Shown one piece after another: positions 1-64,000 of a DNA stretch of 64,000 nucleotides. Origin of the DNA: Hyphomicrobiales bacterium. GTDB lineage: Bacteria > Pseudomonadota > Alphaproteobacteria > Rhizobiales > JACESI01. Location of the stretch: assembly GCA_039964305.1 (NCBI GenBank), contig JBDVXS010000141.1, positions 2,147 through 66,146 of the forward strand, written 5' to 3'. Both the position numbers and the translations under genes were made by a program. Numbering within the stretch: the stretch's first letter is position 1; the number at the start of each line of letters is the position of its first letter. The notes under the pieces were generated by a model. That model was not told where the DNA came from. It was given only the letters and a program-made list of their open reading frames with translations, and did not search any database.

Positions 1-1226
1 TCGATACGTTGAAAGTGCACACCATTTTGGTGATACCCTTCGACAAGCCGTTTCGCCAGTACCGGAATTTTTGCCATGACATCAACAGCCTTTGGGGTGC
101 CAGACCAAATATGCACCGATAAACCGTAAAGGCTTGCTAGTGCTTCGAGATCAGTTCTTTGAAACTCCCGAAGTTCAAAGAAGTTTGCATTCTCGATCTG
201 GGCAATAGGCTTTCTTGCTGAAAATACGGCAACCCTTAGATTTGTATGATCACGCAACATAGCATTAATCTCTGCGATGATCTTCCGCTGTTCATTGGAG
301 GTAACTCTGTTAAGACCGTCCAGTACCAACAGCATTCCTTGTTCATCTATCAAACGCTTTAGGTTCGAAGCCATAGCTGCAGGATTATGCGCCGCTAAAC
401 GTGCCACCGTGAAATCAGTTACGCTTTGACCAGTTGAACAAAGCTCAGGTAGAGCTATTGCCACCGGCAGTGGAGCTGACTGATCGGCATTTCGTCGTTG
501 CAACAACTGGACACACAATGCGTTAGCAAAAGTCGTCTTTCCAAACCCTGATTTTGCAATAACAACTGAGTTGATCTTTAGATTGGTGAGTTCTAAAGGG
601 CAAAGCTCATGAAGTTCAGATGGGCCAATAGGCGACACTTTGCGTTCAAGAATTGGTCTTCCTTTGAGCAATCGACTTAATTCTGCGCTCTGGTATGCTG
701 AAAAATTTCGAACAACCTGATTAAAGTCTTTAACCGTTAGACTTTTAGCAAGGTGCACTATCGCCTCTTTTGATAGCAAGGCTTCCAACTCATCGCGTTT
801 TACCGCGATCTGCCCCTCGGAAACCTCGAGAAGTAGATTACAGGCATTCGTCGATTGCAACTGCCAGAGCTCTATGCATGAACCATTACATAACAAGACT
901 ATAGGAGTGCGGTGATTATGAGCATAGCTCTCTGCTTGACGTTTGCCGCTTTCGACCGTGTATTCAGCGCTCTTCAGCTCGATTGTAATCAATGACGTAG
1001 TTTCGTCATATGGCTCGCCACTAAAAACGAAATAGTCGGCGCGTGATCTAGTATTTCTCCGTCCTTGCTGAATGGTGAAATCGACAGACGCTTCAGATTT
1101 AACATCCTGCCCGCAATCATACCCCAGTGCAGCAAGCATTGGTAATATGAGCTTAGTGCCAACTTCGCTCTCATTCGCAAAGGTAAGATGATCACACGTC
1201 GCCCAGAAATCGGTCAAGAAGTGCAA
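1..1226 (-). CDS. PD-(D/E)xK nuclease-like N-terminal domain fused to a NACHT-type P-loop NTPase (STAND family). Only the N-terminal ~400 aa are present; the gene continues past the left edge
   Basis: My own translation of a minus frame that is absent from the ORF track because it runs off the window. It reads ...FANESEVGTKLILPMLAALGYD...RADYFVFSGEPYDETTSLITIELKS (restriction-endonuclease-like D...ExK core, HsdR-N-like). This is followed by Walker A VVIAKSGFGKTTFAN, Walker B MLLVLDGLNRV and VAVFSARKP, matching the NACHT GKT / LDGLxE / TSRP pattern. No stop from 1226 down to position 1. Start uncertain: TTG at 1226 or 1217, or ATG at 1139. Confidence 0.65.
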   Translation of the reverse strand, partial: MHFLTDFWATCDHLTFANESEVGTKLILPMLAALGYDCGQDVKSEASVDFTIQQGRRNTRSRADYFVFSGEPYDETTSLITIELKSAEYTVESGKRQAESYAHNHRTPIVLLCNGSCIELWQLQSTNACNLLLEVSEGQIAVKRDELEALLSKEAIVHLAKSLTVKDFNQVVRNFSAYQSAELSRLLKGRPILERKVSPIGPSELHELCPLELTNLKINSVVIAKSGFGKTTFANALCVQLLQRRNADQSAPLPVAIALPELCSTGQSVTDFTVARLAAHNPAAMASNLKRLIDEQGMLLVLDGLNRVTSNEQRKIIAEINAMLRDHTNLRVAVFSARKPIAQIENANFFELREFQRTDLEALASLYGLSVHIWSGTPKAVDVMAKIPVLAKRLVEGYHQNGVHFQRI

Positions 1227-1780
1227 ACCTTGTCTAGCGCTCGATATACAGATGCCCGCCCAACACCCAGCTTCTTCGCAATAGCAGTTGCACCCATTCC
1301 ACTATCTTTGAGCGCTCTTATTTCATCCGCACGATTACGTACTGTTGGTTTACGGCCTTTGTATTTACCGTCGTCCTTCGCTTTCTTGATGCCCTCCCGT
1401 TGACGTTCGAGCATAATTTCACGTTCGAACTGCGCCATAGCTCCAAACATTGTGAGTATCAGCATTCCGTTAGGTGACGAGGTATCAATCTCACTCCCAC
1501 CAAAATCGAGTATCCTTAACCCAACGCCCTTGTCTTTAAGCTGATCTACAATCTTGAGTAGGTCACGAGTTGATCGAGCCAATCGATCTAACTTAGTAAT
1601 GACAAGCGTGTCACCGTCCCTCACAAACTCCAATGCGTTTGTAAGCTCATCACGTTGACCAATGGAGGACACCTGTTCTTTGAAAACCTTCTCAATACCA
1701 AGTGCTTTCAGGTCACGGATTTGAGCTTCAAATCCCGCTTCCTGATCAGCGGTGGATGTTCGTGCATATCCGATAAGCAT
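1214..1780 (-). CDS. serine recombinase (resolvase/invertase family) with C-terminal HTH
   Basis: N-terminus MLIGYARTSTADQ carries the catalytic-serine motif YARxSTxDQ. LVITKLDRLARS, MFGAMAQFEREIMLERQREGI and the C-terminal HTH GATAIAKKLGVGRASVYRAL are typical of Tn3/Hin-type resolvases. Confidence 0.9.
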   Translation of the reverse strand: MLIGYARTSTADQEAGFEAQIRDLKALGIEKVFKEQVSSIGQRDELTNALEFVRDGDTLVITKLDRLARSTRDLLKIVDQLKDKGVGLRILDFGGSEIDTSSPNGMLILTMFGAMAQFEREIMLERQREGIKKAKDDGKYKGRKPTVRNRADEIRALKDSGMGATAIAKKLGVGRASVYRALDKVCTS

Positions 1781-1792
1781 ATCTACGCCTAT

Positions 1793-1886
1793 TGTCTCGT
1801 TAGGGTCTAGACTTTATACCATTTTGTCTCACAAATGCAACAAGTATTTATATGAGACACATACCGGAAATGACTGAGACGTCTCA
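1793..1886. promoter_or_regulatory. res-like cluster of TGTCTC(A) recombinase half-sites upstream of the serine recombinase gene
   Basis: TGTCTC at 1793. TGTCTCA at 1825 faces TGAGACA at 1853, a 35-bp inverted-repeat site. A 12-bp palindrome TGAGACGTCTCA sits at 1875-1886, and GTCTAGAC at 1805-1812. The half-sites match the TGTCY core of resolvase binding sites and lie 13-106 nt upstream of the recombinase ATG. Confidence 0.5.
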
Positions 1887-1982
1887 ATGCACCTAGGTCA
1901 TTTGAGGCTCTGAATGAGAGTGGCATTTCATTGAATACCTAAATACGATATAGTGAGTTGATGGTGGCGGGAGGTGGTCAAT

Positions 1983-2702
1983 ATGAATGAAAATGCAAAA
2001 TTAGCTAAAAGTTGTACTCTACTACTAATCTCATTTCCGTTATTGGCGCTGCTAATGTTTGTTTTTTCGATTAAACAAACAGTGGCTAGTGGAACTCCAA
2101 TAGTGCTGGACATCAGTGGAAACGGAAAAATAGATATCACAGGGCACACTACAACTAGGCAGAAGCTTTATACATTGTTTTCGATAGAGCAATATGTGAA
2201 ATTCGACATCTTCAACCGAGGCGAGATGTCACAAATTGATTGGATTGCACCTGATACAGACGCTTTCTTGATTGATCTAAGAGAAGGACACCCATCAGGA
2301 AATTTAACGGGAAAGCACCTTTTTGGGACGGCAGGATTTTCATCGAATTCAGATGACGAAGGCTTCGAATTTGAAAATGGTTTCGAAAAACTGGCTACAC
2401 TTGATTTAAATCAAGACGGCAAGCTGAGCGGAGACGAATTGACCGGATTAGCCCTTTGGAAAGATGACGGTGATGCTCTTTTCGAACCTAACGAACACGT
2501 CAAGTTGTCTGACCATAAGATAGTTTCCATTTCAGTTACCTTTGAAAAATCTTCTGGGGCGTACGGTGCGCCTAAATTGACTTCTGAAGCGACGACGGAA
2601 AGTAGTTCTTCGATATACGTTGAAGACATTTGGTTTATGACCCCGAACGACGTGGCTCGCTATGATAGAATTTTCGGGCGCTTTTTCGCGGCTCTTAGGT
2701 GA
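1983..2702 (+). CDS. secreted or membrane-anchored protein with DxDxDG-type calcium-binding motifs
   Basis: GGGAGG RBS 8 nt before the ATG at 1983 (the track starts at GTG 1974). It has a hydrophobic N-terminal segment. VLDISGNGKIDITG, KHLFGT and LDLNQDGKLSGDELTGLALWKDDGD resemble the Ca-binding modules of large RTX-type adhesins. Confidence 0.5.
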   Translation: MNENAKLAKSCTLLLISFPLLALLMFVFSIKQTVASGTPIVLDISGNGKIDITGHTTTRQKLYTLFSIEQYVKFDIFNRGEMSQIDWIAPDTDAFLIDLREGHPSGNLTGKHLFGTAGFSSNSDDEGFEFENGFEKLATLDLNQDGKLSGDELTGLALWKDDGDALFEPNEHVKLSDHKIVSISVTFEKSSGAYGAPKLTSEATTESSSSIYVEDIWFMTPNDVARYDRIFGRFFAALR

Positions 2703-3383
2703 AGCGGATACTCCAGCGTAATGGGTTACTCGGGTGGCCAAGAAAATTGCGATCAGACTAAGTGCCATACCAGACAATCCCTGAATGACGATCATTGGCC
2801 TAGCATACGGACAAGCCATAAAGCCGGTATCAGGCATGCCGGGGATCGATATATTTATTGAGTAAAGGAGGTAATGCAGTGAGTTTTCAGTCATGAAGGG
2901 CTGGAAAATATCATCACGAAATTCATACCAACGGCCATGTAACTCTAAACCCTCTCCAATTCGCTCAGATAAATTACTAAAAGCCTCGTTCTTGTGAATT
3001 TCACCTATAGCTTCGTGCATAACACTCAAATTAATGGTGTTAATTTCGCTGACAGTAAGCGGGATGGTGAGACCAAAATTATAATGCACTAATGCGAACG
3101 AAAACACGGTGTATAAAAAGGCCAATCCGACAATCAGAAAACTTTCAAGTATGCCTCGGGTCGAAGAAAGCGCCCTAATTGACATGAACCAACATACCAA
3201 CAATACGGCTAGGATGAAAACATATGGGGTGAATTCAAATAGTGAACCCCACCCGTCAACATTTGGAATGTGGCAACGTTCACGAGCTGTAGTGAAATAG
3301 GTGTAAAGAAAATAAGTTGACGGCACTATTACGTATGATGCAAGCAGACGGTTTCGTGCATTCCCCATCAATTTCCCATCCAA
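2532..3383 (-). CDS. multi-pass membrane protein, function unknown (weak ion-channel-like pore segment)
   Basis: Several hydrophobic helices (FILAVLLVCWFMSI, LIVGLAFLYTVFSFALV, MALSLIAIFLATRV). The last ~55 codons are Arg-rich, low-complexity, and overlap the convergent ORF 1983-2702, so the true C-terminus is doubtful. Confidence 0.45.
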   Translation of the reverse strand: MDGKLMGNARNRLLASYVIVPSTYFLYTYFTTARERCHIPNVDGWGSLFEFTPYVFILAVLLVCWFMSIRALSSTRGILESFLIVGLAFLYTVFSFALVHYNFGLTIPLTVSEINTINLSVMHEAIGEIHKNEAFSNLSERIGEGLELHGRWYEFRDDIFQPFMTENSLHYLLYSINISIPGMPDTGFMACPYARPMIVIQGLSGMALSLIAIFLATRVTHYAGVSASPKSREKAPENSIIASHVVRGHKPNVFNVYRRTTFRRRFRSQFRRTVRPRRFFKGN

Positions 3384-3810
3384 TCACTTCTGCCCAGCAG
3401 TGCACCGACTGCAGCCTCTTATAAGGTATTTGTAACACTAACAAAAAATCAAGAGGAAAATATCAATTTTTTATACATGCAAATTCAATGATACACGCAT
3501 TGATTTTGCAATGCATTTTAGAGCGTTCAGCAGACGGGTTTTTTGTACAATCCAAGCAGGCAGGTCTAAAAAGCCAGATCGGGCCTATTAGGGGTAAAAT
3601 CTGTGATGCTACGCTTCCCTATAGACCTCGGTTTAATGGAGAAAATTGTAACCTATTCAGACGCAATGGCGGCTTCGAGCCCATCTTGTCAATTCAACAG
3701 ATAGCAACAAAAATCCGGTTGCCTAGATTGTGGTGTGCAAAAATAAAAATTTCTGTGTGGGCTTGAATGGAGCGCGGCGAAAGCCCACCTTTACTTCCTG
3801 AGAGGAAAAA

Positions 3811-4179
3811 ATGCGAGATCCAGACCTAGATCATTTTCACAATAAAGACAGGCCACGAGCATTCTGTGGGCTTGATCTGAAAAGATCGTGGGGAGAGCCT
3901 GGTGATGATGACTTTTCTTTGGAAGAACTGGAGCTCTTTGCCGACAACGCTGCATATGTAGCGGGATTGCTGCCAATCCCTGTGCCATCTCTCGCTACAC
4001 CTCTATTTGAGCGAATAGCAAAAGGTTCTGCGCGAATTTTTTTTAGAGAACTGGGAAAAACTGGACTTTATGCCTTCATTGTTGGATTAGTGTTTCACGC
4101 TCCTTTGATCTGGGCTTTCGCAGGTGAGGAAATTGCGTCCTTGGCAATTACACTGGTTGGTGAGTTCCCAGAGTTTTGA
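3811..4179 (+). CDS. hypothetical protein with hydrophobic C-terminus
   Basis: GAGAGGAAAAA RBS directly before the ATG. 122 aa with an acidic N-terminal half and a C-terminal TM-like segment LYAFIVGLVFHAPLIWAF. No family recognised. Confidence 0.4.
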   Translation: MRDPDLDHFHNKDRPRAFCGLDLKRSWGEPGDDDFSLEELELFADNAAYVAGLLPIPVPSLATPLFERIAKGSARIFFRELGKTGLYAFIVGLVFHAPLIWAFAGEEIASLAITLVGEFPEF

Positions 4180-4217
4180 GACTGGGCTCTGTCTTTTATG
4201 ATTGCAAACTAAGTGAA

Positions 4218-4403
4218 TTATAGTTTTTGCACGCTTTGCGCGATCAGTTTTTTAAAGATGTGACACTTATTTAAAGTGCGCGCAGAACTCGCATAATTAA
4301 AGTAGCCATTCGTCAGTGTCTGCTTCGTTCGCTTTACTGACTTCACGCCAGTATTCCAAACCTCGTCCCAGGGGGACAAAAAGTTAGTCAGTTTAGCGGT
4401 CAT
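4218..4403 (-). CDS. hypothetical small protein (61 aa)
   Basis: Its ATG overlaps the stop of the upstream 77-aa membrane ORF (ATGA at 4400-4403), which suggests coupling. No recognisable motif. Confidence 0.25.
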   Translation of the reverse strand: MTAKLTNFLSPWDEVWNTGVKSVKRTKQTLTNGYFNYASSARTLNKCHIFKKLIAQSVQKL

Positions 4404-4633
4404 CGACTAGCATCATCAGTCGGATCAAGCCCCAGTTTTCTGATTAACACTAGAATAATGAAGCCCACAGCCAAAGGCCACCACGAAGCAAGGTAGTACG
4501 AAGTTGCTGCAGCGCCTCCATAACAAATTGCACCTATTAGATTGCGTACGTCCTTCCCATGACGGTACTCGGTATAAATAGCAATCGCCATAAACCCGAA
4601 CACGATCTGCAAAGCCAAAAGCGTCCAAGACAT
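4400..4633 (-). CDS. small two-TM membrane protein (77 aa; holin-like size and topology)
   Basis: Two clear hydrophobic helices (LLALQIVFGFMAIAIYT and YYLASWWPLAVGFIILVLI) and a charged C-terminus. It lies downstream of the peptidase and nuclease genes on the same strand. Confidence 0.45.
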   Translation of the reverse strand: MSWTLLALQIVFGFMAIAIYTEYRHGKDVRNLIGAICYGGAAATSYYLASWWPLAVGFIILVLIRKLGLDPTDDASR

Positions 4634-4674
4634 CGTTCAAATCTCCCTCTTCTCTTGGTGAAACTTCGCTAATC

Positions 4675-5199
4675 TCACTGTAAGTTCTTACACCAGTCGA
4701 AGTCTATATCTTTAACGTAAGGTACTCCCCATCGACCTTCTCTTGCCAAAAGTGCATTGGTCACTGTGCGCCATCGATCACTGCTGTATCTCTGTTTGAT
4801 GTCAGCGATGATGCGGCCTGAAAAGCTGCCTTCCTCTATGTTCTCGATATAAACCCATGATCCAACAGGGAACCGGAGTTCAATGGCTTTCTTAGCTTCT
4901 TCTGCGATGGCTCTTTCCCAGTCACATCCAGCTCGTCTGATCTCAGGTGCATCTACTCCTCGTGAGCGAACATCAACGCTGTACTCTAGACCGGGAAGAA
5001 GGTGCAGTTTTACAGTGATAGTATCGGCATCAACAATGCGTACGATCTCACCTTCATACTGATGATAGTCAGGCTTGCCGTTTCTCAGCCTCTCAGCGTC
5101 ACCAGTGGGTTTTCCTTCTGCATGTACTTGGCCTGCTACTGCAACCAATAAAAGTATGACAGAAGTAATGGTACCTAAGCGTATGAATGGTCGTGTCAT
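4675..5199 (-). CDS. secreted thermonuclease (staphylococcal nuclease, SNase) family protein
   Basis: Signal peptide MTRPFIRLGTITSVILLLVAVAGQVHA, with an AGGA RBS 9 nt upstream of the ATG at 5199 (the track extends to 5232). VRIVDADTITV and RGVDAPEIRR match the SNase core motifs. Confidence 0.7.
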   Translation of the reverse strand: MTRPFIRLGTITSVILLLVAVAGQVHAEGKPTGDAERLRNGKPDYHQYEGEIVRIVDADTITVKLHLLPGLEYSVDVRSRGVDAPEIRRAGCDWERAIAEEAKKAIELRFPVGSWVYIENIEEGSFSGRIIADIKQRYSSDRWRTVTNALLAREGRWGVPYVKDIDFDWCKNLQ

Positions 5200-5210
5200 T
5201 AGTCGGTATC

Positions 5211-5762
5211 CTATTGATAGCGCTTCACCCAATGTGGTTTGCCGATGCGTGAGTATATTAACCTCTGTGGCTTTTCGTGCCAGCCGATATTAAAAGCGTT
5301 GTCTTTTGAGAAAAATGTCATCCAGTTATAAGGTACGTGGTCATCTATCCACCATGCCAAATCCTGCCAACTCTCTAAATCAGTCTTACCTGCATTGAAT
5401 GCGGGGATTACAATACAAGCAGTTGCGCCCATATGACCGTTTGCATCTCTGTGATCCCAAATATGGTGGGCGTAATTGCTCTCGTTTTTGGCGCAGTTCA
5501 AGCCGTGTTCATTGCCGAACTTATTTAATCTGGCAGACCGAAAGCCGGAACGGATGATGATAGGACCAAAGGCTTCGACCAACGGTTCCAAGATGTTTTC
5601 ACAAAGCTGAGTGCCAGCTTCTATTGCAAGTGCAGGATCATCGGGGGTGTTCGGAATACCGTAGGCCATGGCAATCTCTGAGTAGAGGAACTGCCGCATT
5701 TGAAAATGACGCGACAGCTTTACTTGGCCCAGCTTCTCTAAATGCCGGAATGTGGACTTCAT
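5211..5762 (-). CDS. peptidase M15-like (zinc D-Ala-D-Ala carboxypeptidase / endolysin fold) protein
   Basis: FLYSEIA...GIPNTP...LCENILEPLVEAFGPIIIRSGFRSARLN matches the M15A pattern (F..sE...a....N.P....L...leplr..fg.pi.i.SGyRs..lN). His/Asp-rich HHIWDHRD and a later GWHEKP could supply the Zn ligands. Confidence 0.45.
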   Translation of the reverse strand: MKSTFRHLEKLGQVKLSRHFQMRQFLYSEIAMAYGIPNTPDDPALAIEAGTQLCENILEPLVEAFGPIIIRSGFRSARLNKFGNEHGLNCAKNESNYAHHIWDHRDANGHMGATACIVIPAFNAGKTDLESWQDLAWWIDDHVPYNWMTFFSKDNAFNIGWHEKPQRLIYSRIGKPHWVKRYQ

Positions 5763-5784
5763 CTAAATGAACCTCGGTTCATCA

Positions 5785-6294
5785 CTAACGGACTATCTGA
5801 CAAGCTAAATCACTCGTGCTATTTTCGACGACGCTGATTTTGACGCCGCTAGTGCGTTGGCTGAATGACCCTTGCTGAATTGCGGCACCAAATATAATGC
5901 CCACTGTGCGAATTGCATCTTCCATCTTTGTTCCAGTAAGCGTTGCGAAGGCTAATGCGCACATCTCAACATTGTCAGTCATAGGCACGCGTGTGAGTGG
6001 GCTTACTTTGACAATGCCTTTGCCGTGAACGATCACATCGAAGGGTTCGTGTGTAAGTACGCAGTAATTGTCCTCTCGGCAAAACTTGCCATTGATGGTC
6101 AGAGCTTGCGCTTCACGACCATAATAACTTTTCAGATTAGCTGCGAGTTGCTCGGTAATTACTGGATTGTTCTTAGTCACTTGGTTGCTGCTAGCCGATG
6201 CCGTGCTGACGGCAGCCCCGAAGGTTAGACAAAGAACGATGGTGTTAAATAATACGCTTGCGCGATTTTGTTTGGTTGATGTGCTCATGGTCAC
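5785..6294 (-). CDS. secreted hypothetical protein
   Basis: N-terminal signal peptide (VLFNTIVLCLTFGAAVSTASA). 169 aa, no recognisable family. First gene of the minus-strand block 6294-4218. Confidence 0.5.
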   Translation of the reverse strand: MTMSTSTKQNRASVLFNTIVLCLTFGAAVSTASASSNQVTKNNPVITEQLAANLKSYYGREAQALTINGKFCREDNYCVLTHEPFDVIVHGKGIVKVSPLTRVPMTDNVEMCALAFATLTGTKMEDAIRTVGIIFGAAIQQGSFSQRTSGVKISVVENSTSDLACQIVR

Positions 6295-6718
6295 ACTCCC
6301 TATCTATGAAATGAAACGGCCACCGGAGTTTCCTCTGGTAGCCGGGGAGTTAGTAAGTCGTACAGAGACGACCGCCATGGCCTTTAGGCCTAAGCCCTGA
6401 ACATAACGCCAAAGCCTCCCCGACCATATAGGTAGAGGAAGCATCATTTCGACTGATGCCAGCCGCTCTGTAAGAGGTTACTAAGCCCCGAGACCACACA
6501 TTTGCGTAGTCCTGTCAGTAAATTACCATGTGGGGGGAGAGGTGCAAGTGTTCAGTAAGCGAATGGTGAGCTTTTTTTGACGGTCGCAATCCAATGTCAC
6601 CCCATTTGCTCATAGGTGACATCGAAATGGTATTCAAATCTGGAAGTGGCTGATTTTGTTGATGTCGGACGGAACTGATTAGCATTACCCCAGTGTCAGG
6701 TGACATCCGAATTGCTGT

Positions 6719-8176
6719 TTATGCCTCAAAATCAGCGTCACGGGCTATGTCTGTTACAGGTTGATGATTAGCTAGGATACTTGCTGCTTGATTGTAGGGC
6801 GGTGTTAGGCGAACAGTTCTTCCATTGCGAACAACTCGCTCAACAACACCTCTACGTACTAGCCTTCGAATAGGGTTCCGCATCTCATCATAGGGAACAG
6901 AGGTATAACTGCGGTTGTTGATCAGGAGTTCTAACAACAACTGCCGTATGCGTCTGTTTGGCGCAGCAAGGACAATTTCTTCTACAAGCCTGTAAGCGGG
7001 ATGATAGGTCTCGTTATGTTCGTCTTGAACTAGGAGTTCTCCGAGGCTTCTAGCATGAATTGCTGCTTGCTCTCGGCATGTACTAAGTAACTCTAATAAG
7101 CGCTCAATAGCTCCTGCGCCATCAAACGTGTGTGCAGGGCCATTTGTAGAGCGATGGCGGAAGTCACGAGTAAATTCAAAGCGCACGCTGTCATTGGTCT
7201 TTGGATAGAGCTTTGCGGTCAACCCTCGTTCTACACGCGTGCTTAGACAAGGGACATTCAGTTCTGTCTCCAAATCGCTTGTGACATTGGAATAGATACG
7301 ACGATTGCTTTCTGCTCCCAAGGCGCGGAAACGAGGCTCAACCTGCATTAGGTCATGTATCGGTTCTGCGCTGTCTAACGTCCAATAGGTTTCCACCTGT
7401 TTGATGTTGAAGTAAGTGCTGATACTGACATCAACGTGATGCCCGACGTAAGCAACTTCCCGCTGTGCCCTTCGCAGTATGGTGTCGAGTTGCTGAAGGG
7501 ACTGCCTGACATAATGATCTGAGAACTCAGAGAAGGATTGCCGTCTCAGCGCTGAATAATGATCGTTGTGATAGAATACATTGTCATCTGTAGGGTTGAT
7601 GGGACGGGTATTACCAAATTCAGGCAATTCTCTCGTATGCATTGAGATGTCACTTGCACCGGGGTTCAACGTCACCCTGCGCCCAGTTCGTAAGGGCTGA
7701 TGAATAAAGGCTCGTGTTGGGTTCAATGCAATTTCCGCATGGCCCATCATTTGGATAATATTGCTACCACGAACAGGATCATCGGCACCCGGCATCGCGC
7801 CAATACCGTCTTGATCTACAATCCAATCGTCAGGAGAGTATCCAAGGCCCGCTCTTTCGTGAGGTGTTCCGACGCTTGTCCGTTTGAACACAAATTTGCC
7901 ATCTATGAGTGGAGCGCCGACGACGGCACGATTACAACGTAAGCGAGAAGCAAAAGTGGCCTCTGCACGTATCAAAGGGGACTCACCATCTCTTATTGAG
8001 AATAATGGTACGTTTTCTGTGTCATCACCTTGAACACCACATAGGATGGACAAGTAACCAATGTAGGCAGCTATATCGCTCTCAACACCAGCTATATTGA
8101 TCCGGCAAGCATGAAGAAGTATTCTGTCGTGATGGCCAGTACTCGCTTGGAGCAAGCCTTGATTATCGGAAAACAT
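6719..8176 (-). CDS. hypothetical 485-aa island protein (possible replication-initiation-like function; weak)
   Basis: Long uninterrupted ORF adjacent to the integrase. GLTAKLYPKTNDSVRFEFTRDF weakly resembles the Rep_trans-type xYdK...xRxE motif. The Arg-rich C-terminus (RRLVRRGVVERVVRNGRTVRL) looks like a winged helix. The function call is inference only. Confidence 0.5.
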   Translation of the reverse strand: MFSDNQGLLQASTGHHDRILLHACRINIAGVESDIAAYIGYLSILCGVQGDDTENVPLFSIRDGESPLIRAEATFASRLRCNRAVVGAPLIDGKFVFKRTSVGTPHERAGLGYSPDDWIVDQDGIGAMPGADDPVRGSNIIQMMGHAEIALNPTRAFIHQPLRTGRRVTLNPGASDISMHTRELPEFGNTRPINPTDDNVFYHNDHYSALRRQSFSEFSDHYVRQSLQQLDTILRRAQREVAYVGHHVDVSISTYFNIKQVETYWTLDSAEPIHDLMQVEPRFRALGAESNRRIYSNVTSDLETELNVPCLSTRVERGLTAKLYPKTNDSVRFEFTRDFRHRSTNGPAHTFDGAGAIERLLELLSTCREQAAIHARSLGELLVQDEHNETYHPAYRLVEEIVLAAPNRRIRQLLLELLINNRSYTSVPYDEMRNPIRRLVRRGVVERVVRNGRTVRLTPPYNQAASILANHQPVTDIARDADFEA

Positions 8177-8282
8177 ACAATCTTCAGTATGTGGTTCGCG
8201 CTTCTTTACACAAGGCGCACTGACATCATGGCTAGTCTAAGTAGAAAGTTGCCCACAAATAAGATCATGATCGTAGATACAA

Positions 8283-10238
8283 CTAACCCTCGTACAAATG
8301 CGACAAGTTCAATTCTTCATACTCAACTCTGGCAACCTTATCGTACAGCTTTGTAATGAGGTGCCCACTTCCATAACGGCTGTCCATCCTTTTATAGTCC
8401 ACCCAACCCAATAATTGTTCGCGATACTCAAGACCCACATCAGCTGCACGTAAGGCGTCAGTGAACGAATTACGGAAGCTGTGGAACACTTTCCGTCTCG
8501 GAACGGACAAGCCGGTGGGCTTCATAAACACACGGAAGCGCTTAGAGAACTGATCTGACATCTTAGACGCACCTTGTAACGGCATGTCTGGAAAGAGCCA
8601 TTGTCTCTCAGATTGCTCGACGTATGACAAGAAGCCGATCTTTATCAACTCAGGATGGATTGGCACCTTTCGGAGAGAGTTCTTAGCTTTAAGCCGTTTG
8701 ATGTATTCTCCTTCTGCGGCATAGTCATTGCCATGAACCTTATCATTGACATCGAAGTAGTAGACACCATCAGCCTCCCTGATGTCGTTTTTCTCCAGTT
8801 GCAATATCTCTTGCATTCGTAGGCCCGAGAAAGCAGAGACAAGGGGCAGCCAGAAACGACTACGTCTTGGTACCTTGGGGCCAATCTTGTTTACACCGTG
8901 CCGATCATCCTGACAGCCTGTAAATAAAGGTCGATTGAAGATGATCTTTAGCTCACTTGCAGTGAACGGTTCGTAGCCTTCCTCGTGTTCAGAATAACTC
9001 TTAGGCCGCGCTGGCTTGTTGATCTTCACCCGTTGTGCTGGGTTACTGGCCAACCATTCCCGATCTACGGCGAACTCAAAAATCTCGTTGAGTACGGCTA
9101 AATTCTTACCCGCTTCGTCGTGGCGCTGTGCAGGTTCGCCATACTTTTTTGCATGGGCCTCGGAAGCCTTCCTTAAACTCATACGCTTATAGTGACGCTT
9201 TGCATAAGGAGGAATGACAACGAACAAATCAGCGATGGACTGACACTGTGCCCGAGTAATTTCAGAGAGCGGGATGGACTTGCCTACGTCTTCTTCCAGC
9301 GCACGTGTCGCCGTCTTCAGTTGATCAAAACGCGACTTCGTTATGCTCGGCTCTTTGTGTTGTAGGTACTTTTTAACAAGCTCGCCTACTCTTACACTGC
9401 GCTGTGGCTTTATCGCCGCGTTTGGCTTGAGTGCTGGAGTAAAAAGTGGATTTTGTAGAGTGGGGTGCCGGTTCTCAGAAACGGCTTCTATGCGCCGTCG
9501 AGCAATCTCTGCGTTCGCTTCTGCCAGCCGATCTGCTAGTCGCTGGAACGAGGGATTTGAGCGTAGATCGGTTGTGACCTTCAACCCAATCTGTTCGCGC
9601 ACGCCATCCCGGCCTTTTCTTTTGTAAGTGTGCTGGAAGTCGTTTTGATCAAGGAAGTGATACTTAATCAATTGCTTCAAAGCGACAAGGTGAAACACCG
9701 TTGAGATGTCTTGATCTGGGTTGCGGCATAACTTAGTTTCGTTACCAGTCGCAAAGGCGTCAGCTTCCTCGAAGTCCTCAGCAAGTTCCACCAGAATTTC
9801 ATGTCGGTTTTCATCGGTAACGCCCTTTCGATACCCGTCGCCTTTCTGGATTTGTTGTTCAAGGTCATGGAAGTAAGCGATGGCAATTTGGTCGAGCTCG
9901 TGAGCTGTAAGGCTGAATTTGAACCCGGGTTCATCATCATCACACGCCGTCACGATGGCAGGAGTGTTTTTGAGTTGACCCTCTAACCTCTTAATCTCTA
10001 TGTCGGTAGTAACGCCAAAGACTTTAGCCTTTTCACAGGCCGTTTTGTAATCAACTCCTGCAAGGCGTTCTATCCAATTCTCTTTGCCCGCCAATGTCTG
10101 GAGAGCTTTCGGGACACGCCGACGCAGCTTCCAGCCCTTATTGTCTTTACTCAGATACTGTTGTTTAGGCATGTCGTTCATGCCTAATGTGTACCACCGA
10201 TGTGTACCACTTTTCAAGAAAAAGCCTTTGAAAACCAA
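8283..10238 (-). CDS. int: tyrosine site-specific integrase (phage integrase family), unusually long at 651 aa
   Basis: The C-terminal catalytic region has LRMQEILQL (Arg box), FHSFRNSF (HxxR), LLGW and a downstream Tyr (SRYGSGH). The N-terminal WKLRRRVPKAL...AG segment is typical of alphaproteobacterial island integrases. It sits next to the tRNA 3' end. The start could be the internal MNDMPKQ at 10181. Confidence 0.85.
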   Translation of the reverse strand: MVFKGFFLKSGTHRWYTLGMNDMPKQQYLSKDNKGWKLRRRVPKALQTLAGKENWIERLAGVDYKTACEKAKVFGVTTDIEIKRLEGQLKNTPAIVTACDDDEPGFKFSLTAHELDQIAIAYFHDLEQQIQKGDGYRKGVTDENRHEILVELAEDFEEADAFATGNETKLCRNPDQDISTVFHLVALKQLIKYHFLDQNDFQHTYKRKGRDGVREQIGLKVTTDLRSNPSFQRLADRLAEANAEIARRRIEAVSENRHPTLQNPLFTPALKPNAAIKPQRSVRVGELVKKYLQHKEPSITKSRFDQLKTATRALEEDVGKSIPLSEITRAQCQSIADLFVVIPPYAKRHYKRMSLRKASEAHAKKYGEPAQRHDEAGKNLAVLNEIFEFAVDREWLASNPAQRVKINKPARPKSYSEHEEGYEPFTASELKIIFNRPLFTGCQDDRHGVNKIGPKVPRRSRFWLPLVSAFSGLRMQEILQLEKNDIREADGVYYFDVNDKVHGNDYAAEGEYIKRLKAKNSLRKVPIHPELIKIGFLSYVEQSERQWLFPDMPLQGASKMSDQFSKRFRVFMKPTGLSVPRRKVFHSFRNSFTDALRAADVGLEYREQLLGWVDYKRMDSRYGSGHLITKLYDKVARVEYEELNLSHLYEG

Positions 10239-10273
10239 TGGTTTTTAACAATATCAATGACTTATGAGGATGT

Positions 10274-10350
10274 TGGTAGCGGGAGAGGGACTTGAACCCC
10301 CGACACGCGGATTATGATTCCGCTGCTCTAACCACCTGAGCTACCCCGCC
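10274..10350 (-). tRNA. tRNA-Met (anticodon CAU; the lysidine-modified Ile2 alternative is not excluded)
   Basis: Reverse complement is GGCGGGGTAGCTCAGGTGGTTAGAGCAGCGGAATCATAATCCGCGTGTCGGGGGTTCAAGTCCCTCTCCCGCTACCA. It folds as a cloverleaf: D stem GCTC/GAGC, anticodon stem GCGGA/TCCGC with loop AUCAUAA, T arm GGGGG-TTCAAGT-CCCTC, and an encoded CCA. Confidence 0.9.
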
Positions 10351-10435
10351 TACCGAACAGAGCTTAGAAACTAAGCCTGCGAGAGCGCATATAAGGAAGG
10401 AGGTCGCCTGCTGTCAACACATGATTGATGGAAAA

Positions 10436-11326
10436 TCAACGCCAAAGCCATGCAGCGCCGCGAACACCGGAGGAATCACCGTGATGAGCGCGCAAAATTG
10501 GGGTCGTAAAACCGTCGCTAAACACATGATCTTTGATGAGGTTTGGGAGATCGCTATAAAGCTGATCGATATTGCTCATACCACCACCCAAAACAATCAC
10601 ATCAGGATCAATGAGGTTCACAATTGTTGAAAGGCCGCGTGCAAGCCTGTCGCAATAGGCTTCATAACAGGCCCTACTTTCAGCCGTATTCATTACCAAA
10701 ATTTCTGATACGGGTTGCAAACTTGCCCCTGCAGTTCGCGCCTTAAAGTCACGGGAGAACCCAGTGCCTGAAATATAGGTCTCAAGACATCCACGCCGGC
10801 CGCACCAGCATTCATGGCCTGGGTATTCTTCAGCCGTCATAAAGGGTAGAGGCGTGTGACCAAACTCTCCGGCTATTCCTTGCGCACCAGCAAGTGCTTT
10901 GCCATCAATTGTAATGCCAGAACCACAGCCAGTCCCTAAGATGATACCTGCAACAATACTCTTGCCCGCCCCTGCCCCGTCCACGGCTTCTGAGACGGTA
11001 AAGCAATTGGCGTCGTTTTGTATGCGGACTTCGCGTTGAAGCTTAGTTTCAAGGTCGGCTTTTAAATTGCGCCCATTAAGCCATGTTGAGTTGGCGTTCT
11101 TCACCAGCCCTGTGGCAGGCGAAATGGTGCCAGGAATACCAAACCCAATATGTGCTGCTTCACCCAATTGAGCTTCACACAGGTCCACAAGGCTGACTGC
11201 TGCATCAACGCAGGCTTCATAGTCATTTTGTGGCGTTGCAATTCTTTTGCGCAGCAAAGGAGAGCCATCATCGGCCAAGGCAATGATTTCGATCTTTGTG
11301 CCACCCCAATCAATTCCGATCAGCAT
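10436..11326 (-). CDS. ROK family sugar kinase (NagK/Mak-like)
   Basis: MLIGIDWGGTKIE is the N-terminal ATP-binding motif. ILGTGCGSG is present, as is the ROK zinc motif HECWCGRRGCLE. Confidence 0.8.
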   Translation of the reverse strand: MLIGIDWGGTKIEIIALADDGSPLLRKRIATPQNDYEACVDAAVSLVDLCEAQLGEAAHIGFGIPGTISPATGLVKNANSTWLNGRNLKADLETKLQREVRIQNDANCFTVSEAVDGAGAGKSIVAGIILGTGCGSGITIDGKALAGAQGIAGEFGHTPLPFMTAEEYPGHECWCGRRGCLETYISGTGFSRDFKARTAGASLQPVSEILVMNTAESRACYEAYCDRLARGLSTIVNLIDPDVIVLGGGMSNIDQLYSDLPNLIKDHVFSDGFTTPILRAHHGDSSGVRGAAWLWR

Positions 11327-11334
11327 GGCAAACC

Positions 11335-12531
11335 TTACGCAGAAATGGATAGGAGTGTTGTCATTTGCGCTTCGATCTCAGCAGATTTTTCTGCCTTCTC
11401 AATCCAACCGCCACCGAGCACGCGCGTATCTGTTGCCTCATCTTCATAAAAGACACAAGCTTGACCAGGGGAAACGCCCGCTTCACCGTCATGCAGCACC
11501 ACTTTGACGCTCTCTTCATCTTGATAGATGGAGGCCTCCATCGGCGGACGTGTGGAACGAACTTTCACGAAGAATGGCAGCGGTTTTTCAGCTGAATAGG
11601 TTGTAAGTGGCACATCGCCCAACCAATTCACATCACGCAAACAGACAGTGTGGGTGACCAGAGCATCAGCAGGGCCAACAATCACGGCGTTTTTCTCACG
11701 ATCAAGCTTCACCACATAAAGCGGATCACCAACCGACACACGAAGCCCTCGGCGCTGACCAATTGTATAATGGATGATGCCCTCATGCTGACCCAGAACA
11801 CGGCCATCAAGATGGATAATATCACCAGGCTTTGCCGCATCAGGGCGAAGTTTCAAAATAAGGTCCGCATATTTTCCGTCTGGCACGAAGCAAATATCTT
11901 GGCTGTCTGGTTTCGCAGCAACGGCAAGGCCGTAACGCTCAGCCAATTCGCGGGTTTCTTCTTTGGTGAGATCACCCAAAGGAAAGCGCAAATAATCAAG
12001 CTGCTCTTGTGTTGTAGCAAAAAGGAAATAGCTTTGATCACGGCCATGATCAGCAGGACGATAAAACCCGTAATGACCGCTGTTTGAGCCCTTAATCAAT
12101 TCGCGAGAACGAATATAGTGGCCTGTCGCCAACACGTCAGCGCCCAGCTCTTTTGCTGTTGCCAATAAATCTTTGAATTTCACTGTTTGATTGCACGAAA
12201 TACAAGGCACAGGCGTTTCGCCGCGCAAATAGCTTTCCGCAAATTCATCAATCACGCTGTCGCGAAATCGGCTTTCATAATCAAGCACATAATGAGGGAT
12301 ATTAAGCGCTTCAGCAACACGGCGCGCATCGTGAATATCTTGGCCTGCACAACAAGCGCCTTTTTTCTGAATAGCCGCGCCATGATCATAGAGCTGCAGC
12401 GTAATGCCAATAACCTCATAGCCTTCGTCATGCAGCATGCCGGCAACAACCGAGGAATCGACCCCACCCGACATGGCAACAACCACGCGGGTATCTTCCG
12501 GACGCTTCGCAATGCCGAGGCTATTTATCAT
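11335..12531 (-). CDS. mnmA: tRNA 2-thiouridine(34) synthase
   Basis: The PP-loop [12 protein letters not shown], the CCAGQD and CISCN cysteines, and the overall 398-aa length are typical of MnmA/TrmU. Confidence 0.9.
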
Positions 12532-12649
12532 TGTTTTTTTCCTGAATTTTCGCCGTTTTACGCGGCGAGGTCATTCTGGTCAATATAAGACAGCCATTCC
12601 GACTTTTAAATAGGGACCCATATGACGGGTGGGTCAAACTTGCCCGCAC

Positions 12650-12662
12650 GGCAATATTTGCC
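12650..12662. promoter_or_regulatory. 13-bp palindrome GGCAAtatTTGCC, candidate enhancer (FlbD/ftr-like) for the fliK promoter
   Basis: A perfect 5+3+5 dyad about 88 nt upstream of the sigma-54 promoter motif. The same GGCAA-N3-TTGCC dyad recurs upstream of flhA, and a degenerate copy lies upstream of fliF. Confidence 0.35.
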
Positions 12663-12737
12663 TGCTAAATCCATAAAACGCTGCCCTACAAAATTTTTAT
12701 CCCATTGTATTCATTGGGTTTTTTAAAATCATCAAGC

Positions 12738-12753
12738 TGGCATGACCCTTGCT
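12738..12753 (+). promoter_or_regulatory. sigma-54 (-24/-12) promoter upstream of fliK-flgD
   Basis: TGGCATgacccTTGCT compared with the consensus TGGCAC-N5-TTGCW has one mismatch and correct GG/GC spacing. It lies 46 nt upstream of the fliK start. A sigma-54 activator (flbD) is encoded nearby. Confidence 0.6.
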
Positions 12754-12798
12754 AATCATTATGTAAATGATTGGCCTAACTATGGATAAGATTGACCA

Positions 12799-14376
12799 GT
12801 GACACAGTTCCCAAACACCACCACATCGCTCCAATTCGATCCACGCAGCACGACTGGCGAGGTCAACACCTTTCGACGTGACAACCAGATTGATGCTGGA
12901 TCGGCTGAAAATAGTCGTTTTGCCAGAACACTTGATGACAGCAACAGTCAATCTAATGTCCGCTCTGAAGTAGAGCGTGATAATACGCAAGCGCCTGTTC
13001 GCGACGGTTCGCCTAGAGAGAACGAAGTTCGCAATGACCAAGCGGAAAATACAGCACCAGAAAATACTGTCGAACAAGACGCAAATTCAGATCTTGGCAA
13101 TGATGAGACAGAGACTGACTCATTAGAAACGGCAACCAGCAGCGAGCAAGACACAACGCAACAAAGTAACGTCGCTTTGTTTGATCCATTCTCGCTTATT
13201 GAACAAGTAGCGAATGAAACAACACCAGCGGGCACGAATGAAACAGCAACAGATGGTGCTTTGCTTGCTTCAACTGATGGCTCTTTACTTACTTCAACCG
13301 CTATTGCTGGCTTTTTACCAAGTGGTGAAACTGCTGGCGGTGTTGCAACGGCGCAGCAAAACCTCGCCACAACACTGCAAGGTGCATCTAACCCGCTTCA
13401 AGCCAGTCCGTTAGGCCAAAATCTTGCGCCACAGGCTGATAATGCGCTTGCGCAGGCTAATGGTATTGCCGCAAACGTTGCAGGTGAAGCGTTTGACAAT
13501 GTACTGACCAACCAGCTCAGCAATACTGGCGCACAAACAACAGCAACCAGTGCACAAGCCTTAGCTGGCAATTTGCCAACGAACCTTCAACAAACGCCTG
13601 CCGCATCCAGCCTTCAACCCACTCAACTAAGTGATCTGGTGCAGCAAAATGCAGGCGCTGCTAGTGCAGATGGTGAACAGCTTAACTCTTTTTCAAATAC
13701 CAATCAGTCGTCAGCAACACCATCCCAACAATTGGCATCGCTGCTCGCTGGCACAGGTAACGCCGATGCGCCTTTGCCAAATCTTGGTCAATTGACGAAT
13801 GGACCGCTTCAGCAAGCAACGCAAGCGCCCGTTCAACAAGCAGCACAGCCGCTTGCACAATTTGCTAATGCCGCTTTTGCAAATGACACACTGCCAGCTT
13901 TTACAGCGCAGATTTCACGTAATTTCGCCGCTGGGCAAGATTCTTTTAACGTAAGACTAAACCCATCTGAGTTGGGCCGTGTTGATGTGCGTTTGATTAC
14001 CAATGAAGACGGTTCAGTGAATACGCAAATTCGGGTTGAACGTTCTGAAACGCTTGATCTATTCCAACGCGATATTCGCGCTCTTGAACGCACGCTTCAA
14101 CAATCTGGTTTGAAACTGGGCTCTGAGGGTATCGATTTATCCCTTAAAGATAATGGCGCCGATCAAGGTGGCAACAATCAAGCCTTTGACAATGACTTTG
14201 ATGGTCAAGGCGAGCAAGCTCAAAACAGCGACCCAGCTTTGGAGGTAGAAGATGCCAACCAGCAATTAGACAATGACGGTCTTCTCGTTGACGACCTCGC
14301 AGCCGATGTCCCTTTAGATCAGGTGCAAACCATCTATGCCAGATATCAGCCCGGCCAACTGAACATAAGAGTATAA
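12799..14376 (+). CDS. fliK: flagellar hook-length control protein
   Basis: Long Q/A/T/N-rich low-complexity body with the C-terminal Flg_hook-type domain (FNVRLNPSELGRVDVRLITNEDGSVNTQIRVERSETLDLFQRDIRALERTLQQSGLKL). It sits directly upstream of flgD. GTG start. Confidence 0.75.
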   Translation: MTQFPNTTTSLQFDPRSTTGEVNTFRRDNQIDAGSAENSRFARTLDDSNSQSNVRSEVERDNTQAPVRDGSPRENEVRNDQAENTAPENTVEQDANSDLGNDETETDSLETATSSEQDTTQQSNVALFDPFSLIEQVANETTPAGTNETATDGALLASTDGSLLTSTAIAGFLPSGETAGGVATAQQNLATTLQGASNPLQASPLGQNLAPQADNALAQANGIAANVAGEAFDNVLTNQLSNTGAQTTATSAQALAGNLPTNLQQTPAASSLQPTQLSDLVQQNAGAASADGEQLNSFSNTNQSSATPSQQLASLLAGTGNADAPLPNLGQLTNGPLQQATQAPVQQAAQPLAQFANAAFANDTLPAFTAQISRNFAAGQDSFNVRLNPSELGRVDVRLITNEDGSVNTQIRVERSETLDLFQRDIRALERTLQQSGLKLGSEGIDLSLKDNGADQGGNNQAFDNDFDGQGEQAQNSDPALEVEDANQQLDNDGLLVDDLAADVPLDQVQTIYARYQPGQLNIRV

Positions 14377-14379
14377 AAA

Positions 14380-15087
14380 ATGACCGATGTAGCTTCGAAT
14401 TCCATTTTCCCAGCGTTACCACCGGTAACCTTGCCAGCAACAGCGACGGTAGACACTCAGTCTAATGCCGAAGAAAGCCAAAGCCAGCTTGTCGAGAGCT
14501 TTGACACGTTCTTGCAATTGCTTGTTACGCAAATTCAAAATCAGGATCCAACATCACCAACGGATTCAGATGCGTTTACACAGCAATTGGTGCAGTTCTC
14601 AGAACTTGAACAACCAATCCAATCAAACGACAATCTAGAAACGATCTTATCATCGATTGAAAGCCAGAATGCCGCAAGCGTTGTAAGCTATATCGGCCAA
14701 ACAGTCTCTGCTCAGGGTGCAGCAACCACTTTGAACAATGGTACGGCGACGTTTAACCTTACGGCTAACGAATTTATACCTGAAGCCGCCATCACGGTGC
14801 GCTCCTCGACTGGTGAAATCGTTTTCGAAGGCACGCAGGCTTTAGACGCAGGCAACAATCAATTTGTCTGGGACGGCGTTACAAGTAGCGGTGATCAGCT
14901 TCCTGACGGCGGCACATTCAGCATTACAGTGACGGGCGAGAACACTGCCGGCAACTTCTCAAGCATCTCTACAGCCATCAATGGCGTGGTAGATGGGATT
15001 GATTTTAGCACGTCAACACCAGGGCTTCAGATCGGCGAAGCGACCATTCCGCTAACCGCTGTGACCGCTGTTTCCGCCACTTTTTGA
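14380..15087 (+). CDS. flgD: flagellar hook capping/assembly protein
   Basis: FLQLLVTQIQNQDPTSPTDSDAFTQQLVQFSELEQ is the FlgD signature. A C-terminal FlgD Ig-like region follows (FVWDGVTSSGDQLPDGGTFSITV). Confidence 0.85.
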   Translation: MTDVASNSIFPALPPVTLPATATVDTQSNAEESQSQLVESFDTFLQLLVTQIQNQDPTSPTDSDAFTQQLVQFSELEQPIQSNDNLETILSSIESQNAASVVSYIGQTVSAQGAATTLNNGTATFNLTANEFIPEAAITVRSSTGEIVFEGTQALDAGNNQFVWDGVTSSGDQLPDGGTFSITVTGENTAGNFSSISTAINGVVDGIDFSTSTPGLQIGEATIPLTAVTAVSATF

Positions 15088-15258
15088 TTTTTTCGTAGCT
15101 TTTTTAAATTTTTTCACCCGCTAAAAGCTAGGTTTTCTGCCATTTCTAGGAGAAATAGACATTTATTACCAATTTGTTTCCATGCATTTAGGTAAATCTT
15201 AAACTCCCTGCGCTAGTTTAATTTTATCAGGTCAATTGTGTTTTGTGTGAGAGTAAGT

Positions 15259-15531
15259 ATGACCGAGTATGTGCGTCCGCGCGTTAAATATGTGATTGGT
15301 CCAGATGGGAGCCCGTTAACGGTTGCCGATCTGCCACCAACATCAACCCGCCGCTGGGTTATCCGCCGAAAGGCCGAAGTCGTTGCAGCGGTAAGGGGTG
15401 GGCTTTTGAGCCTAGAAGAAGCTTGTCAGCGTTATACGTTGACAGTTGAAGAGTTTCTTTCTTGGCAACAGTCAATCGATCAACATGGCCTAGCAGGTCT
15501 TCGAGCGACTAGAGTCCAAGAATACAGATAA
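15259..15531 (+). CDS. sciP: DUF1153 family small transcription factor, SciP-like (CtrA inhibitor)
   Basis: KYVIGPDGSPLTVADLPP...RWVIRRKAEVVAAVRGGLLSLEEACQRYTLTVEEFLSWQ...HGLAGLRATR matches my recollection of the highly conserved SciP/DUF1153 sequence. The ATG at 15259 is preferred over the track start at 15238. Confidence 0.6.
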   Translation: MTEYVRPRVKYVIGPDGSPLTVADLPPTSTRRWVIRRKAEVVAAVRGGLLSLEEACQRYTLTVEEFLSWQQSIDQHGLAGLRATRVQEYR

Positions 15532-15566
15532 ACGAAATTTATTTCATAGTTTGTAAAATTAAAAAA

Positions 15567-15591
15567 GCGGTTGGTTTTCCAGCCGCTTTTT
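15567..15591 (+). terminator. rho-independent terminator after the sciP-like gene
   Basis: GCGGTTGG-TTTT-CCAGCCGC stem-loop (8 bp, one G-U pair) followed by TTTTT. Confidence 0.7.
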
Positions 15592-15685
15592 GCATATTTT
15601 CCTATGTTTTCCCTAGCTTTTTGCGCATCAATAGCTTCTCATTTTAAAGGTGAGCAGGATGAATTTTTGTAAATTCGTCAAAGTG

Positions 15686-15701
15686 TTAACACGTTGTTTA
15701 C
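15686..15701 (+). promoter_or_regulatory. CtrA-box-like motif upstream of the fliF operon
   Basis: TTAAcacgttgTTTAC compared with the CtrA consensus TTAA-N7-TTAAC has one mismatch. ATTGCCTAGT follows 20 nt later, the same spacing as at flhA. Confidence 0.5.
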
Positions 15702-15797
15702 CCTGAACTGGGAAATTATTGCCTAGTTGTTGAGGTGGCGAGAACAAGGGCAGTTCTAAACTCAACGCAACTTGTGTGTAGTTTGAGGTGGCATCTA

Positions 15798-17432
15798 GTG
15801 GAAAGCGTTTTATCGACTGTACAAAAAATTGGTCCCGCACGTATTGCGGCCATGGCTGTGGTAACCGCGCTTTTAATAGGCTTTTTTGCGTTTATTACCA
15901 TTCGCGTTTCAAAGCCACCAATGGCCCCACTGTATTCAGATCTTTCTTTTGACGATTCAACTGGCATCGTGGAATTCTTGGAATCTCAAGGAATTGTCTA
16001 TGAACTCAGCAATAATGGTGGCTCAATCTCTATCGATCAGGACAAAATCCTAAGAACCCGCATGGCCCTTGCCTCCGAAGGTCTGCCGCTTGGTGGCAAT
16101 GTTGGTTACGAAATTTTCGATAAGACTGACACGCTAGGCACCACATCCTTTGTTCAAAATATCAATCATGTTCGCGCGCTCGAAGGCGAATTAGCCCGCA
16201 CGATCACTTCAATCAATCGCATTCGTGGCGCCCGCGTTCATTTAGTGATCCCAGAGCGTCAACTTTTCCAACGCGAACAAAAACCACCGACTGCCTCAAT
16301 CGCCCTTAAGGTGCGCGGTGTTTTGGATCAAAGCCAAATTCGTGCAATTCAACACCTTGTAGCATCCGCAATTGACGGTCTTTCGCCAACAAAAGTTTCC
16401 ATCGTTGATGAAACAGGTACTTTGCTTGCCTCCGGTAATGGACCAAGCGGGGCGGGCCTTGCGATGTTAAACGCTCAAAGCCGCGCAACACAGGTTCAAG
16501 ATCAATTGCGTAACCAAATTACAGACCTCTTGACCGGTGTCGTTGGCCAAGGTCGTGCGCGGGTTCAGGTTTCTGCCGAGCTTGAAATGAACCGTGTCAC
16601 GCAAACCTCTGACGTTTATGACCCAGAGAGCCAAGTGGTCCGTTCAACTCAAAGCCGCAGCCAAGAAAGCGAAAGCCAAGAACGTCGTCCAGGCGCTGAA
16701 GTAAGCGTTGGTAACGAGTTGCCAACAGCAACCGCTGAAAACAATGCACCCGACGAGACAGAAGCCACCGCGAATACTGAGGAAGTCGTAAATTACGAAA
16801 TCTCACGCACGACCACGACACAAGTGCAAGAAGCAGGCGCGGTTAAACGTTTGTCTGTGGCGGTGCTTGTTGATGGTACTTACACCAAAAATGAGGATGG
16901 CACTTACACATACGCCCCTCGCACCGATGAAGAACTTGCCCGTCTTGCAACATTAGTTCGGTCTGCCGTTGGATTTAACGAAGGACGTGGCGACAGTGTT
17001 GAAGTTGTCAATCTAGAGTTCGCTGAAAAACCTGTCGAAAATCCTGATTTAGTTGAAGAAGCAGCAGCGTTCGAATTCACCAAATATGATTATTTCCGCA
17101 TTGCAGAATTAGCCGTAATGGCCATTCTCACCCTCTTCGTTCTGCTTCTTGTTGTCCGCCCACTCCTACGCCGCGTACTCGACAATACAGTGCCCGAAAC
17201 ACTCGCTTCTGAACAAATTGCTAATGGTTCAGGAAATCAAAGCGCTTCCACAGGTCTAGACATCCAACAAGTCGGACTTGATCCAAACAACCCTGCTGCA
17301 CAACAAATAGCAGAAGCTGTAAAGCAGGGCGCGGTAAGAGCCGAGGTCGTCAACCAAATTGGTGAAATGGTCACTAACAGCCCTGATGCAGCCGTTGGCG
17401 TCGTCCGCAACTTGATTAAAGAAGCTGCATAA
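15798..17432 (+). CDS. fliF: flagellar M-ring protein
   Basis: N-terminal TM segment (IAAMAVVTALLIGFFAFI), conserved LYSDLS...IV..L...GI.Y and SRMALASEGLP-type motifs, and a C-terminal TM plus FliG-binding tail. The GTG at 15798, with GAGGTGG 8 nt upstream, is preferred over the track start at 15735. Confidence 0.85.
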   Translation: MESVLSTVQKIGPARIAAMAVVTALLIGFFAFITIRVSKPPMAPLYSDLSFDDSTGIVEFLESQGIVYELSNNGGSISIDQDKILRTRMALASEGLPLGGNVGYEIFDKTDTLGTTSFVQNINHVRALEGELARTITSINRIRGARVHLVIPERQLFQREQKPPTASIALKVRGVLDQSQIRAIQHLVASAIDGLSPTKVSIVDETGTLLASGNGPSGAGLAMLNAQSRATQVQDQLRNQITDLLTGVVGQGRARVQVSAELEMNRVTQTSDVYDPESQVVRSTQSRSQESESQERRPGAEVSVGNELPTATAENNAPDETEATANTEEVVNYEISRTTTTQVQEAGAVKRLSVAVLVDGTYTKNEDGTYTYAPRTDEELARLATLVRSAVGFNEGRGDSVEVVNLEFAEKPVENPDLVEEAAAFEFTKYDYFRIAELAVMAILTLFVLLLVVRPLLRRVLDNTVPETLASEQIANGSGNQSASTGLDIQQVGLDPNNPAAQQIAEAVKQGAVRAEVVNQIGEMVTNSPDAAVGVVRNLIKEAA

Positions 17433-18472
17433 TGACCGCTGGATCCATCACAATTAAAAATCGAAATGTCCTTACTGGGGACCTGAGTGGCCCGCAAAAG
17501 GCTGCCGCCCTTATGCTCGCCCTTGGGGAGGAGAATGGAAAAGAGATTTGGACTCGTTTGGATGATGACGAAATTCGAATCATATCCGCTTCTATGTCGC
17601 AGCTTGGCGGCATTCCGCCGTTAGCCTTTGAAGACGTGCTTGTTGATTTCGTATCAAGAATGGCAAGCGACGGCGCAATGACTGGTACAATTTCCAGCAC
17701 AGAACAATTGTTGAGATCATTCCTTCCTGCAGATCGCGTCAACAATATTATGGAAGAAATTCGCGGTCCAGCTGGACGCAACATGTGGGAGAAGCTCTCC
17801 AATGTGCAGGCCAATGTGCTAGCCAGCTATTTGAAGAACGAATACCCACAAACTGTTGCTGTTATTCTTTCCCACATTGCCAGCGAACATGCCGCAGAAG
17901 TGCTGAGCGTGCTGCCTGAAGAATTAGCACTTGAAGTGGTTGGCCGCATGCTTGCGATGGATTCTGTTCAAACCGAAGTTCTTGAACAAATTGAATCGAC
18001 CCTTCGTCAAGAATTCATGACCAACCTCTCACGCAGCAGCAAGCGCGACCCACATGAGATGATGGCAGGGATTTTCAATAATTTTGATCGCCAAACAGAA
18101 GCACGTTTTCTAACCGCCCTTGAAGAAGAAAGTCGCGATTCAGCCGACCGCATCAAACAGCTCATGTTCACCTTTGATGACCTTGGCAAACTTGATGCTG
18201 CTTCTGTGCAAACCTTGTTACGAGACGTGGAAAAATCCGACCTTGCGATCTCTTTGAAAGGCGCGAGTGAAACATTGCGCGAATTCTTCTTCTCCAACAT
18301 GTCACAGCGGGCCGCCAAAATGCTGAAAGACGACATGGAAGCACTTGGCCCAATGCGCCTAAGCGATGTGGATGAAGCGCAAAATAAACTTGTTATGACC
18401 GCGAAGGCCTTGGCCGATGCCGGTGAAATTATTGTCCAGAAGGGCGAGAGTGAAGAAGAGATGATCTATTGA
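17432..18472 (+). CDS. fliG: flagellar motor switch protein
   Basis: GPQKAAALMLALGEE, EYPQTVAVILSH and the C-terminal MFTFDDL...EAQNKLVMTAKALADAGEI motifs are typical of FliG. Its ATG overlaps the fliF stop. Confidence 0.9.
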   Translation: MTAGSITIKNRNVLTGDLSGPQKAAALMLALGEENGKEIWTRLDDDEIRIISASMSQLGGIPPLAFEDVLVDFVSRMASDGAMTGTISSTEQLLRSFLPADRVNNIMEEIRGPAGRNMWEKLSNVQANVLASYLKNEYPQTVAVILSHIASEHAAEVLSVLPEELALEVVGRMLAMDSVQTEVLEQIESTLRQEFMTNLSRSSKRDPHEMMAGIFNNFDRQTEARFLTALEEESRDSADRIKQLMFTFDDLGKLDAASVQTLLRDVEKSDLAISLKGASETLREFFFSNMSQRAAKMLKDDMEALGPMRLSDVDEAQNKLVMTAKALADAGEIIVQKGESEEEMIY

Positions 18473-19155
18473 TGAGCGCAGACATTCAAAAACTTGGAGA
18501 TGCTGCGCCTTTTACTTTTGATGTGAATTTTGCAGCACCGCAAACAGAAAAACCAATCCCAACGGTTTTACTGCCTGACCACGAGCTTGCTTTGAAAGAA
18601 GCAGAAGAGCGTGGCCGCCTCATTGGCCTTGAAGAAGGCAAAGCTGGCGAGGAGGCGCGCCTTGCCAATGAAGCAAGACGGGTGGCCGATGCAGCAGCAG
18701 CCATTCTTGCAGCCATTGACGGTGACCGCACACAGCTGGAACGCGATAGCGCTGCTCTGGCCTTTTCCATTGGTAAAAAACTTGCTGGTGAAGCCCTTTC
18801 ACGGTTTCCGCTGGACAACATTGAAGCCTTGATTAGCGAATGCCTTGGACCTCTTAGAACCACGCCACATCTAGTTGTGCGCCTGCATGAAAAAGATGCG
18901 GCTGCTATTACGGATACCGTTGGAAAATTTGCCCGTGAATCGGGGTTTGACGGGCGCTTTGTTGTCCTAGGTGAACCAGATTTCACCCCCGGTGATTGTC
19001 GGATCGAATGGGCAGATGGCGGTATCATTCGCAATCTCGACACTGTCGAAACAGAAATAGAAACATCCTTTCAACGCTACTTTGCAGCCTTGGACGAAGC
19101 GAAAGCCTCCGCCGATAATGCTGCCAGTCAATCGGAGCAAATGAGCCATGAGTGA
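18469..19155 (+). CDS. fliH: flagellar assembly protein FliH/FlbE-like
   Basis: It occupies the position between fliG and fliN (as flbE does in Caulobacter). It has an Ala/Glu-rich coiled-coil N-terminal half and a FliH-type C-terminal domain (CRIEWADGGIIRN). Confidence 0.6.
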   Translation: MMSADIQKLGDAAPFTFDVNFAAPQTEKPIPTVLLPDHELALKEAEERGRLIGLEEGKAGEEARLANEARRVADAAAAILAAIDGDRTQLERDSAALAFSIGKKLAGEALSRFPLDNIEALISECLGPLRTTPHLVVRLHEKDAAAITDTVGKFARESGFDGRFVVLGEPDFTPGDCRIEWADGGIIRNLDTVETEIETSFQRYFAALDEAKASADNAASQSEQMSHE

Positions 19156-19522
19156 CGAACCTGAAACACCACCAATGACAGAATCGCCAGCTATGGATGA
19201 CGGCAGCGGTGCATCACTTGCGCTGAATGAACATGCCCAACCGTCAAAAGAAACCGATGACGGGATTATCGAAGAGAAAAACCCCGCTGATCTGGAAACC
19301 GTCTTTGATGTGCCGGTTAAAGTCTCAGCCGTACTCGGTCGCTCCCGCATGAAAGTAGCAGACCTGATGAAACTTGATCGCGGGTCCATCTTGGAGCTCG
19401 ACCGAAAAGTTGGTGAGAGCATCGATGTCTTCGTAAATAACCGCCTTATCGCGCGTGGCGAAGTTGTGCTGGTTGATAACCAGCTCGGCGTCACCATGAC
19501 TGAAATAATTGCACAAGATTAG
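19148..19522 (+). CDS. fliN: flagellar motor switch protein FliN (SpoA domain)
   Basis: VPVKVSAVLGRSRMKVADLMKLDRGSILELDRKVGESIDVFVNNRLIARGEVVLVDNQLGVTMTEI is the canonical FliN C-terminal domain. Confidence 0.9.
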   Translation: MSDEPETPPMTESPAMDDGSGASLALNEHAQPSKETDDGIIEEKNPADLETVFDVPVKVSAVLGRSRMKVADLMKLDRGSILELDRKVGESIDVFVNNRLIARGEVVLVDNQLGVTMTEIIAQD

Positions 19523-19534
19523 AAAGATAGAAAA

Positions 19535-20917
19535 ATGCGCCTTCTTATTATTGGACCTTTGAACGGCCAACTTTCTACAGCCACCAAAATCGCGATGGAT
19601 GGCGGTGCGAAAGTGATGCATGTGGATGATGTAGCGGGCGCCATGGCGACGCTGCGTTCGGGCAAGGGTGCTGATCTGCTTTTCGTCGATGTCTCGGTTA
19701 ACATTAGCCAGCTTGTGGGCCAGCTCGATTTTGAGCGTATACACGTACCAATCGTTGCATGCGGTGTGGAAACCAATGCCACTGCTGCGGTTGATGCTAT
19801 TCGTGCAGGTGCAAAAGAATATATTCCTTTGCCACCAGACGCCGAGCTCATTGCCGCTGTTATCCAAGCCGTTGCAAAAGAATCCCTAGAATTCGTTTTC
19901 CGTGACCCTGCTATGGGCCATGTTGTAAAACTTGCAGAACAAATTGCACCATCTGACGCCTCTGTTTTGATCACAGGCGAAAGCGGCACCGGTAAGGAAG
20001 TGGTCGCAAAGTTTGTCCACTCGAAATCCAACCGTTCTGACAAACCATTCATCTCAGTCAATTGTGCGGCAATCCCTGAGCACCTTTTGGAATCTGAATT
20101 ATTCGGCCATGAAAAAGGAGCCTTCACAGGCGCTGTTCAACGCCGCATTGGTAAGTTTGAAGAAGCTGACGGTGGCACATTGCTGCTTGATGAAATCAGC
20201 GAAATGGATGTGCGCCTGCAAGCCAAGCTGTTACGCGCTATCCAAGAGCGGGTAATTGACCGTGTTGGCGGCACGAAGCCTGTTTCCGTCAACATTCGCA
20301 TCCTTGCAACATCAAACCGCAACCTCAAGGAATCCGTCAAGGAAGGCACCTTCCGCGAAGACCTTCTTTACCGCTTGAATGTGGTGAACCTGTCTCTGCC
20401 AGCCCTCAGACAGCGCCCTGATGACATTGTCGCCCTATCAAAGCATTTTGCGATCAAATATGCCAAAGCCAATGGCATGCCCGAACGCGCTTTGAGCCCA
20501 GAAGCCGAACGGCTCGTTCAAGGCAATCCATGGCCGGGCAATGTGCGCGAACTTGAAAATGCAATCCACCGCGCCGTCCTCATTGCAACAGGCGAGGCAA
20601 TCGGCCCTGAAGCGATCATCATGCCAGATGGTTCTGAATTCTCAGATGGAATGATTGGCGCAGCCAGCGACCCTGTTGCCCGCCAAGCAGCCATGACAGC
20701 AGAGGCTGTCACCCGCACCTTGGTCGGCACACCGCTTGCAGAAGTAGAACGCGATTTGATTTTGGACACGCTCGATCATTGTCTAGGTAACCGAACCCAT
20801 GCCGCCAATATCCTCGGCATCTCAATCCGCACCCTACGCAACAAACTACGGCTTTACATGGATGACGGCATTGAAATCCCACAACCCGGTGAAATCAGAA
20901 GCGCGATGGCGGGATAA
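19535..20917 (+). CDS. flbD: sigma-54-dependent transcriptional activator (FlbD-like, flagellar class III/IV regulator)
   Basis: AAA+ core GESGTGKE, the GAFTGA loop (EKGAFTGA), ESELFGHE, and a C-terminal Fis-type HTH (THAANILGISIRTLRNKL). It is the last gene of the fliF-fliG-flbE-fliN-flbD arrangement. Confidence 0.85.
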   Translation: MRLLIIGPLNGQLSTATKIAMDGGAKVMHVDDVAGAMATLRSGKGADLLFVDVSVNISQLVGQLDFERIHVPIVACGVETNATAAVDAIRAGAKEYIPLPPDAELIAAVIQAVAKESLEFVFRDPAMGHVVKLAEQIAPSDASVLITGESGTGKEVVAKFVHSKSNRSDKPFISVNCAAIPEHLLESELFGHEKGAFTGAVQRRIGKFEEADGGTLLLDEISEMDVRLQAKLLRAIQERVIDRVGGTKPVSVNIRILATSNRNLKESVKEGTFREDLLYRLNVVNLSLPALRQRPDDIVALSKHFAIKYAKANGMPERALSPEAERLVQGNPWPGNVRELENAIHRAVLIATGEAIGPEAIIMPDGSEFSDGMIGAASDPVARQAAMTAEAVTRTLVGTPLAEVERDLILDTLDHCLGNRTHAANILGISIRTLRNKLRLYMDDGIEIPQPGEIRSAMAG

Positions 20918-20944
20918 AAGCTTAGAGCTAGAGCACCTACCGCT

Positions 20945-21097
20945 CTAAAACACAAAGCAGTTGGCAAAGTCGGCAATCCGCAGTTCTATCCAGATGGCGG
21001 TGCCTTCATGGGCCCAGGCCATTGTGGCCGCGCCCAAGCTGGTGAATACGCCACCGATGACAAGGGCTACAAATGTGTTTTGGACTGCATAAGACAT
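20945..21097 (-). CDS. possible 50-aa small membrane protein (below the ORF-track threshold)
   Basis: My own translation is MSYAVQNTFVALVIGGVFTSLGAATMAWAHEGTAIWIELRIADFANCFVF, which has one hydrophobic helix. It lies 19 nt downstream of the sco gene on the same strand. The RBS is weak. Confidence 0.25.
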   Translation of the reverse strand: MSYAVQNTFVALVIGGVFTSLGAATMAWAHEGTAIWIELRIADFANCFVF

Positions 21098-21115
21098 CCG
21101 CGAAATATAGCAGAA

Positions 21116-21754
21116 TTAGCTGCGTTTTACCAGCAGGCGAAGTTTCTTCACTGCCGTCTCAGCAAGCTCGCCATAAGAGACGGTTGAGACAAAGTTACCA
21201 TCGCCATCAAGCAAAACAACCGACGCTGTGTGATCCATCGTATAATCACCATCGCCAAGGCGTACTTTGTTTGAATAAATGCGGTAGTTTTTCAAAACCT
21301 GTGACACTTTTTCAGGCGTTCCCGTAAGGCCAACAATGCGATCAGAAAACGTCGTAACATAGTCTTTCATCACTTCAGGACTGTCGCGCTCTGGGTCTAC
21401 GGTCACAAAGTAGCTTTTGATCGATTTGCCCTCATCACCCAATTCTTCAAGCCAGCCATTAATGTCTGACAAGGTGGTTGGGCAGATTTCTGGGCAATGT
21501 GTAAAGCCGAAGAACACAACGCTTGGCGAGCCTTTAAGGGCGGCCTCCGTTACTTTGTTGCCTTCATGGCTTACCAGTTCAAACGGGCCGCCAATTGAGG
21601 CTTTGCCTGTTACCTTGGTCACCGTTTTATTGAGTGAGCCGCTGGTGTCAAAACCGTTGACGTAGAAGTAGCCACCAAAGGCACCACCCGCAATTGCCAC
21701 AAGACCCCACAAAGCATATCGAACATGTTTGATAGACATAAAACCACTCTTCAA
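21116..21754 (-). CDS. SCO family copper chaperone (Sco1/SenC)
   Basis: N-terminal TM anchor, thioredoxin fold with FFGFTHCPEICP (the CxxxCP copper site), and the downstream DHT histidine. Confidence 0.85.
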   Translation of the reverse strand: MKSGFMSIKHVRYALWGLVAIAGGAFGGYFYVNGFDTSGSLNKTVTKVTGKASIGGPFELVSHEGNKVTEAALKGSPSVVFFGFTHCPEICPTTLSDINGWLEELGDEGKSIKSYFVTVDPERDSPEVMKDYVTTFSDRIVGLTGTPEKVSQVLKNYRIYSNKVRLGDGDYTMDHTASVVLLDGDGNFVSTVSYGELAETAVKKLRLLVKRS

Positions 21755-21848
21755 TTTGAACTCTTCGATACATAAGCCAGTTCATAACCAAGCGCAAACT
21801 GACCCACACCATCATTTGATGACTTTTTTGCGAGTGAAATACCAAAAA

Positions 21849-21864
21849 TTAACCTGCCATTAAC
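21849..21864 (+). promoter_or_regulatory. perfect CtrA box upstream of flhA
   Basis: TTAAcctgccaTTAAC equals TTAA-N7-TTAAC. It is followed by the palindrome GGCAAaaaTTGCC (21874-21886) and by ATTGCCTAGT. It lies about 85 nt upstream of the flhA ATG. Confidence 0.6.
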
Positions 21865-21947
21865 CACGAACGCGGCAAAAATTGCCTAGTGGTTCATAGG
21901 GCGAAGTGTGTCCTGTTGAATGTGTGGTGGTTCTGGCTGGACAAATA

Positions 21948-24071
21948 ATGGCAAATACGAGTGTAGGCGATAGTAATTCGGCAGGCGGCGGGGCTTCAGT
22001 CTCCAAGCTGTTTGCCTTCCTGCGCCAAGGTGATATTGGTCTTGCCCTTTGTGTGATCATTATTATCGTGATGCTCATCATGCCAATGCCAGCCTTTATG
22101 CTGGATTTCTTTTTGGCAATTTCCATCACTTTTGCTGTGCTTGTTTTGATGACTGCTTTGTTCATCCAAGCACCGCTTGAGTTTTCCAGCTTTCCAACAG
22201 TTCTGTTGATTGCGACCATGTTGCGCCTTGCGCTCAATCTCGCCTCAACCCGCCTTATCCTTGCCAATGGTCATACGGGTACGGGTGCTGCGGGCAATGT
22301 CATTGAATCCTTCGGCGAGTTTGTCTCGCGCGGTAATTTCATCATTGGTCTGATTGTGTTTGCAATCCTCGTGATTGTGAACTTCATCGTCATCACAAAA
22401 GGTTCTGGCCGTATCGCGGAAGTTGCTGCCCGCTTCACCTTGGATGCGATGCCCGGCAAGCAAATGGCAATTGATGCTGATTTGTCTGCGGGTATTATTT
22501 CAGAAGATGAAGCCCGCCAGCGTCGTAAAGACCTTGAAGATGAAAGCTCTTTCTTTGGTGCCATGGATGGTGCGTCAAAGTTCGTGCGTGGTGACGCGAT
22601 TGCGGGCTTGATGATTACCTTCATCAACGTGGTTGGCGGCATTGTTATTGGTATCATGCAAAAGGATATGTCGTTTGCAGATGCAGGTCGCACCTACACA
22701 TTGCTTACCATCGGTGATGGTTTGGTCAGCCAAATTCCAGCGCTCATTGTTTCAACCGCTGCTGGTATTCTGGTTTCTAAAGCAGGTGTACGCGGTGCTG
22801 CTGATAAGGCGCTTATCAAACAGCTTACCCACTATCCAAAAGCTTTCGGCATGTCATCTTTCGTGATGACCTTCATGGCGTTCTTGCCAGGGATGCCAAC
22901 AATGATCTTCCTTACTTTGTCAGGGGGCGCGGGATATCTCGCCTATGTGGGCTTTAGGAAGAACCAAACCGCCACCAACGAAAAAGCCATGGAAGAAGTC
23001 ATGGCTGAGCAAGAAGAAGGTCAAGCCCAGAAAGAACCTGATATTCGCGATAGCCTGAAAATGGACGACCTGCGCATTGAAGTTGGTTATGGGCTGCTGT
23101 CTTTGATCAATGATAACAACGGATCCGATCGCCTGACTGAGCAGATCAAAGCGCTGCGTCGTCAACTAGCAAACGATCTTGGTTTCGTTATGCCATCTGT
23201 GCGCCTGCTTGATAATTTGCAGCAAAAGCCAAATGATTATGAAATCAAGGTCAAGGAAGTTACCGCCGGGCAAGGTGAGGTCTATCCTGACAAACTGATG
23301 GTCATGGACCCAACAGGCAATAAGGTATCATTGCAAGGCCACACAACAACAGAACCAACCTTTGGCTTGCCCGCAACATGGATCGGTAAAGAACAGCGTC
23401 CTGATGCTGATGCGCTTGGTTATACAGTGGTTGACCCAGCAACGGTTGTGTCCACCCATCTGTCTGAAGTGATGAAAGCCAATGTCTCTGAGCTCTTGTC
23501 CTACTCACTTGTGCAAGACTTGCTTACTGATTTAACCCCACAGCAAACCAAACTGGTTGATGATATGGTGCCGAGCCAAATTACAGTCAGCGGCATTCAA
23601 CGTGTGCTGCAAGGGCTGCTGTCTGAGCGGGTTTCTATTCGCGATCTACCAAGCATCTTGGAAGCGATTGCAGAAGCTGCTGGTGCGATTAACACAACCT
23701 CGGGCTTGGTGGAGCATGTTCGCTCTCGCTTGGCACGTCAAATCACTGCGCAAAACACCTCACCATCTGGTTACTTGCCGATGATTACCCTTTCACCTGA
23801 ATGGGAAACATCCTTTGCAGAAGCGCTGGTTGGTGACGGTGAAGACAAGCAATTGGCCATCGCTCCGTCAAAAATCCAAGAATTTGTGGTGGCTGTGCGC
23901 GAAGGCTTTGAGGAAGCGGCGAGAATGGGTGAGATACCTGTTCTCCTCGCAAGTCCAGGCATCCGCAGCCATGTTCGCTCTATCGTCGATCGGTTCCGCC
24001 CTCAAACAGCAATTCTTTCGCAGGCGGAAGTACACCCACGCGCCAAACTTAAAACGGTTGGAACGATCTAA
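21948..24071 (+). CDS. flhA: flagellar type III export apparatus protein
   Basis: FHIPEP-family N-terminal membrane domain (GNFIIGLIVFAILVIVNFIVITKGSGRIAEVAARFTLDAMPGKQMAIDADL) and a large cytoplasmic C-terminal domain. The ATG at 21948 (MANTSV) is preferred over the track start at 21906. Confidence 0.9.
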   Translation: MANTSVGDSNSAGGGASVSKLFAFLRQGDIGLALCVIIIIVMLIMPMPAFMLDFFLAISITFAVLVLMTALFIQAPLEFSSFPTVLLIATMLRLALNLASTRLILANGHTGTGAAGNVIESFGEFVSRGNFIIGLIVFAILVIVNFIVITKGSGRIAEVAARFTLDAMPGKQMAIDADLSAGIISEDEARQRRKDLEDESSFFGAMDGASKFVRGDAIAGLMITFINVVGGIVIGIMQKDMSFADAGRTYTLLTIGDGLVSQIPALIVSTAAGILVSKAGVRGAADKALIKQLTHYPKAFGMSSFVMTFMAFLPGMPTMIFLTLSGGAGYLAYVGFRKNQTATNEKAMEEVMAEQEEGQAQKEPDIRDSLKMDDLRIEVGYGLLSLINDNNGSDRLTEQIKALRRQLANDLGFVMPSVRLLDNLQQKPNDYEIKVKEVTAGQGEVYPDKLMVMDPTGNKVSLQGHTTTEPTFGLPATWIGKEQRPDADALGYTVVDPATVVSTHLSEVMKANVSELLSYSLVQDLLTDLTPQQTKLVDDMVPSQITVSGIQRVLQGLLSERVSIRDLPSILEAIAEAAGAINTTSGLVEHVRSRLARQITAQNTSPSGYLPMITLSPEWETSFAEALVGDGEDKQLAIAPSKIQEFVVAVREGFEEAARMGEIPVLLASPGIRSHVRSIVDRFRPQTAILSQAEVHPRAKLKTVGTI

Positions 24072-24763
24072 AGCGCTTCAAGCACTTGCTTCAAGAACAC
24101 CGCCAAATCATCAGTTGTGTGATGAACATGGTCTTGGTTGGAAATCATGGTTTCCCACTCCATGCGCGGCACTGAGCCAGTTGGCGGGTCCGTTACCAGC
24201 ACTGTACGCATGCCCATCTCATGGGGCACAGCAAGATTACGCGGCAAATCTTCAAAGAACGCAGCCCGTGTCGGGTCGATGCCCGTAACCTCAAGAAAAT
24301 TCTCATAAGGCGCACGATGTGGCTTTGGCATTAAATCAGATGCGACAATGTCATAGACATGATCAAAAAGGTCGGTGATGCCAAGACGATCCGTGGTGCG
24401 CTTTGCATGGGGAACATCGCCATTGGTAAAAATCACATGACGGCCTGGTAGCTGCTGCAATGCTGCTCGAAGATCGGGCGCATCCTTTACTGGCGCGTAG
24501 TCGATATCATGGACAAAATCCAGATAATCCTTCGGGTTGATTTTCTTCTCAATCATCAAGCCACGCAATGTGGTGCCATAATCGCGATAATAATCTTTCT
24601 GGATTTTACGCGCGTCATCAAACGGCAAATCAAGAAGGTTTTCGATGAAGGCGGTCATCCGCACATCCATCTGCGCAAACAAATCGCATGAACGAGGATA
24701 GAGTGTGTTGTCGAGGTCGAATACCCACGCATCGACGTCTTTAAAGCGTGTTAGGTCTGTCAT
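24068..24763 (-). CDS. pyrimidine 5'-nucleotidase (HAD superfamily)
   Basis: [11 protein letters not shown] is HAD motif I. IFTNGD and FFEDLPRNL are the later HAD motifs. The size and pattern fit the alphaproteobacterial pyrimidine 5'-nucleotidase subfamily. Confidence 0.7.
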
Positions 24764-25650
24764 GGAGTAATCAGTGTCCCAGCACCATGCTCGGTAAATA
24801 TTTCAAGCAGAACCGCGTGTGGTTTTCTACCATCGACGATCACAACACCATTAACGCCTTGCTCGATCGCAGCAATGCAGGTTTCTACCTTAGGAATCAT
24901 ACCACCAGAAACCGTGCCGTCTTTGATCAAGGCTTGCGCCTCTTTGACACTTAGCTCTCTGATAAGCTCACCATTTTTATCAAGCACACCTGCAACATCG
25001 GTCAAAAACAACAAACGTTCAGCCTCTAAGCCACCTGCAACCGCTCCTGCAAACGTATCAGCATTAATGTTATAGGTGTTGCCTTTGTCATCCGATGCGA
25101 CAGGCGCAATAACGGGGACGATGCCCATGTTAAACACCAATTGAAACACGGTCGGCTCAAAATCTACTGGTTCACCGACAAAGCCAAGATCGATAATTTT
25201 CTCAATATTGCTTTCAGGATCGACTTCAGTACGCACCATTTTGCGCGCCTTCATCATATTGCTGTCTTTGCCGCAAAGCCCGATAGCATAGCCGCCTTCT
25301 GCACAAATTGATTGGACAATGTCTTTGTTGATGGAGCCAGCGAGCACCATCTCAACCACTTGAACCGTTTCTTTCGTCGTTACCCGCAGGCCACCCTTAA
25401 ACTCGCTTTCAATTCCCAGTTGATCCAGCATCGCACCAATTTGTGGACCACCACCGTGAACCACAACGGGATCAGCGCCTGATTGACGAAGCAACGTGAT
25501 GTCTTGGGCAAACGCTTTATGAAGCGCCGCATCACCCATCGCATTGCCACCAAATTTAACAACAACCCGCGCACCCTCATAGCGTTGCATATAGGGCAGG
25601 GCTTTTGAGATTATTTCCGCTTGCTTTAAGTAGTCCGTTTCATCACTCAC
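24760..25650 (-). CDS. argB: acetylglutamate kinase
   Basis: [23 protein letters not shown] and [16 protein letters not shown] are canonical ArgB motifs. Confidence 0.9.
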
Positions 25651-25734
25651 AATAAGTCGCTCGCCATTTACATTGGATGACGCGGTTTAACAGTCTTCAC
25701 AAATGAAGACAACTAACGTGATTGGTTGATGTGT

Positions 25735-26211
25735 TTACGAGCGCAGAAAGGGCACGTTATCGATCAATGCGATATAGACCGCTTTGAAACGCAATAGAAA
25801 CAGGCCAAGCAGGCAACCGCCACCATTTGCATAGATATCTTCTAGTGAAACAATACGACCTGGCACCATGCCTTGAATAATCTCGCTGCCCACTGCCAAA
25901 ACAATGACACCAAGGACAGGAAACAAAGCGATGTCTCTAATCGCTGTTCCTGAAAAAAACAAAAAGGCGGCGAAAAATGTGCCATGAACCAACTTGTCAT
26001 AAGGATCCACAGCGCCGTGGGGTATTAAAAACCCAAGCGTAAAACCCACCATCAAAACAAGTGTCAAACCCACCATAGACGGTGTGAAAAACACCACATC
26101 ATGTCGGGTCGATGAAAATGGTTGAAGAGTGATTGCCAGCATTTGTTTCATGGCCCCAAATTGCGCTACCAGGCTTAAAGAAGGCTTAAATTGGACGCTC
26201 AAATCACGCAA
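25735..26211 (-). CDS. VanZ-like membrane protein
   Basis: Four hydrophobic helices with the DKLVHGTFF motif typical of the VanZ family. The start may be the internal MKQM at 26148. Confidence 0.45.
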   Translation of the reverse strand: MRDLSVQFKPSLSLVAQFGAMKQMLAITLQPFSSTRHDVVFFTPSMVGLTLVLMVGFTLGFLIPHGAVDPYDKLVHGTFFAAFLFFSGTAIRDIALFPVLGVIVLAVGSEIIQGMVPGRIVSLEDIYANGGGCLLGLFLLRFKAVYIALIDNVPFLRS

Positions 26212-26333
26212 AGCGCCAAATTATGTGTATTGAAGGTGATTTGTATAAAGCTGGATGGGCACCCAAATCTAATGCAACGGACGCAACGCCAATAAAGTGC
26301 GCCCACAGCTTGTATTATGATTGGAGATTTAAA

Positions 26334-26576
26334 ATGAAAAAATTAGCCCTAGCAATTCTATCCCTTAGTGTTCTTGCTGCGCCAGCCACAGCTGAAACCG
26401 TTGGACTCAATGTTGATATTAACGTCTACAAAACAATTGCAGAATTTGCACAAACCAAGAATGGCGGCAGTAATGTGGTTATTGTCACCACAGACCAAGC
26501 AGCTTCTAGTTTCGGCGGCTTCAACCCAAGAAACCCACTACCAAGCACGCTAGAACCCGTTATTCAGTCACGCTAA
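26334..26576 (+). CDS. small secreted hypothetical protein (80 aa)
   Basis: GGAG RBS before the ATG at 26334. Signal peptide MKKLALAILSLSVLAAPATA. The track ORF extends upstream to 26223 without support. Confidence 0.55.
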   Translation: MKKLALAILSLSVLAAPATAETVGLNVDINVYKTIAEFAQTKNGGSNVVIVTTDQAASSFGGFNPRNPLPSTLEPVIQSR

Positions 26577-26596
26577 AGATTTTGACTGCTGTCATT

Positions 26597-26624
26597 AAAA
26601 AGGGCAGCTAAATGCTGCCCTTTT
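26597..26624. terminator. bidirectional rho-independent terminator between the convergent small ORF and pckA
   Basis: AAAAA-GGGCAGC-TAAAT-GCTGCCC-TTTT: a perfect 7-bp GC-rich stem flanked by an A-run and a T-run. Confidence 0.8.
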
Positions 26625-26645
26625 AATAAAGATTATCGGCTAAAT

Positions 26646-28268
26646 TTACTCAGCAGCAAGTACTGACTGAGGCGCTGCAGCGCGAACGTCAGCATTTACA
26701 TGCTCTTCAAATTTGCCAAAGTTCTCAATAAACATAGAAACCAATTTTTCTGCTTGCGCATCATAAGCAGCTGTATCTGCCCATGTGCTACGCGGTGTGA
26801 GGATTGACGTATCAACACCGCTTACTTCCACAGGAACACTGAAGCCAAAATTCGCATCAGTACGGAAATCAGCATCGTTCAAAGAACCATCAAGAGCTGC
26901 CGTCAACAAAGAACGTGTTGCTTTGATTGGCATACGAGACCCTTCACCATAGGCGCCACCAGTCCAACCAGTGTTGACCAACCAGCATGTTACATCATGC
27001 TTAGCAATCAAGGCTTTCAAAAGCTCACCATAAACAGAAGGGTGAAGCGGCATAAAAGGCGCACCGAAGCATGTTGAGAATGTTGCTGTTGGTTCTGTTA
27101 GACCTTTTTCTGTGCCAGCAACTTTCGCTGTGTAGCCAGAGAGGAAGTGATACATGGCTTGTGCAGGTGTTAGACGCGCGATTGGCGGCATAACCCCGAA
27201 AGCGTCAGCTGTTAACATCACAATGTTCTTTGGATGCGGTGCGCGGCCTGTTTCACTTGCGTTTGAAATGAAATCGATTGGGTAGCAACAACGGCCATTC
27301 TCTGTTTTTGAGCTATCAAAGAAATCTGGAACGCGTGTATCGGCATCCAGCATTACGTTTTCTAAGATCGTACCAAAGCGGCTTGTTGTGTCGTAAATTT
27401 CTGGCTCAGCTTCGCGGGTCAAATTGATTGTTTTTGCGTAGCAACCACCTTCAAAGTTGAAGATGCCATCGTCACTCCAACCATGCTCATCATCACCGAT
27501 AAGCGTACGGTTTGGGTCAGCCGATAGAGTGGTTTTACCTGTACCAGAAAGGCCAAAGAAGACAGCCGTTTCACCAGCATCATTTGTGTTTGCTGAACAG
27601 TGCATCGGCATAATGCCTTTGTTTGGTAGCAGATAGTTCAACGCTCCAAACACAGATTTCTTCATTTCGCCGCCATAAGATGTACCGGCAATTAAAACGA
27701 CTTTGCGCGTCAAATCCACAGCAATCACTGTTTCAGTGCGGCAACCATGGCGCTCTGGGTCAGCTTTGAAGCTTGGGATGTCGATAATCGTCATCTCTGG
27801 CACAAAGTCCTCAAGCTCTGAACGATCAGGGCGAACAAGCATGTTGCGGATGAAGAGTGAGTGCCACGCATATTCTGTGAAAACACGAACTGACAAACGG
27901 TTTGCTGGGTCGTTACCACCGTTCAAATCTTGAGCATAAAGCTCCATGCCTTTGGCGTAAGCAAGCATATCTTGCCACAAAACGGAGAACTTATTTGGCT
28001 CCATCGCTTTGTTATTATCCCACCAAACTTTATCTTCGGTGCTTGCATCACGAACAATGAATTTATCCTGCGCGGAGCGGCCTGTATGCTGCCCCGTATC
28101 AACGGCAAGCGCACCGCCCAGAGCCAATTCGCTCTCACGTTTTCTAAGCGACTGCTCATAAAGTTCAGCTGTTGCATAATTCCAATGAATTGTGCCTACA
28201 CCTTCCAACCCCATTTTATCTGCCGCAAAGTCTTTGTTCCAAATGCCGTGCTGAACGCCGATATTCAT
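26646..28268 (-). CDS. pckA: phosphoenolpyruvate carboxykinase (ATP)
   Basis: [13 protein letters not shown] is the kinase-1a P-loop. LIGDDEHGW is also present. 540 aa with typical PckA sequence throughout. Confidence 0.95.
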
Positions 28269-29018
28269 ATTTTTGCTCCAAAATCAAAATTAGCTGCGCA
28301 TCATTGTGTGGACGCACAAGCGCCACGCTTTAGGGAAGGTTAGAATATTTGAGAGGCCCTCAAGCAAGCGGGCTACTGCCACATCAGGGGAAGAATGTCG
28401 GCCATTAACATTAAAATATTCAAAATTTGAGGGTGAAATAATGCAGATAAATATAATTTTAGGGTAAAAATAATATCATTGGCCGAACCGAATACTTAAT
28501 TTGGAAAGCGATAAAATAATAAGCTGTTAAGCAATGGCAAAATACGCGCTTGGATATTGAATTAAAAGGCCACAACAACCCAATTCCAGACACAAAAATA
28601 CCCCACGATTTCTCGCTCAGCGTTAAATTATTCCATAAATAAAGACTTTTTGCCTTTGAAATTAAAGGCTAAACCTGAACGCACGAGCACATTGTCTCAA
28701 TTACCTTCATGGAGGCCACAACCACCACCAGCAAGAACAGCTACAGCATCACTATTGCAGATGCTTCCTGAGCCGACCATTCGGAACGAAGTGTAGCGGA
28801 AGTGGATGCATTTAAGGGGCTTGTTGCCAAAAACCAGAGATAACTACTCAACTTGTTGGCAGTTTCGCGATGGCGATAGGGGGGAGTTGCCATACTTTTC
28901 CCATAATTCGACCGACATACCCTATATATAGGTGGAACCTTCTCTCAAGGTTTTGCTATTTGGGACACACATTGGACCTACATTTCGGTCCACCATGATA
29001 AATAACAGGGAAATATCC

Positions 29019-29723
29019 ATGCCAACGATTGCCTTAGTTGATGATGACCGGAATATTTTGACCTCTGTATCCATCGCGCTGGAAGCCGAAGGATATAATG
29101 TTCAAACTTATACTGACGGCAATGCAGCACTTTCTGGTTTTGAACAAGCAGCGCCAGATCTCGCAGTCTTTGATATTAAAATGCCGCGTATGGATGGCAT
29201 GGAATTATTGCGCCGCGTTCGCCAAGCGAGCGAAATGCCAGTGATCTTCCTTACATCTAAAGACGATGAAATTGATGAATTGTTTGGTTTGAAAATGGGC
29301 GCTGATGATTTCATCACCAAACCATTCTCCCAACGCTTGCTTGTTGAACGTGTAAAAACCATTTTGCGCCGCTCTCAGCCAAGAGACCCATCTGCACCGC
29401 CAAAACCGGAAGAAGCAGACACCGTGCTCGATCGTGGTGGGTTGGTTATGGATACAGAGCGTCATACCTGCGCATGGAACGGCCAAAATATCATTTTGAC
29501 TGTCACAGAATTCTTGATTCTACACGCCTTAGCGCAACGTCCAGGCGTTGTGAAAAGCCGAAACGCCCTAATGGACGCCGCCTATGATGACCAAGTCTAC
29601 GTTGATGACCGCACAATCGATAGTCACATCAAGCGGCTGAGAAAAAAGTTTAAAGTTGCTGATGATGATTTTGAGATGATCGAAACGCTTTACGGTGTTG
29701 GCTATCGTTTCAAGGAAGGATAG
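29019..29723 (+). CDS. chvI: OmpR-family response regulator ChvI
   Basis: [14 protein letters not shown] receiver domain with [10 protein letters not shown], and a C-terminal winged-helix ([13 protein letters not shown]...[11 protein letters not shown]). It is divergent from pckA and followed by chvG and hprK, the conserved alphaproteobacterial synteny. An AGGGA RBS precedes the ATG at 29019. Confidence 0.85.
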
Positions 29724-29799
29724 AACGGCACCGCTATTCAGTGTATTCTGTTTTCAGCCTTTTTATTGAGACTTCACACATAAGGACGATGGACCCTTT

Positions 29800-31671
29800 A
29801 TGGTCGCCGAGTTGGATCAAACAGATGTAACAGACGCTAAGTCCGAAAAGCGCACCCGCTTTTCGAGCTTGTCTCGTTTTCTAACCTCATCTCAACCATC
29901 CGATATCAACACCGAAGATTCGCCAACAGCTGAACCTGTCGCTGCATCGAAGAAGAAGCGAAAAGGGATCATTCAGTCAATCGTTCAATGGATCACCGCG
30001 ACGGCTTTTTCGAGCTTGTTGCGGCAGATCATTGTTTTAAACCTTGTTGCCCTCATCGTTCTTGTTTCCGGTATTCAGCTTTCTAACAAGTTTCGAAAAG
30101 GCTTGATCGAGGCACGGGTTGAAAGTCTTCTCACTCAAGGCAAAATCATAGCGGGTGCGTTATCAGCCTCAGCAAACGTTGAACGCGATGCAATTACCAT
30201 TGATCCTGAAAAGCTACTTGCCCTGCAAGTCGGTGGACCTGATGGGACCATCTTGCCTGAAATTGAAAGCTTGGACTTTCCAATCGACCCACAAAAGGTT
30301 GTGCCCGTTTTACGCCAATTGATTGAGCCTAAAAAACTACGTGCTCGGATTTATGATCGCAGTGGTGAGCTTATTATTGACTCGAAGTTTCTCTATCGGG
30401 GCGGAGATATTTTGCGATTTGACCTACCAAGTATAAACCCTGAGCCAGAACCATTTTGGGATCGTATCGGTAGTTTTCTTCATAACAACCTTCAGCGCTC
30501 AAGCTTTCCAACTTACCAAGAACATGGCGGCAATAATGGGAATAATTATCCCGAAGTAGAGCTTGCCCTTAAGGGGAATAATTCCAGCGTGGTTCGGGTA
30601 CGAGAAGAAGGTGAACTTATTGTCTCTGTTGCTGTTCCCGTCCAACGTTTCCGAGCTGTGCTAGGGTCGCTGCTGCTTTCAACAGAAGGGGACGATATCG
30701 ACAAGGCCGTTCAATCTGAGAGTATGGCAATTTATCGCGTGTTCCTCGTTGCAGCTGCGGTGACAATCATATTGTCAATCGTGCTTTGGGCCATGATTGC
30801 AAGCCCACTTCGACGCCTTGCTAATGCTGCTGACACCGTGCGAACAACTGGCTCCAAAGCACGGCGCACGAAAATTCCTCACTTTGGTGCGCGTTCAGAC
30901 GAAATCGGCGAATTATCAAAATCCATTCGTGACATGACAGACGCACTCTATGGCCGTATCGACGCAATTGGTAATTTTGCCGCTGACGTTTCACATGAAC
31001 TCAAAAACCCCCTCACCTCACTTCGAAGTGCTGTTGAAACAATGCCGCTTGCCAAATCGGAAGAGAACCGTGAGAAACTCCTGAAAATTATCCAACACGA
31101 TGTGCTGCGTTTAGATCGGCTAATTACTGACATCTCTGATGCGTCGAGACTGGATGCAGAGCTTGCTCGAGAACAAGCCGATCCTGTTTCTATCAGAAAA
31201 CTTCTAACCTCTCTCATCTCCTTCACCAATGAAGTACATGGCGAGCAGGTGATCGTTGGGCTCATTTTGCCACCAGAAAAAATGGGGTCGCTTCAAATTG
31301 AAGGTCATGATGGTCGCATTGGGCAAGTGCTCAATAACCTGATTGATAATGCACGGTCCTTTATTCCAAAAGACACTGGCAAAATTATCGTATCTGCAGC
31401 CAAAGATGAACGCGATATTGTTATCAAGGTGGAAGACAACGGGCCGGGCATTGATCCTGCTGCAATCGAACGGATCTTCCGCCGTTTTTATACAGACCGC
31501 CCCGACCACGAAACTTTCGGCGACAATTCAGGACTTGGCCTATCAATCACTCAACAGATTATCGAAGCCCATAATGGTACCATCCACGCTGAAAACATTA
31601 TGACGAAAGATGAAAACGGGAACGAGAGCCGCGCGGGCGCTCGTTTCGTTGTTCGTCTACCAGCAAGCTAA
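29800..31671 (+). CDS. chvG: sensor histidine kinase ChvG/ExoS
   Basis: Two TM segments flank a periplasmic domain. It has a HAMP domain, the H-box SHELKNPLTSL, the N/G boxes NLIDNARSF, DNGPGI and GLGLSI, and sits downstream of chvI. Confidence 0.85.
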   Translation: MVAELDQTDVTDAKSEKRTRFSSLSRFLTSSQPSDINTEDSPTAEPVAASKKKRKGIIQSIVQWITATAFSSLLRQIIVLNLVALIVLVSGIQLSNKFRKGLIEARVESLLTQGKIIAGALSASANVERDAITIDPEKLLALQVGGPDGTILPEIESLDFPIDPQKVVPVLRQLIEPKKLRARIYDRSGELIIDSKFLYRGGDILRFDLPSINPEPEPFWDRIGSFLHNNLQRSSFPTYQEHGGNNGNNYPEVELALKGNNSSVVRVREEGELIVSVAVPVQRFRAVLGSLLLSTEGDDIDKAVQSESMAIYRVFLVAAAVTIILSIVLWAMIASPLRRLANAADTVRTTGSKARRTKIPHFGARSDEIGELSKSIRDMTDALYGRIDAIGNFAADVSHELKNPLTSLRSAVETMPLAKSEENREKLLKIIQHDVLRLDRLITDISDASRLDAELAREQADPVSIRKLLTSLISFTNEVHGEQVIVGLILPPEKMGSLQIEGHDGRIGQVLNNLIDNARSFIPKDTGKIIVSAAKDERDIVIKVEDNGPGIDPAAIERIFRRFYTDRPDHETFGDNSGLGLSITQQIIEAHNGTIHAENIMTKDENGNESRAGARFVVRLPAS

Positions 31672-31682
31672 AACCGACAGCC

Positions 31683-32153
31683 ATGCCAAAAACAATTCAT
31701 GCAACACTTGTTCAAGTATACGGCCAAGGCGTTCTCTTACGTGGTCCGTCTAACAGTGGAAAATCATCCATCGCTCTTCGGCTCATCGATGAAGCTGAGC
31801 TTGCAAGAGCAACTGGCCATTTGGTTGCCGATGATCAGGTTATTATCACATCACATGACAATCACTTGGTCGGAGAAGCACCCGATAATTTATTCGGTCA
31901 AATTGAAATACGGGGCGTCGGTATAATCAACATTGAATCCCGCCGTAACGCCGCAATTGATCTTGTGGTTGACCTCGTGCCCCACCATGACCTTGAACGC
32001 ATGCCCGATGAAAACCTAAATTATGAAACCATCGCCGGTATAAAAGTTCGCAGAATACATATCGCTGAACGTAACCCCGATGCGTCCGTCATTATTAGAA
32101 CCATTCTCAAAACCCTTCCTCAGGATGAAAAAAATCCGATGGGTTTTGCCTAA
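31683..32153 (+). CDS. hprK: HPr kinase/phosphorylase, short alphaproteobacterial form
   Basis: P-loop GPSNSGKSS and EIRGVGII motifs. At 156 aa it lacks the N-terminal domain, as in other alphaproteobacteria. Confidence 0.85.
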   Translation: MPKTIHATLVQVYGQGVLLRGPSNSGKSSIALRLIDEAELARATGHLVADDQVIITSHDNHLVGEAPDNLFGQIEIRGVGIINIESRRNAAIDLVVDLVPHHDLERMPDENLNYETIAGIKVRRIHIAERNPDASVIIRTILKTLPQDEKNPMGFA

Positions 32154-32339
32154 AAACGTGTGATTTTTCTGGGTCAGCGATCCCAACTTCCAAAAAGATT
32201 CCCACACACCGATAGCGTTTGCTGCATATTTTCACATTTTTAGCTTGCTAATTTCAAACTTTGAGCCATTTTATCAAGGCTGCAAATTCAAAAGGCAGCA
32301 ACCAATAATGAATAGCAAGACATCGCGTCGGAGCGCACA

Positions 32340-32741
32340 ATGATCGGTTTGGTCTTAGTGACACATGGAAAGTTAGCGGAAGAATTTCGCTCAGCGCTGG
32401 AACATGTTGTTGGACCACAAGAACACTGCGAAACAGTTTGCATCGAGGCCGACGACAATGTCGAAAAGCGCCACGATGATATTTTGGCTGCGATTAAAAA
32501 AGTTGATAGTGGCCGCGGCGTCATTTTGCTCACAGACATGTTCGGCGGCACACCTTCCAATCTTGCGATCTCCGCGATGGAACCGGGCCGTATCGAAGTC
32601 ATCGCAGGTATCAATCTTCCAATGCTTGTGAAGCTTGCCAGCGTGCGCGTTGAGCAACCGATGGCCAATGTTTTGGTGGAAGCACAAGATTCTGGCCGCA
32701 AATATATTCATGTTGCAAGCCACGTATTGGCAGCAGAATGA
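32340..32741 (+). CDS. manX: PTS EIIA component, mannose family (PTS-Ntr/regulatory type)
   Basis: MIGLVLVTHGKLAEE with the phosphorylatable His in VTHG, and LLTDMFGGTPSN. Its position between hprK and HPr supports the call. Confidence 0.8.
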   Translation: MIGLVLVTHGKLAEEFRSALEHVVGPQEHCETVCIEADDNVEKRHDDILAAIKKVDSGRGVILLTDMFGGTPSNLAISAMEPGRIEVIAGINLPMLVKLASVRVEQPMANVLVEAQDSGRKYIHVASHVLAAE

Positions 32742-32751
32742 CCGCTCTTTA

Positions 32752-33021
32752 ATGATCGAAAAAACACTGACAATTTGTAATATCCGCGGCCTTCATGCTC
32801 GCGCGTCTGCAAAATTTGTAAAGTGTGTGGAAAACCATAATGCCGAAGTCACTGTAAGCCGAGATGGTAGTTCTGTCGGCGGCACTTCTATTATGGGGCT
32901 TATGATGTTGGCCGCTGCTCCCGGCTGCACTATCGATGTTGCCGCAACTGGCACCGATGCAGAAAGCGTCATACAGGCGCTTAGTGATTTAGTCGCGGAC
33001 AAATTTGGTGAAGGCGAATGA
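32752..33021 (+). CDS. ptsH: phosphocarrier protein HPr/NPr
   Basis: MIEKTLTICNIRGLHARASAKF contains the His-15 motif and GTSIMGLMML the Ser-46 region. The ATG at 32752 is preferred over the longer track ORF starting at 32635. Confidence 0.85.
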   Translation: MIEKTLTICNIRGLHARASAKFVKCVENHNAEVTVSRDGSSVGGTSIMGLMMLAAAPGCTIDVAATGTDAESVIQALSDLVADKFGEGE

Positions 33022-33985
33022 CTTTCATAACAACGAAAGACGCGATGTGAGCAAAACAACTGATTTCTTCAATACCGCCTGTGATTTAAGTGATAAAAAT
33101 GGCTTTACTGGCAACACGCTCGACCGTCTGGGCGAGCAGCGCGATACGCTCGATTTCGATACGTTAACACGCCATGACAACGCTCGGTTCCATATTGTGG
33201 TTGGCCATGGCCAGCTCGTAAAATCAACCAAACCATTTGATGCCATCTTTACTTCTCACGACATACAAATTTTAGGCGAAGACATTCGTCAAGCTCATCT
33301 CCTCGGCATAACGAAAAATGGTGAGCCAGAGTTTGCGCTTGGTATTGCACCACGCGAAGAGTTTCCTGACGGTATGGAAGCCATCGATTTGCGCTCTGCT
33401 GCAAGAGGTGGGGTACTACGAGGCCAAGAAATTGGTGCGATTGCCCAAGCACGTTCTTTGGTTGCTTGGCATCGAAACAGTCAGTTCTGCCCAAAATGCG
33501 GGACCAAAACCAAGACAATACAAGCAGGCTATGCACGACGTTGCGAACCATGCGGCATTACGCATTTCCCACGCACGGACCCTGTTTCCATTATGCTTGC
33601 CGTTGACGGCGATCGCTGTCTGCTTGGTCGCAGCCCGCATTTTCCCGAAAACATGGTGTCAGCGCTTGCTGGCTTCATTGAAGTTGGTGAAACTGTTGAG
33701 GAGGCGGTGCGTCGCGAGATTTTAGAAGAGGCGGGCATCACGTGTCGCCGCGTGCGCTATCATTCTAGTCAGCCTTGGCCGTTTCCATCTTCGTTGATGA
33801 TTGGCTGTTTTGCTGAAGCGACGTCAACGGACATCAAGATTGATGATGAGCTAGATCTTTGTCGCTGGTTTACCCGTGATGAAACTCGGGCGATTTTGGA
33901 AAACACCCATCCAGAAGGTTTTTGGGCGCCGCCTGAAACAGCGATCGCCCATCAACTTATGCTTAGTTTTGTAGAAGGTATGTAA
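33005..33985 (+). CDS. nudC: NAD+ diphosphatase (NADH pyrophosphatase, Nudix)
   Basis: Zinc ribbon CPKCGTKT...CEPCG followed by the Nudix box GFIEVGETVEEAVRREILEEAGI and SQPWPFPSSLM. The start is uncertain; the alternative is GTG near 33046. Confidence 0.8.
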   Translation: MVKANDFHNNERRDVSKTTDFFNTACDLSDKNGFTGNTLDRLGEQRDTLDFDTLTRHDNARFHIVVGHGQLVKSTKPFDAIFTSHDIQILGEDIRQAHLLGITKNGEPEFALGIAPREEFPDGMEAIDLRSAARGGVLRGQEIGAIAQARSLVAWHRNSQFCPKCGTKTKTIQAGYARRCEPCGITHFPRTDPVSIMLAVDGDRCLLGRSPHFPENMVSALAGFIEVGETVEEAVRREILEEAGITCRRVRYHSSQPWPFPSSLMIGCFAEATSTDIKIDDELDLCRWFTRDETRAILENTHPEGFWAPPETAIAHQLMLSFVEGM

Positions 33986-34000
33986 GAGAGATTCTCTTAC

Positions 34001-34486
34001 CTACTGACCAGAACCGGCAAATGTGTTGCGCTGCTGAACTTGGGTTTGTACTTGGCCGAAGGATTCAGCAGTATCGCCAAGAGCAAGCGAACGTTCGCAG
34101 CTTGGTGAGCAGCTGTAAGTCACACGATCTGTACGACGATAGACCGTTACAGCGTTTACTGCTTCCCCTCTAACTGTCAAAAGCGTATCGGCGATCGGGT
34201 CACCATCCTTATCCAAAATAATCATATTGGTAACGCCGAAGCTTTTACCTGTAATGATCAATGTGGTGGAATCTTGCACGGTAGCGTCGGCAATACCGGG
34301 ATTGCCGATGATAATCGTTGCGGCCGGTTTTGAGACACGCATAACTTTAGCATGATCGACCGTTACCTCGATTGATTCTGCGGCTTTTGCAAAATCTGAA
34401 ACAAGCGTGGTTGAAACCATTGCACCTGCGCCAACAAGTAATGAGAGCAGTGAAATACGGGCTTTACGAGATAAAATTGACAGCAT
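34001..34486 (-). CDS. secreted protein with a pilus-formation N-terminal (secretin-N-like) domain
   Basis: Signal peptide, then VTVDHAKVMRVSKPAATIIIGNPGIADATVQDSTTLIITGKSFGVTNMIILDKDG, the pattern of the CpaC-N-like pilus formation protein N-terminal region. Confidence 0.55.
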   Translation of the reverse strand: MLSILSRKARISLLSLLVGAGAMVSTTLVSDFAKAAESIEVTVDHAKVMRVSKPAATIIIGNPGIADATVQDSTTLIITGKSFGVTNMIILDKDGDPIADTLLTVRGEAVNAVTVYRRTDRVTYSCSPSCERSLALGDTAESFGQVQTQVQQRNTFAGSGQ

Positions 34487-34695
34487 TTTTTTACGCTTTC
34501 GACATTTGAGTTAAAGCCAAGCTACTCCTTTATGGTAAATGAATGATTGACGCGGAGTGACAAGCGCACCGAAATATCGCTTTTTGGTTACGTCCGTACT
34601 TTGAATGGGACACTTGTTTTACGTTGCGCCAATACCCATCTTCGCCTAGGAACCTTTAGCTTTTATTTGTTTGCTGGGACAATTCGGAATTTTTC

Positions 34696-35496
34696 ATGAC
34701 AACATATGATGTCTATAACTCCAGCGAGGAAATTGTCTCGCTTTGTGTTGAGATTGCTAAAACGGCTATTGATGATCTCGAACATCTGGAAGAAATCTAT
34801 TCTAAGCTTGATCCTATTTTGGATGGTGTAGACCAAGAAACCGTGGACTTGGTTTTAAACAATCATACATTCCAAAAAAACCGTGATCAGCTTCACACCA
34901 AACGCGCCCATTATGAATATGACCGTGAGAAGTTGCTTGCTGACGAAATCATCGCTGAGCACAGTGCGGATATAGCCACCCGTTTTCGAAGCCATGATTG
35001 GTATGACAAGGCATTGGATTTCGAAACGACCGCCCTTGCCCCTTATGAGCTGCAAAATATTTTGTTCGTCGGCTCGGGTCCGTTCCCAACATCGCCGATG
35101 GCCTTTTTACGCAATAATCCAAGTGCCAAGGTTTCCTGCATGGAGCGCTATGAAGCCGCTTGTGTGAAAGCCCGCGCGGTTGCGGATATTTTCGGCATGA
35201 ACGCACTCAACATCATCAATGAAGAAAGCACGGATGTTACCGACTTTTCGAACTATGATTGCGTGATCGTTGGTTTGGTTGTTGGTGCTGTCCAAGAACA
35301 AAAAGCAAAAATCGTCAAACACTTCCTTGATCATGTCCCTGATAAAGCATTGCTATGTTTTCGCACCGCAGATGGTTCTGGCCAGATCATTTATCCAAGC
35401 GTGAATTTAGATCACTTGGCAGGACTAAACTACAAAGTGCTGGAAGGTCCGCCCCATAAGAGCTTTACCCTCGTAATTGTGGAACGCGGTCAATGA
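34696..35496 (+). CDS. nicotianamine synthase-like (NAS/CntL family) SAM-dependent aminocarboxypropyl transferase, paralog 1
   Basis: ILFVGSGPFPTSPMAFL is a variant of the NAS GSGPLPLT motif. YDCVIVGLVVGAVQEQKAKIVKHF, LLCFRTADGSGQIIYPSV and SFTLVIVER follow the NAS pattern (yDvVflAaLvGm..eeK; l..Rsa.G.r.flYP; NSvi.aR). Confidence 0.65.
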   Translation: MTTYDVYNSSEEIVSLCVEIAKTAIDDLEHLEEIYSKLDPILDGVDQETVDLVLNNHTFQKNRDQLHTKRAHYEYDREKLLADEIIAEHSADIATRFRSHDWYDKALDFETTALAPYELQNILFVGSGPFPTSPMAFLRNNPSAKVSCMERYEAACVKARAVADIFGMNALNIINEESTDVTDFSNYDCVIVGLVVGAVQEQKAKIVKHFLDHVPDKALLCFRTADGSGQIIYPSVNLDHLAGLNYKVLEGPPHKSFTLVIVERGQ

Positions 35497-36413
35497 CCAG
35501 AAAATCTGCATCACTAGATGAGCAAATTATCGAAATTGCCAATGTCATCGCCTTTTACGCCAAACGCCTCACCTTAATGCGCGGGCGGGATGAGACGAAA
35601 GAAGCACTGAGCCGAAGCTATTTGTCCAGCGGCAGTGCCAAGGCTGCTTATCAGACAGTGTCACCTTGGTATCAAATACTCGAACCAATTTACACGGAGC
35701 TGGAAGGCTTAATGCAGCAAGCTGACAATGCTGATACGGCGCGCATTTTGGTGGATACGCGTGTTAAACCACAGCTGGAGTATTTGCATCAGATTAGGGC
35801 TGCATATGAGTTTGACAAAGAGATTGACGCTGCAAGATCGATTTTAGATTTAAACGATCCCGCGCAACATTTGGCAGACATTATTGATCATCAATCCTAC
35901 TGGATTTTGACGGAACCCGTTTTAGAGGCTCTCAAATCTGCCCAGAATGTTGCCGTGATCGGTTCTGGCCCGCTCCCTCTCACAGCGCTCGCTGTTGCAG
36001 AACAGACAGATGCAGCCGTTACTTGTTTTGAGCTTGATCGTGAGGCCTTTGATCTCGGCAATCAAATCATCGCACATAGCCCCCAAAAACAAGCCATCAC
36101 CTGCTTGAACCAATTGGCTGAAGGCGGTGATGTTTTTGAAAAGTTTGACGCGGTTATCTCAGCTGTTCTTCTAGGGGTGGATCTTGATAGTTCAAACCAC
36201 ATTCCAAAATCTGAAACGTTGAATGGATTTTTGACCGCTGTGCCAAGCAACGCACCGGTTATTTTGCGCGATCCATTTCGTTTAGGATGCTTGTTTTATC
36301 CAGCCGCTGAAACCGATTTACTTTCAAACGTCGAGGTCAATCGCTTTGACCCTTCAACAGCAATAGGTGAACCCTATCGCTCTTCCTTCCTCATTTTGCG
36401 GACATCTGGTTGA
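35493..36413 (+). CDS. nicotianamine synthase-like (NAS/CntL family) SAM-dependent aminocarboxypropyl transferase, paralog 2
   Basis: It carries the canonical NAS motif VAVIGSGPLPLTALAV, followed by FDAVISAVLLGV, VILRDPFRLGCLFYPAAE and SSFLILR. Its ATG overlaps the stop of paralog 1 (ATGA). Confidence 0.7.
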   Translation: MTRKSASLDEQIIEIANVIAFYAKRLTLMRGRDETKEALSRSYLSSGSAKAAYQTVSPWYQILEPIYTELEGLMQQADNADTARILVDTRVKPQLEYLHQIRAAYEFDKEIDAARSILDLNDPAQHLADIIDHQSYWILTEPVLEALKSAQNVAVIGSGPLPLTALAVAEQTDAAVTCFELDREAFDLGNQIIAHSPQKQAITCLNQLAEGGDVFEKFDAVISAVLLGVDLDSSNHIPKSETLNGFLTAVPSNAPVILRDPFRLGCLFYPAAETDLLSNVEVNRFDPSTAIGEPYRSSFLILRTSG

Positions 36414-36414
36414 T

Positions 36415-37101
36415 ATGGCGACACAAGCTCCATTAAGTTATATAGCTAACTATTATGCAAGTGTTCAGACAAAGAACGCAGCGTTTCCAGAAGTTGCAGA
36501 GTTTTGGCTTTCTGGGTTTCGCCATGTGACAGGCAAGAAAGTTTTGAACCTTGGCTGCGGCCCGATGCTTTATGACAACATGCTCCGCTTTGGTGACGTG
36601 CCTGAGACCTATATCGGCCTTGATCTTAATGCCGCCTCGTTCGAGTTCTTGGAATATGGCGACCATCCCTCCCTAGTAGAAGCGCGAACCAAAGCAGAAG
36701 TCCTTTGTCCAGATATTCAGTTCGTTGCTGGTGATGTGTTCGATCATATGGCGGCCCTTGAAGGCCAATTTGATACCGTCTTGGGTATCGGGTTTTTCGG
36801 TACATTCGAAGGACAACTTTTCGATGATCTGGTTGCCGCTACCCACCAAATGCTTAAGCCAGACGGCCAGCTTTTAAAAATGACGTGGCACGGTGCGCAA
36901 CGCAGTGCGAGTGAAACCGAAGACAAATTGAAATATCGCTATGACAATGAGATTGAACCACCTGCGGACGAATTAATCCGGTTGATAGAAGCGCAAGGTT
37001 TTTCTCTCTCTGTAAATGACATCCTTGCTTGCCCACCTGACACAGTTGGATGGGACAAGATACAAGTCGCAACGTTCAACAAACAAGTCTCATCAAGATG
37101 A
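36415..37101 (+). CDS. SAM-dependent methyltransferase, NNMT/PNMT/TEMT-like (small-molecule N-methyltransferase type)
   Basis: YIANYYASV...FWLSGFRHVTGKKVLNLGCGPMLYDNMLRF...YIGLDLNAASFEFLE resembles the NNMT/PNMT family N-terminal region and its GxGP motif. The ATG at 36415 lies 1 nt after the upstream stop; the track start at 36367 overlaps the previous gene. Confidence 0.6.
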   Translation: MATQAPLSYIANYYASVQTKNAAFPEVAEFWLSGFRHVTGKKVLNLGCGPMLYDNMLRFGDVPETYIGLDLNAASFEFLEYGDHPSLVEARTKAEVLCPDIQFVAGDVFDHMAALEGQFDTVLGIGFFGTFEGQLFDDLVAATHQMLKPDGQLLKMTWHGAQRSASETEDKLKYRYDNEIEPPADELIRLIEAQGFSLSVNDILACPPDTVGWDKIQVATFNKQVSSR

Positions 37102-37970
37102 ACCAATATAACCCCTCGTTCGAGATTATCGACGCCATCCCTGATTATGCAGCATACCAAACACTGAAGACAAAGGTGATTGGTGAAACCTATGATGTTT
37201 CGGCTGCGAAACGAGGGCTTGAAAACACAGATTTTGCGGTTCATGCGATGGACGGCGGTAAATTGGTGGGCTTTGCTCGCGTTATCAGCGACCGAGGTCT
37301 TTGGTATTATTTGACCGAAGAAACAATCGACACCGAGCATCCTGAACCCGATCAAATTCGAACGGCGATGATAAAGCAACTCGTCGATCACTTTTACAAG
37401 GTCTCACCGCCCGGCGGCTATATGATGGCAATGAGTGATAAGCCAGATCTTTATCAAACAGGTGGCATGAAGCTTCTTGACCCACCAGAACGGGGTTTTT
37501 GGGTGCAACAAACTGATGAGCCAAACCCCTTCCCTAAACCAAGTGACGATCTTGGGCCTGGCTACGATGTGATTTACGAAATGGTAGACGCAGAGACCTT
37601 CTTGAAGTTTCGCGAAATCGGTAAACTTGGCAAAAAAGATTTGGCTGCCACCCATGTCAGCGTGGAACGAACACCCTTTGCGGTTCAAGTTCTTTATGAA
37701 GGCGAATGCGTCGCTTTTTGCCGTACCATGCATGATGGCGGGCTTTGCTATCATATGGCCGATGGCGTGGTGTTGCCCGACCACCAAGCAAGTGGTATTG
37801 GGAAGTTCTTTGTAAGTCGACAAATTTATGAATTTTTCAAAATGGCACCTACCGGAGCGCATTATTTAGCGTTTACTTGGGCTGGTGAGTTTGCACTTAA
37901 ATCTGGATTTGAAGAACTACCGGAAAACTATGTTGGTCTTTGGGCATGGCAACCCTTTGATGCGACTTAA
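37098..37970 (+). CDS. tandem GNAT-fold N-acyltransferase (N-terminal half degenerate, C-terminal half with acetyl-CoA motif)
   Basis: There are two repeats of a GNAT-like unit (GKLVGFARVISDRGLWYYL and GECVAFCRTMHDGGLCYHMADGVVLPDHQASGIGKFF). Only the second has the Q/R-x-x-G-x-G/A loop. The ATG at 37098 overlaps the upstream stop (ATGA). Confidence 0.55.
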   Translation: MNQYNPSFEIIDAIPDYAAYQTLKTKVIGETYDVSAAKRGLENTDFAVHAMDGGKLVGFARVISDRGLWYYLTEETIDTEHPEPDQIRTAMIKQLVDHFYKVSPPGGYMMAMSDKPDLYQTGGMKLLDPPERGFWVQQTDEPNPFPKPSDDLGPGYDVIYEMVDAETFLKFREIGKLGKKDLAATHVSVERTPFAVQVLYEGECVAFCRTMHDGGLCYHMADGVVLPDHQASGIGKFFVSRQIYEFFKMAPTGAHYLAFTWAGEFALKSGFEELPENYVGLWAWQPFDAT

Positions 37971-37978
37971 GGGGCACT

Positions 37979-38629
37979 ATGCAGATTAAAGACACTCTAC
38001 CAGAAGACCGACAGGACCGCGTTGGTTGGGCGTATAAAGTTTCAAAAGAAACCGAACGAGCACGCGAACGTTTTGATGCGTGGGCTGAAGACTATGACCG
38101 CGATGTACACGACCTTTACGGTTGGAATGGCCCTGACGCCACCCGCGACTATGTTGTAAAATATATTGCGAAAAATGCTTCCATTTTAGATGCAGGAGCT
38201 GGCACGGGCCTTATGGGCGTTCTTCTGCGTGAAAACGGTTATCACAATTTAGCAGGCACCGATATTTCGCAAAAAATGCTCAATGTTGCACGCTCTAAAG
38301 ACATCTACAAAACCGATTTTCAAGCCGACCTTACCAAGCCACTACCCGTGGATGATAACGCCTTTGATTGTATCGTCTGTGTTGGTGTTAGCGGTTATAT
38401 GATTGCCCAAACCATTGGTGATTTCGTGCGTATTCTAAAACCATCTGGTCACATCATTTATACAATCAGCGACAGCCATTATTATGAACATGGTTATAGC
38501 GATGTAGTGGACGTTTTGGTGTCAGCGGGTTCTATGAAAGTCTTGGAAAAGGGCGACGAATTTGCAGCCTTACCGATTTCTGACCCAGACCACAAAGCAC
38601 GGGTGCACGTTTATCAAAAACGCGGGTAA
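37979..38629 (+). CDS. class I SAM-dependent methyltransferase
   Basis: ILDAGAGTGLMGVLL is motif I, GTDISQKML is motif II, and FDCIVCVGV and LKPSGHIIYT follow. An AAGGGG RBS lies 8 nt after the upstream stop. Confidence 0.75.
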   Translation: MQIKDTLPEDRQDRVGWAYKVSKETERARERFDAWAEDYDRDVHDLYGWNGPDATRDYVVKYIAKNASILDAGAGTGLMGVLLRENGYHNLAGTDISQKMLNVARSKDIYKTDFQADLTKPLPVDDNAFDCIVCVGVSGYMIAQTIGDFVRILKPSGHIIYTISDSHYYEHGYSDVVDVLVSAGSMKVLEKGDEFAALPISDPDHKARVHVYQKRG

Positions 38630-38635
38630 ACTGGA

Positions 38636-39421
38636 TTAGTCTCTTCGGAATATCACGCTGGAAAGCCAACCTGTCAGCATCGCGATAATCACGCAGATAA
38701 CACCGTAGAGATAGCCATAATTGCGTGAGAAACTATAGGTCGCTTGCTCGAAACCTTTCTTGCGGACATTGATTGCATGTGTCGAGCCTGAAACCAATTC
38801 ATTATCAAGCAGCAAATAACTACGTACCTGATGGATACCCACAGGAACAAGTGGTGGAATTTGGATACGCGCTCTGAACAGATTATCACCCAAAAACTCA
38901 ACACCAACGTTTTGGCGATAAAGCTGGTTTCCCATTTTCAACCGAACAATGGCTTTGCGAAAATCTTTGACATCACCGTCCGTTTCAACATTGGAGATAT
39001 CACCCATCTGCATATAGTCAAAGCCAACCTGCAAAGCTTTTAAGGCATCATCGAAACCCGGCTTTTCCATATCAGCCGATGTTTGCATCAAATAAGAGGA
39101 CGGAATATCGCCGAACTCGACATTCTCCTTATTAATCCAAATACCCGCGGCCCGTTGTTTCTTACGAACAACGCCGGGTTCTTTTGGACCTTCCATCACA
39201 ATCACAACATCATAGCGCTCAACGGTAATCTCTTCACCCGTATCACCTGCCGGTTTTTGCATATCGTTGATCGTGCCAAAAATGACAAGCTCGGTCCCGT
39301 TGAAGTCTGAGGTGATGAATACCGTTTCATTCGTCAAACCCGTGACCAATTGCTGAGCATTGGCGGCCTGCACCCAAAACCCAACCATAAGAGCAACGAT
39401 GGCTTTTGTTATATTGGTCAT
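38636..39421 (-). CDS. TIGR02186-type alphaproteobacterial membrane protein (Alph_Pro_TM)
   Basis: Signal peptide, then ITSDFNGTELVIFGT, YDVVIVMEGP, VRKKQRAAGIWIN and a C-terminal TM segment. It is paired with a TauE/SafE permease, as is conserved in alphaproteobacteria. Confidence 0.65.
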   Translation of the reverse strand: MTNITKAIVALMVGFWVQAANAQQLVTGLTNETVFITSDFNGTELVIFGTINDMQKPAGDTGEEITVERYDVVIVMEGPKEPGVVRKKQRAAGIWINKENVEFGDIPSSYLMQTSADMEKPGFDDALKALQVGFDYMQMGDISNVETDGDVKDFRKAIVRLKMGNQLYRQNVGVEFLGDNLFRARIQIPPLVPVGIHQVRSYLLLDNELVSGSTHAINVRKKGFEQATYSFSRNYGYLYGVICVIIAMLTGWLSSVIFRRD

Positions 39422-40353
39422 TAGTGCCCTCCAAATCCGATGGAGAACAATTCGCCTGGCGTCGCAATCAATTCATAGCCAAGACGGGCGCAAACGCCCA
39501 ATACGATTAAAGCAAGCAGCGCTCGTAATTGCTCGCCTTTGAGTTTTTGACCCGTACGCGCGCCAAACTGTGCACCAACCACTCCACCAACCATTAAGAT
39601 GAAGGCAAGCATCACATCAACGGTGAAGTTGGAGCCTGCTTGGATGATTGTCGTGAACATGGTCACGAACATGATTTGAAAGAGTGAGGTTCCAATCACA
39701 ACATTGGTCGGCACGCGAAGGAGATAAATCATGGCAGGAACCATGATGAAGCCGCCGCCCACACCCATAATCGCTGCCAAAACACCAACCAACGCACCAA
39801 TCAACAAGACGGGGATTGCGCTGATATAAAGCTTGGATCGCTTAAACCGCATTTTAAACGGCAACCCATGAATCCAGTTGTGCTGACCCGGCATTTTCGC
39901 CTTCAGCTGCTTGCCTGCTTTCGCGGCCTGCGCCGACCGACGAATAAAGCCAACGCTCTCATAAAGCATCAAACTACCAATGGAACCGAGAAAGCCAACA
40001 TAGGCAAGTTTAATGATGAGATCGAGCTGACCAATTTGTCGAAGAAAGCCAAACAGTAGCACGCCCATAAGAGAGCCAACCAAACCACCAGCCAGCAGCA
40101 GCGAGCCAAGTTTAAAATCGATGCTTTTTCTACGAAAGTGAACAAGCGCACCTGAGAAAGAAGACGCAACAATTTGGTTTGCTTCAGTGGCAACAGCAAC
40201 AGCCGATGGAATGCCTGAGAAAATCAAAAGTGGTGTCATTAAAAAACCACCACCAACCCCAAACATACCCGACAAAAAGCCCACAGCCGCACCCATGCCC
40301 AAGAAGATGAGCACATTTACCGGAAGTTCGGCAATAGGTAGGTACAGATACAT
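39421..40353 (-). CDS. TauE/SafE family anion exporter (sulfite exporter family permease)
   Basis: About 8 TM helices with repeated GVGGGF(L/I)M(T/V)P motifs, one in each half. Confidence 0.75.
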   Translation of the reverse strand: MYLYLPIAELPVNVLIFLGMGAAVGFLSGMFGVGGGFLMTPLLIFSGIPSAVAVATEANQIVASSFSGALVHFRRKSIDFKLGSLLLAGGLVGSLMGVLLFGFLRQIGQLDLIIKLAYVGFLGSIGSLMLYESVGFIRRSAQAAKAGKQLKAKMPGQHNWIHGLPFKMRFKRSKLYISAIPVLLIGALVGVLAAIMGVGGGFIMVPAMIYLLRVPTNVVIGTSLFQIMFVTMFTTIIQAGSNFTVDVMLAFILMVGGVVGAQFGARTGQKLKGEQLRALLALIVLGVCARLGYELIATPGELFSIGFGGH

Positions 40354-40600
40354 GGACGCAGCCTTGTAAATGGAGGCGGATTAAAGACGTCGCGGATGAT
40401 CTCGTTAAAGACCCACAACAAGGTCAAGTCAATACAGACACTAGAACTTTTAGCTTCCAAAGCTGTACGAACTCGTTGCAATATCCATTTAACAGCTCAA
40501 GATTGAATCTGGTCATATTCTTCGTTGGTATGTGGTGCCATGCGCGTGGCGCGGTTCACCGATGATTAAAATGACCAATTTGCAAAATAAGGAACATGCA

Positions 40601-40795
40601 ATGCCCATTATTCGTGTTGAAATGCTGACAGGCAGAACCACTGAACAAAAGCGCAAAATGGCACAAGAACTAACCGATGCTTTTATCAATACGGCAGGCG
40701 GCAATGCGGCGGCTGTTCAAGTGGTTATCACCGACATTGAAAAAGAAGACTGGGCAGCAGGCGGTGAGCTTATGCTGGATAAATATCCAGACTAA
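40601..40795 (+). CDS. 4-oxalocrotonate tautomerase family protein
   Basis: MPIIRVEMLTGRTTEQKRKMAQELTDAF begins with the catalytic Pro-1 right after Met. 64 aa. An AAGGAA RBS is present. The track ORF starting at 40532 is too long. Confidence 0.8.
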   Translation: MPIIRVEMLTGRTTEQKRKMAQELTDAFINTAGGNAAAVQVVITDIEKEDWAAGGELMLDKYPD

Positions 40796-40803
40796 CTTTC
40801 AGC

Positions 40804-41907
40804 CTAGCTAAAACTCAATACGGGTTCACCCAATACATCGAAAATTGGCCTAATACCCAATCCCGGTTCATCTGATGCAGTCATGCGGCCCTTTACCCGT
40901 TGCGGTGCGTTATCTGCAATTGTCACGGTTCCGTAACTATTGAAGTCCGTTGCAGCAAAGCAAAAATCACTTGGTGTCGAACGCGCAAGATGGGCGATGG
41001 CAGCGGTTGTGATATCGCCACCCCATGTATCTTCGATAATCATCGGGATGCCAGATTCAACGGCCAAATCCCGCATCAGTTTCGCCCGCGTTAAACCGCC
41101 AACTTTTGATATTTTGAGATTGATAACATCCATCGCGTCTTCGCTAAGACCGCGCACCAAATTACCCGCATTGTCGATAACTTCATCCAAGATAAATGGT
41201 CTTGTCGTTCGCCGCCTGATAGAGACGCATTCTTCATAGGTCATACATGGCTGCTCGATATAGACATCCACATTTGCAACCGCACTAACAACGCGGGCGG
41301 CTTCATGGCGGGTCCAGCCTGTGTTGGCATCTGCAACCAAGGTATCCTGCGCTGATAAAACCTCACGCGTGGCAAAAATGCGCTCAATATCATCATTGGC
41401 ATCGCCGCCAACTTTCAATTGAAAGCGCGTATAGCCTTCTGCTGAATAGGTCTTAATCTTCGCGGCCATTTCATCCGCACTTTGTTGGGAAATGGCACGG
41501 TATAAAACAACATCATCCTGTGCAGCACCCCCAAGCAGAGAATAGACAGGCTGGCCTGTTGCTTTGCCCAGTAGATCCCAGCAAGCAATATCTAACGGTG
41601 CTTTTGCATAGGGGTGACCTCTAAGAGCCGCATCCATTGTTCGGTTGATTTCACCAAGATTGAGTGGGTTTTTGCCAATAAGGTGCGGCGCAAGTTCTTG
41701 CAGGCCAGCACGAACCCCAATCGCATAAGAGGGCAAATAGGCAGAACCAAGCGGGCAACATTCCGCATATCCGCTTAGGCCCTCATCCGTGGTGATTTCC
41801 ACAACCGTGCTATCAAACACTTCAACGAAGTTACCATTAGACCAGCTATAGCGACCCTCTTTTAGAGGCAAATCAACTTGCCATGCTTTAATCCCAGTAA
41901 TCTTCAT
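40804..41907 (-). CDS. enolase-superfamily enzyme (mandelate racemase/muconate lactonizing family; proline-betaine/hydroxyproline epimerase-dehydratase-like)
   Basis: [15 protein letters not shown] capping domain, barrel with FQLKVGG, the metal ligands DANTGW, IEQP and LDE, and KISKVGGL. Confidence 0.75.
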
Positions 41908-41934
41908 CTAAGCCTCCAAACCCAATTTTGAATA

Positions 41935-42681
41935 TCAAAAATCATAGCCAACGGGTGGCACATCATGGGTCTTTTCTTTCGACTTGCATAGATCAGCAAT
42001 CACACAATTATGGCAGTCTGGTTTGCGTGCCTTGCAAATGTAACGGCCATGCAAGATGAGCCAATGGTGCGCATGAAACTTGATGTCGTCGGGAATGATG
42101 CGATCAAAAGCAAGCTCCACATCAAGCGGTGTTTTACCCGGTGCAATTTTGCAGCGGTTACCAATGCGGAAAAGATGGGTATCAACGGCAATGGTGAGCT
42201 GACCAAAGGCCATGTTCAACACCACATTGGCTGTCTTGCGACCAACACCTGGCAGAGTTTCTAATATCTCGCGGTCAGGCGGCACGTCGCTGTTGTGATC
42301 AGCAATCAACATCTCAGAGAGTTTGATAACGTTTTTCGCCTTCGCCTTATAAAGCCCAATCGTCTTAATATGATCGCGCACTTTATCTTCACCCAGTGCC
42401 ACCATGTCTTCTGGCGTCGTCGCGATTTTAAAAAGTTCTTTCGTCGCTTTGTTTACGCCAATGTCTGTCGCTTGGGCCGAAAGCACAACGGCGACCAGCA
42501 ATGTGAATGTGTTGACGTGATCCAGCTCTCCCTTCGGCTCAGGGTTTTGCTTTTCAAGCCGCTTAAAAATATGACGTACTTCCGCCTCGCTATAAGCTCT
42601 GCGCGGCATACGTTTCTTCTTCGGTGCGGCCTTTGCGCCGGTCGTCACTGATTTTTTCGTTTTGGGCTTGGCGTCTGTCAT
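41935..42681 (-). CDS. nth: endonuclease III
   Basis: HhH-GPD motif LPGVGRKTANVVL, the catalytic VDTH, and the C-terminal 4Fe-4S cluster CKARKPDCHNCVIADLC. It has a Lys-rich N-terminal extension. Confidence 0.9.
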   Translation of the reverse strand: MTDAKPKTKKSVTTGAKAAPKKKRMPRRAYSEAEVRHIFKRLEKQNPEPKGELDHVNTFTLLVAVVLSAQATDIGVNKATKELFKIATTPEDMVALGEDKVRDHIKTIGLYKAKAKNVIKLSEMLIADHNSDVPPDREILETLPGVGRKTANVVLNMAFGQLTIAVDTHLFRIGNRCKIAPGKTPLDVELAFDRIIPDDIKFHAHHWLILHGRYICKARKPDCHNCVIADLCKSKEKTHDVPPVGYDF

Positions 42682-42705
42682 TAGATTTCTATATTAGCAA
42701 TTGTC

Positions 42706-43218
42706 ATGGTTACAGATGTAAAGCCCTTAAGCGAAAACGGAAAGAGCGATGAGCCGTTTGTGGAAATTTTCTCCGCAACGCTTAGACCCTACCGTTCGCT
42801 CAGCCAAAACGGATTTATCGTTTTAATGCTGCTTTTTGGTGGTACGTGTTTTTGCATGGGCTTCTTTTACGTTATGGTTGGCGCATGGCCCGTGTTTGTA
42901 TTTTTAGGGCTTGATGTTTTACTGCTTTATATCGCGTTTCGGGCAAATTACCTTTCAGCCAAAGCCTATGAAGAAATCATCGTGCGCCAAGATGCACTCA
43001 TCATTCGGCGGGTTTCGGCCCGTGGAAAAGTTCGCGAAATTACCTTTAGTCCCTATTGGGTAAAACTCCACCTGTCGCGCGATGAGGATGATGTTGTGAC
43101 AAAGATCTCCGTCACAGCACGTGGCGAACGAGCAAGCCTTGGCCAGTTTCTTAATCCCGATGATAAAACCACATTCGCCAAGGCATTTGGGGCTGCCTTG
43201 TATGAGGCAAAACGTTAG
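42706..43218 (+). CDS. DUF2244 family membrane protein
   Basis: LRPYRSLSQNGFIVLMLLFGG...GAWPVFVFLGLDVLLLYIAFRANY is the DUF2244 signature, with two TM helices. Confidence 0.6.
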   Translation: MVTDVKPLSENGKSDEPFVEIFSATLRPYRSLSQNGFIVLMLLFGGTCFCMGFFYVMVGAWPVFVFLGLDVLLLYIAFRANYLSAKAYEEIIVRQDALIIRRVSARGKVREITFSPYWVKLHLSRDEDDVVTKISVTARGERASLGQFLNPDDKTTFAKAFGAALYEAKR

Positions 43219-43305
43219 ACGGGTGTAAAACCAAGAAGCGCAAGTTTCGGGTGGTGTTAAATTGAGCTGTTCGCTAGCCTTTGACGGTTAGCAAAGGAAT
43301 ACGCG

Positions 43306-44184
43306 ATGCCTCAAACCTCAGCACTGATAGATACATTAGATAACCCGCTCGACTACGTTGTCGTTAGAGCGGCGATTGAATATCTAACCGAGAATGCGAA
43401 GGCACAACCAGACTTAGAAACGCTTGCAAAAGCAATTGGTGAGGACCCCTTTTCCTTGCAAAAATTGTTTAAACGCTGGGCGGGTATTTCTCCTAAAACG
43501 TTCTTGCAGGCCCTAACACTGGATCATGCCAAAAACATGCTGCGTGAAGCGTCCAGCATTTTAGACACGTCATACGAAGTGGGCCTTTCTAGCCCAGGGC
43601 GTTTACATGACCTTTTCGTCTCCCACGAAGCCATGAGCCCGGGCGTTTATAAAGCCAAGGGTGGTGGCGTTTCAATTCACTGGGCCTTTCACCCATCGCC
43701 ATTTGGGCAGGCTTTAGTAATGGTCACTGATCAAGGCCTTGCGGGTCTTGCCTTTTGTGATGAAGGAGAAGAAGTCGCCGCTTTTGATGATATGGCGCGT
43801 CGCTGGCCCAATGCGGCGTATAATCAAGATAGCGCCAAGACAGCGCCTTATATCGCACGCATTTTCAGCCGTGGAGAATGGCAATCCGATCAGCCTCTGC
43901 GGGTGGTCTTTATTGGGACTGATTTTGAAGTGCGCGTGTGGGAAACATTGCTCAAGATCCCATTCGGCAAAGCCACCACCTATGGCGATATTGCCCTTCA
44001 CTTGGATAAACCCAAAGGTGCAGCACGTGCAGTGGGTACGGCCGTTGGTAAAAATCCAATTTCCTTCGTTGTACCGTGCCATCGCGTACTAGGAACAACG
44101 GGGAAACTTTGTGGATATCATTGGGGATTAACACGCAAACAAGCGATACTTGGCTGGGAAACGGGTGTTTCAACCGACAGTTAG
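43306..44184 (+). CDS. AraC-HTH / methylated-DNA-protein-cysteine methyltransferase fusion (Ada/Ogt-like)
   Basis: The N-terminal AraC-type HTH (LQKLFKRWAGISPKTFLQALTLDHAKNML) is fused to an MGMT domain with TTYGDIA and the active site PCHRV. Confidence 0.85.
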   Translation: MPQTSALIDTLDNPLDYVVVRAAIEYLTENAKAQPDLETLAKAIGEDPFSLQKLFKRWAGISPKTFLQALTLDHAKNMLREASSILDTSYEVGLSSPGRLHDLFVSHEAMSPGVYKAKGGGVSIHWAFHPSPFGQALVMVTDQGLAGLAFCDEGEEVAAFDDMARRWPNAAYNQDSAKTAPYIARIFSRGEWQSDQPLRVVFIGTDFEVRVWETLLKIPFGKATTYGDIALHLDKPKGAARAVGTAVGKNPISFVVPCHRVLGTTGKLCGYHWGLTRKQAILGWETGVSTDS

Positions 44185-44927
44185 AAAAACTTCCGCACGC
44201 CAAACGTCAAATATTGCGCACCGCCTCGCGTATTACTAATAACACCATAGGCGCCCGAACGGTGATGAAGGCGAAAAGTGGCTTGAATGTCTTTTCGTTC
44301 AGGCAAAGCAAAGGTGATTTCAGGTGATAAAAAATGCAGCAGATTATCGCCGCCTGAACTTCCGCCTCTAGCCTCTTCAACGTCAGAAACACCTGTCGAA
44401 ATACTCAAACCTGTGTTGATGGCAACGCTTGTATAAAGATACTTGTTCCAAAAGAACCCGTCATATCGAATGTAGGGCGCGACCCAAAATTCTTGCTCAT
44501 CTTGAATACCAAAACGCTGTGCTGCGCCCACCTCAAGTTCAAGATGCACATGATTTGCCAACGTTAAAAAACGCTTTGATGCTGTCACACCAAGCAGAAA
44601 ATCATCATTGAATTCCAGATTTGTAACGGGAACGAATGGCCTTCTAATGCCAACAATTTGCTCAAGACCCGTATCTAAAAAAACCCCACCATAGATACCG
44701 ACTGCGCAATTACCATTACAAGGGGTAAAAAACCCATGCCATTCAGGCTGAAAATACGCCTTGAGCCGTTCACTGACTGACTTTGCATTTGCCCCATGGG
44801 CCCAGCCTATGAATAGAAAAATGCAAACGCATGCATACAAAATACGCAACTCAAATTTCCCCGAAATCCCCACACTATTTACTCTATGTAACACAGAACA
44901 AATTGGAATGTCTCGGAAATACTTCAC
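44181..44927 (-). CDS. outer-membrane beta-barrel protein, possibly an acyloxyacyl hydrolase (PagL-like lipid A deacylase)
   Basis: Signal-like N-terminus, alternating beta-strand pattern, C-terminal RLHHRSGAYG...YLTFGVRKFF ending in an aromatic residue. The family assignment is from memory only. Confidence 0.4.
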   Translation of the reverse strand: MKYFRDIPICSVLHRVNSVGISGKFELRILYACVCIFLFIGWAHGANAKSVSERLKAYFQPEWHGFFTPCNGNCAVGIYGGVFLDTGLEQIVGIRRPFVPVTNLEFNDDFLLGVTASKRFLTLANHVHLELEVGAAQRFGIQDEQEFWVAPYIRYDGFFWNKYLYTSVAINTGLSISTGVSDVEEARGGSSGGDNLLHFLSPEITFALPERKDIQATFRLHHRSGAYGVISNTRGGAQYLTFGVRKFF

Positions 44928-45063
44928 CCCTAATATTTAAAGTTAAGACATAATTTACAATTTATACTAGTAAAATTTTCCTGTTTTAGTATGCTTAAAT
45001 TGCCCTAAAATTCGTCTAACTTATTGAAATAAAACATTATTTTAAAAATAAAATTGTCTAAAT

Positions 45064-45768
45064 TTACATGGTTGGCAGGTTTATTTTCTTACTTGAAAAC
45101 AAATTACTTTGCTGTTTGAGACAAAACTTTACTGTCACCAAAATGACGACAACACTAATCAGCAACCATAAACCGCCCCAAAAGACAGTTGCCCCACCTA
45201 TTTCTTCCGCAATAATCCGCGCATCAGATCTTACATGGGACCGCTGTATTGTGTCGTTGAAAATGTCGTATGGCACATAGATCATGCTCACCAGACCAAA
45301 AATCCTGAGCAACAAATCACTCACTATGGCATGAGCAAACCGCGCAATCACGATCATTGCAACGCCACACAGGATGCAGAAAAGCAGGGGGAACATTTCT
45401 CGTGAATAGATTGCCGCCACTAAGATCATCACGCCTCCAAGAAAACCGAGAACATAACGATCAAAATTCGTACGGACTGCAGCAATGAATAAAAGGACGC
45501 CAAAAATCAGCGAACCCAAATATCCAGCAGAAGCAATAATAAAGCGGTTGCCGCCTCTAAACGTGACATGCCCGCCTTGATTCACATTAAGGGATAAACT
45601 TTCCCATGATCCACCTGTCAAAATGACGGCAACACCATGGGCAAACTCATGGAAAAAAATAACCAGTATTTTGACAGGGTACACAAAGGCGAAATCCCAG
45701 CAGGCAATAATGCCTGCCGTTATCAAAATCATCTGCCAGTGAAATTTGAAAAAATTGACCAGCAGCAA
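45064..45768 (-). CDS. M50B-like membrane metallopeptidase
   Basis: FFHEFAHGVAVILTGG (HExxH embedded in a TM helix) followed by GGHVTF, with six predicted TM helices. Confidence 0.6.
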   Translation of the reverse strand: MLLVNFFKFHWQMILITAGIIACWDFAFVYPVKILVIFFHEFAHGVAVILTGGSWESLSLNVNQGGHVTFRGGNRFIIASAGYLGSLIFGVLLFIAAVRTNFDRYVLGFLGGVMILVAAIYSREMFPLLFCILCGVAMIVIARFAHAIVSDLLLRIFGLVSMIYVPYDIFNDTIQRSHVRSDARIIAEEIGGATVFWGGLWLLISVVVILVTVKFCLKQQSNLFSSKKINLPTM

Positions 45769-45785
45769 AGAACTATTCCTTCAAA

Positions 45786-46403
45786 CTAGTCGAGAATTTC
45801 GACACTCGCCAAGCTGGTGTCGTCATTTAGGGTGTAGACCATTGGAACACCTGTCGCGATTTCTTTTTGAAGAATCACTTCTGGTGTTAAGCCTTCCATC
45901 GCCATAACCAATGCCCGCAATGAATTGCCGTGGGCTGCAACGAGGACGGTTTTGCCACCCATCACTTGCGGTAAAACATCGTGCAGGAAATAAGGCCAGA
46001 CACGAGCGCCCGTATCTTTCAGGCTTTCACCACCTGGAGGCGGCGTATCATAAGAGCGGCGCCAAATGTGAACTTGCTCATCACCCCATTTTGCACGGGC
46101 ATCATCTTTATTAAGGCCAGACAAATCACCATAGTCACGTTCGTTGAGCGCTTGATTTCTGATTGTCTCAAGGCCCGGCTGGCCGATTTCATCCAAAATC
46201 AAATCGCAGGTTTTCTGCGCGCGCTGCAATACAGAAGTGAAAGCAATGTCAAAGGTGATGCCTTTTGCTTTCAGCTTACGGCCGCCTTCTTTGGCTTCTT
46301 CAACGCCTTTTTCAGTCAAACCTGGATCACGCCAACCTGTGAATAGGTTTTTCAAATTCCATTCACTTTGTCCATGACGAACGAGAACGAGTGTATGTGG
46401 CAT
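45786..46403 (-). CDS. gpmA: 2,3-bisphosphoglycerate-dependent phosphoglycerate mutase
   Basis: [20 protein letters not shown] contains the RHG catalytic motif. [13 protein letters not shown] and [10 protein letters not shown] are also present. Confidence 0.9.
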
Positions 46404-46414
46404 ATGCTTTTCCT

Positions 46415-47236
46415 TTAAACGTCTTTTGGCAGACCCAGAACATCTGCCATGTTGTAATAACCCGGTTTCTTACCCATGCCCCATAGGGCGGCTTTCACGG
46501 CACCACGGGCAAAAATTGCGCGATCTTCTGCAATATGACTGAGTTCAATCCGCTCGCCTTCACCTGCCAAAATGACGGAGTGAGAACCAACAACAGAACC
46601 ACCTCGAAGTGTTGCAAAGCCAATCGACCCTTTTTCACGCGCACCTGTATGGCCATCGCGCGAACGCACTGAGTTTTCCTCTAGATCAATGCCCCGCCCT
46701 TCAGCCGCAGCTTCGCCTAGAAGCAATGCCGTGCCAGAAGGAGCATCCACCTTATGCTTATGGTGCATTTCCAAAACATCGAGATCAAAATCAGCATCCA
46801 GTGACTTTGCTGCTTGGCGCACTAAGACCGCCAGCAAATTCACGCCTAAGCTCATATTGCCTGATTTAACAACCACAGCATGACGGCCTGCAGCACGCAG
46901 TTTTTCTTCATCATCAGCAGAACAACCAGTGGTTCCGATAACATGAACAATACGCATTTGGGCTGCATATTCGGCATATTGATTGGTGGCCGCAGGTGCG
47001 GTGAAGTCAATCACACCGTCAGCGTTCAAGAAAGCATTGAGTGCGTCATCTGTTATGCAAACACCCAGCGGTTGTGACAAACCCGCGAGCGTACCCGCAT
47101 CTTGCCCAACAGCAGGCGCGCCCTCGCGCTCAACGGCTGCAACCAAGGTTACACCATCAATCTCTTGGATCATTCGAACGAGAGCAAGGCCCATACGGCC
47201 ACTTGCACCCACCACTACTAGCTTCATGTCTGACAC
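46415..47236 (-). CDS. dapB: 4-hydroxy-tetrahydrodipicolinate reductase
   Basis: [13 protein letters not shown] is the NAD-binding motif. [15 protein letters not shown] is the DapB signature. Confidence 0.9.
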
Positions 47237-47263
47237 GTTAAACCTATAGTCTCGTTATTGCTC

Positions 47264-47557
47264 TTAGCCGTCAAAGCCTTCAACGATGATCAACTCACCA
47301 TCTGCCACTGTATTGCGAATATCTTTTGCCGCTTGATAGGCTGGTTCATTATAGCAAGCGAGCGCCTGTTCAACGCTTTCAAACTCAATGACTACATTGC
47401 GTTTGCGACTGGTGCCTTCAAGCTCATGGACTTCACCACCCCGCACCAAAAACTTGGCATTATATTTTACAAATGCAGACGCCGCGCCAGAGACGTAGTC
47501 TTTGTAGCGCTCAACATCGTTTACATCCATGCGAGCAATCCAATATCCTTTAGCCAT
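47264..47557 (-). CDS. DUF1330 domain protein
   Basis: MAKGYWIARMDVNDVERYKDYV...FLVRGG...VVIEF.S...A...Y.S..YQ is the typical DUF1330 pattern. 97 aa. Confidence 0.75.
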   Translation of the reverse strand: MAKGYWIARMDVNDVERYKDYVSGAASAFVKYNAKFLVRGGEVHELEGTSRKRNVVIEFESVEQALACYNEPAYQAAKDIRNTVADGELIIVEGFDG

Positions 47558-47577
47558 CTCTTCCTCCTAAAAACAAC

Positions 47578-48294
47578 TCAAAGTGCGTCTTCAATTTCTG
47601 CGACGATTGCATCAGCCGCCGTCCGACGATTATCAGCATTCAAGATCGGTCTGCCAACCACTAAATAGTCGCTTCCATTCTCAATTGCCATTTTAGGGGT
47701 CATTATACGACGTTGATCGTCTGCGCTGCTGTTTGCAGGCCGGATACCCGGCGTCACTAGCAGCAGGTCAGGACCAACGGTTGCACGGATTGCACTTGCT
47801 TCTGCCGCTGAACAAATGACACCATCCATACCAATTTGATTGGCTTGTGATGATCGCTTAATCACGAGCGATCCGGCTTTATCTTTGTAGCCCGCTTCCT
47901 TCAACCGGTTATCATCCAAATTGGTCATAACGGTCACGCCCAAAAGCTTCAAATCATCATCACCGCGTGCCTCAACAGCTGCCTGCATGGCATGAGGATA
48001 CGCGTGGATTGTCAAAAAGGTGCCGCCCAGACGTTTCAAGCTCTCAACACCGCTTTTCACCGTGTTGTCGATATCTAATAATTTCAAATCAATGAAGATC
48101 TGTTTGCCCTGATCTTTAAGTTCGCTCACAAGGTCAAATCCGCCAGCATAGAGAATTTGAAACCCAACCTTATAAAAACTAACGCTGTCGCCTAAATCTT
48201 TCACAACGCTCCGTGCATCATCAACCGTTGGCACATCAAGCGGCACAATAAGACGGTCACGCGCAGAGGGGTTTCGGACATCAAAGTCAGACAT
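47578..48294 (-). CDS. pyrF: orotidine 5'-phosphate decarboxylase
   Basis: LIVPLDV, YKVG, the catalytic IFIDLKLLDIDNTV (DxKxxD), and LVTPGIRP. Confidence 0.9.
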   Translation of the reverse strand: MSDFDVRNPSARDRLIVPLDVPTVDDARSVVKDLGDSVSFYKVGFQILYAGGFDLVSELKDQGKQIFIDLKLLDIDNTVKSGVESLKRLGGTFLTIHAYPHAMQAAVEARGDDDLKLLGVTVMTNLDDNRLKEAGYKDKAGSLVIKRSSQANQIGMDGVICSAAEASAIRATVGPDLLLVTPGIRPANSSADDQRRIMTPKMAIENGSDYLVVGRPILNADNRRTAADAIVAEIEDAL

Positions 48295-48315
48295 AGAGGC
48301 TCACAAATTTACAGT

Positions 48316-48918
48316 TCAAGAACGTGCAACGGCTTTAACACGTTTGATCGAAAGAAGAAGGTCCGAAACCGCTTTATCGGCGAATTTTCGCGCCGTTTCA
48401 TTGATCAAAACCCCGTCATCATCAAAAGCTGAGCCAGCAACGCCGACAGATATTTGCGGCGTGATAATCTCAGCACCCACATTCATCAATACGGCTCGCA
48501 AATGATAAAGACCGCGACGACCTGCTCCATCACCCGGTGAGACAGACCCAAGCATGCAGACCTTATCTGTAAAAGGACCATAGCCTTGCCCATCGCCAAT
48601 ACCTGACGTGCTCACCCAATCAATCGCGTTTTTCAATATAGGAGGGATCGACGCATTATATTCTGGTGAGACAAACACCAAGCCGTCAACCTCTGCAAAT
48701 TTCTTAGCAAGATCAATTACTTCTTGCGGTATTTCGATATCTGCATTGTAAATAGGAAAGGGGTAATCACTAAGGGATACCTTTTCCACAATCGCTCCAA
48801 GGTTACTCAAGTCCGCAACTAATACTTCTGCCAGCTTATCATTGATGGACCCCTTGCGGGTCGAGCCAGGTATTACTAAAATTTTTGCCATCATAAAGTT
48901 CTCCGAAATAGAATTCAC
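48316..48918 (-). CDS. NADPH-dependent FMN reductase family protein
   Basis: KILVIPGSTRKGSIN and FVSPEYNASIPPILKNAIDW are motifs of the NADPH-dependent FMN reductase family. The likely start is MAKILV at 48891. Confidence 0.8.
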   Translation of the reverse strand: MNSISENFMMAKILVIPGSTRKGSINDKLAEVLVADLSNLGAIVEKVSLSDYPFPIYNADIEIPQEVIDLAKKFAEVDGLVFVSPEYNASIPPILKNAIDWVSTSGIGDGQGYGPFTDKVCMLGSVSPGDGAGRRGLYHLRAVLMNVGAEIITPQISVGVAGSAFDDDGVLINETARKFADKAVSDLLLSIKRVKAVARS

Positions 48919-48956
48919 CTAATCCGAGATACACAAACAACAGCGTAGCTTGGAAA

Positions 48957-49610
48957 TTAAATCGTCCGACTTTGCTTACGATAGACGAAAACCCGCGCAG
49001 GCGGAATGTTGCGTGCAATCCACGATGTTTTTTCCACACTCACACCGCGCGGTGCAGCAACTGGTGCGCGTAGTCCATAGGAAAATTGAATGAATGGATT
49101 GCCATCAAGCAATTCTAGAATTTCATCCAACAATACTTCACGCTTGTCTTTGGGGCTGTTGAGCAGCGGAAGGCTGGAGACAACAGCGGCAAAACGCGGC
49201 GGCGTATTAAAGTGCTTTGAAAGCGTCTTTTGCACATTGAAACCATCGCCATTAATGACATCAATATCGGGGAACTCATCCCGCAAAAGCGTGCAAAAAT
49301 CCGCACTATATTCAATGGCGACCAGCTTTTCAGGTTTTACACCATGGTCAAGCAAAGCCTTGGTAACAGCGCCCGTTCCCGGTCCAATTTCTAAAATAGG
49401 AAGGTCTGAATCCAAGGGTACAAAAGACGCCATTGTATTGGCAAGTTCACTCCCAGACGGAGCAATTGCGCCCATTTTCAGGGGGTTGTCGAACCAATTT
49501 TTGATAAAGCGCGTGTCTTGGCGAACCCGCCTCACCACAGAAGCAGGCTTTGATTTTAGTTTTTTGAAAGCTCTAACCGAGCCTTTAACTGGCAGAATGT
49601 CATCAAGCAT
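48957..49610 (-). CDS. class I SAM-dependent methyltransferase, phospholipid N-methyltransferase (PmtA)-like
   Basis: FIKNWFDNPLKMGAIAPSGSELA followed by ILEIGPGTGAVTKALL and VAIEYSADF matches my recollection of rhizobial PmtA / COG phospholipid N-methyltransferase proteins. Confidence 0.5.
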   Translation of the reverse strand: MLDDILPVKGSVRAFKKLKSKPASVVRRVRQDTRFIKNWFDNPLKMGAIAPSGSELANTMASFVPLDSDLPILEIGPGTGAVTKALLDHGVKPEKLVAIEYSADFCTLLRDEFPDIDVINGDGFNVQKTLSKHFNTPPRFAAVVSSLPLLNSPKDKREVLLDEILELLDGNPFIQFSYGLRAPVAAPRGVSVEKTSWIARNIPPARVFVYRKQSRTI

Positions 49611-49695
49611 ATTTATTCAAAAACTATATCTAATACTAAAGTGGATATAAGCAGCCTTGCCTCGCCTTGCAACCTAAACGAGATGAAAAAATGCG

Positions 49696-50835
49696 TTACT
49701 CTCCGTCAGCACCCGTGAAAAAATCTTTCATCCGCGTGAAAAAGCCTGATGATTCAGGGCTGTTGTTAGCAGAAGATTCTGTTTCAAATTCTTCAAGCAA
49801 TTCACGTTGACGGCGACTGAGGTTCTGCGGCGTCTCTATCATTACCTGAATATACATATCGCCCATTTGTGACGAGCGAAGCACTGGCATGCCTTTGCCT
49901 TTCAGGCGGAATTGTTTGCCAGCCTGTGTTCCTTCTGGAATTTTCACCCGCGTTTTAGCGCCTGTAACACTTGCAACCTCAAACTGGCCACCAAGAGCCG
50001 CCGTCGTCATTGAAAGTGGTACACGGCAGAACAAATCTGCACCTTCACGCTGGAAGAACTCATGCGGAATGATTGAGATGAAAATATAAAGATCGCCTGA
50101 CACATTACCGCGCGTTCCCGCTTCACCTTCACCGGCCAAACGAATACGGGTTCCATCTTCGATACCAGCAGGGATGCTGACAGATAATGTGCGATCTTGC
50201 GAAACCTTACCAGCGCCGTGACAACCACCACATGGATCCGTAATTACTTCGCCGCGTCCCTGACAACTTGAGCATGTACGCTCTACAGAGAAAAAGCCTT
50301 GGCTTGCGCGCACACGTCCAGCGCCACCACAGGTTGGGCATGTTTTGGGACTAGTGCCCGCCTTCGCACCAGAGCCAGTACATTGATCACAAGTGACGGA
50401 AGTTGGAACAGAAATTTCTGCGTTTTTACCCTCGTAAGCTTCTTCGAGAGTGACTTCCATATTAAAGCGTAGGTCAGAACCACGGCCAGCATTGGAACCG
50501 CCCCCACGGCGACCACCCATGACATCGCCGAAGAATTCTTCGAAAATATCCGACATCGAGCCGCCAAAATCGCCGCCACCAAAGCCGCCAGCTTGTCCAC
50601 CACCACCTTGGGTAAAGGCATCATGGCCAAAGCGATCGTAGGCCGCGCGCTTTTGCGGATCTTTCAATGTTTCATAAGCCTCATTCAATTCCTTGAACTT
50701 AGCCTCAGCAGCATCATCACCCGGATTGCGATCTGGGTGGTATTTCATCGCTAGTTTTCTAAACGCAGTTTTCAGACCTTTTTCGTCCGTATCACGCGTT
50801 ACACCTAGCATATCGTAAAAGTCAGCTTTAGACAT
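49696..50835 (-). CDS. dnaJ: molecular chaperone DnaJ
   Basis: J-domain DFYDMLGV...KYHPDRNP, a G/F-rich region, four CxxCxGxG zinc-finger repeats, and a C-terminal substrate-binding domain. Start at MSKADFY (50835) or at the upstream ATG at 50853. Confidence 0.92.
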
Positions 50836-50861
50836 CGTCTCTTGCCTGCTCATATTCTATG

Positions 50862-51974
50862 TTAATTGGTTTGGACCTCTAGATCGGCTGCGTCAAGCAC
50901 ACGCGCAACCTGATTGCTCCAAAGACAATTTTCACCATGTGTTTTAGATGCTACCCGCATCTCATTATGTCGTTTCTTATCAGATAAAATGGATAAAACA
51001 GCATCTTCCACATTGCTTGTGACCGTCGCCTCAACCACAAGCCCCGTTTTCCCATCAATAATTGCTTCAGGCGCACCGCCTGCATTGCCGCACACAGTGG
51101 GAAGTCCCTGCAATGCTGCTTCTGCATAGGTAATGCCGTAGCCTTCACGCTCTTCCATAACTTGTCGGCCAGGTTGGAGGAAAAGATCAGCACTTTTCAA
51201 CAAAGCGGTTTTATACCCTTCCTCAATCCAACCTAAGAACGTGATATTGTGTTGAAGGCCTAATGTCTCAACCAATGCTTCAAGACGTGGGCGATCATCG
51301 CCAATGCCAACAATCACATAGTGCGCTGTTGGAAATTTTTCTAAAACCGCCGGAAAAGCACTGATGGCTTGATCAAGCCCCTTCCAGTCAATCAAGCGAC
51401 ACATGCTGAGCAGGCGCGGTGCATGATCGCCCCATAATTGCTCTGCTTCTTGTCGCTGGGCGCTGGTTTCTTCCACGGGATCAAAGATTGGCGGGTTCAC
51501 AATGCGCGTTGGCACATGGTCAGGTGTGAAAGCCTTGGCCCGTGTCAGCGTTTCATTGGAATTGAAAATAATATGGTCAGCTTTTGCCATCGCCTTTTTT
51601 ATGCGATCAGCCTTTGTCAGTGCACGAGGGAACTCGTTACCATGGGCCCATGTGACAATTGGAAAATCAAAGGATTGGTTGAAAATCTCGATACTCTTCC
51701 ATGTGTCTGCAAAAACAGCTTTGACTTGGCCGCTCTTTGCAAGCTTTTGTAATCGCCAATATTTAACGCGGCGTCTCCACGGGCGTGGGCCGCTGAAGCG
51801 TTCAATCTTATACGGCAACTCTGTTTCGCGGTCCCACTGTTTGGCGTCATTGCCACCATCTGCCAAGACCATTACGTCATGGCCTGCATGAGCAATATAT
51901 TCAGCTGTGCCCGCCAGTAGGTTTTGAATACCGCCGGTACGTGGGGGGAAAGCCTGTGCTGAGATGATAATCAT
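50862..51974 (-). CDS. glycosyltransferase family 4 (GT-B, group 1)
   Basis: MIIISAQAFPPRTGGIQN is the N-terminal motif. The C-terminal EGYGITYAEAALQGLPTVCGNAGGAPEAIIDGKTGLVV is the E-x7-E GT4 signature. Confidence 0.8.
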   Translation of the reverse strand: MIIISAQAFPPRTGGIQNLLAGTAEYIAHAGHDVMVLADGGNDAKQWDRETELPYKIERFSGPRPWRRRVKYWRLQKLAKSGQVKAVFADTWKSIEIFNQSFDFPIVTWAHGNEFPRALTKADRIKKAMAKADHIIFNSNETLTRAKAFTPDHVPTRIVNPPIFDPVEETSAQRQEAEQLWGDHAPRLLSMCRLIDWKGLDQAISAFPAVLEKFPTAHYVIVGIGDDRPRLEALVETLGLQHNITFLGWIEEGYKTALLKSADLFLQPGRQVMEEREGYGITYAEAALQGLPTVCGNAGGAPEAIIDGKTGLVVEATVTSNVEDAVLSILSDKKRHNEMRVASKTHGENCLWSNQVARVLDAADLEVQTN

Positions 51975-52010
51975 AGGGATACACTAGATTGGCAAAACTG
52001 CCGTGATTTA

Positions 52011-52040
52011 AACGAAAACCGGCACCCTTCGGCGCCGGTT
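52011..52040 (-). terminator. rho-independent terminator/attenuator downstream of dnaK
   Basis: On the minus strand, AACCGGCGCC-GAAG-GGTGCCGGTT forms a 10-bp stem with one mismatch, followed by TTTCGTTT. It lies 29 nt after the dnaK stop. Confidence 0.6.
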
Positions 52041-52068
52041 AGCAAATTTTCACAAACCAGATGCGAAA

Positions 52069-54000
52069 TTACGCAGAGCGCTTCTCATCGCCATCGTCGT
52101 CTGACACGTCTTCAAAGTCAGCATCCATAACATCATCATCATGGTCATCACCTGCTGCATCTGCTGCCGCATCGGCTTCAGCTGCTGCCTGCTCAGACTG
52201 ATACATAGCTTCACCAAGCTTCATGCTTGCTTGAGCCAATGTTTCTGATTTTGCTTGAACTTCATCATTGTCGATTTCGTCACCTTCAATCGCAGATTTC
52301 AAATCTGCAATCGCGTCTGAAATCGCCTGACGGTCGCTCTCGCCTACCTGATCACCATATTCAGCCAATGATTTCTCAGCAGAATGGATCATCGTTTCAG
52401 CGTTGTTTCTCGCATCAACAGATTCGCGCTTCTTCTTATCCGCATCAGCATTTGCTTCTGCGTCTTTGATCATTTGATCAATATCATCATCAGACAAACC
52501 GCCTGATGCTTGAATGCGAATTTGCTGTTCTTTGCCTGTGCCTTTGTCTTTTGCAGACACATTCACAATGCCGTTTGCATCAATATCAAAGGTCACTTCA
52601 ATTTGTGGCATGCCACGTGGTGCTGGCGGAATACCGACCAGGTCAAATTGACCGAGGTTTTTGTTATCTGCCGCCATTTCGCGCTCACCTTGAGCAACGC
52701 GGATGGTCACAGCATTTTGGTTATCGTCAGCCGTTGAGAAAGTCTGCGACTTCTTCGTTGGGATGGTTGTGTTGCGGTCGATCAAACGTGTGAACACGCC
52801 ACCGAGCGTTTCAATGCCGAGAGACAATGGTGTCACGTCAAGAAGGAGAACGTCTTTCACGTCGCCTTGCAAAACACCCGCTTGAATAGCGGCACCCATA
52901 GCAACCACTTCATCTGGGTTCACACCCTTATTCGGCTCTTTACCGAAGAACTTCTTCACAGCTTCCTGAATTTTTGGCATGCGTGTCATACCGCCAACCA
53001 GAACGACTTCGTCGATCTCAGCTGCACTTATGCCAGCGTCTTTAAGTGCTGACTTACATGGGCCAATTGTACGCTGAACAAAATCATCAACCAAAGCTTC
53101 AAACTTTGCGCGTGTTAGCTTCAATGTCAGGTGTTTTGGACCAGACGCATCGGCTGTAATGAATGGCAAGTTGATTTCAGTTTGGGTTGCAGAAGAAAGT
53201 TCGATTTTTGCTTTTTCTGCTGCTTCCTTCAAACGCTGAAGCGCAAGCTTGTCACCGCGAAGGTCAATGCCTTGCTCTTTTTTGAATTCGTCAGCGAGAT
53301 AATTCACCAAACGCATGTCAAAATCTTCACCACCAAGGAAGGTATCGCCATTGGTTGATTTAACTTCAAAAACACCGTCGCCGATTTCAAGAACCGACAC
53401 ATCGAATGTACCGCCGCCAAGGTCATAAACAGCAATTGTCTGGCCGTCGTTTTTATCAAGACCGTAAGCCAATGCCGCAGCTGTTGGTTCGTTGATGATG
53501 CGAAGCACTTCAAGGCCAGCAATCTTACCAGCATCTTTCGTTGCCTGACGCTGAGCATCGTTGAAATACGCAGGAACCGTGATTACGGCTTGCTCAACTG
53601 TCTCACCGAGGAAGCTCTCAGCTGTTTCCTTCATTTTTTGAAGAATCATTGCTGACACTTGCGACGGAGAATATTTGTCGCCACTTGCTTCAACCCATGC
53701 ATCGCCATTGTCACCTTTGACAATTTTGAAGGGAACAAGATCTTTATCTTTGCCAACGGTTGGATCATCGAAACGACGACCAATCAAACGCTTCACTGCA
53801 AAGAGTGTATTTTCAGGGTTGGTAACAGCTTGCCGTTTTGCTGGTTGACCAACAAGGCGCTCTCCATCTTCTGAAAATGCCACCATTGATGGCGTTGTGC
53901 GCGCACCTTCTGCGTTCTCAATTACCTTAGGTTCCTTGCCATCCATAACTGAAACGCAAGAATTGGTGGTTCCAAGGTCAATACCAATGACTTTAGCCAT
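52069..54000 (-). CDS. dnaK: molecular chaperone DnaK (Hsp70)
   Basis: [22 protein letters not shown] and [10 protein letters not shown] are present. A perfect AAGGAG RBS precedes the ATG at 54000; the track ORF extends spuriously to 54078. Confidence 0.97.
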
Positions 54001-54181
54001 ATTCGTCTCCTTAACAAGCAAGCCGTTGTGTGAACCTTTTTTAAGCGTTCTACAACCCCTAAAGGCCTGGTCTTTCAACCAGCAGGCTTCTAATGCAATA
54101 TTTGTAGCGGAATTAGGTCTCGTTCGTTGTCATTTTGAAAAAATAACAACAAGCCCCATCCGCTTACGCGGTTCGGAAGGT

Positions 54182-54210
54182 ATATAAGAATACCTGTGGC
54201 GGACTGCAAG
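54182..54210 (-). promoter_or_regulatory. candidate RpoH (sigma-32) heat-shock promoter of dnaK
   Basis: The minus strand reads CTTGcagtccgccacaggtattCTTATAT. This resembles the alphaproteobacterial sigma-32 pattern CTTG-N17/18-CYTATNT. It lies about 180 nt upstream of the dnaK ATG. Confidence 0.4.
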
Positions 54211-54247
54211 CGCTGGAACGTGGAAATTTACATAGATAGGCAGGAAA

Positions 54248-54865
54248 ATGTTGGTTTTACCAAATGGTGTTCGGCACATACCCGGTTATCTTGCTCGCAA
54301 GGAACAAGAAGAGCTGCGCGATGAGGTGCGAGAATTACTGAAAACAGCACCGCTTTTTCACCCAGCCATGCCAAGAACGGGCAAAAAAATGTCTGTGCGC
54401 ATGTCTAATTGTGGAGCGCTTGGATGGGTAACAGACAAAGAAAATGGCTATCGTTATCAACCAACACACCCAACAACCGGCACACCTTGGCCTGATATGC
54501 CAGAAAAAGTGACGGCGATTTGGCAGGAGTTTTCTGCTTACCCACACCCGCCAGAAGCCTGTTTGATCAATTTTTATGACCGCGATGCGAAAATGGGACT
54601 GCATCAAGATCGTGATGAAGAAAATTTTGACGCGCCCGTCATATCGATCTCACTTGGTGAAACATGCCGTTTTCGCGTGGGTGAAAAAACACGGCAAGGA
54701 CGCACGGCATCTATTAAACTCGACAGCGGTGACATCGTGATAATGGGCGGAGATAGTCGGCTTTGTTTTCACGGCGTTGACCGCATTTACCCCGATACAT
54801 CAACACTGCTTAAAAATGGTGGCCGAATCAATTTAACGATAAGACGGGTTACAGAGCCTGAATGA
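54248..54865 (+). CDS. alkB: alpha-ketoglutarate-dependent dioxygenase AlkB (DNA/RNA demethylase)
   Basis: GLHQDRDE carries the HxD iron ligands. ISISLG, FHGV and RINLTIRRV (RxNxTxR) are also present. Confidence 0.85.
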   Translation: MLVLPNGVRHIPGYLARKEQEELRDEVRELLKTAPLFHPAMPRTGKKMSVRMSNCGALGWVTDKENGYRYQPTHPTTGTPWPDMPEKVTAIWQEFSAYPHPPEACLINFYDRDAKMGLHQDRDEENFDAPVISISLGETCRFRVGEKTRQGRTASIKLDSGDIVIMGGDSRLCFHGVDRIYPDTSTLLKNGGRINLTIRRVTEPE

Positions 54866-54872
54866 AATTTCT

Positions 54873-55538
54873 CTAGGCTTCGGCCTTTGCGCGGTTTGCG
54901 ACGCTTTGTGCAACTGGGTGTATGACCCGATTACATTGTTGGAGAACCTTTTCTCTCGTAAGAACCTTCTTAGGATTGCCCATAGCAAGCGTTGCGATAC
55001 CATGAACTGAGGCCCAAAGCGCCCTGCCAATATTTGCCAATTCTCTTTGATCAATATCCGGATTAATTTTCAAAAGCGTTTTAACGATGAGACCTAAAAG
55101 CTGCCGCTGGCCACTAACATAAGTTTGTTGAAAATGGCTATTTTCCTCATAACTTACCTCAAAGGCTGCTTGCCAGCGTTTGTGGTGAAGGAAGGCAAAA
55201 TCGACATAAGAGGCAGCCATCGATTCGAGCAATTCAAGATTTGTCGCACCCTTTGCTTCTTGCTCATTAAAATGACTCGTTGCAAACACCTCAAACTCTT
55301 CAAGGGTCCGCGCGCAGGCCAGCAAAATGAGATTATCAAGATCGCCAACAAGATTGTAGATGGTGCCAACAGCGCACCCAACTTCGCTTGCCAAATCTCT
55401 GGCACGTACCCCATTTACCCCTGAAGCATCAAGACGATCAATTGTTGTAAGAATGAGTTTTTCTCTCAGCTCATCACGAGAAGGTTGTTGCATTTTAAAT
55501 AGCTTTAACGGCGTTCCGAAAAATTCCCTTTTTTCCAT
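54873..55538 (-). CDS. TetR/AcrR family transcriptional regulator
   Basis: The N-terminal HTH is GVNGVRARDLASEVGCAVGTIYNLVGD, followed by a helical ligand-binding C-terminal domain. Confidence 0.8.
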   Translation of the reverse strand: MEKREFFGTPLKLFKMQQPSRDELREKLILTTIDRLDASGVNGVRARDLASEVGCAVGTIYNLVGDLDNLILLACARTLEEFEVFATSHFNEQEAKGATNLELLESMAASYVDFAFLHHKRWQAAFEVSYEENSHFQQTYVSGQRQLLGLIVKTLLKINPDIDQRELANIGRALWASVHGIATLAMGNPKKVLTREKVLQQCNRVIHPVAQSVANRAKAEA

Positions 55539-55595
55539 CTTTTGGCATCAGCAAGCTTACGCCTAGAAAACGATACCATACTAGTAAAAAAAATT

Positions 55596-55695
55596 ATGAA
55601 CGTTCATATTTTCGAACATCGAATTGTAACAAAACCGCGAATGACTGTTGAATATATCTCACAAAAGTGTTACAAAATTACGTGAACATGGTTCA
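55596..55695. promoter_or_regulatory. two TGAAC/GTTCA palindromic operators in the tetR-orphan divergent region
   Basis: ATGAACGTTCAT (55596-55607) is a perfect 12-bp palindrome. TGAACatgGTTCA (55683-55695) shares the half-site. Confidence 0.45.
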
Positions 55696-55739
55696 TGGTG
55701 GCTTTTTTGAGTAATCATGTGAGTTTGTAGGGGTGACAT

Positions 55740-56180
55740 ATGTGGGATTTTTCAGCGCGGGTGGCGCATGAAAGTGACGAGCATGCGCTTGATTGCGTTT
55801 CTCAAACAGCTACGTCTCTCAAAACCTATGAAAATGATGCCTTGATGATTTCTCGCAGAATCGACAAGCAAATTAAGAGTGCGTGCAAAAAACAGCGATC
55901 ACTCTTAAACGACTCTAATGAAATTGGCGCAGAAAAAATGCGCCGTCGTATCGTGGCTTTAGAGCTGCGTAAAAAACAAGCCCAAAACTATGTAAAACGC
56001 ATTCGACGACTACAAAGCACAGAGGTGCTCGTCAATGAATGCAATCGCGACAATGTCGACCCAAGTCTCAGAATAGTCTTTGGCGGCGGAACCTTGAAGC
56101 ATGCCGCTGATGAGTTGGAGCGCTTTCTTAGAGAGCCAACTCTATTCCAAGAATTTGATCGCGATTACGACTTTAAATAA
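55740..56180 (+). CDS. hypothetical protein (146 aa, Lys/Arg-rich helical)
   Basis: ORF with a GTAGGGG RBS-like element, divergent from the TetR gene. No family recognised. Confidence 0.4.
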   Translation: MWDFSARVAHESDEHALDCVSQTATSLKTYENDALMISRRIDKQIKSACKKQRSLLNDSNEIGAEKMRRRIVALELRKKQAQNYVKRIRRLQSTEVLVNECNRDNVDPSLRIVFGGGTLKHAADELERFLREPTLFQEFDRDYDFK

Positions 56181-56216
56181 AACGTTCCCACGCAATTAAG
56201 GGTCTAGCGTTTAATG

Positions 56217-56918
56217 CTAGACCGATTTATCGACTGACGGGCTTTCTTCAGGTGCTTCTTCTGCTGCTGGTGCAGCGGCAAATTTTGGTCCGCCTTTGGA
56301 AATTCCCACCATCGCAGGACGAAGAACACGTTCGCCAATTTGGTAGCCAGCTTGTACCACTTGCACAACGGTACCATTTGGGATCTCAGTGTTTGGCACC
56401 TCAAACATTGCTTGATGAAAATTCGGATCGAACTTTTCACCTTCCGGGTTCAATTGAATGACACCGTTTTTAGAAAGCTGATTTTGCAAATCGCGGTCTG
56501 TCATCTCCACACCTTCAAGAAGTGTTTTGAGTGTTTCACTCGCTCCTTCGCGGGCATCATCTGGCAGAGCTTGCAAAGCACGGCTCATATTGTCGCTCAC
56601 GCTCAGTATATCGCGTGCAAAATTTGCTACCGCATATTGACGAGCATCTTTTACTTCGCGCTCTGTACGGCGACGAAGGTTTTCCATATCCGCGAGCAAT
56701 GTCATTGCTTTGTTTTTAAGCTCAGTATTTTCTTCATTGAGCGCCACAATCACATCAGCAGGATCGCGCGGCTTAGGAGCGGCGGCGGCTTCTTGCTCTT
56801 CTTTTGCGATTGCCGCTTCGAATTCCTCTTCGCTCATCTCATCTTCAGGATTGTCAAAGAGCGCTTCAACGTTTGAATTCTCGTCTTCGTCCGGATATTG
56901 CGTATTTTCGTCAGACAT
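56217..56918 (-). CDS. grpE: nucleotide exchange factor GrpE
   Basis: Acidic N-terminus, long helix [28 protein letters not shown], and the C-terminal beta domain FDPNFHQAM...[19 protein letters not shown]. Confidence 0.9.
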
Positions 56919-57023
56919 GGCTGTCCCAATTTATGATGGATCAATTAAGCTGGATATCAGTGTTTTGAACGAAAAAATCAACCCGCCAAAACAGTAATTT
57001 TATTAGTTGTGCAACAATCGTTA

Positions 57024-57980
57024 CTAAAGCCTGCGAAGACTCACCGATTCAATCATGTGGTTTTCGCCTTTACGCAAGATTAAACTAGCTCTTGGTCGTG
57101 TTGGCTGAATGTTATCGACGAGATTAACGCGGTTGATCGTATTCCACAAATGTTCACCCATTTCCTTCGCCTCTTCTTGAGACATGGCTGCTACATGATG
57201 AAAATAAGATCTTGGATTTGTAAAAGCGCTATCCTTCAATTGCATGAAGCGCTCTAGATACCATTGCGAGATGTTTTTCTCATCTGCATCAATATAGACA
57301 GAAAAATCAAAACAATCAGAAACAAACGGAACCGCCTCCCCATCCTTGGGCAAGGCACGGGTTTGCAAAACATTGAGACCTTCAAGGATCAAAATATCAG
57401 GTTGCTCCACATAGATTTTCTCATCTGGCACAATGTCATAGGAAAAGTGAGAATAAACGGGCGCTTCAACCCGCCTCTTACCAGCCTTAATATCAGACAG
57501 AAAACGCAACAAAGCGGGCAAGTCATAACTTTCAGGAAAACCCTTCCGCCCCATTAAATCTTGCTCTTCCAAAACTTGGTTTGGATGAAGAAACCCATCT
57601 GTGGTGACCAGATCAACCTTCGGCGAACTGGGCCAACGCGACAAGAGCGCTTGAAGAATCCGCGCCGTTGTGGATTTACCGACAGCAACAGAGCCAGCAA
57701 TCCCAATTACAAACGGTGTTTTTTGGGACTGTTCCAAATTCAAAAAATCATGGCGTTGCAGATGCAATCTTTTTGACGCTTCCACATGCATGGAAAGCAA
57801 CCGTGAAAGCGGCATATAGATTTCTTGCACTTCTTGGAGCGAAATCGGATCGTTGAGCGAACGCAGTTTGGCAAGGTCATTTAATGACAAAGGCAAGATT
57901 TGATCTGCACGCAATGCGCCCCATGTTTCTTTTTCAAAAACACGATGGGGCGTTAGCTTATCGTCTACCGCTTTATCCAA
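57024..57980 (-). CDS. coaA: type I pantothenate kinase
   Basis: P-loop [18 protein letters not shown], with [13 protein letters not shown] and ILEGLNVLQ. Confidence 0.9.
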
Positions 57981-58003
57981 AACTTGCCCGCAATCTGTTC
58001 CAA

Positions 58004-58330
58004 TTAGCTTTGTGCGCCGCGTGACGCTTTTTCCGCAAGCCCACTTTGTGCGGTTCGCTGTTCAAGTTCCTTCAATACATCATCAAGTGCAATATCGGAA
58101 ACGTTGAGAAGCACCAAAAGATGATAAAGCACATCGGCAGATTCTTTTACCAATTCTGCGCGATCATTCGTAACGGCAGCAATCACTGCTTCCGTCGCTT
58201 CTTCGCCAAGTTTTTCAGCGCATTTGTTAACGCCTTTTTGCACAAGGCTCGCCGTATAAGACGACCCATCGCTGGCGTTCGCTCGTTCAGCAACAATTGT
58301 GTTCAACTGTTCTAAGGTGAATGTGGTCAT
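58004..58330 (-). CDS. hisE: phosphoribosyl-ATP pyrophosphatase
   Basis: [29 protein letters not shown]...[17 protein letters not shown] is the HisE pattern. Confidence 0.9.
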
Positions 58331-58342
58331 GGGAAATTTGCC

Positions 58343-59113
58343 TCAAGCAAGACCGTCAAGTCGCATGTCTATACCAGCTTTTGCCATATGATGCTTCACT
58401 TGGCCAATAGTGAATGTACCAAAGTGAAAAACAGAGGCTGCAAGCACTGCACTTGCGCCGCCCTCTTTGACACCATCCACAAAATGATCAAGCTCGCCAA
58501 CACCACCAGATGCGATGACGGGAATGGAAACACTATCTGCAATAGCGCGGGTGACTTTGTTGTCGAAACCAGACTTTGTGCCATCGCGGTCCATACTGGT
58601 GAGCAAAATTTCTCCCGCCCCACGCGCTGCCATGTCTTTGGCAAATTCAATCGCGTTAATGCCCGTTGGTTCGCGGCCACCATGGGTGAAGATTTCCCAT
58701 GTGTCACCGACAGCTTTTGCATCAATTGCAACGACAATACACTGGTCACCAAATTTGTTGGCAGCCTCGTTGACGAAATCACGGTTTTTCACGGCTGCGG
58801 TATTGATCGAAACTTTATCAGCACCTGCCAAAAGCAATTTGCGAATGTCTTCCACCTTCCGCACGCCACCACCAACTGTCAGCGGCATGAAACAATGTTC
58901 CGCCGTTTCGCGCACCACATCGAAGATCGTGTCGCGGTTATCTGATGACGCAGTGATGTCGAGAAAAGTCAGCTCATCAGCACCAGCCGCATCATAGGCT
59001 TTAGCCGCTTCGACCGGATCGCCAGCGTCCATGAGATCAACGAAGTTCACGCCTTTGACGACTCTTCCATCCTTCACATCAAGACACGGAATTACACGGG
59101 ATTTTAGGGTCAT
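58343..59113 (-). CDS. hisF: imidazole glycerol phosphate synthase cyclase subunit
   Basis: [36 protein letters not shown] and PVIASGGVG. Confidence 0.95.
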
Positions 59114-59844
59114 GATGCTGTCCCTTTAATCACCGCCATCGCTTCCGCTGGATCAAGGCGGCCATCATAGAGGGCGCGGCCTGAAATGGCGCCTTCGAGT
59201 TTCGCACAATCAGGTTCCATTAAGCGCTTTACATCGTCAATCGACGCCAAACCGCCTGAGGCAATCACTGGAATAGAAACCGCATCGCCCAGCGCAATGG
59301 TGGATGGGAAATTGAGACCTTTTAAAATGCCGTCGCGGTCAATATCCGTGAAGATAATCGCCGACACCCCTGCATCTTCAAACTTCTTCGCCAAATCAAT
59401 CGTGGTGAGTTCAGATGTTTCATCCCATCCTTCAACCGCCACATAACCGCCCTTGGCATCAATGCCGACAGCCACTTGATCAGGGAACAAACGACAGGCC
59501 TCTTTAACAAGCTCAGGATCGCGAACCGCGACCGTGCCGAGGATGACCCGTTTAATACCTTTATCAAGCCACGTCTCGATTTGCTTAAGATCACGAATGC
59601 CGCCGCCCAACTGCACAGGGTTGGTTGTGCTTTTCAAAATCGCATCAACTGCATCACCATTCACAGGCTTGCCCGCAAAGGCACCATTCAGGTCAACCAC
59701 ATGCAGCCATTCAAAACCTTGATCTTGAAACGCCCGAGCCTGCGCGCCCGGATCATCATTGAAAACCGTTGCTTGATCCATATCACCAAGCTTCAAGCGC
59801 ACACATTCACCGTCTTTAAGATCGATGGCAGGGAAGAGTATCAT
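59110..59844 (-). CDS. hisA: 1-(5-phosphoribosyl)-5-[(5-phosphoribosylamino)methylideneamino]imidazole-4-carboxamide isomerase
   Basis: [34 protein letters not shown] and PVIASGGL. Confidence 0.95.
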
Positions 59845-60194
59845 ATCTGGAATCCTGTTTTACAGGTGTTCCTTTTGCTTTTTCTATTAAAGATGGTCAA
59901 GGGAAAGTCTACGTTCTTTTTATGTTCCCAGAGCATTCATTAATAAAATTCCCTGTGAATTGAATCGCTTCAAGCAAATGAATCGGTTGACTCAACCAAA
60001 CATAGCACTCCATACCTTAGAGTGCTAAATCGTAGAGGCTGGGATTGCAGTCCCAAACCTCTACAAGCCCAGTCATTTAGCGATGCTGTGGGCAATGCGA
60101 ATACGCCAGCGTACACAACTATGAATATACAAGTACGTCAATACTACTTACGCATTTTAGTCAGCATCGCGCCCATATTTTTAAGGAGGCAATC

Positions 60195-60473
60195 ATGCCC
60201 AATGGGTCTTTGACTACAAATGAAGCAAGAGAAGTTTGGATTATGTACGCAGAAAACAAAAAAATCCGCGACATTCAAAAATCTTTCGATATTGATCCAA
60301 GACGAATTTATGAAGTGTTGGAAGAGAAAAAGCACATAGGCACTAGACAAGATGCAAAGGCCATATTTGCAAAAAAATTCCCAAACCGTTCAACTAAGGA
60401 TAAGTTCGTTAGACACATACCCCGAAACCACGTCAAAAAACGTGATGAGGATGATCAAGGTAGTCTCTTCTAG
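60195..60473 (+). CDS. hypothetical basic 92-aa protein (possible small HTH) on the strand opposite the his genes
   Basis: Strong TAAGGAGG RBS 7 nt before the ATG. It lies in AT-rich sequence and its stop overlaps the convergent hisH stop by 4 nt. No family recognised. Confidence 0.45.
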
Positions 60474-61120
60474 ATTTTCCATTTCAAGAAATTAGCAATG
60501 AGGGCCAGACCCAGTGTCTGGCTTTTTTCTGGGTGGAATTGGGTGCCGATGCGGTTTTCGTGGGCGACCATCGCGGTGATGTCGCCACCATAGTTTGAAG
60601 TGGCAAGAACCACATCGTCGTCCGTCGGCATCATATGGTAGGAGTGCACAAAATAGGCATGCAGACCCTTTTCACCCGTTTCAATCCCGTCGAAGATGGG
60701 GTGATCAAATTTCACATCAAGTGTGTTCCAACCCATATGGGGAATTTTCAAACTTGGGTCGCTTGGCTTTATTTCCACAACATCGCTCTTAATCCAATCA
60801 AGACCGTTTGTTGTTTCCTTCTCCAACCCACGGCTCGCCATAAGCTGGTGGCCAACACAAATACCCAAGAACGGACGGGCTTTTTGGATCACTGCTTCAT
60901 TGAGAGACGCCAGCATACCATCGACACTATCAAGTCCCTTGCGGCAATCAGCAAATGCACCAACACCTGGCAAAACGATGCGGTCTGCTTTGGCAACATA
61001 ATCAGGATTTGAGGTAATAGAAATCTCAGCGCTCAGGCCCGCTTCTCTTGCGGCACGCTCAAAGGCTTTGCCAGCTGAGGCCAAATTACCTGAGCCGTAA
61101 TCGATAATCGCAATTTTCAT
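60470..61120 (-). CDS. hisH: imidazole glycerol phosphate synthase glutamine amidotransferase subunit
   Basis: [20 protein letters not shown], the catalytic Cys in GICVGHQL, and FHPEKS. Confidence 0.95.
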
Positions 61121-61620
61121 GAACGCGGCCTTGTCGATGGGGAAGGGAATGACCCAATTACTGTTTTCGTTTTTACAGGCTGCTTTTTCAATACCTGCGG
61201 AATTCGTTTTGTGGGAACCGGTTCAACCTCAGTTTGAAGTGAGCTGCCGCCACGATTAGCAAAGGCGCGCATTTCAGCTTCTTCATAATTGCTCGCCAAA
61301 ACAAAATCCACTTCCTGCCAGCCATTGCTGAGATATTTCTTCGCCCGCCAGTTTGTGCCTTCTAAAGCAAGATAAAAGCCCAGCAAACTGTTCAAAAAGA
61401 AACCAATCAGCGGGTTAATCAATTCACTCGCCAAGATAAAGGCCAGAATAAACACGACGTAAATCGCAAAGCCAAGCCATACCCGATTCCACAAAAGCCA
61501 GAGTGCTGGAAAGAAGAACACGAGAAACGAAAAGCCATCGCGTATCAGCTCGACATTTCTGCCGTCCTGCACCTGTTCGGGCATAGCATTTGGAAATTCA
61601 AAAACACGATAAGCGGCCAT
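61117..61620 (-). CDS. DUF2628 membrane protein (conserved his-cluster resident in alphaproteobacteria)
   Basis: AAYRVFEFP...[26 protein letters not shown] matches the DUF2628 pattern. It sits between hisB and hisH. Confidence 0.65.
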
Positions 61621-61708
61621 GCGCTCACTACTCTTCCAATTTAGACAAAGCGATTACTGTCTATTTGGCGAATTTTAGCAAAAAGTGCAAGGAAGCGAGG
61701 ACGAAACT

Positions 61709-62302
61709 CTAATCGCCAAGCTTGCCTTTGGTGGTTGGCAGGCTGTCAGCCGCACGCGGGTCAATGGTTGCGGCCATGCGCAACACGCGGGCAACAGCCT
61801 TAAAGCAAGTCTCAGCAATATGGTGATTGTTCTCACCATAGATGTTTTGAACATGCAGCGTAATGCCAGCATTTTGCGCAAAAGCGATAAAGAACTCGCG
61901 GAAAAGCTCTGTGTCATAATCGCCAATTTTATCGCGGGTGAAATCCACATTCCAAACCAAATAAGGACGACCAGAAACATCGACCGCGGCGCGGGTGAGG
62001 GTTTCATCCATAGGCAAATCAAGAGAGGCATAACGGGTGATGCCCTTCATATCGCCGAGCGCTTGTTTGAACGCTTGACCAATGGCAATGCCAACATCTT
62101 CAGATGTGTGGTGCGCATCAATGTGCAAATCACCCTTGGCACGCACTTTTAGATCCATCAAAGAGTGGCGAGAAAGCTGTTCCAGCATATGATCAAAGAA
62201 GCCAACGCCCGTCTCAACATCATAGGCACCTGTGCCATCAATGTTCAGCTCAACGCTAATATCGGTTTCATTCGTGGTTCTTTTAATCGATCCAGTACGC
62301 AT
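61709..62302 (-). CDS. hisB: imidazoleglycerol-phosphate dehydratase
   Basis: [38 protein letters not shown] and ENNHHIAE (the Mn-binding His clusters). Confidence 0.95.
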
Positions 62303-62428
62303 GGGTCATCTTCTCTTGCAAATATCAGTTGCTAGAAACTAGCTTTTTTAGATGAAGGGGGACTTAACATTGCTTTTGGTTGAGAGCAACTTTCATCCCC
62401 ATTCACAACGAAGAAGAAATATAAGCGC

Positions 62429-63382
62429 TTACGTCGCAGGCTTTATTTCATAGCCCTCTTCTTCTGGCTCATCATCCATCAATTCTGCTGGAAAGCCATC
62501 AGCCCTAATTTCAAGGCCAGTTGCTTCTTCAAACCGTTCAATCATTCGGTCAGATTGCGCCCGTGCACCGAAACGGTTTTGGCCGTCTTTCATCAAATCA
62601 ATAATCAGCGGTGAGATTTCAAGATCAATGCCTGCCCGCTCTGCAATTGTTTGGAAGAGGCCGATATCCTTCAGCACCAAATCCATGGTGAAATCGACAC
62701 AGCGGCTCCCGTTCAAAATGACTTGGCTTTCTGTCTCATGCACGAATGAAGTGCCAGACGAGATTTTTATCGCTTCATAGGTGGTCGCCATATCAAGACC
62801 CGCGCCTTTCATCGTGGTGAGCGCTTCGCACACAGTGAGAAGGTTCGCCGTTGCCAGATAATTGGTCATAACTTTCAAAATCGACGCTGACCCCAATGGC
62901 CCCGTATGCAAAACACGGCGACCAAGACGGGTAAGCAATGGCAAAGCGCGATCAAAACTTTCGCGCGGGCCACCAGCAAAAATTGAGATATTGCCCGAAG
63001 CCGCTCGATGACATCCGCCAGACACAGGGCAATCCATCGCCATTACACCGAGCGGTTCCAGCTTTGCGCCCAGACGTTTAACTTCAGCCTCGTCCGTGGT
63101 GCTCATTTCAAGCCAGATATCGCCTTTTGAAAAACCTTCGATCAGTCCCTCATCGCCTTCAACCACAGTGGCACAGGCCGCAGGGCTTGGCAGACAAGTG
63201 ATAACGACATCACATGCTTGCGCCATTTCCTTAGGCGAGTTTGCCCACGCCGCCCCTTCAGCAATAAGTGGTTCAGCCGCTTGTTTTGATAAATCGTGCA
63301 CCACCGTATCAAAACCATTACGGACCAAACTGCCCGCTAGTTTCGCGCCCACATTACCAAGGCCAATAAATCCAACTTTCAT
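62429..63382 (-). CDS. NAD(P)-dependent 3-hydroxyisobutyrate/6-phosphogluconate dehydrogenase-like oxidoreductase
   Basis: MKVGFIGLGNVGAKLA is a Rossmann motif with a GGAG RBS before the ATG at 63382. DCPVSGG and the NAD_binding_11-type C-terminal helices are present. Confidence 0.75.
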   Translation of the reverse strand: MKVGFIGLGNVGAKLAGSLVRNGFDTVVHDLSKQAAEPLIAEGAAWANSPKEMAQACDVVITCLPSPAACATVVEGDEGLIEGFSKGDIWLEMSTTDEAEVKRLGAKLEPLGVMAMDCPVSGGCHRAASGNISIFAGGPRESFDRALPLLTRLGRRVLHTGPLGSASILKVMTNYLATANLLTVCEALTTMKGAGLDMATTYEAIKISSGTSFVHETESQVILNGSRCVDFTMDLVLKDIGLFQTIAERAGIDLEISPLIIDLMKDGQNRFGARAQSDRMIERFEEATGLEIRADGFPAELMDDEPEEEGYEIKPAT

Positions 63383-63538
63383 TTTATTCTCCAAATTTTT
63401 ACTGATCCTAACAGGCATCTCACAGTCGACTGTTTGCAAATCACGCCGAGGTGATTACATAAAGCGACAGAAAATGACCAATGCCTCAAAAAATCAGACC
63501 ATAATCGGGCTGACCCACTGATGGCAGGAGGAGAAATT

Positions 63539-64000
63539 ATGAACTTTTCGGGCGATAACAACCATGCATCAGCCTTTGGTAAGGTCCACGCAACAACCAT
63601 TGTTATGATCCGCAAGGATGGCAAAGTGGTCATTGCTGGCGATGGTCAGGCTTCCATGGGTCAAACCGTTGTAAAATCCAATTCCAGAAAAGTCCGCCGT
63701 ATCGGCAATGGCGATGTGATTGCAGGCTTTGCTGGATCAACCGCCGATGCCTTCACGCTGCTTGAACGGTTGGAAACCAAGCTTGAACAATATCCCGACA
63801 ATTTAATGCGGGCAGCGGTGGAGCTGGCGAAAGACTGGCGCACGGACAAATATCTACGTAATCTTGAAGCGCTTTTGTTGGTTGCTAATAAAGAAGTCAG
63901 CCTCATGATTTCTGGTGCTGGCGATGTGTTTGAGCCAGAAGGCGGGATTGCAGCTATCGGCTCGGGCGGAAACTACGCCCTCGCCGCAGCACGCGCTTTG
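63539..64000 (+). CDS. hslV: ATP-dependent protease subunit HslV (N-terminal 154 codons; truncated by the right window edge)
   Basis: My own translation is [56 protein letters not shown]...[17 protein letters not shown]...[16 protein letters not shown], with the catalytic Thr in HATTIV. A GGAGGAG RBS is present. It is absent from the track because it is open-ended. Confidence 0.9.

Follow-up and report, generated by a model that had tools for sequence, protein, structure and literature searches.

A likely NLR-like nuclease-NACHT gene behind a res/resolvase unit in a tRNA-Met island of a Hyphomicrobiales bacterium

The left end of the window (the whole stretch of 64,000 nucleotides that was analysed) carries a truncated minus-strand gene, the start of which overlaps the stop of a small serine recombinase gene. 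This raises the question of which protein is encoded by the truncated gene, and whether its position behind a recombinase has any functional meaning. The best explanation, considered likely, is that of a single-chain NLR-like immune protein which is expressed from an operon behind a res/resolvase unit within an island integrated at tRNA-Met. The features of the locus are listed in Table 1.

Table 1. Features of the res-resolvase-NLR locus and of its island.
Feature	Position in window	Strand	Description and basis
Nuclease-NACHT (NLR-like) gene, 5' 1217 nt (405 of 959 codons)	1..1217	(-)	Open frame; start TTG 1217
HsdR-N-type PD-(D/E)xK nuclease domain, aa 1-135	813..1217	(-)	Pfam HSDR_N_2, NCBIfam, 3h1t
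NACHT module, from ~aa 194	1..640	(-)	Pfam NACHT as best NTPase family; Foldseek; continues beyond the window
TTGA overlap	1214..1217	(-)	Resolvase TGA 1216-1214 / NLR TTG 1217-1215; sequence; same in L001-L003
Small serine recombinase (resolvase), 188 aa	1780..1214	(-)	ATG start, stop TGA 1216-1214; Pfam Resolvase and HTH_7
Predicted res site, three subsites	1794..1908	(-)	Six GyCTCA/TGAGAC half-sites in 115 bp; pentamer excess, conservation
Tyrosine integrase next to tRNA-Met	10238-8283	(-)	Pfam Phage_integrase
tRNA-Met	10274-10350	(-)	ARAGORN

Full-length protein and domain composition

An ORF check of the window confirmed that the -1 frame is open from position 1217 down to base 1, and the gene runs approximately 1663 nt past the left edge. 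The complete product was found as NCBI entry MEP1443928.1 (P0156), an intact protein of 959 aa from a Hyphomicrobiales MAG, to which the window product is 100% identical. The full-length analysis used this product sequence in place of the DNA beyond the left edge. It comprises the N-terminal nuclease, a NACHT module (approximately aa 194-555) and a C-terminal domain (aa 556-940). The initial annotation had proposed from the truncated frame a PD-(D/E)xK nuclease fused to a NACHT module and continued by a C-terminal region beyond the window; the undisrupted full-length sequence, in which this region is long, bears this out. The motifs on which that proposal was built (ADYFVF, IELK, GFGKTT, LVLDGLN and FSARKP) were all found in place, far above chance. 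A length of approximately 940 aa is kept across the family and the alignment spans the full length, indicating a complete single-chain protein.

The proposed start at the resolvase stop also held, as PGAP selected TTG 1217 and the N-termini of the family follow the pattern M-x-[D/E]-F-W, matched here by M-T-D-F-W. A second in-frame TTG is located at 1226-1224. Neither ATG nor GTG was found upstream of these two codons as far as the in-frame stop.

The search for an HSDR_N-type nuclease, which had been recommended as a check, gave a match of the window product to Pfam HSDR_N_2 above the cut-off (E 6e-6, 26.7 bits against 25). NCBIfam assigned the domain to the EcoAI-type HsdR N-terminus, and the HsdR fragment 3h1t was recovered by profile search as well as by Foldseek. 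The catalytic residues are D61 (1037-1035, in ADYFVF), E80 (980-978), K82 (974-972, in IELK) and Q94/Y98. All five are invariant among 25-26 family members, and the QxxxY motif is present.

For the NTPase part, NACHT (PF05729) was the best-scoring Pfam NTPase family on the window product. The corresponding HMM check stood as far as the choice of family is concerned, while the score itself (E 1.6e-5, 25.3 bits, second score 23.4) stayed just under the gathering cut-off of 26.7. The same profile scored above the cut-off in two relatives (P0012, 40.8 bits; P0020, 27.2 bits). Foldseek analysis of the AF2 model (pLDDT 83.8) returned NOD2, NLRC4, NLRP3, NLRP9 and NAIP5 on ranks 1-26 with E-values of 6e-8 to 1e-5. 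Avs4, ORC/Cdc6, CED-4 and plant NLRs ranked behind the animal NLRs, and the modelled fold corresponds to a NACHT with HD1, WHD and HD2. Profile and fold thus agree with the earlier reading of the NTPase as NACHT and not as another AAA family.

Walker A (GFGKTT, in agreement with the pattern GxxGxGK[ST]) is located at 548-531 and Walker B (LVLDG) has its D300 at 320-318; from the winged-helix H483 onward the module is no longer covered by the window. Residues S223, G224, G226, K227, D300 and H483 are invariant in the family alignment. A tiny residue directly after the Walker B Asp is a signature of NACHT; here, G301 is conserved in the family consensus and invariant in the subclade alignment of six sequences. 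The acidic residue two positions past G301 is replaced by N, the subclade displaying DGLNR instead of the DGFDR of most family members, and ATP hydrolysis may therefore be altered in the subclade.

The C-terminal region of approximately 400 aa was confidently modelled (pLDDT 86, pTM 0.86) as a non-repetitive alpha/beta domain. No match was obtained for it in Pfam even at E 10, nor in PDB or BFVD. A repeat-type sensor, as initially expected, is at odds with this mixed alpha/beta fold without PDB match. As no known fold was recovered, the domain is a candidate for a new type of sensor. Between the two closest alleles it is 69.5% identical and contains an indel of 31 aa, while the other domains are 91-98% identical.

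Resolvase, res site and island

The recombinase was recognized by the Pfam families Resolvase (5e-40) and, at the C-terminus, HTH_7 (2e-9). It displays the catalytic R7/S9, the N-terminus YARTSTADQ and the motif DRLARS. PDB matches to Gin invertase and to the gamma-delta/Tn3 resolvase were alike (approximately 1e-26). Its closest relatives, approximately 60% identical, are ordinary plasmid resolvases from Methylobacterium and Xylella plasmids.

Upstream of the resolvase gene, the region 1908-1794 is predicted to represent a complete res with crossover and accessory subsites. Subsite I covers 28 bp (1908-1881) with the central TA at 1895/1894, and the other half-sites are located at 1880-1876, 1858-1854, 1830-1826, 1813-1806 and 1798-1794. 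Five exact GAGAC/GTCTC pentamers per 120 nt were counted where 0.15 are expected, which is the unique maximum of the 64 kb. All these pentamers are kept in the related island L001 while the spacers between them diverge. Three related plasmid resolvases are preceded by half-sites that are equal in number and spacing and co-linear, but made of the hexamer GTTCCA. A second copy of res was sought across the window and across the related island, which is complete; each island proved to carry one site. No significant inverted repeats were found to flank the promoter or the nuclease-NACHT gene, and no inverted crossover sites were detected.

The TTGA overlap of four nucleotides is identical in the closest relative (93% identity over the N-terminal 405 aa), making it likely that the two genes are co-transcribed in an apparent two-gene operon, in line with the initial proposal. 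In locus L010, the resolvase and NLR genes are 22 nt apart and do not overlap. Scanning the sequence between the resolvase and NLR genes revealed neither a terminator-like site nor a promoter-like signal. A consensus promoter scan gave chance-level matches only and did not call a promoter inside res, where the operon promoter is probably located. The Shine-Dalgarno-like AAGG, 10 nt from TTG 1217, is weak, and translation of the NLR may be coupled to the resolvase stop.

The resolvases of Tn3 and gamma-delta autorepress a promoter located inside res. Most likely, transcription of the present operon starts inside res; the resolvase would then autorepress in the same manner, and the NLR would be translated at low level from the TTG overlapping the resolvase stop. 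The resolvase would act as the res-by-res recombination or resolution enzyme of a mobile element, and not as an invertase.

The island (approximately 12 kb) spans from about position 10273 leftwards beyond base 1 and is integrated at tRNA-Met. In L001, the 3' end of the tRNA, CCCTCTCCCGCTACCAA, is repeated approximately 105 nt past the NLR stop, marking attR. The nuclease-NACHT gene is the last cargo gene, at the far end of the island. Relatedness between the two islands ends exactly at res subsite I, and the variable cargo abutting this subsite is consistent with res-mediated exchange. Nucleotide identity to L001 amounts to approximately 80% for the resolvase, 82% for the integrase and approximately 97% for the 5' part of the NLR gene, suggesting that the latter evolves separately from the resolvase. 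It was also considered that res, resolvase and NLR form a single module better conserved than the integrase (89% vs 82%); this was rejected, as the finer profile is a mosaic. Neither hsdM, hsdS, methylase nor specificity genes were found among the island ORFs scanned.

Relatives of the protein and competing explanations

Homologues of the window product were collected by an exhaustive HMMER search, which delivered 379 relatives, with 98 clusters below 1e-30 and a best value of 2e-109; a word-indexed search with the same product, in contrast, gave no match. Searching for loci with the subclade alignment identified one genome locus and nine metagenome loci. No homologue was found in phage genomes. 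Individual relatives are located beside type I R-M genes, beside a second NACHT protein, beside OLD-TOPRIM and UvrD, beside SIR2 and an AAA ATPase, or beside a Lit-type peptidase U49, ArdA and ParE; one is accompanied by SIR2, DUF87 and Drt5 on a Tn7-like element, and two homologues in all are carried by such elements. This genomic association with defence genes suggests that the nuclease-NACHT protein plays a role in phage defence. Homologues also occur in cultured hosts (Agrobacterium fabrum pAt and a Phaeobacter inhibens plasmid), which makes the family experimentally tractable; homologues from these genera are WP_174019556.1 (Agrobacterium) and WP_260083227.1 (Phaeobacter).

By PGAP, the full-length protein is named 'type I restriction enzyme HsdR N-terminal domain-containing protein'. 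PADLOC gave no match to Avs/AVAST or any other NLR-like model, only weak N-terminal matches to REase/MTase. For at least about 100 clusters (at 50% identity), the annotation goes no further than 'HsdR N-terminal domain-containing protein', and the PADLOC models miss them; these are mis-annotated NLR-like nuclease-NACHT proteins. By analogy with bNACHT25/32 and Avs, the C-terminal domain would detect a phage-derived or infection-induced cue, upon which the NACHT module would exchange its nucleotide and oligomerise. Oligomerisation would gather the nuclease domains, leading to DNA degradation, and the infection would be halted or the infected cell killed.

The PGAP name would rather fit a protein that is no immune sensor, such as an HsdR-related restriction fragment or a TniB-like ATPase of a mobile element, and the weak Pfam matches to AAA_22 and TniB in relatives as well as the two homologues on Tn7-like elements point in the same direction. 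This is very unlikely given the conserved full-length chain of approximately 940 aa, the NACHT fold with HD1, WHD and HD2, the missing helicase or translocase domains and the lack of hsdM/hsdS among the scanned island ORFs. An immune protein could also serve the island itself, by addiction or by exclusion of competing plasmids or rival elements, and not be directed against phages. Without exception, the gene occurs on mobile elements (tRNA island, Tn7-like elements, plasmids, ICE-like elements with ParE and ArdA), and phage genomes gave no homologues. Characterised REase-NACHT and Avs proteins, however, respond to phage proteins, and the neighbours of the relatives are classical anti-phage systems; a role of this kind appears improbable. 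As for the recombinase, the initial annotation had suggested that it could link inversion to defence expression. A DNA invertase switching the NLR on and off by phase variation is among the hypotheses of Andersen et al. (PMC13552941), and the enzyme resembles Gin as much as the gamma-delta resolvase. Yet the three-subsite res is of the resolvase type common to plasmid resolvases, control by inversion finds no support in the single crossover site that the window, and likewise the complete related island, contains, and convincing inverted repeats around promoter or gene are missing, which leaves phase variation extremely improbable.

The juxtaposition could also be incidental, the res/resolvase being plasmid-derived island backbone for multimer resolution and the NLR an unrelated cargo. 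The resolvase looks like backbone, as it has diverged from L001 to about the same extent as the integrase, and its nearest relatives are plasmid resolvases of the ordinary kind. In addition, resolvase and NLR genes are adjacent in only two of approximately 18 lineages examined, both within the subclade and not family-wide; with no resolvase beside most family members, the link is lineage-specific and could be incidental. On the other hand, the overlap and the lack of any promoter- or terminator-like signal between the genes force co-expression. The second NLR with an adjacent resolvase is 46% identical and has it co-oriented 22 nt upstream; that resolvase is just 34% identical, indicating that it is not a recent copy. 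Moreover, small serine recombinases have been shown statistically to associate with defence genes (PMC13552941). Incidental juxtaposition was overall judged a real but rather unlikely possibility. Slightly more doubtful still is the view of res and resolvase as a dual platform that throttles a toxic NLR and offers a point of cargo exchange. There, the resolvase bound at subsites II/III would throttle the sole promoter of the toxic NLR, NLR dosage would follow that of the resolvase owing to translation from the overlapping TTG, and subsite I would serve to swap cargo with other res-bearing replicons. Cargo exchange at subsite I would explain why the related islands diverge exactly there. If general, the dual platform would provide a mechanism for the link between small serine recombinases and anti-phage genes, which has so far lacked an explanation.

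Comparison with known systems

The locus does not represent a new kind of system, but an uncharacterised representative of known kinds. The closest parallel to the single-chain NLR-like protein is given by bNACHT25/32 (clade 6; Kibby et al., 2023; Conte et al., 2025), REase-NACHT proteins in which the nuclease residue D48 is needed for defence (PMC12169576). Both are single chains made of a REase-fold DNase, a NACHT and a non-repeat C-terminus, and the same logic is expected, from sensing over NACHT activation to DNA degradation. A conserved nuclease Asp (D48 in bNACHT25/32, D61 in the present protein) and the winged-helix His are common to both. The nuclease is, however, Mrr_cat in bNACHT25/32 and HSDR_N_2 here, their C-terminus is a helical NCH1 (PF22728) of 170 aa as opposed to the alpha/beta domain of approximately 400 aa, and their length is 753 aa against 959 aa. 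Their hosts are Enterobacteria, while the present family occurs in Alphaproteobacteria and metagenomes. Membership in the bNACHT25/32 clade was rejected: hhalign of the family profile with a bNACHT25-like protein aligned no more than 79 columns around the P-loop at a probability of 5%, and no NCH1 was found, a domain for which the bNACHT25-like protein of locus L033 gave a match at 6.5e-37.

With Avs/AVAST (Gao et al., 2020, 2022; Lee et al., 2026, preprint), the protein shares the effector-STAND NTPase-sensor layout, nuclease effectors and the defence-island setting. Lee et al. distinguish 589 STAND clades and 684 sensor clusters. Foldseek recovered Avs4 as a distant match (E 2e-5), and the NTPase is nearer to animal NACHT proteins. 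Avs/AVAST have a TPR-like sensor, which is not seen here, and the present protein is approximately half their size. Membership in this group was equally rejected, with no match to a PADLOC AVAST model and with a C-terminal domain that is mixed alpha/beta and non-repetitive. Type I HsdR shares the N-terminal PD-(D/E)xK nuclease with QxxxY (HSDR_N_2, EcoAI-type, 3h1t); a Pfam search of the 959-aa protein for SF2 translocase domains gave no ResIII, DEAD or Helicase_C.

The res-resolvase unit resembles the res-tnpR units of Tn3/gamma-delta, which have a three-subsite res of approximately 115 bp upstream of the resolvase, between divergent genes, with a passenger following. Passenger and toxin-antitoxin genes are reported to be embedded in such units (Lima-Mendez et al., 2020, PMC7157771). 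TnpA and terminal inverted repeats, present in Tn3/gamma-delta, are absent here, and the unit is located inside a tyrosine-integrase tRNA island.

Small serine recombinases frequently share a transcript with defence genes (Andersen et al., 2026, PMC13552941). In the RADS described there, an ORF on the same strand starts at most 100 bp from the end of the recombinase gene; here, the NLR start overlaps the resolvase stop by 4 nt. In E. faecalis EF_B0058/EF_B0059, the recombinase gene is likewise followed directly by a co-oriented defence gene, a shared transcript being predicted, and EF_B0058 and the present resolvase are alike at the family level. The present locus differs by its NACHT cargo, which is unmentioned in PMC13552941, and by a res that is complete, definable and single-copy. 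A defined res beside a recombinase-defence pair would offer a concrete and testable answer to the question of what such recombinases do.

The nuclease-NACHT gene and its product

The initial annotation described the minus-strand gene at the left edge of the window as a PD-(D/E)xK nuclease-NACHT gene overlapping the stop codon of a serine resolvase gene, and all motifs quoted there were found in this region. The TTG codon of the NLR gene (1217-1215) starts one base upstream of the resolvase stop in a different frame. A further in-frame TTG lies at 1226, and the frame is devoid of ATG or GTG starts between the TTGs and the upstream in-frame stop. In the 405-aa fragment, Pfam detected HSDR_N_2 at residues 40-123 (26.7 bits, cut-off 25) and NACHT at residues 219-360 with 25.3 bits, slightly below the cut-off of 26.7; other P-loop matches were weaker and concerned generic families.

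An exhaustive HMMER search identified 379 relatives (98 with E <1e-30), nearly all of 915-965 aa, and the alignment begins at their first residues. The window's own product, P0156 (NCBI MEP1443928.1), encoded on a contig of 69,676 bp, was recovered by profile search under the annotation 'MAG: type I restriction enzyme HsdR N-terminal domain-containing protein [Hyphomicrobiales bacterium]'. Since it is 959 aa long (554 residues lying beyond the window) and starts at TTG 1217 with MTDFWATC, the gene is intact. Most family N-termini display M-x-[D/E]-F-W, which favours TTG 1217 over TTG 1226 as start codon.

All full-length relatives examined contain HSDR_N_2 and NACHT, the latter above cut-off in P0012 (40.8 bits) and P0020 (27.2 bits), and their last 400-550 residues or so gave no Pfam match (none past about residue 365). 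Across 25-26 members, the nuclease residues D61, E80, K82, Q94 and Y98, the Walker A motif S223-G224-x-G226-K227, the Walker B D300 and the winged-helix His483 are invariant. At position 301 the consensus residue is G, with no variation among members of the P0156 subclade, and this subclade displays DGLNR versus DGFDR in most family members. One subclade member, P0004, is broken into ORFs of 294 and 194 aa (locus L008, 8001-9466) inside a relaxase-bearing element, ends beside an rve (integrase-core) fragment and appears decayed.

The AlphaFold2 model of P0156 (25 homologues) reached a pLDDT of 83.8 and a pTM of 0.72. Foldseek searches of the PDB returned animal NACHT proteins at the top (NOD2, 6e-8, then NLRC4, NLRP3, NLRP9 and NAIP5), followed by the HsdR fragment 3h1t (1e-5) and Avs4 (2e-5), with ORC/Cdc6, CED-4 and plant NLRs ranking lower still. 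NLRC4 and 3h1t were also reached, weakly, by sequence profile search. Overall, there is good support for reading the gene as nuclease-NACHT and NLR-like. The C-terminal 404 residues, modelled separately (pLDDT 86, pTM 0.86), form a non-repetitive, mixed alpha/beta domain, for which no structural match was found in the PDB (best E 0.7) or among predicted viral structures, and nothing in Pfam even at E 10.

The tRNA-Met island and its resolvase

The closest related island (L001) is an integrative island of roughly 9.3 kb, with the order tRNA-Met, integrase, three unknown genes, resolvase and NLR as last gene; about 105 nt past the NLR stop, 17 nt of the tRNA 3' end are repeated. The window's island is of the same kind, and about 3.9 kb of its cargo, between 5784 and 1900, differs from L001. 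None of the cargo ORFs in 1900-5784 had a significant Pfam match, and the 485-aa and 169-aa genes belong to no Pfam family. Directly past tRNA-Met, housekeeping genes (10436-14376; ROK-family kinase, MnmA tRNA 2-thiouridylase, FliK-like hook-length protein) mark the chromosomal side of the junction.

Features of the island, with the res sites of related resolvases
Feature	Coordinates	Strand	Remarks
tRNA-Met gene	10274-10350	-	
Tyrosine integrase	10238-8283	-	follows tRNA-Met
485-aa gene	6719-8176	-	common to L001, only about 35% aa similarity
169-aa gene	5785-6294	-	common to L001, 71% nucleotide identity
183-aa and 185-aa ORFs	5762-5211 and 5232-4675	-	overlapping; absent from L001
283-aa ORF	3383-2532	-	hydrophobic, multi-pass; absent from L001
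242-aa ORF	1974-2702	+	hydrophobic N-terminus, weak EF-hand-like motif; absent from L001
res subsite I	1908-1881		28-bp imperfect palindrome centred on TA
Small serine recombinase (resolvase)	1780..1214	-	188 codons, ATG start, TGA stop
NLR gene, 5' part	1217 to base 1	-	405 codons open, runs off window
res sites of related plasmid resolvases	L030 3075-3213; L031 3858-4000; L032 3868-4000		Methylobacterium plasmids

The recombinase carries the Resolvase (E 5e-40) and HTH_7 (2e-9) Pfam domains, with YARTSTADQ as active-site region. The 115 bp upstream of its ATG contain five exact GAGAC/GTCTC pentamers and one variant (expectation 0.15 per 120 nt), a density that no other part of the 64 kb window reaches. 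L001 has kept all of these half-sites but differs in the intervening spacers. Resolvases about 60% identical are present on Methylobacterium plasmids, and their upstream regions align with equal number and spacing of half-sites, the hexamer being GTTCCA/TGGAAC there versus GTCTCA/TGAGAC here. This co-variation of the hexamer with a kept layout is strong evidence, at sequence level, for a genuine three-subsite res, and looks like natural switching of the recognition hexamer within one resolvase lineage. The size and layout of subsite I agree with those of gamma-delta/Tn3 res.

The initial annotation had proposed that coupling with the recombinase gene could link mobility or inversion to defence expression. 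As neither the window nor the complete L001 island contains more than one copy of res, and no convincing inverted repeats flank the region, inversion or excision in cis is not supported. The two islands have no sequence in common to the left of subsite I, divergently transcribed genes included, which is consistent with, though not proof of, cargo exchange at res.

L001 shares the TTGA overlap and the 98 nt around it without a single difference, and neither a terminator-like site nor an above-chance promoter was found between the two genes, so that co-transcription is likely. The AAGG preceding the NLR start is weak, at a distance of 10 nt, which makes translational coupling plausible. Upstream of P0166, an NLR 46% identical, a co-oriented resolvase ends 22 nt before the TTG start and is only 34% identical to the window's resolvase. 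No resolvase adjoins the NLR in the subclade loci of P0001, P0002, P0004 and a Rhizobiaceae MAG, nor in the loci examined of more distant family members; judged from these loci, the pairing is lineage-specific. Nucleotide divergence from L001 is mosaic: about 20% over res and resolvase (1253-1912) versus about 3% over the 5' 0.8 kb of the NLR gene (413-1252). The change takes place near 1250, and 19 differences are crowded together at 412-353. Such a profile points to a recent event of recombination or gene conversion, its breakpoint being about 35 nt ahead of the NLR gene.

Predicted function and relation to known systems

PADLOC (2023 models) returned neither an NLR nor an Avs match for the nuclease-NACHT protein, and no homologues were found in the phage genomes searched. 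The genomic neighbourhoods of the relatives indicate a link with defence and mobility. P0153 is accompanied by type I R-M inside a large-serine-recombinase island, P0154 by a Metallophos-NACHT protein, P0052 by OLD-TOPRIM and UvrD (Gabija-like), and P0001 by Lit-type peptidase U49, ArdA, ParB and ParE. The Phaeobacter inhibens plasmid homologue neighbours SIR2, DUF87 and Drt5, which are cargo of a Tn7-like element, and the one on Agrobacterium fabrum pAt neighbours SIR2 and an AAA ATPase. Another locus (L021) involves a Tn7-like element, and one (L019) has only housekeeping neighbours.

P0156 and P0158, the allele closest to it, are 91-98% identical in their nuclease, NACHT and HD2 parts, versus 69.5% in the C-terminal domain (aa 556-940), where P0158 has a 31-residue insertion at about aa 636-646 of P0156. 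A sensor would be expected to diverge in this way, although recombination could give the same picture. Towards more distant relatives (P0001), by contrast, no other part of the protein is as well conserved as the C-terminal domain. By analogy with REase-NACHT and Avs proteins, this domain would sense a cue, upon which NACHT would oligomerise and activate the nuclease.

bNACHT25 and bNACHT32 are REase-NACHT-NCH1 proteins, whose defence requires nuclease residue D48 and whose sensing is mediated by DnaJ (PMC12169576; bioRxiv 10.1101/2022.07.19.500537). The N-terminal sequence in S3 Table of the bNACHT paper led to a bNACHT25-like gene on an Enterobacter kobei plasmid. Its 753-aa product (Mrr_cat, NACHT, NCH1) aligned with the P0156 family profile only around the P-loop, with a probability of 5%. 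The two families share their architecture, but not their nuclease or C-terminal domain. A 2026 preprint defined 589 STAND clades and 684 sensor clusters, and lists HSDR_N_2 among STAND-associated domains. In its domain dictionary (supplementary table, bioRxiv 10.64898/2026.01.04.697583), pfam13588 HSDR_N_2 is labelled 'Sensor' and COG4096 HsdR 'Effector'. In the P0156 family, the N-terminal position and intact catalytic residues of HSDR_N_2 fit an effector role.

Co-transcription of small serine recombinases with anti-phage genes is often predicted, a phenomenon already published, and in E. faecalis, the founding case, defence did not need the recombinase (PMC13552941). The clearly defined single res site is the most useful feature of the present locus, as it makes the role of defence-associated recombinases experimentally approachable. 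The locus joins kinds already known: a REase-NACHT family, here with a C-terminal domain lacking Pfam or PDB match, and a recombinase paired with a defence gene, both within a tRNA island.

Follow-up and report, generated by a model that had tools for sequence, protein, structure and literature searches.

Our analysis supports a model whereby five translationally coupled genes of an uncultured marine alphaproteobacterium form a biosynthetic operon, which on balance we think makes an undescribed small molecule derived from S-adenosylmethionine (SAM) by the steps proposed here. The cassette probably assembles a nicotianamine-like compound from SAM and adds methyl and acetyl groups to it. In our best reading, this product would be N-methylated and N-acetylated, would form independently of the opine dehydrogenase CntM, and may be a metallophore.

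Results

The window, that is the whole 64,000-nt stretch of DNA analysed, comes from a Hyphomicrobiales bacterium (GCA_039964305.1 JBDVXS010000141.1:2147-66146). The operon occupies positions 34696-38629 of the plus strand and consists of five co-directional, tightly packed genes, g1 to g5 (Table 1). The junctions described in the first-pass annotation are all present: g1 and g2 share an ATGA overlap at 35493-35496, as do g3 and g4 at 37098-37101, a single nucleotide lies between the g2 stop codon (36411-36413) and the g3 ATG at 36415, and eight nucleotides lie between the g4 TAA (37968-37970) and the g5 ATG at 37979, with the AAGGGG motif at 37969-37974. For g3, a GTG start at 36367 in a mechanical ORF list was rejected in favour of the ATG at 36415, which homologues support; g4 could alternatively start at the in-frame ATG at 37050. 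The presumed promoter region at 34487-34695 matches no Rfam family and contains no recognisable riboswitch, none of the promoter-like sites listed falls within it, and no motif common to the clade A loci was found upstream of the operon. A search upstream of 16 loci with consensus sequences for Zur, Fur, Irr, Mur and RirA boxes, which is a weak test, gave no consistent match.

Table 1 Features of the five-gene operon and its upstream region (positions in the window).
Feature	Position	Strand	Assignment
5' intergenic region	34487-34695	+	Presumed promoter; between divergent pilus-N gene and g1; 209 nt
g1	34696-35496	+	Predicted NAS-family (MtNAS-like) aminocarboxypropyl transferase, 266 aa
g2	35493-36413	+	Predicted NAS-family (CntL/MtNAS-fold) aminocarboxypropyl transferase, 306 aa
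g3	36415-37101	+	Cassette-specific class I SAM methyltransferase, NNMT/INMT-like fold, 228 aa
g4	37098-37970	+	Tandem GNAT
g4 N-terminal GNAT domain	37098-37532	+	Acetyl-CoA site degenerate
g4 C-terminal GNAT domain	37533-37970	+	Predicted active acetyltransferase, motif intact
g5	37979-38629	+	Class I SAM methyltransferase (METTL27/UbiE-like), 216 aa

The first two genes had been described as nicotianamine synthase (NAS)-like, and both g1 (66.5 bits) and g2 (41.8 bits) exceed the gathering score of the Pfam model of the NAS family (PF03059, 27.1 bits) rather than scoring as ordinary methyltransferases; their homologues in all loci carry the same annotation. The motifs quoted for them are likewise there, namely VIGSGPLPLTAL in g2, VGSGPFPTSPM in g1 and, near the C-terminus of each protein, the R..G...(I/F)YP block. 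Three other NAS-family matches from an exhaustive search score 196-216 bits against the Pfam model, compared with 42-67 bits for g1 and g2. In profile comparisons the g1 family matches MtNAS (3fpe, E=1e-11) and g2 matches CntL (7c9m, E=8.5e-10). The AF2 model of g2 (pLDDT 88.8) has only MtNAS and CntL as full-length structural matches: these PDB entries fill Foldseek ranks 1-12 with target-normalised TM scores of 0.72-0.79, and the next matches reach at most 0.44 over the query. The shared NAS fold consists of an N-terminal helical domain and a Rossmann domain. The CntL equivalog model of NCBIfam (NF033601) gives g2 33 bits against a cut-off of 350 and does not match g1.

The catalytic residues, whose roles follow published work (PMC10491745), are retained. 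The invariant E78 of g1 aligns with the catalytic E81 of MtNAS, and E110 and Y136 of g2 align with MtNAS E81 and Y107; Y103 of g1 is equivalent to g2 Y136 in a joint alignment, although the alignment of the g1 and MtNAS HMMs places it three residues off. R-A-x-Y-E-x-x-x-E, GSGPxP and R259 are invariant in the g1 and g2 families and the tyrosine nearly so; in the g1 family, GSGPFP is conserved together with the acidic β2 residue. The two proteins share about 24% identity, and mean column identity is 60% within the g1 family and 54% within the g2 family. As judged from sequence, g1 and g2 are thus two distinct enzymes, each strongly conserved within its own family. The pair might instead be an obligate heteromer in which one subunit is regulatory or presents the substrate, so that a single aminocarboxypropyl (ACP) transfer would give a scaffold with one ACP unit. 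The constant co-occurrence and overlap of the two genes, through ATGA at the window's locus and at several others, would suit such an arrangement, as would a distant variant (L006) that gets by on a single g2-like NAS. We nevertheless consider it very unlikely: the catalytic Glu and Tyr, the glycine-rich SAM motif and the acidic β2 residue are strongly constrained in both families, so a non-catalytic partner is not expected.

Co-conservation of the set, which had been proposed as a check, is borne out across divergent loci with different flanks. Another 14 loci carry the set with its gene order unchanged, at 35-88% identity and in several flanking contexts, an association that is therefore more than chance; the hosts are all uncultured marine Hyphomicrobiales or Alphaproteobacteria. 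The cassette is very rare: 1.84 billion representatives contain 15 clusters that match at E<1e-30. Wherever a five-gene locus extends far enough, g5 is its last cassette gene. Purifying selection acts on each of the five genes, whose dN/dS values lie between 0.045 and 0.10 (0.063 for g1). In the distant variants L006 and L024, g3 is still paired with a g2-like gene, and the distant variants' partners are of a natural-product style (a HalD-like oxygenase, an ATP-grasp enzyme and an ABC exporter).

For g3, only 16 relatives were found among 5.8 billion proteins. Its AF2 model (pLDDT 93.9) has its top TM scores, 0.63-0.69, to NNMT and INMT and its best Foldseek E-value to Ecm18; identity is 12-16%. 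The sequence hallmark considered for this family was a Y-rich N-terminal helix leading into a G-x-G-P-x-x-Y motif; the g3 motif is GCGPMLYDN, the first eight residues of which we take to be comparable to GSGPTIYQ of NNMT. The earlier likening of g3 to the NNMT/PNMT-type enzymes appears to hold for fold and motif but does not extend to membership at the Pfam level: the window's g3 has no match to NNMT_PNMT_TEMT (PF01234) at E<=1, its best Pfam match is TPMT (28 bits), and 10 of the 21 family members match PF01234 weakly (best 2.8e-6). The structural model suggests that g3 is a small-molecule methyltransferase nearest to NNMT and INMT. As had been supposed, g5 is a class I SAM methyltransferase; it exceeds the thresholds of Methyltransf_11 (53.9 bits) and Methyltransf_25 (52.0 bits), has METTL27 (7qcb, E=4.6e-14) as its best PDB match and reaches the cut-off of no NCBIfam model. 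Because the best Foldseek E-value of g3 is to Ecm18 and g5 is generic, either enzyme could methylate O or C rather than N. It is highly improbable that the enzymes act on tRNA, protein or lipid. Enzymes of other families, not homologous to these, are known to transfer ACP to RNA, protein and lipid, whereas all characterised NAS-family enzymes use free amino acids as acceptors (PMC10491745); moreover, the nearest folds of g3 are small-molecule methyltransferases and the transporter linked to the cassette is of the carboxylate/amino-acid/amine type.

The fourth gene is, as first described, a double GNAT, and each half aligns with single-domain homologues. The C-terminal domain matches Acetyltransf_1 (23.6 bits, cut-off 20.7) and has an intact HQASGIGK acetyl-CoA motif, and the profile of the domain family matches the S. 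aureus GNAT SA2161 (1y7r) at E=3.5e-24. The N-terminal domain aligns with single-domain GNATs of the more divergent clade of loci (clade B) and with 1y7r; it has lost the acetyl-CoA motif, with EHPEPDQIRT in place of Q-x-x-G-x-G, and purifying selection on it persists (dN/dS 0.091). Exactly one intact motif per protein is the commonest state in the family. An unrelated natural NAS-GNAT fusion (P0086) indicates that this pairing recurs.

In one alternative, the product is a toxic amino-acid analogue, either of the azetidine type or a glutamate/methionine-analogue antimetabolite, with the acetyltransferase providing self-protection or a protecting group and an EamA transporter providing efflux. 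N-acetyltransferases and DMT transporters, with a possible role in detoxification, are frequent in clusters of azetidine-2-carboxylate (AZE) synthases (PMC11794875), formation of an azetidine ring is known for plant NAS (PMC10491745), and the distant variants have the natural-product-style partners named above. Eight of the 16 GNAT domains also match the ArsN2 resistance acetyltransferase family, although weakly and far under threshold. In every five-gene locus the GNAT gene is embedded in, and translationally coupled between, the two methyltransferase genes as a biosynthetic step would be, and the five-gene form contains no NRPS or ligase, making an antimetabolite, in our view, quite unlikely.

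The absence of a transporter had been noted, and this is true of the window and of its own clade, in which no exporter adjoins the cassette, but not of the family as a whole. In five loci of clade B, an orthologous EamA/DMT transporter of the carboxylate/amino-acid/amine type (64-84% identity) lies upstream or downstream of the cassette, and its presence beside five divergent cassettes suggests that the product is exported. EamA exporters are a usual component of cnt clusters of the pseudopaline type (PMC7438024). The reported lack of CntM extends further: scans of ORFs across the window, and of the called genes in related loci with gene tables, revealed no CntM domain. Similarly, no importer or TonB receptor was found in the window, and none is linked to the cassette in related loci.

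The EamA association also bears on whether the product might be an intracellular compatible solute or betaine, with one or two ACP units on a small amine whose nitrogen is methylated to completion (compare the DGTS head group and diphthine), acetylated (compare N-acetylated osmolytes) or both. Known osmolyte chemistry would accommodate two methyltransferases and an acetyltransferase, the hosts are marine, and the window's clade lacks an adjacent exporter. This reading is unlikely: the transporter conserved in clade B argues for export, a bulk solute would be expensive to make if every ACP transfer uses up one entire SAM, and the cassette is far too rare for a general route of osmoadaptation.

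Discussion

In our model, two ACP transfers followed by N-methylation and N-acetylation form a plausible route; which acceptor is used, in what order the steps run, where the methyl and acetyl groups are placed and what the product does for the cell are our inference. The two NAS-family enzymes would first yield a chain resembling nicotianamine or thermonicotianamine, in which two amines are secondary and a terminal one is primary. The NNMT-like g3 and the second methyltransferase g5 would then methylate heteroatoms, most simply both secondary amines, and the single GNAT domain of g4 predicted to be active would acetylate the terminal alpha-amine, placing an acetyl cap where opine-type pathways use CntM. 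In related organisms, the dedicated EamA/DMT transporter would export the product. Export in these relatives would make an extracellular role most likely, and among such roles we favour metal binding. Against a metallophore, N-acetylation takes away a potential metal donor, and the window contains no importer, TonB receptor, CntM or recognisable upstream metal-regulator box. We suggest only tentatively that uncultured marine Hyphomicrobiales and other Alphaproteobacteria export a new class of nicotianamine-like metallophore, in which two ACP transferases build the scaffold and an N-methyl/N-acetyl cap replaces opine formation.

In agreement with the first-pass annotation, neither the literature searched nor the NCBIfam equivalogs yielded a characterised pathway or locus matching the five-gene set. 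The closest parallels are the cnt systems for staphylopine, pseudopaline, yersinopine and bacillopaline, which begin with a NAS-family enzyme that transfers ACP from SAM to an amino acid, as predicted here; g2 matches CntL at the profile level and has its fold, and part of the present family has a linked candidate exporter of the EamA type, as in the pseudopaline/yersinopine type. The cassette differs in having two divergent NAS paralogues instead of one, in lacking CntM, CntK and an importer, and in the distance of g2 from the CntL equivalog. Extra methyl- or acetyltransferases are found in some cnt clusters (PMC7438024) as occasional accessories, whereas here the methyltransferases and the GNAT are a fixed core. 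Archaeal MtNAS and the plant and fungal NAS share the fold and the equivalents of Glu81 and Tyr107 with the present pair, and the two successive ACP transfers of MtNAS onto glutamate follow the scaffold logic that we propose; those systems use one iterative enzyme without linked tailoring genes, and their identity to the present proteins is about 13-20%.

More distant parallels lie outside the NAS family. BtaA/BtaB in betaine lipid synthesis and Dph2/Dph5 in diphthamide synthesis also couple SAM-derived ACP transfer to SAM-dependent N-methylation of the new amino group; their ACP transferases have no homology to NAS (PMC10491745), the acceptor is a lipid or a protein, and acetylation is absent. 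AZE-synthase clusters (AzeJ/VioH) likewise use the ACP moiety of SAM as a building block and share the frequent N-acetyltransferase and DMT transporter. Their synthases, by contrast, are cyclases of the class I methyltransferase fold, and most of these clusters feed NRPSs or other peptide-forming enzymes, which the present cassette lacks.

To our knowledge, the characterised NAS-family pathways are few, comprising plant and fungal nicotianamine, archaeal thermonicotianamine and the bacterial cnt opine metallophores, and all make metal chelators. The cassette would add a new architecture, with two NAS paralogues, two methyltransferases, a GNAT and no opine dehydrogenase, which points to a new scaffold and to new ways of tailoring ACP units derived from SAM. 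Because only uncultured marine bacteria have the cassette, synthetic expression is the one way to reach it, and our coordinates and set of homologues make that direct. If the product does not bind metal, the functional range of the NAS family widens; if it does, the cassette is relevant to the question of who produces ligands for trace metals in the ocean, and a metallophore of this kind would be a candidate for some of the strong organic trace-metal ligands of seawater whose chemical identity has yet to be established.

Architecture and enzymes of the cassette

All five genes of the cassette lie in the same direction (see table), and the ORF list together with the sequence upheld the junctions described in the first-pass annotation: ATGA overlaps at 35493-35496 (g1/g2) and 37098-37101 (g3/g4), 1 nt between the g2 TGA and the g3 ATG, and an 8-nt gap between g4 and g5 with AAGGGG at 37969-37974 ahead of g5. 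The g3 start at 36415 agrees with all homologues, each of which opens with M..QAP(Y/L).YI; for g4, which has an alternative start at 37050, the ATGA-coupled start at 37098 is the simpler choice. A 209-nt gap separates g1 from a divergent pilus-assembly gene on its 5' side, and an Alph_Pro_TM gene convergent with g5 ends 6 nt beyond it. An NCBI MAG of a Hyphomicrobiales bacterium matches the window at 100% identity. The flanks of the cassette (chvI-chvG-hprK-EIIA(Man), nudC, flagellar genes and his genes) are ordinary alphaproteobacterial chromosome. Elsewhere in the window, a block at 1214-10238, adjoined by a ROK kinase gene and mnmA, looks like a mobile element.

Coordinates of the cassette genes and of neighboring features in the window
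Feature	Coordinates	Strand	Details
g1	34696-35496	+	266 aa
g2	35493-36413	+	306 aa
g3	36415-37101	+	228 aa
g4	37098-37970	+	290 aa
g5	37979-38629	+	216 aa
Alph_Pro_TM + TauE/SafE pair	38636-40353	-	immediately convergent to the operon
Serine resolvase	1214-1780	-	part of the mobile-element-like block
Six ORFs, 169-485 aa	1974-8176		no Pfam match; same block
651-aa protein with weak tyrosine-recombinase domain	8283-10238	-	same block

The assignment of g1 and g2 to the nicotianamine synthase (NAS) family at first reading was confirmed, as they score 66.5 and 41.8 bits, respectively, against the Pfam NAS model, both above its gathering score of 27.1 bits. The two proteins are only ~24% identical; the g1 family profile reaches the archaeal thermonicotianamine synthase MtNAS (E=1e-11), and the g2 family profile reaches CntL, the NAS-family enzyme of opine-metallophore systems, from S. 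aureus (E=8.5e-10). At 33 bits versus an equivalog cut-off of 350 bits (NCBIfam), g2 was rejected as a CntL orthologue. The top twelve PDB matches of its AlphaFold model (pLDDT 88.8) are all MtNAS or CntL (target-normalised TM 0.72-0.79), and matches beyond these drop sharply. In MtNAS, the acceptor amine loses its proton to Glu81 and Tyr107 (PMC10491745); by alignment, their counterparts in g2 are E110 and Y136, and g1 E78 corresponds to Glu81. A joint alignment of both families contains invariant R-A-x-Y-E-x-x-x-E and GSGPxP motifs, an invariant Arg and the (F/I)YP proline, together with a nearly invariant Tyr. Judged by their sequences, g1 and g2 are two distinct NAS-family enzymes with intact catalytic residues.

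Two of the remaining genes encode SAM methyltransferases, one of them N-methyltransferase-like. The latter, g3, is a class I methyltransferase. Its proposed NNMT/PNMT-type identity is reflected in the TM scores of the AlphaFold model (pLDDT 93.9), which are highest (0.63-0.69) against the small-molecule N-methyltransferases NNMT and INMT, but not in Pfam, where matches are weak and generic only; PF01234 is matched weakly by 10 of 21 family members. The other, g5, is the class I SAM methyltransferase it had been taken for, a Methyltransf_11/25 protein with METTL27 as its nearest solved structure. As initially described, g4 is a double GNAT, an internal duplication of a ~140-aa domain, and the acetyl-CoA motif HQASGIGK is kept only in the C-terminal copy, leaving one predicted active site. 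The family to which these domains belong has a clear relationship to SA2161, an uncharacterised GNAT of S. aureus (E=3.5e-24).

The order of degenerate and intact GNAT copies varies among related loci: degenerate then intact in the window, L003 and L010, intact then degenerate in L001 (10447-11376) and L013 (4192-5142), and both motifs intact in L011 (3781-4710). Such a pattern points to one of two histories, in which one site of a fused pseudo-dimer has decayed repeatedly or the duplications were independent. We also note two other NAS-domain proteins. P0086 (MBP9686269.1), from a Candidatus Doudnabacteria MAG, is a natural fusion of NAS (207 bits) and GNAT of 435 aa; its GNAT lacks detectable sequence similarity to g4 and thus represents an independent NAS-acetyltransferase association. 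P0074 (2670 aa), which turned up only in a Logan assembly, combines two stretches of NAS domain with an MFS transporter domain in one predicted product; its gene model may be eukaryotic or merged, and it is another instance of two NAS units beside a transporter.

Conservation and rarity of the cassette

In word-indexed searches of 5.8 billion proteins, g1, g2 and g3 had only 16, 28 and 16 relatives, respectively, and an exhaustive HMMER search with g1 of 1.84 billion cluster representatives gave 15 matches below E=1e-30 and 72 below E=1e-10. The cassette occurs in 7 of the 185,579 species genomes scanned, all of them MAGs assigned to Hyphomicrobiales, Alphaproteobacteria or Pseudomonadota; of the source datasets, two are marine, one from biofilm and one pelagic. 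Co-conservation of the five genes, which the first-pass annotation had named as a check on the operon, was found by tblastn, with the order g1-g2-g3-g4-g5 in all loci of sufficient length. These loci fall into the window's own clade A (L001, L003, L010-L013), in which g1, g2, g3 and g5 have 42-88% identity, the GNAT is tandem and the flanks are mostly syntenic, and the divergent clade B (L004/5, L007/8, L009, L014-L016, L021, L022), with ~40-52% identity, a single intact GNAT domain and unrelated flanks. In the comparison of the window with L010, in which dS is near saturation, dN/dS lies at 0.045-0.10 for each of the five genes, with the degenerate GNAT domain also in this range, and at 0.056 for nudC. 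Because the GC content of the operon (0.45-0.48) is the same as that of its flanks and clade A flanks are syntenic, recent horizontal transfer is not supported. L009 (GCA_024449835.1, contig JAANTA013203240.1) carries a complete cassette on a 7.7-kb contig; contig numbers in this assembly exceed 13 million, and L009 is probably bacterial sequence within a large eukaryotic or environmental assembly.

Two more distant loci, both GC-rich and both from SRR31575927, carry variants of the gene set. L024 (1-5951) has g1-, g2- and g3-like genes followed by an Asp/Asn-hydroxylase-like gene, with an RTX-repeat protein upstream, and L006 (2349-9700) has g2- and g3-like genes, another methyltransferase, an ATP-grasp ligase, a HalD/BesD-like 2OG oxygenase (HxD type) and an ABC-2 exporter. 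A g2-type NAS and the g3 methyltransferase thus make up the invariant core, suggesting that g3 acts on the g2 product.

Transport and regulation

The initial conclusion that the cassette lacks a transporter holds for the window, where none is linked to it, but not for clade B, where EamA/DMT orthologues (64-84% identical among loci) lie on the cassette strand in five loci, following the cassette directly in L004, L007 and L015 and directly preceding it in L021 and L022. Their best model is a carboxylate/amino-acid/amine transporter family, and they have weak similarity to the amino-acid exporter YddG. The persistence of this association through rearrangement speaks for a link in function, with an amino-acid-like product being exported. 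The reported absence of the opine dehydrogenase CntM was sustained, as none of the loci has a CntM-like dehydrogenase, an importer or a TonB receptor linked to the cassette. The downstream TauE and Alph_Pro_TM genes were rejected as a cassette transporter, as the pair is not beside the cassette in L001; TauE shares 88% identity with its L003 counterpart, compared with ~50-66% for the cassette genes of that locus, and the pair therefore looks like a conserved housekeeping neighbor outside the cassette. A cobW gene 4 kb from the L001 cassette, considered as a zinc link, has no counterpart in the window and was treated as coincidence.

Rfam searches for a riboswitch or leader gave nothing at E <=1 in 33900-39000 except two chance-level matches, and none of 12 related loci gave a match at gathering score. 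The clade A upstream alignment is conserved between the two closest loci only, with no motif common to the clade, and Zur, Fur, Irr, Mur and RirA box patterns gave scattered single matches only. L007 and L015 share a palindrome-like element ~80-100 nt 5' of g1, CTGATCGCTCAGATCA in L015 and CTGATTGCTCAGATTA in L007, followed by the promoter-like hexamer TTGACTTC; the element, not seen in other loci, could be an operator.

Discussion

Altogether, the five genes are tightly coupled, co-inherited and, in clade B, linked to a candidate exporter. In our model, g2 would place a SAM-derived 3-amino-3-carboxypropyl (ACP) unit onto an amino-acid amine, and g1 would lengthen the product by a second unit, much as MtNAS does iteratively. 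Two transfers would leave the chain with secondary amines at two positions and a single primary amine at its end, a count that would fit two methyltransferases and one acetyltransferase. Acetylation would then block the amine which, in opine metallophores, is capped by CntM. Less probably, g1 and g2 form a heteromer doing a single transfer. We favor a secreted chelator as the product, over an osmolyte or betaine and over modification of a macromolecule by these enzymes, because every characterised NAS-family product is, to our knowledge, a chelator and because of the EamA link. Regulatory or uptake support for the chelator was found neither with Rfam nor in the upstream alignment or with the metal-box patterns. 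The acetyltransferase and the DMT transporter might also be read as self-protection against an antimetabolite, by analogy with AZE clusters (PMC11794875).

The cassette resembles the front end of the cnt and NAS pathways; it differs from cnt systems in having no CntL equivalog, CntM or importer. Some cnt clusters carry additional methyl- and acetyltransferases, and one an additional cntL; the survey that reported this was centered on CntM (PMC7438024) and so could not have found this gene set. Megablast found no plasmid match to the locus. The first-pass annotation knew of no characterised pathway of this composition, and indeed none of the five proteins has an NCBIfam equivalog and no description of the set was found in the literature or in curated models. 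The cassette joins enzyme families that are already known in an architecture that is both new and conserved. It is real, rare and testable, and its architecture predicts a new product.
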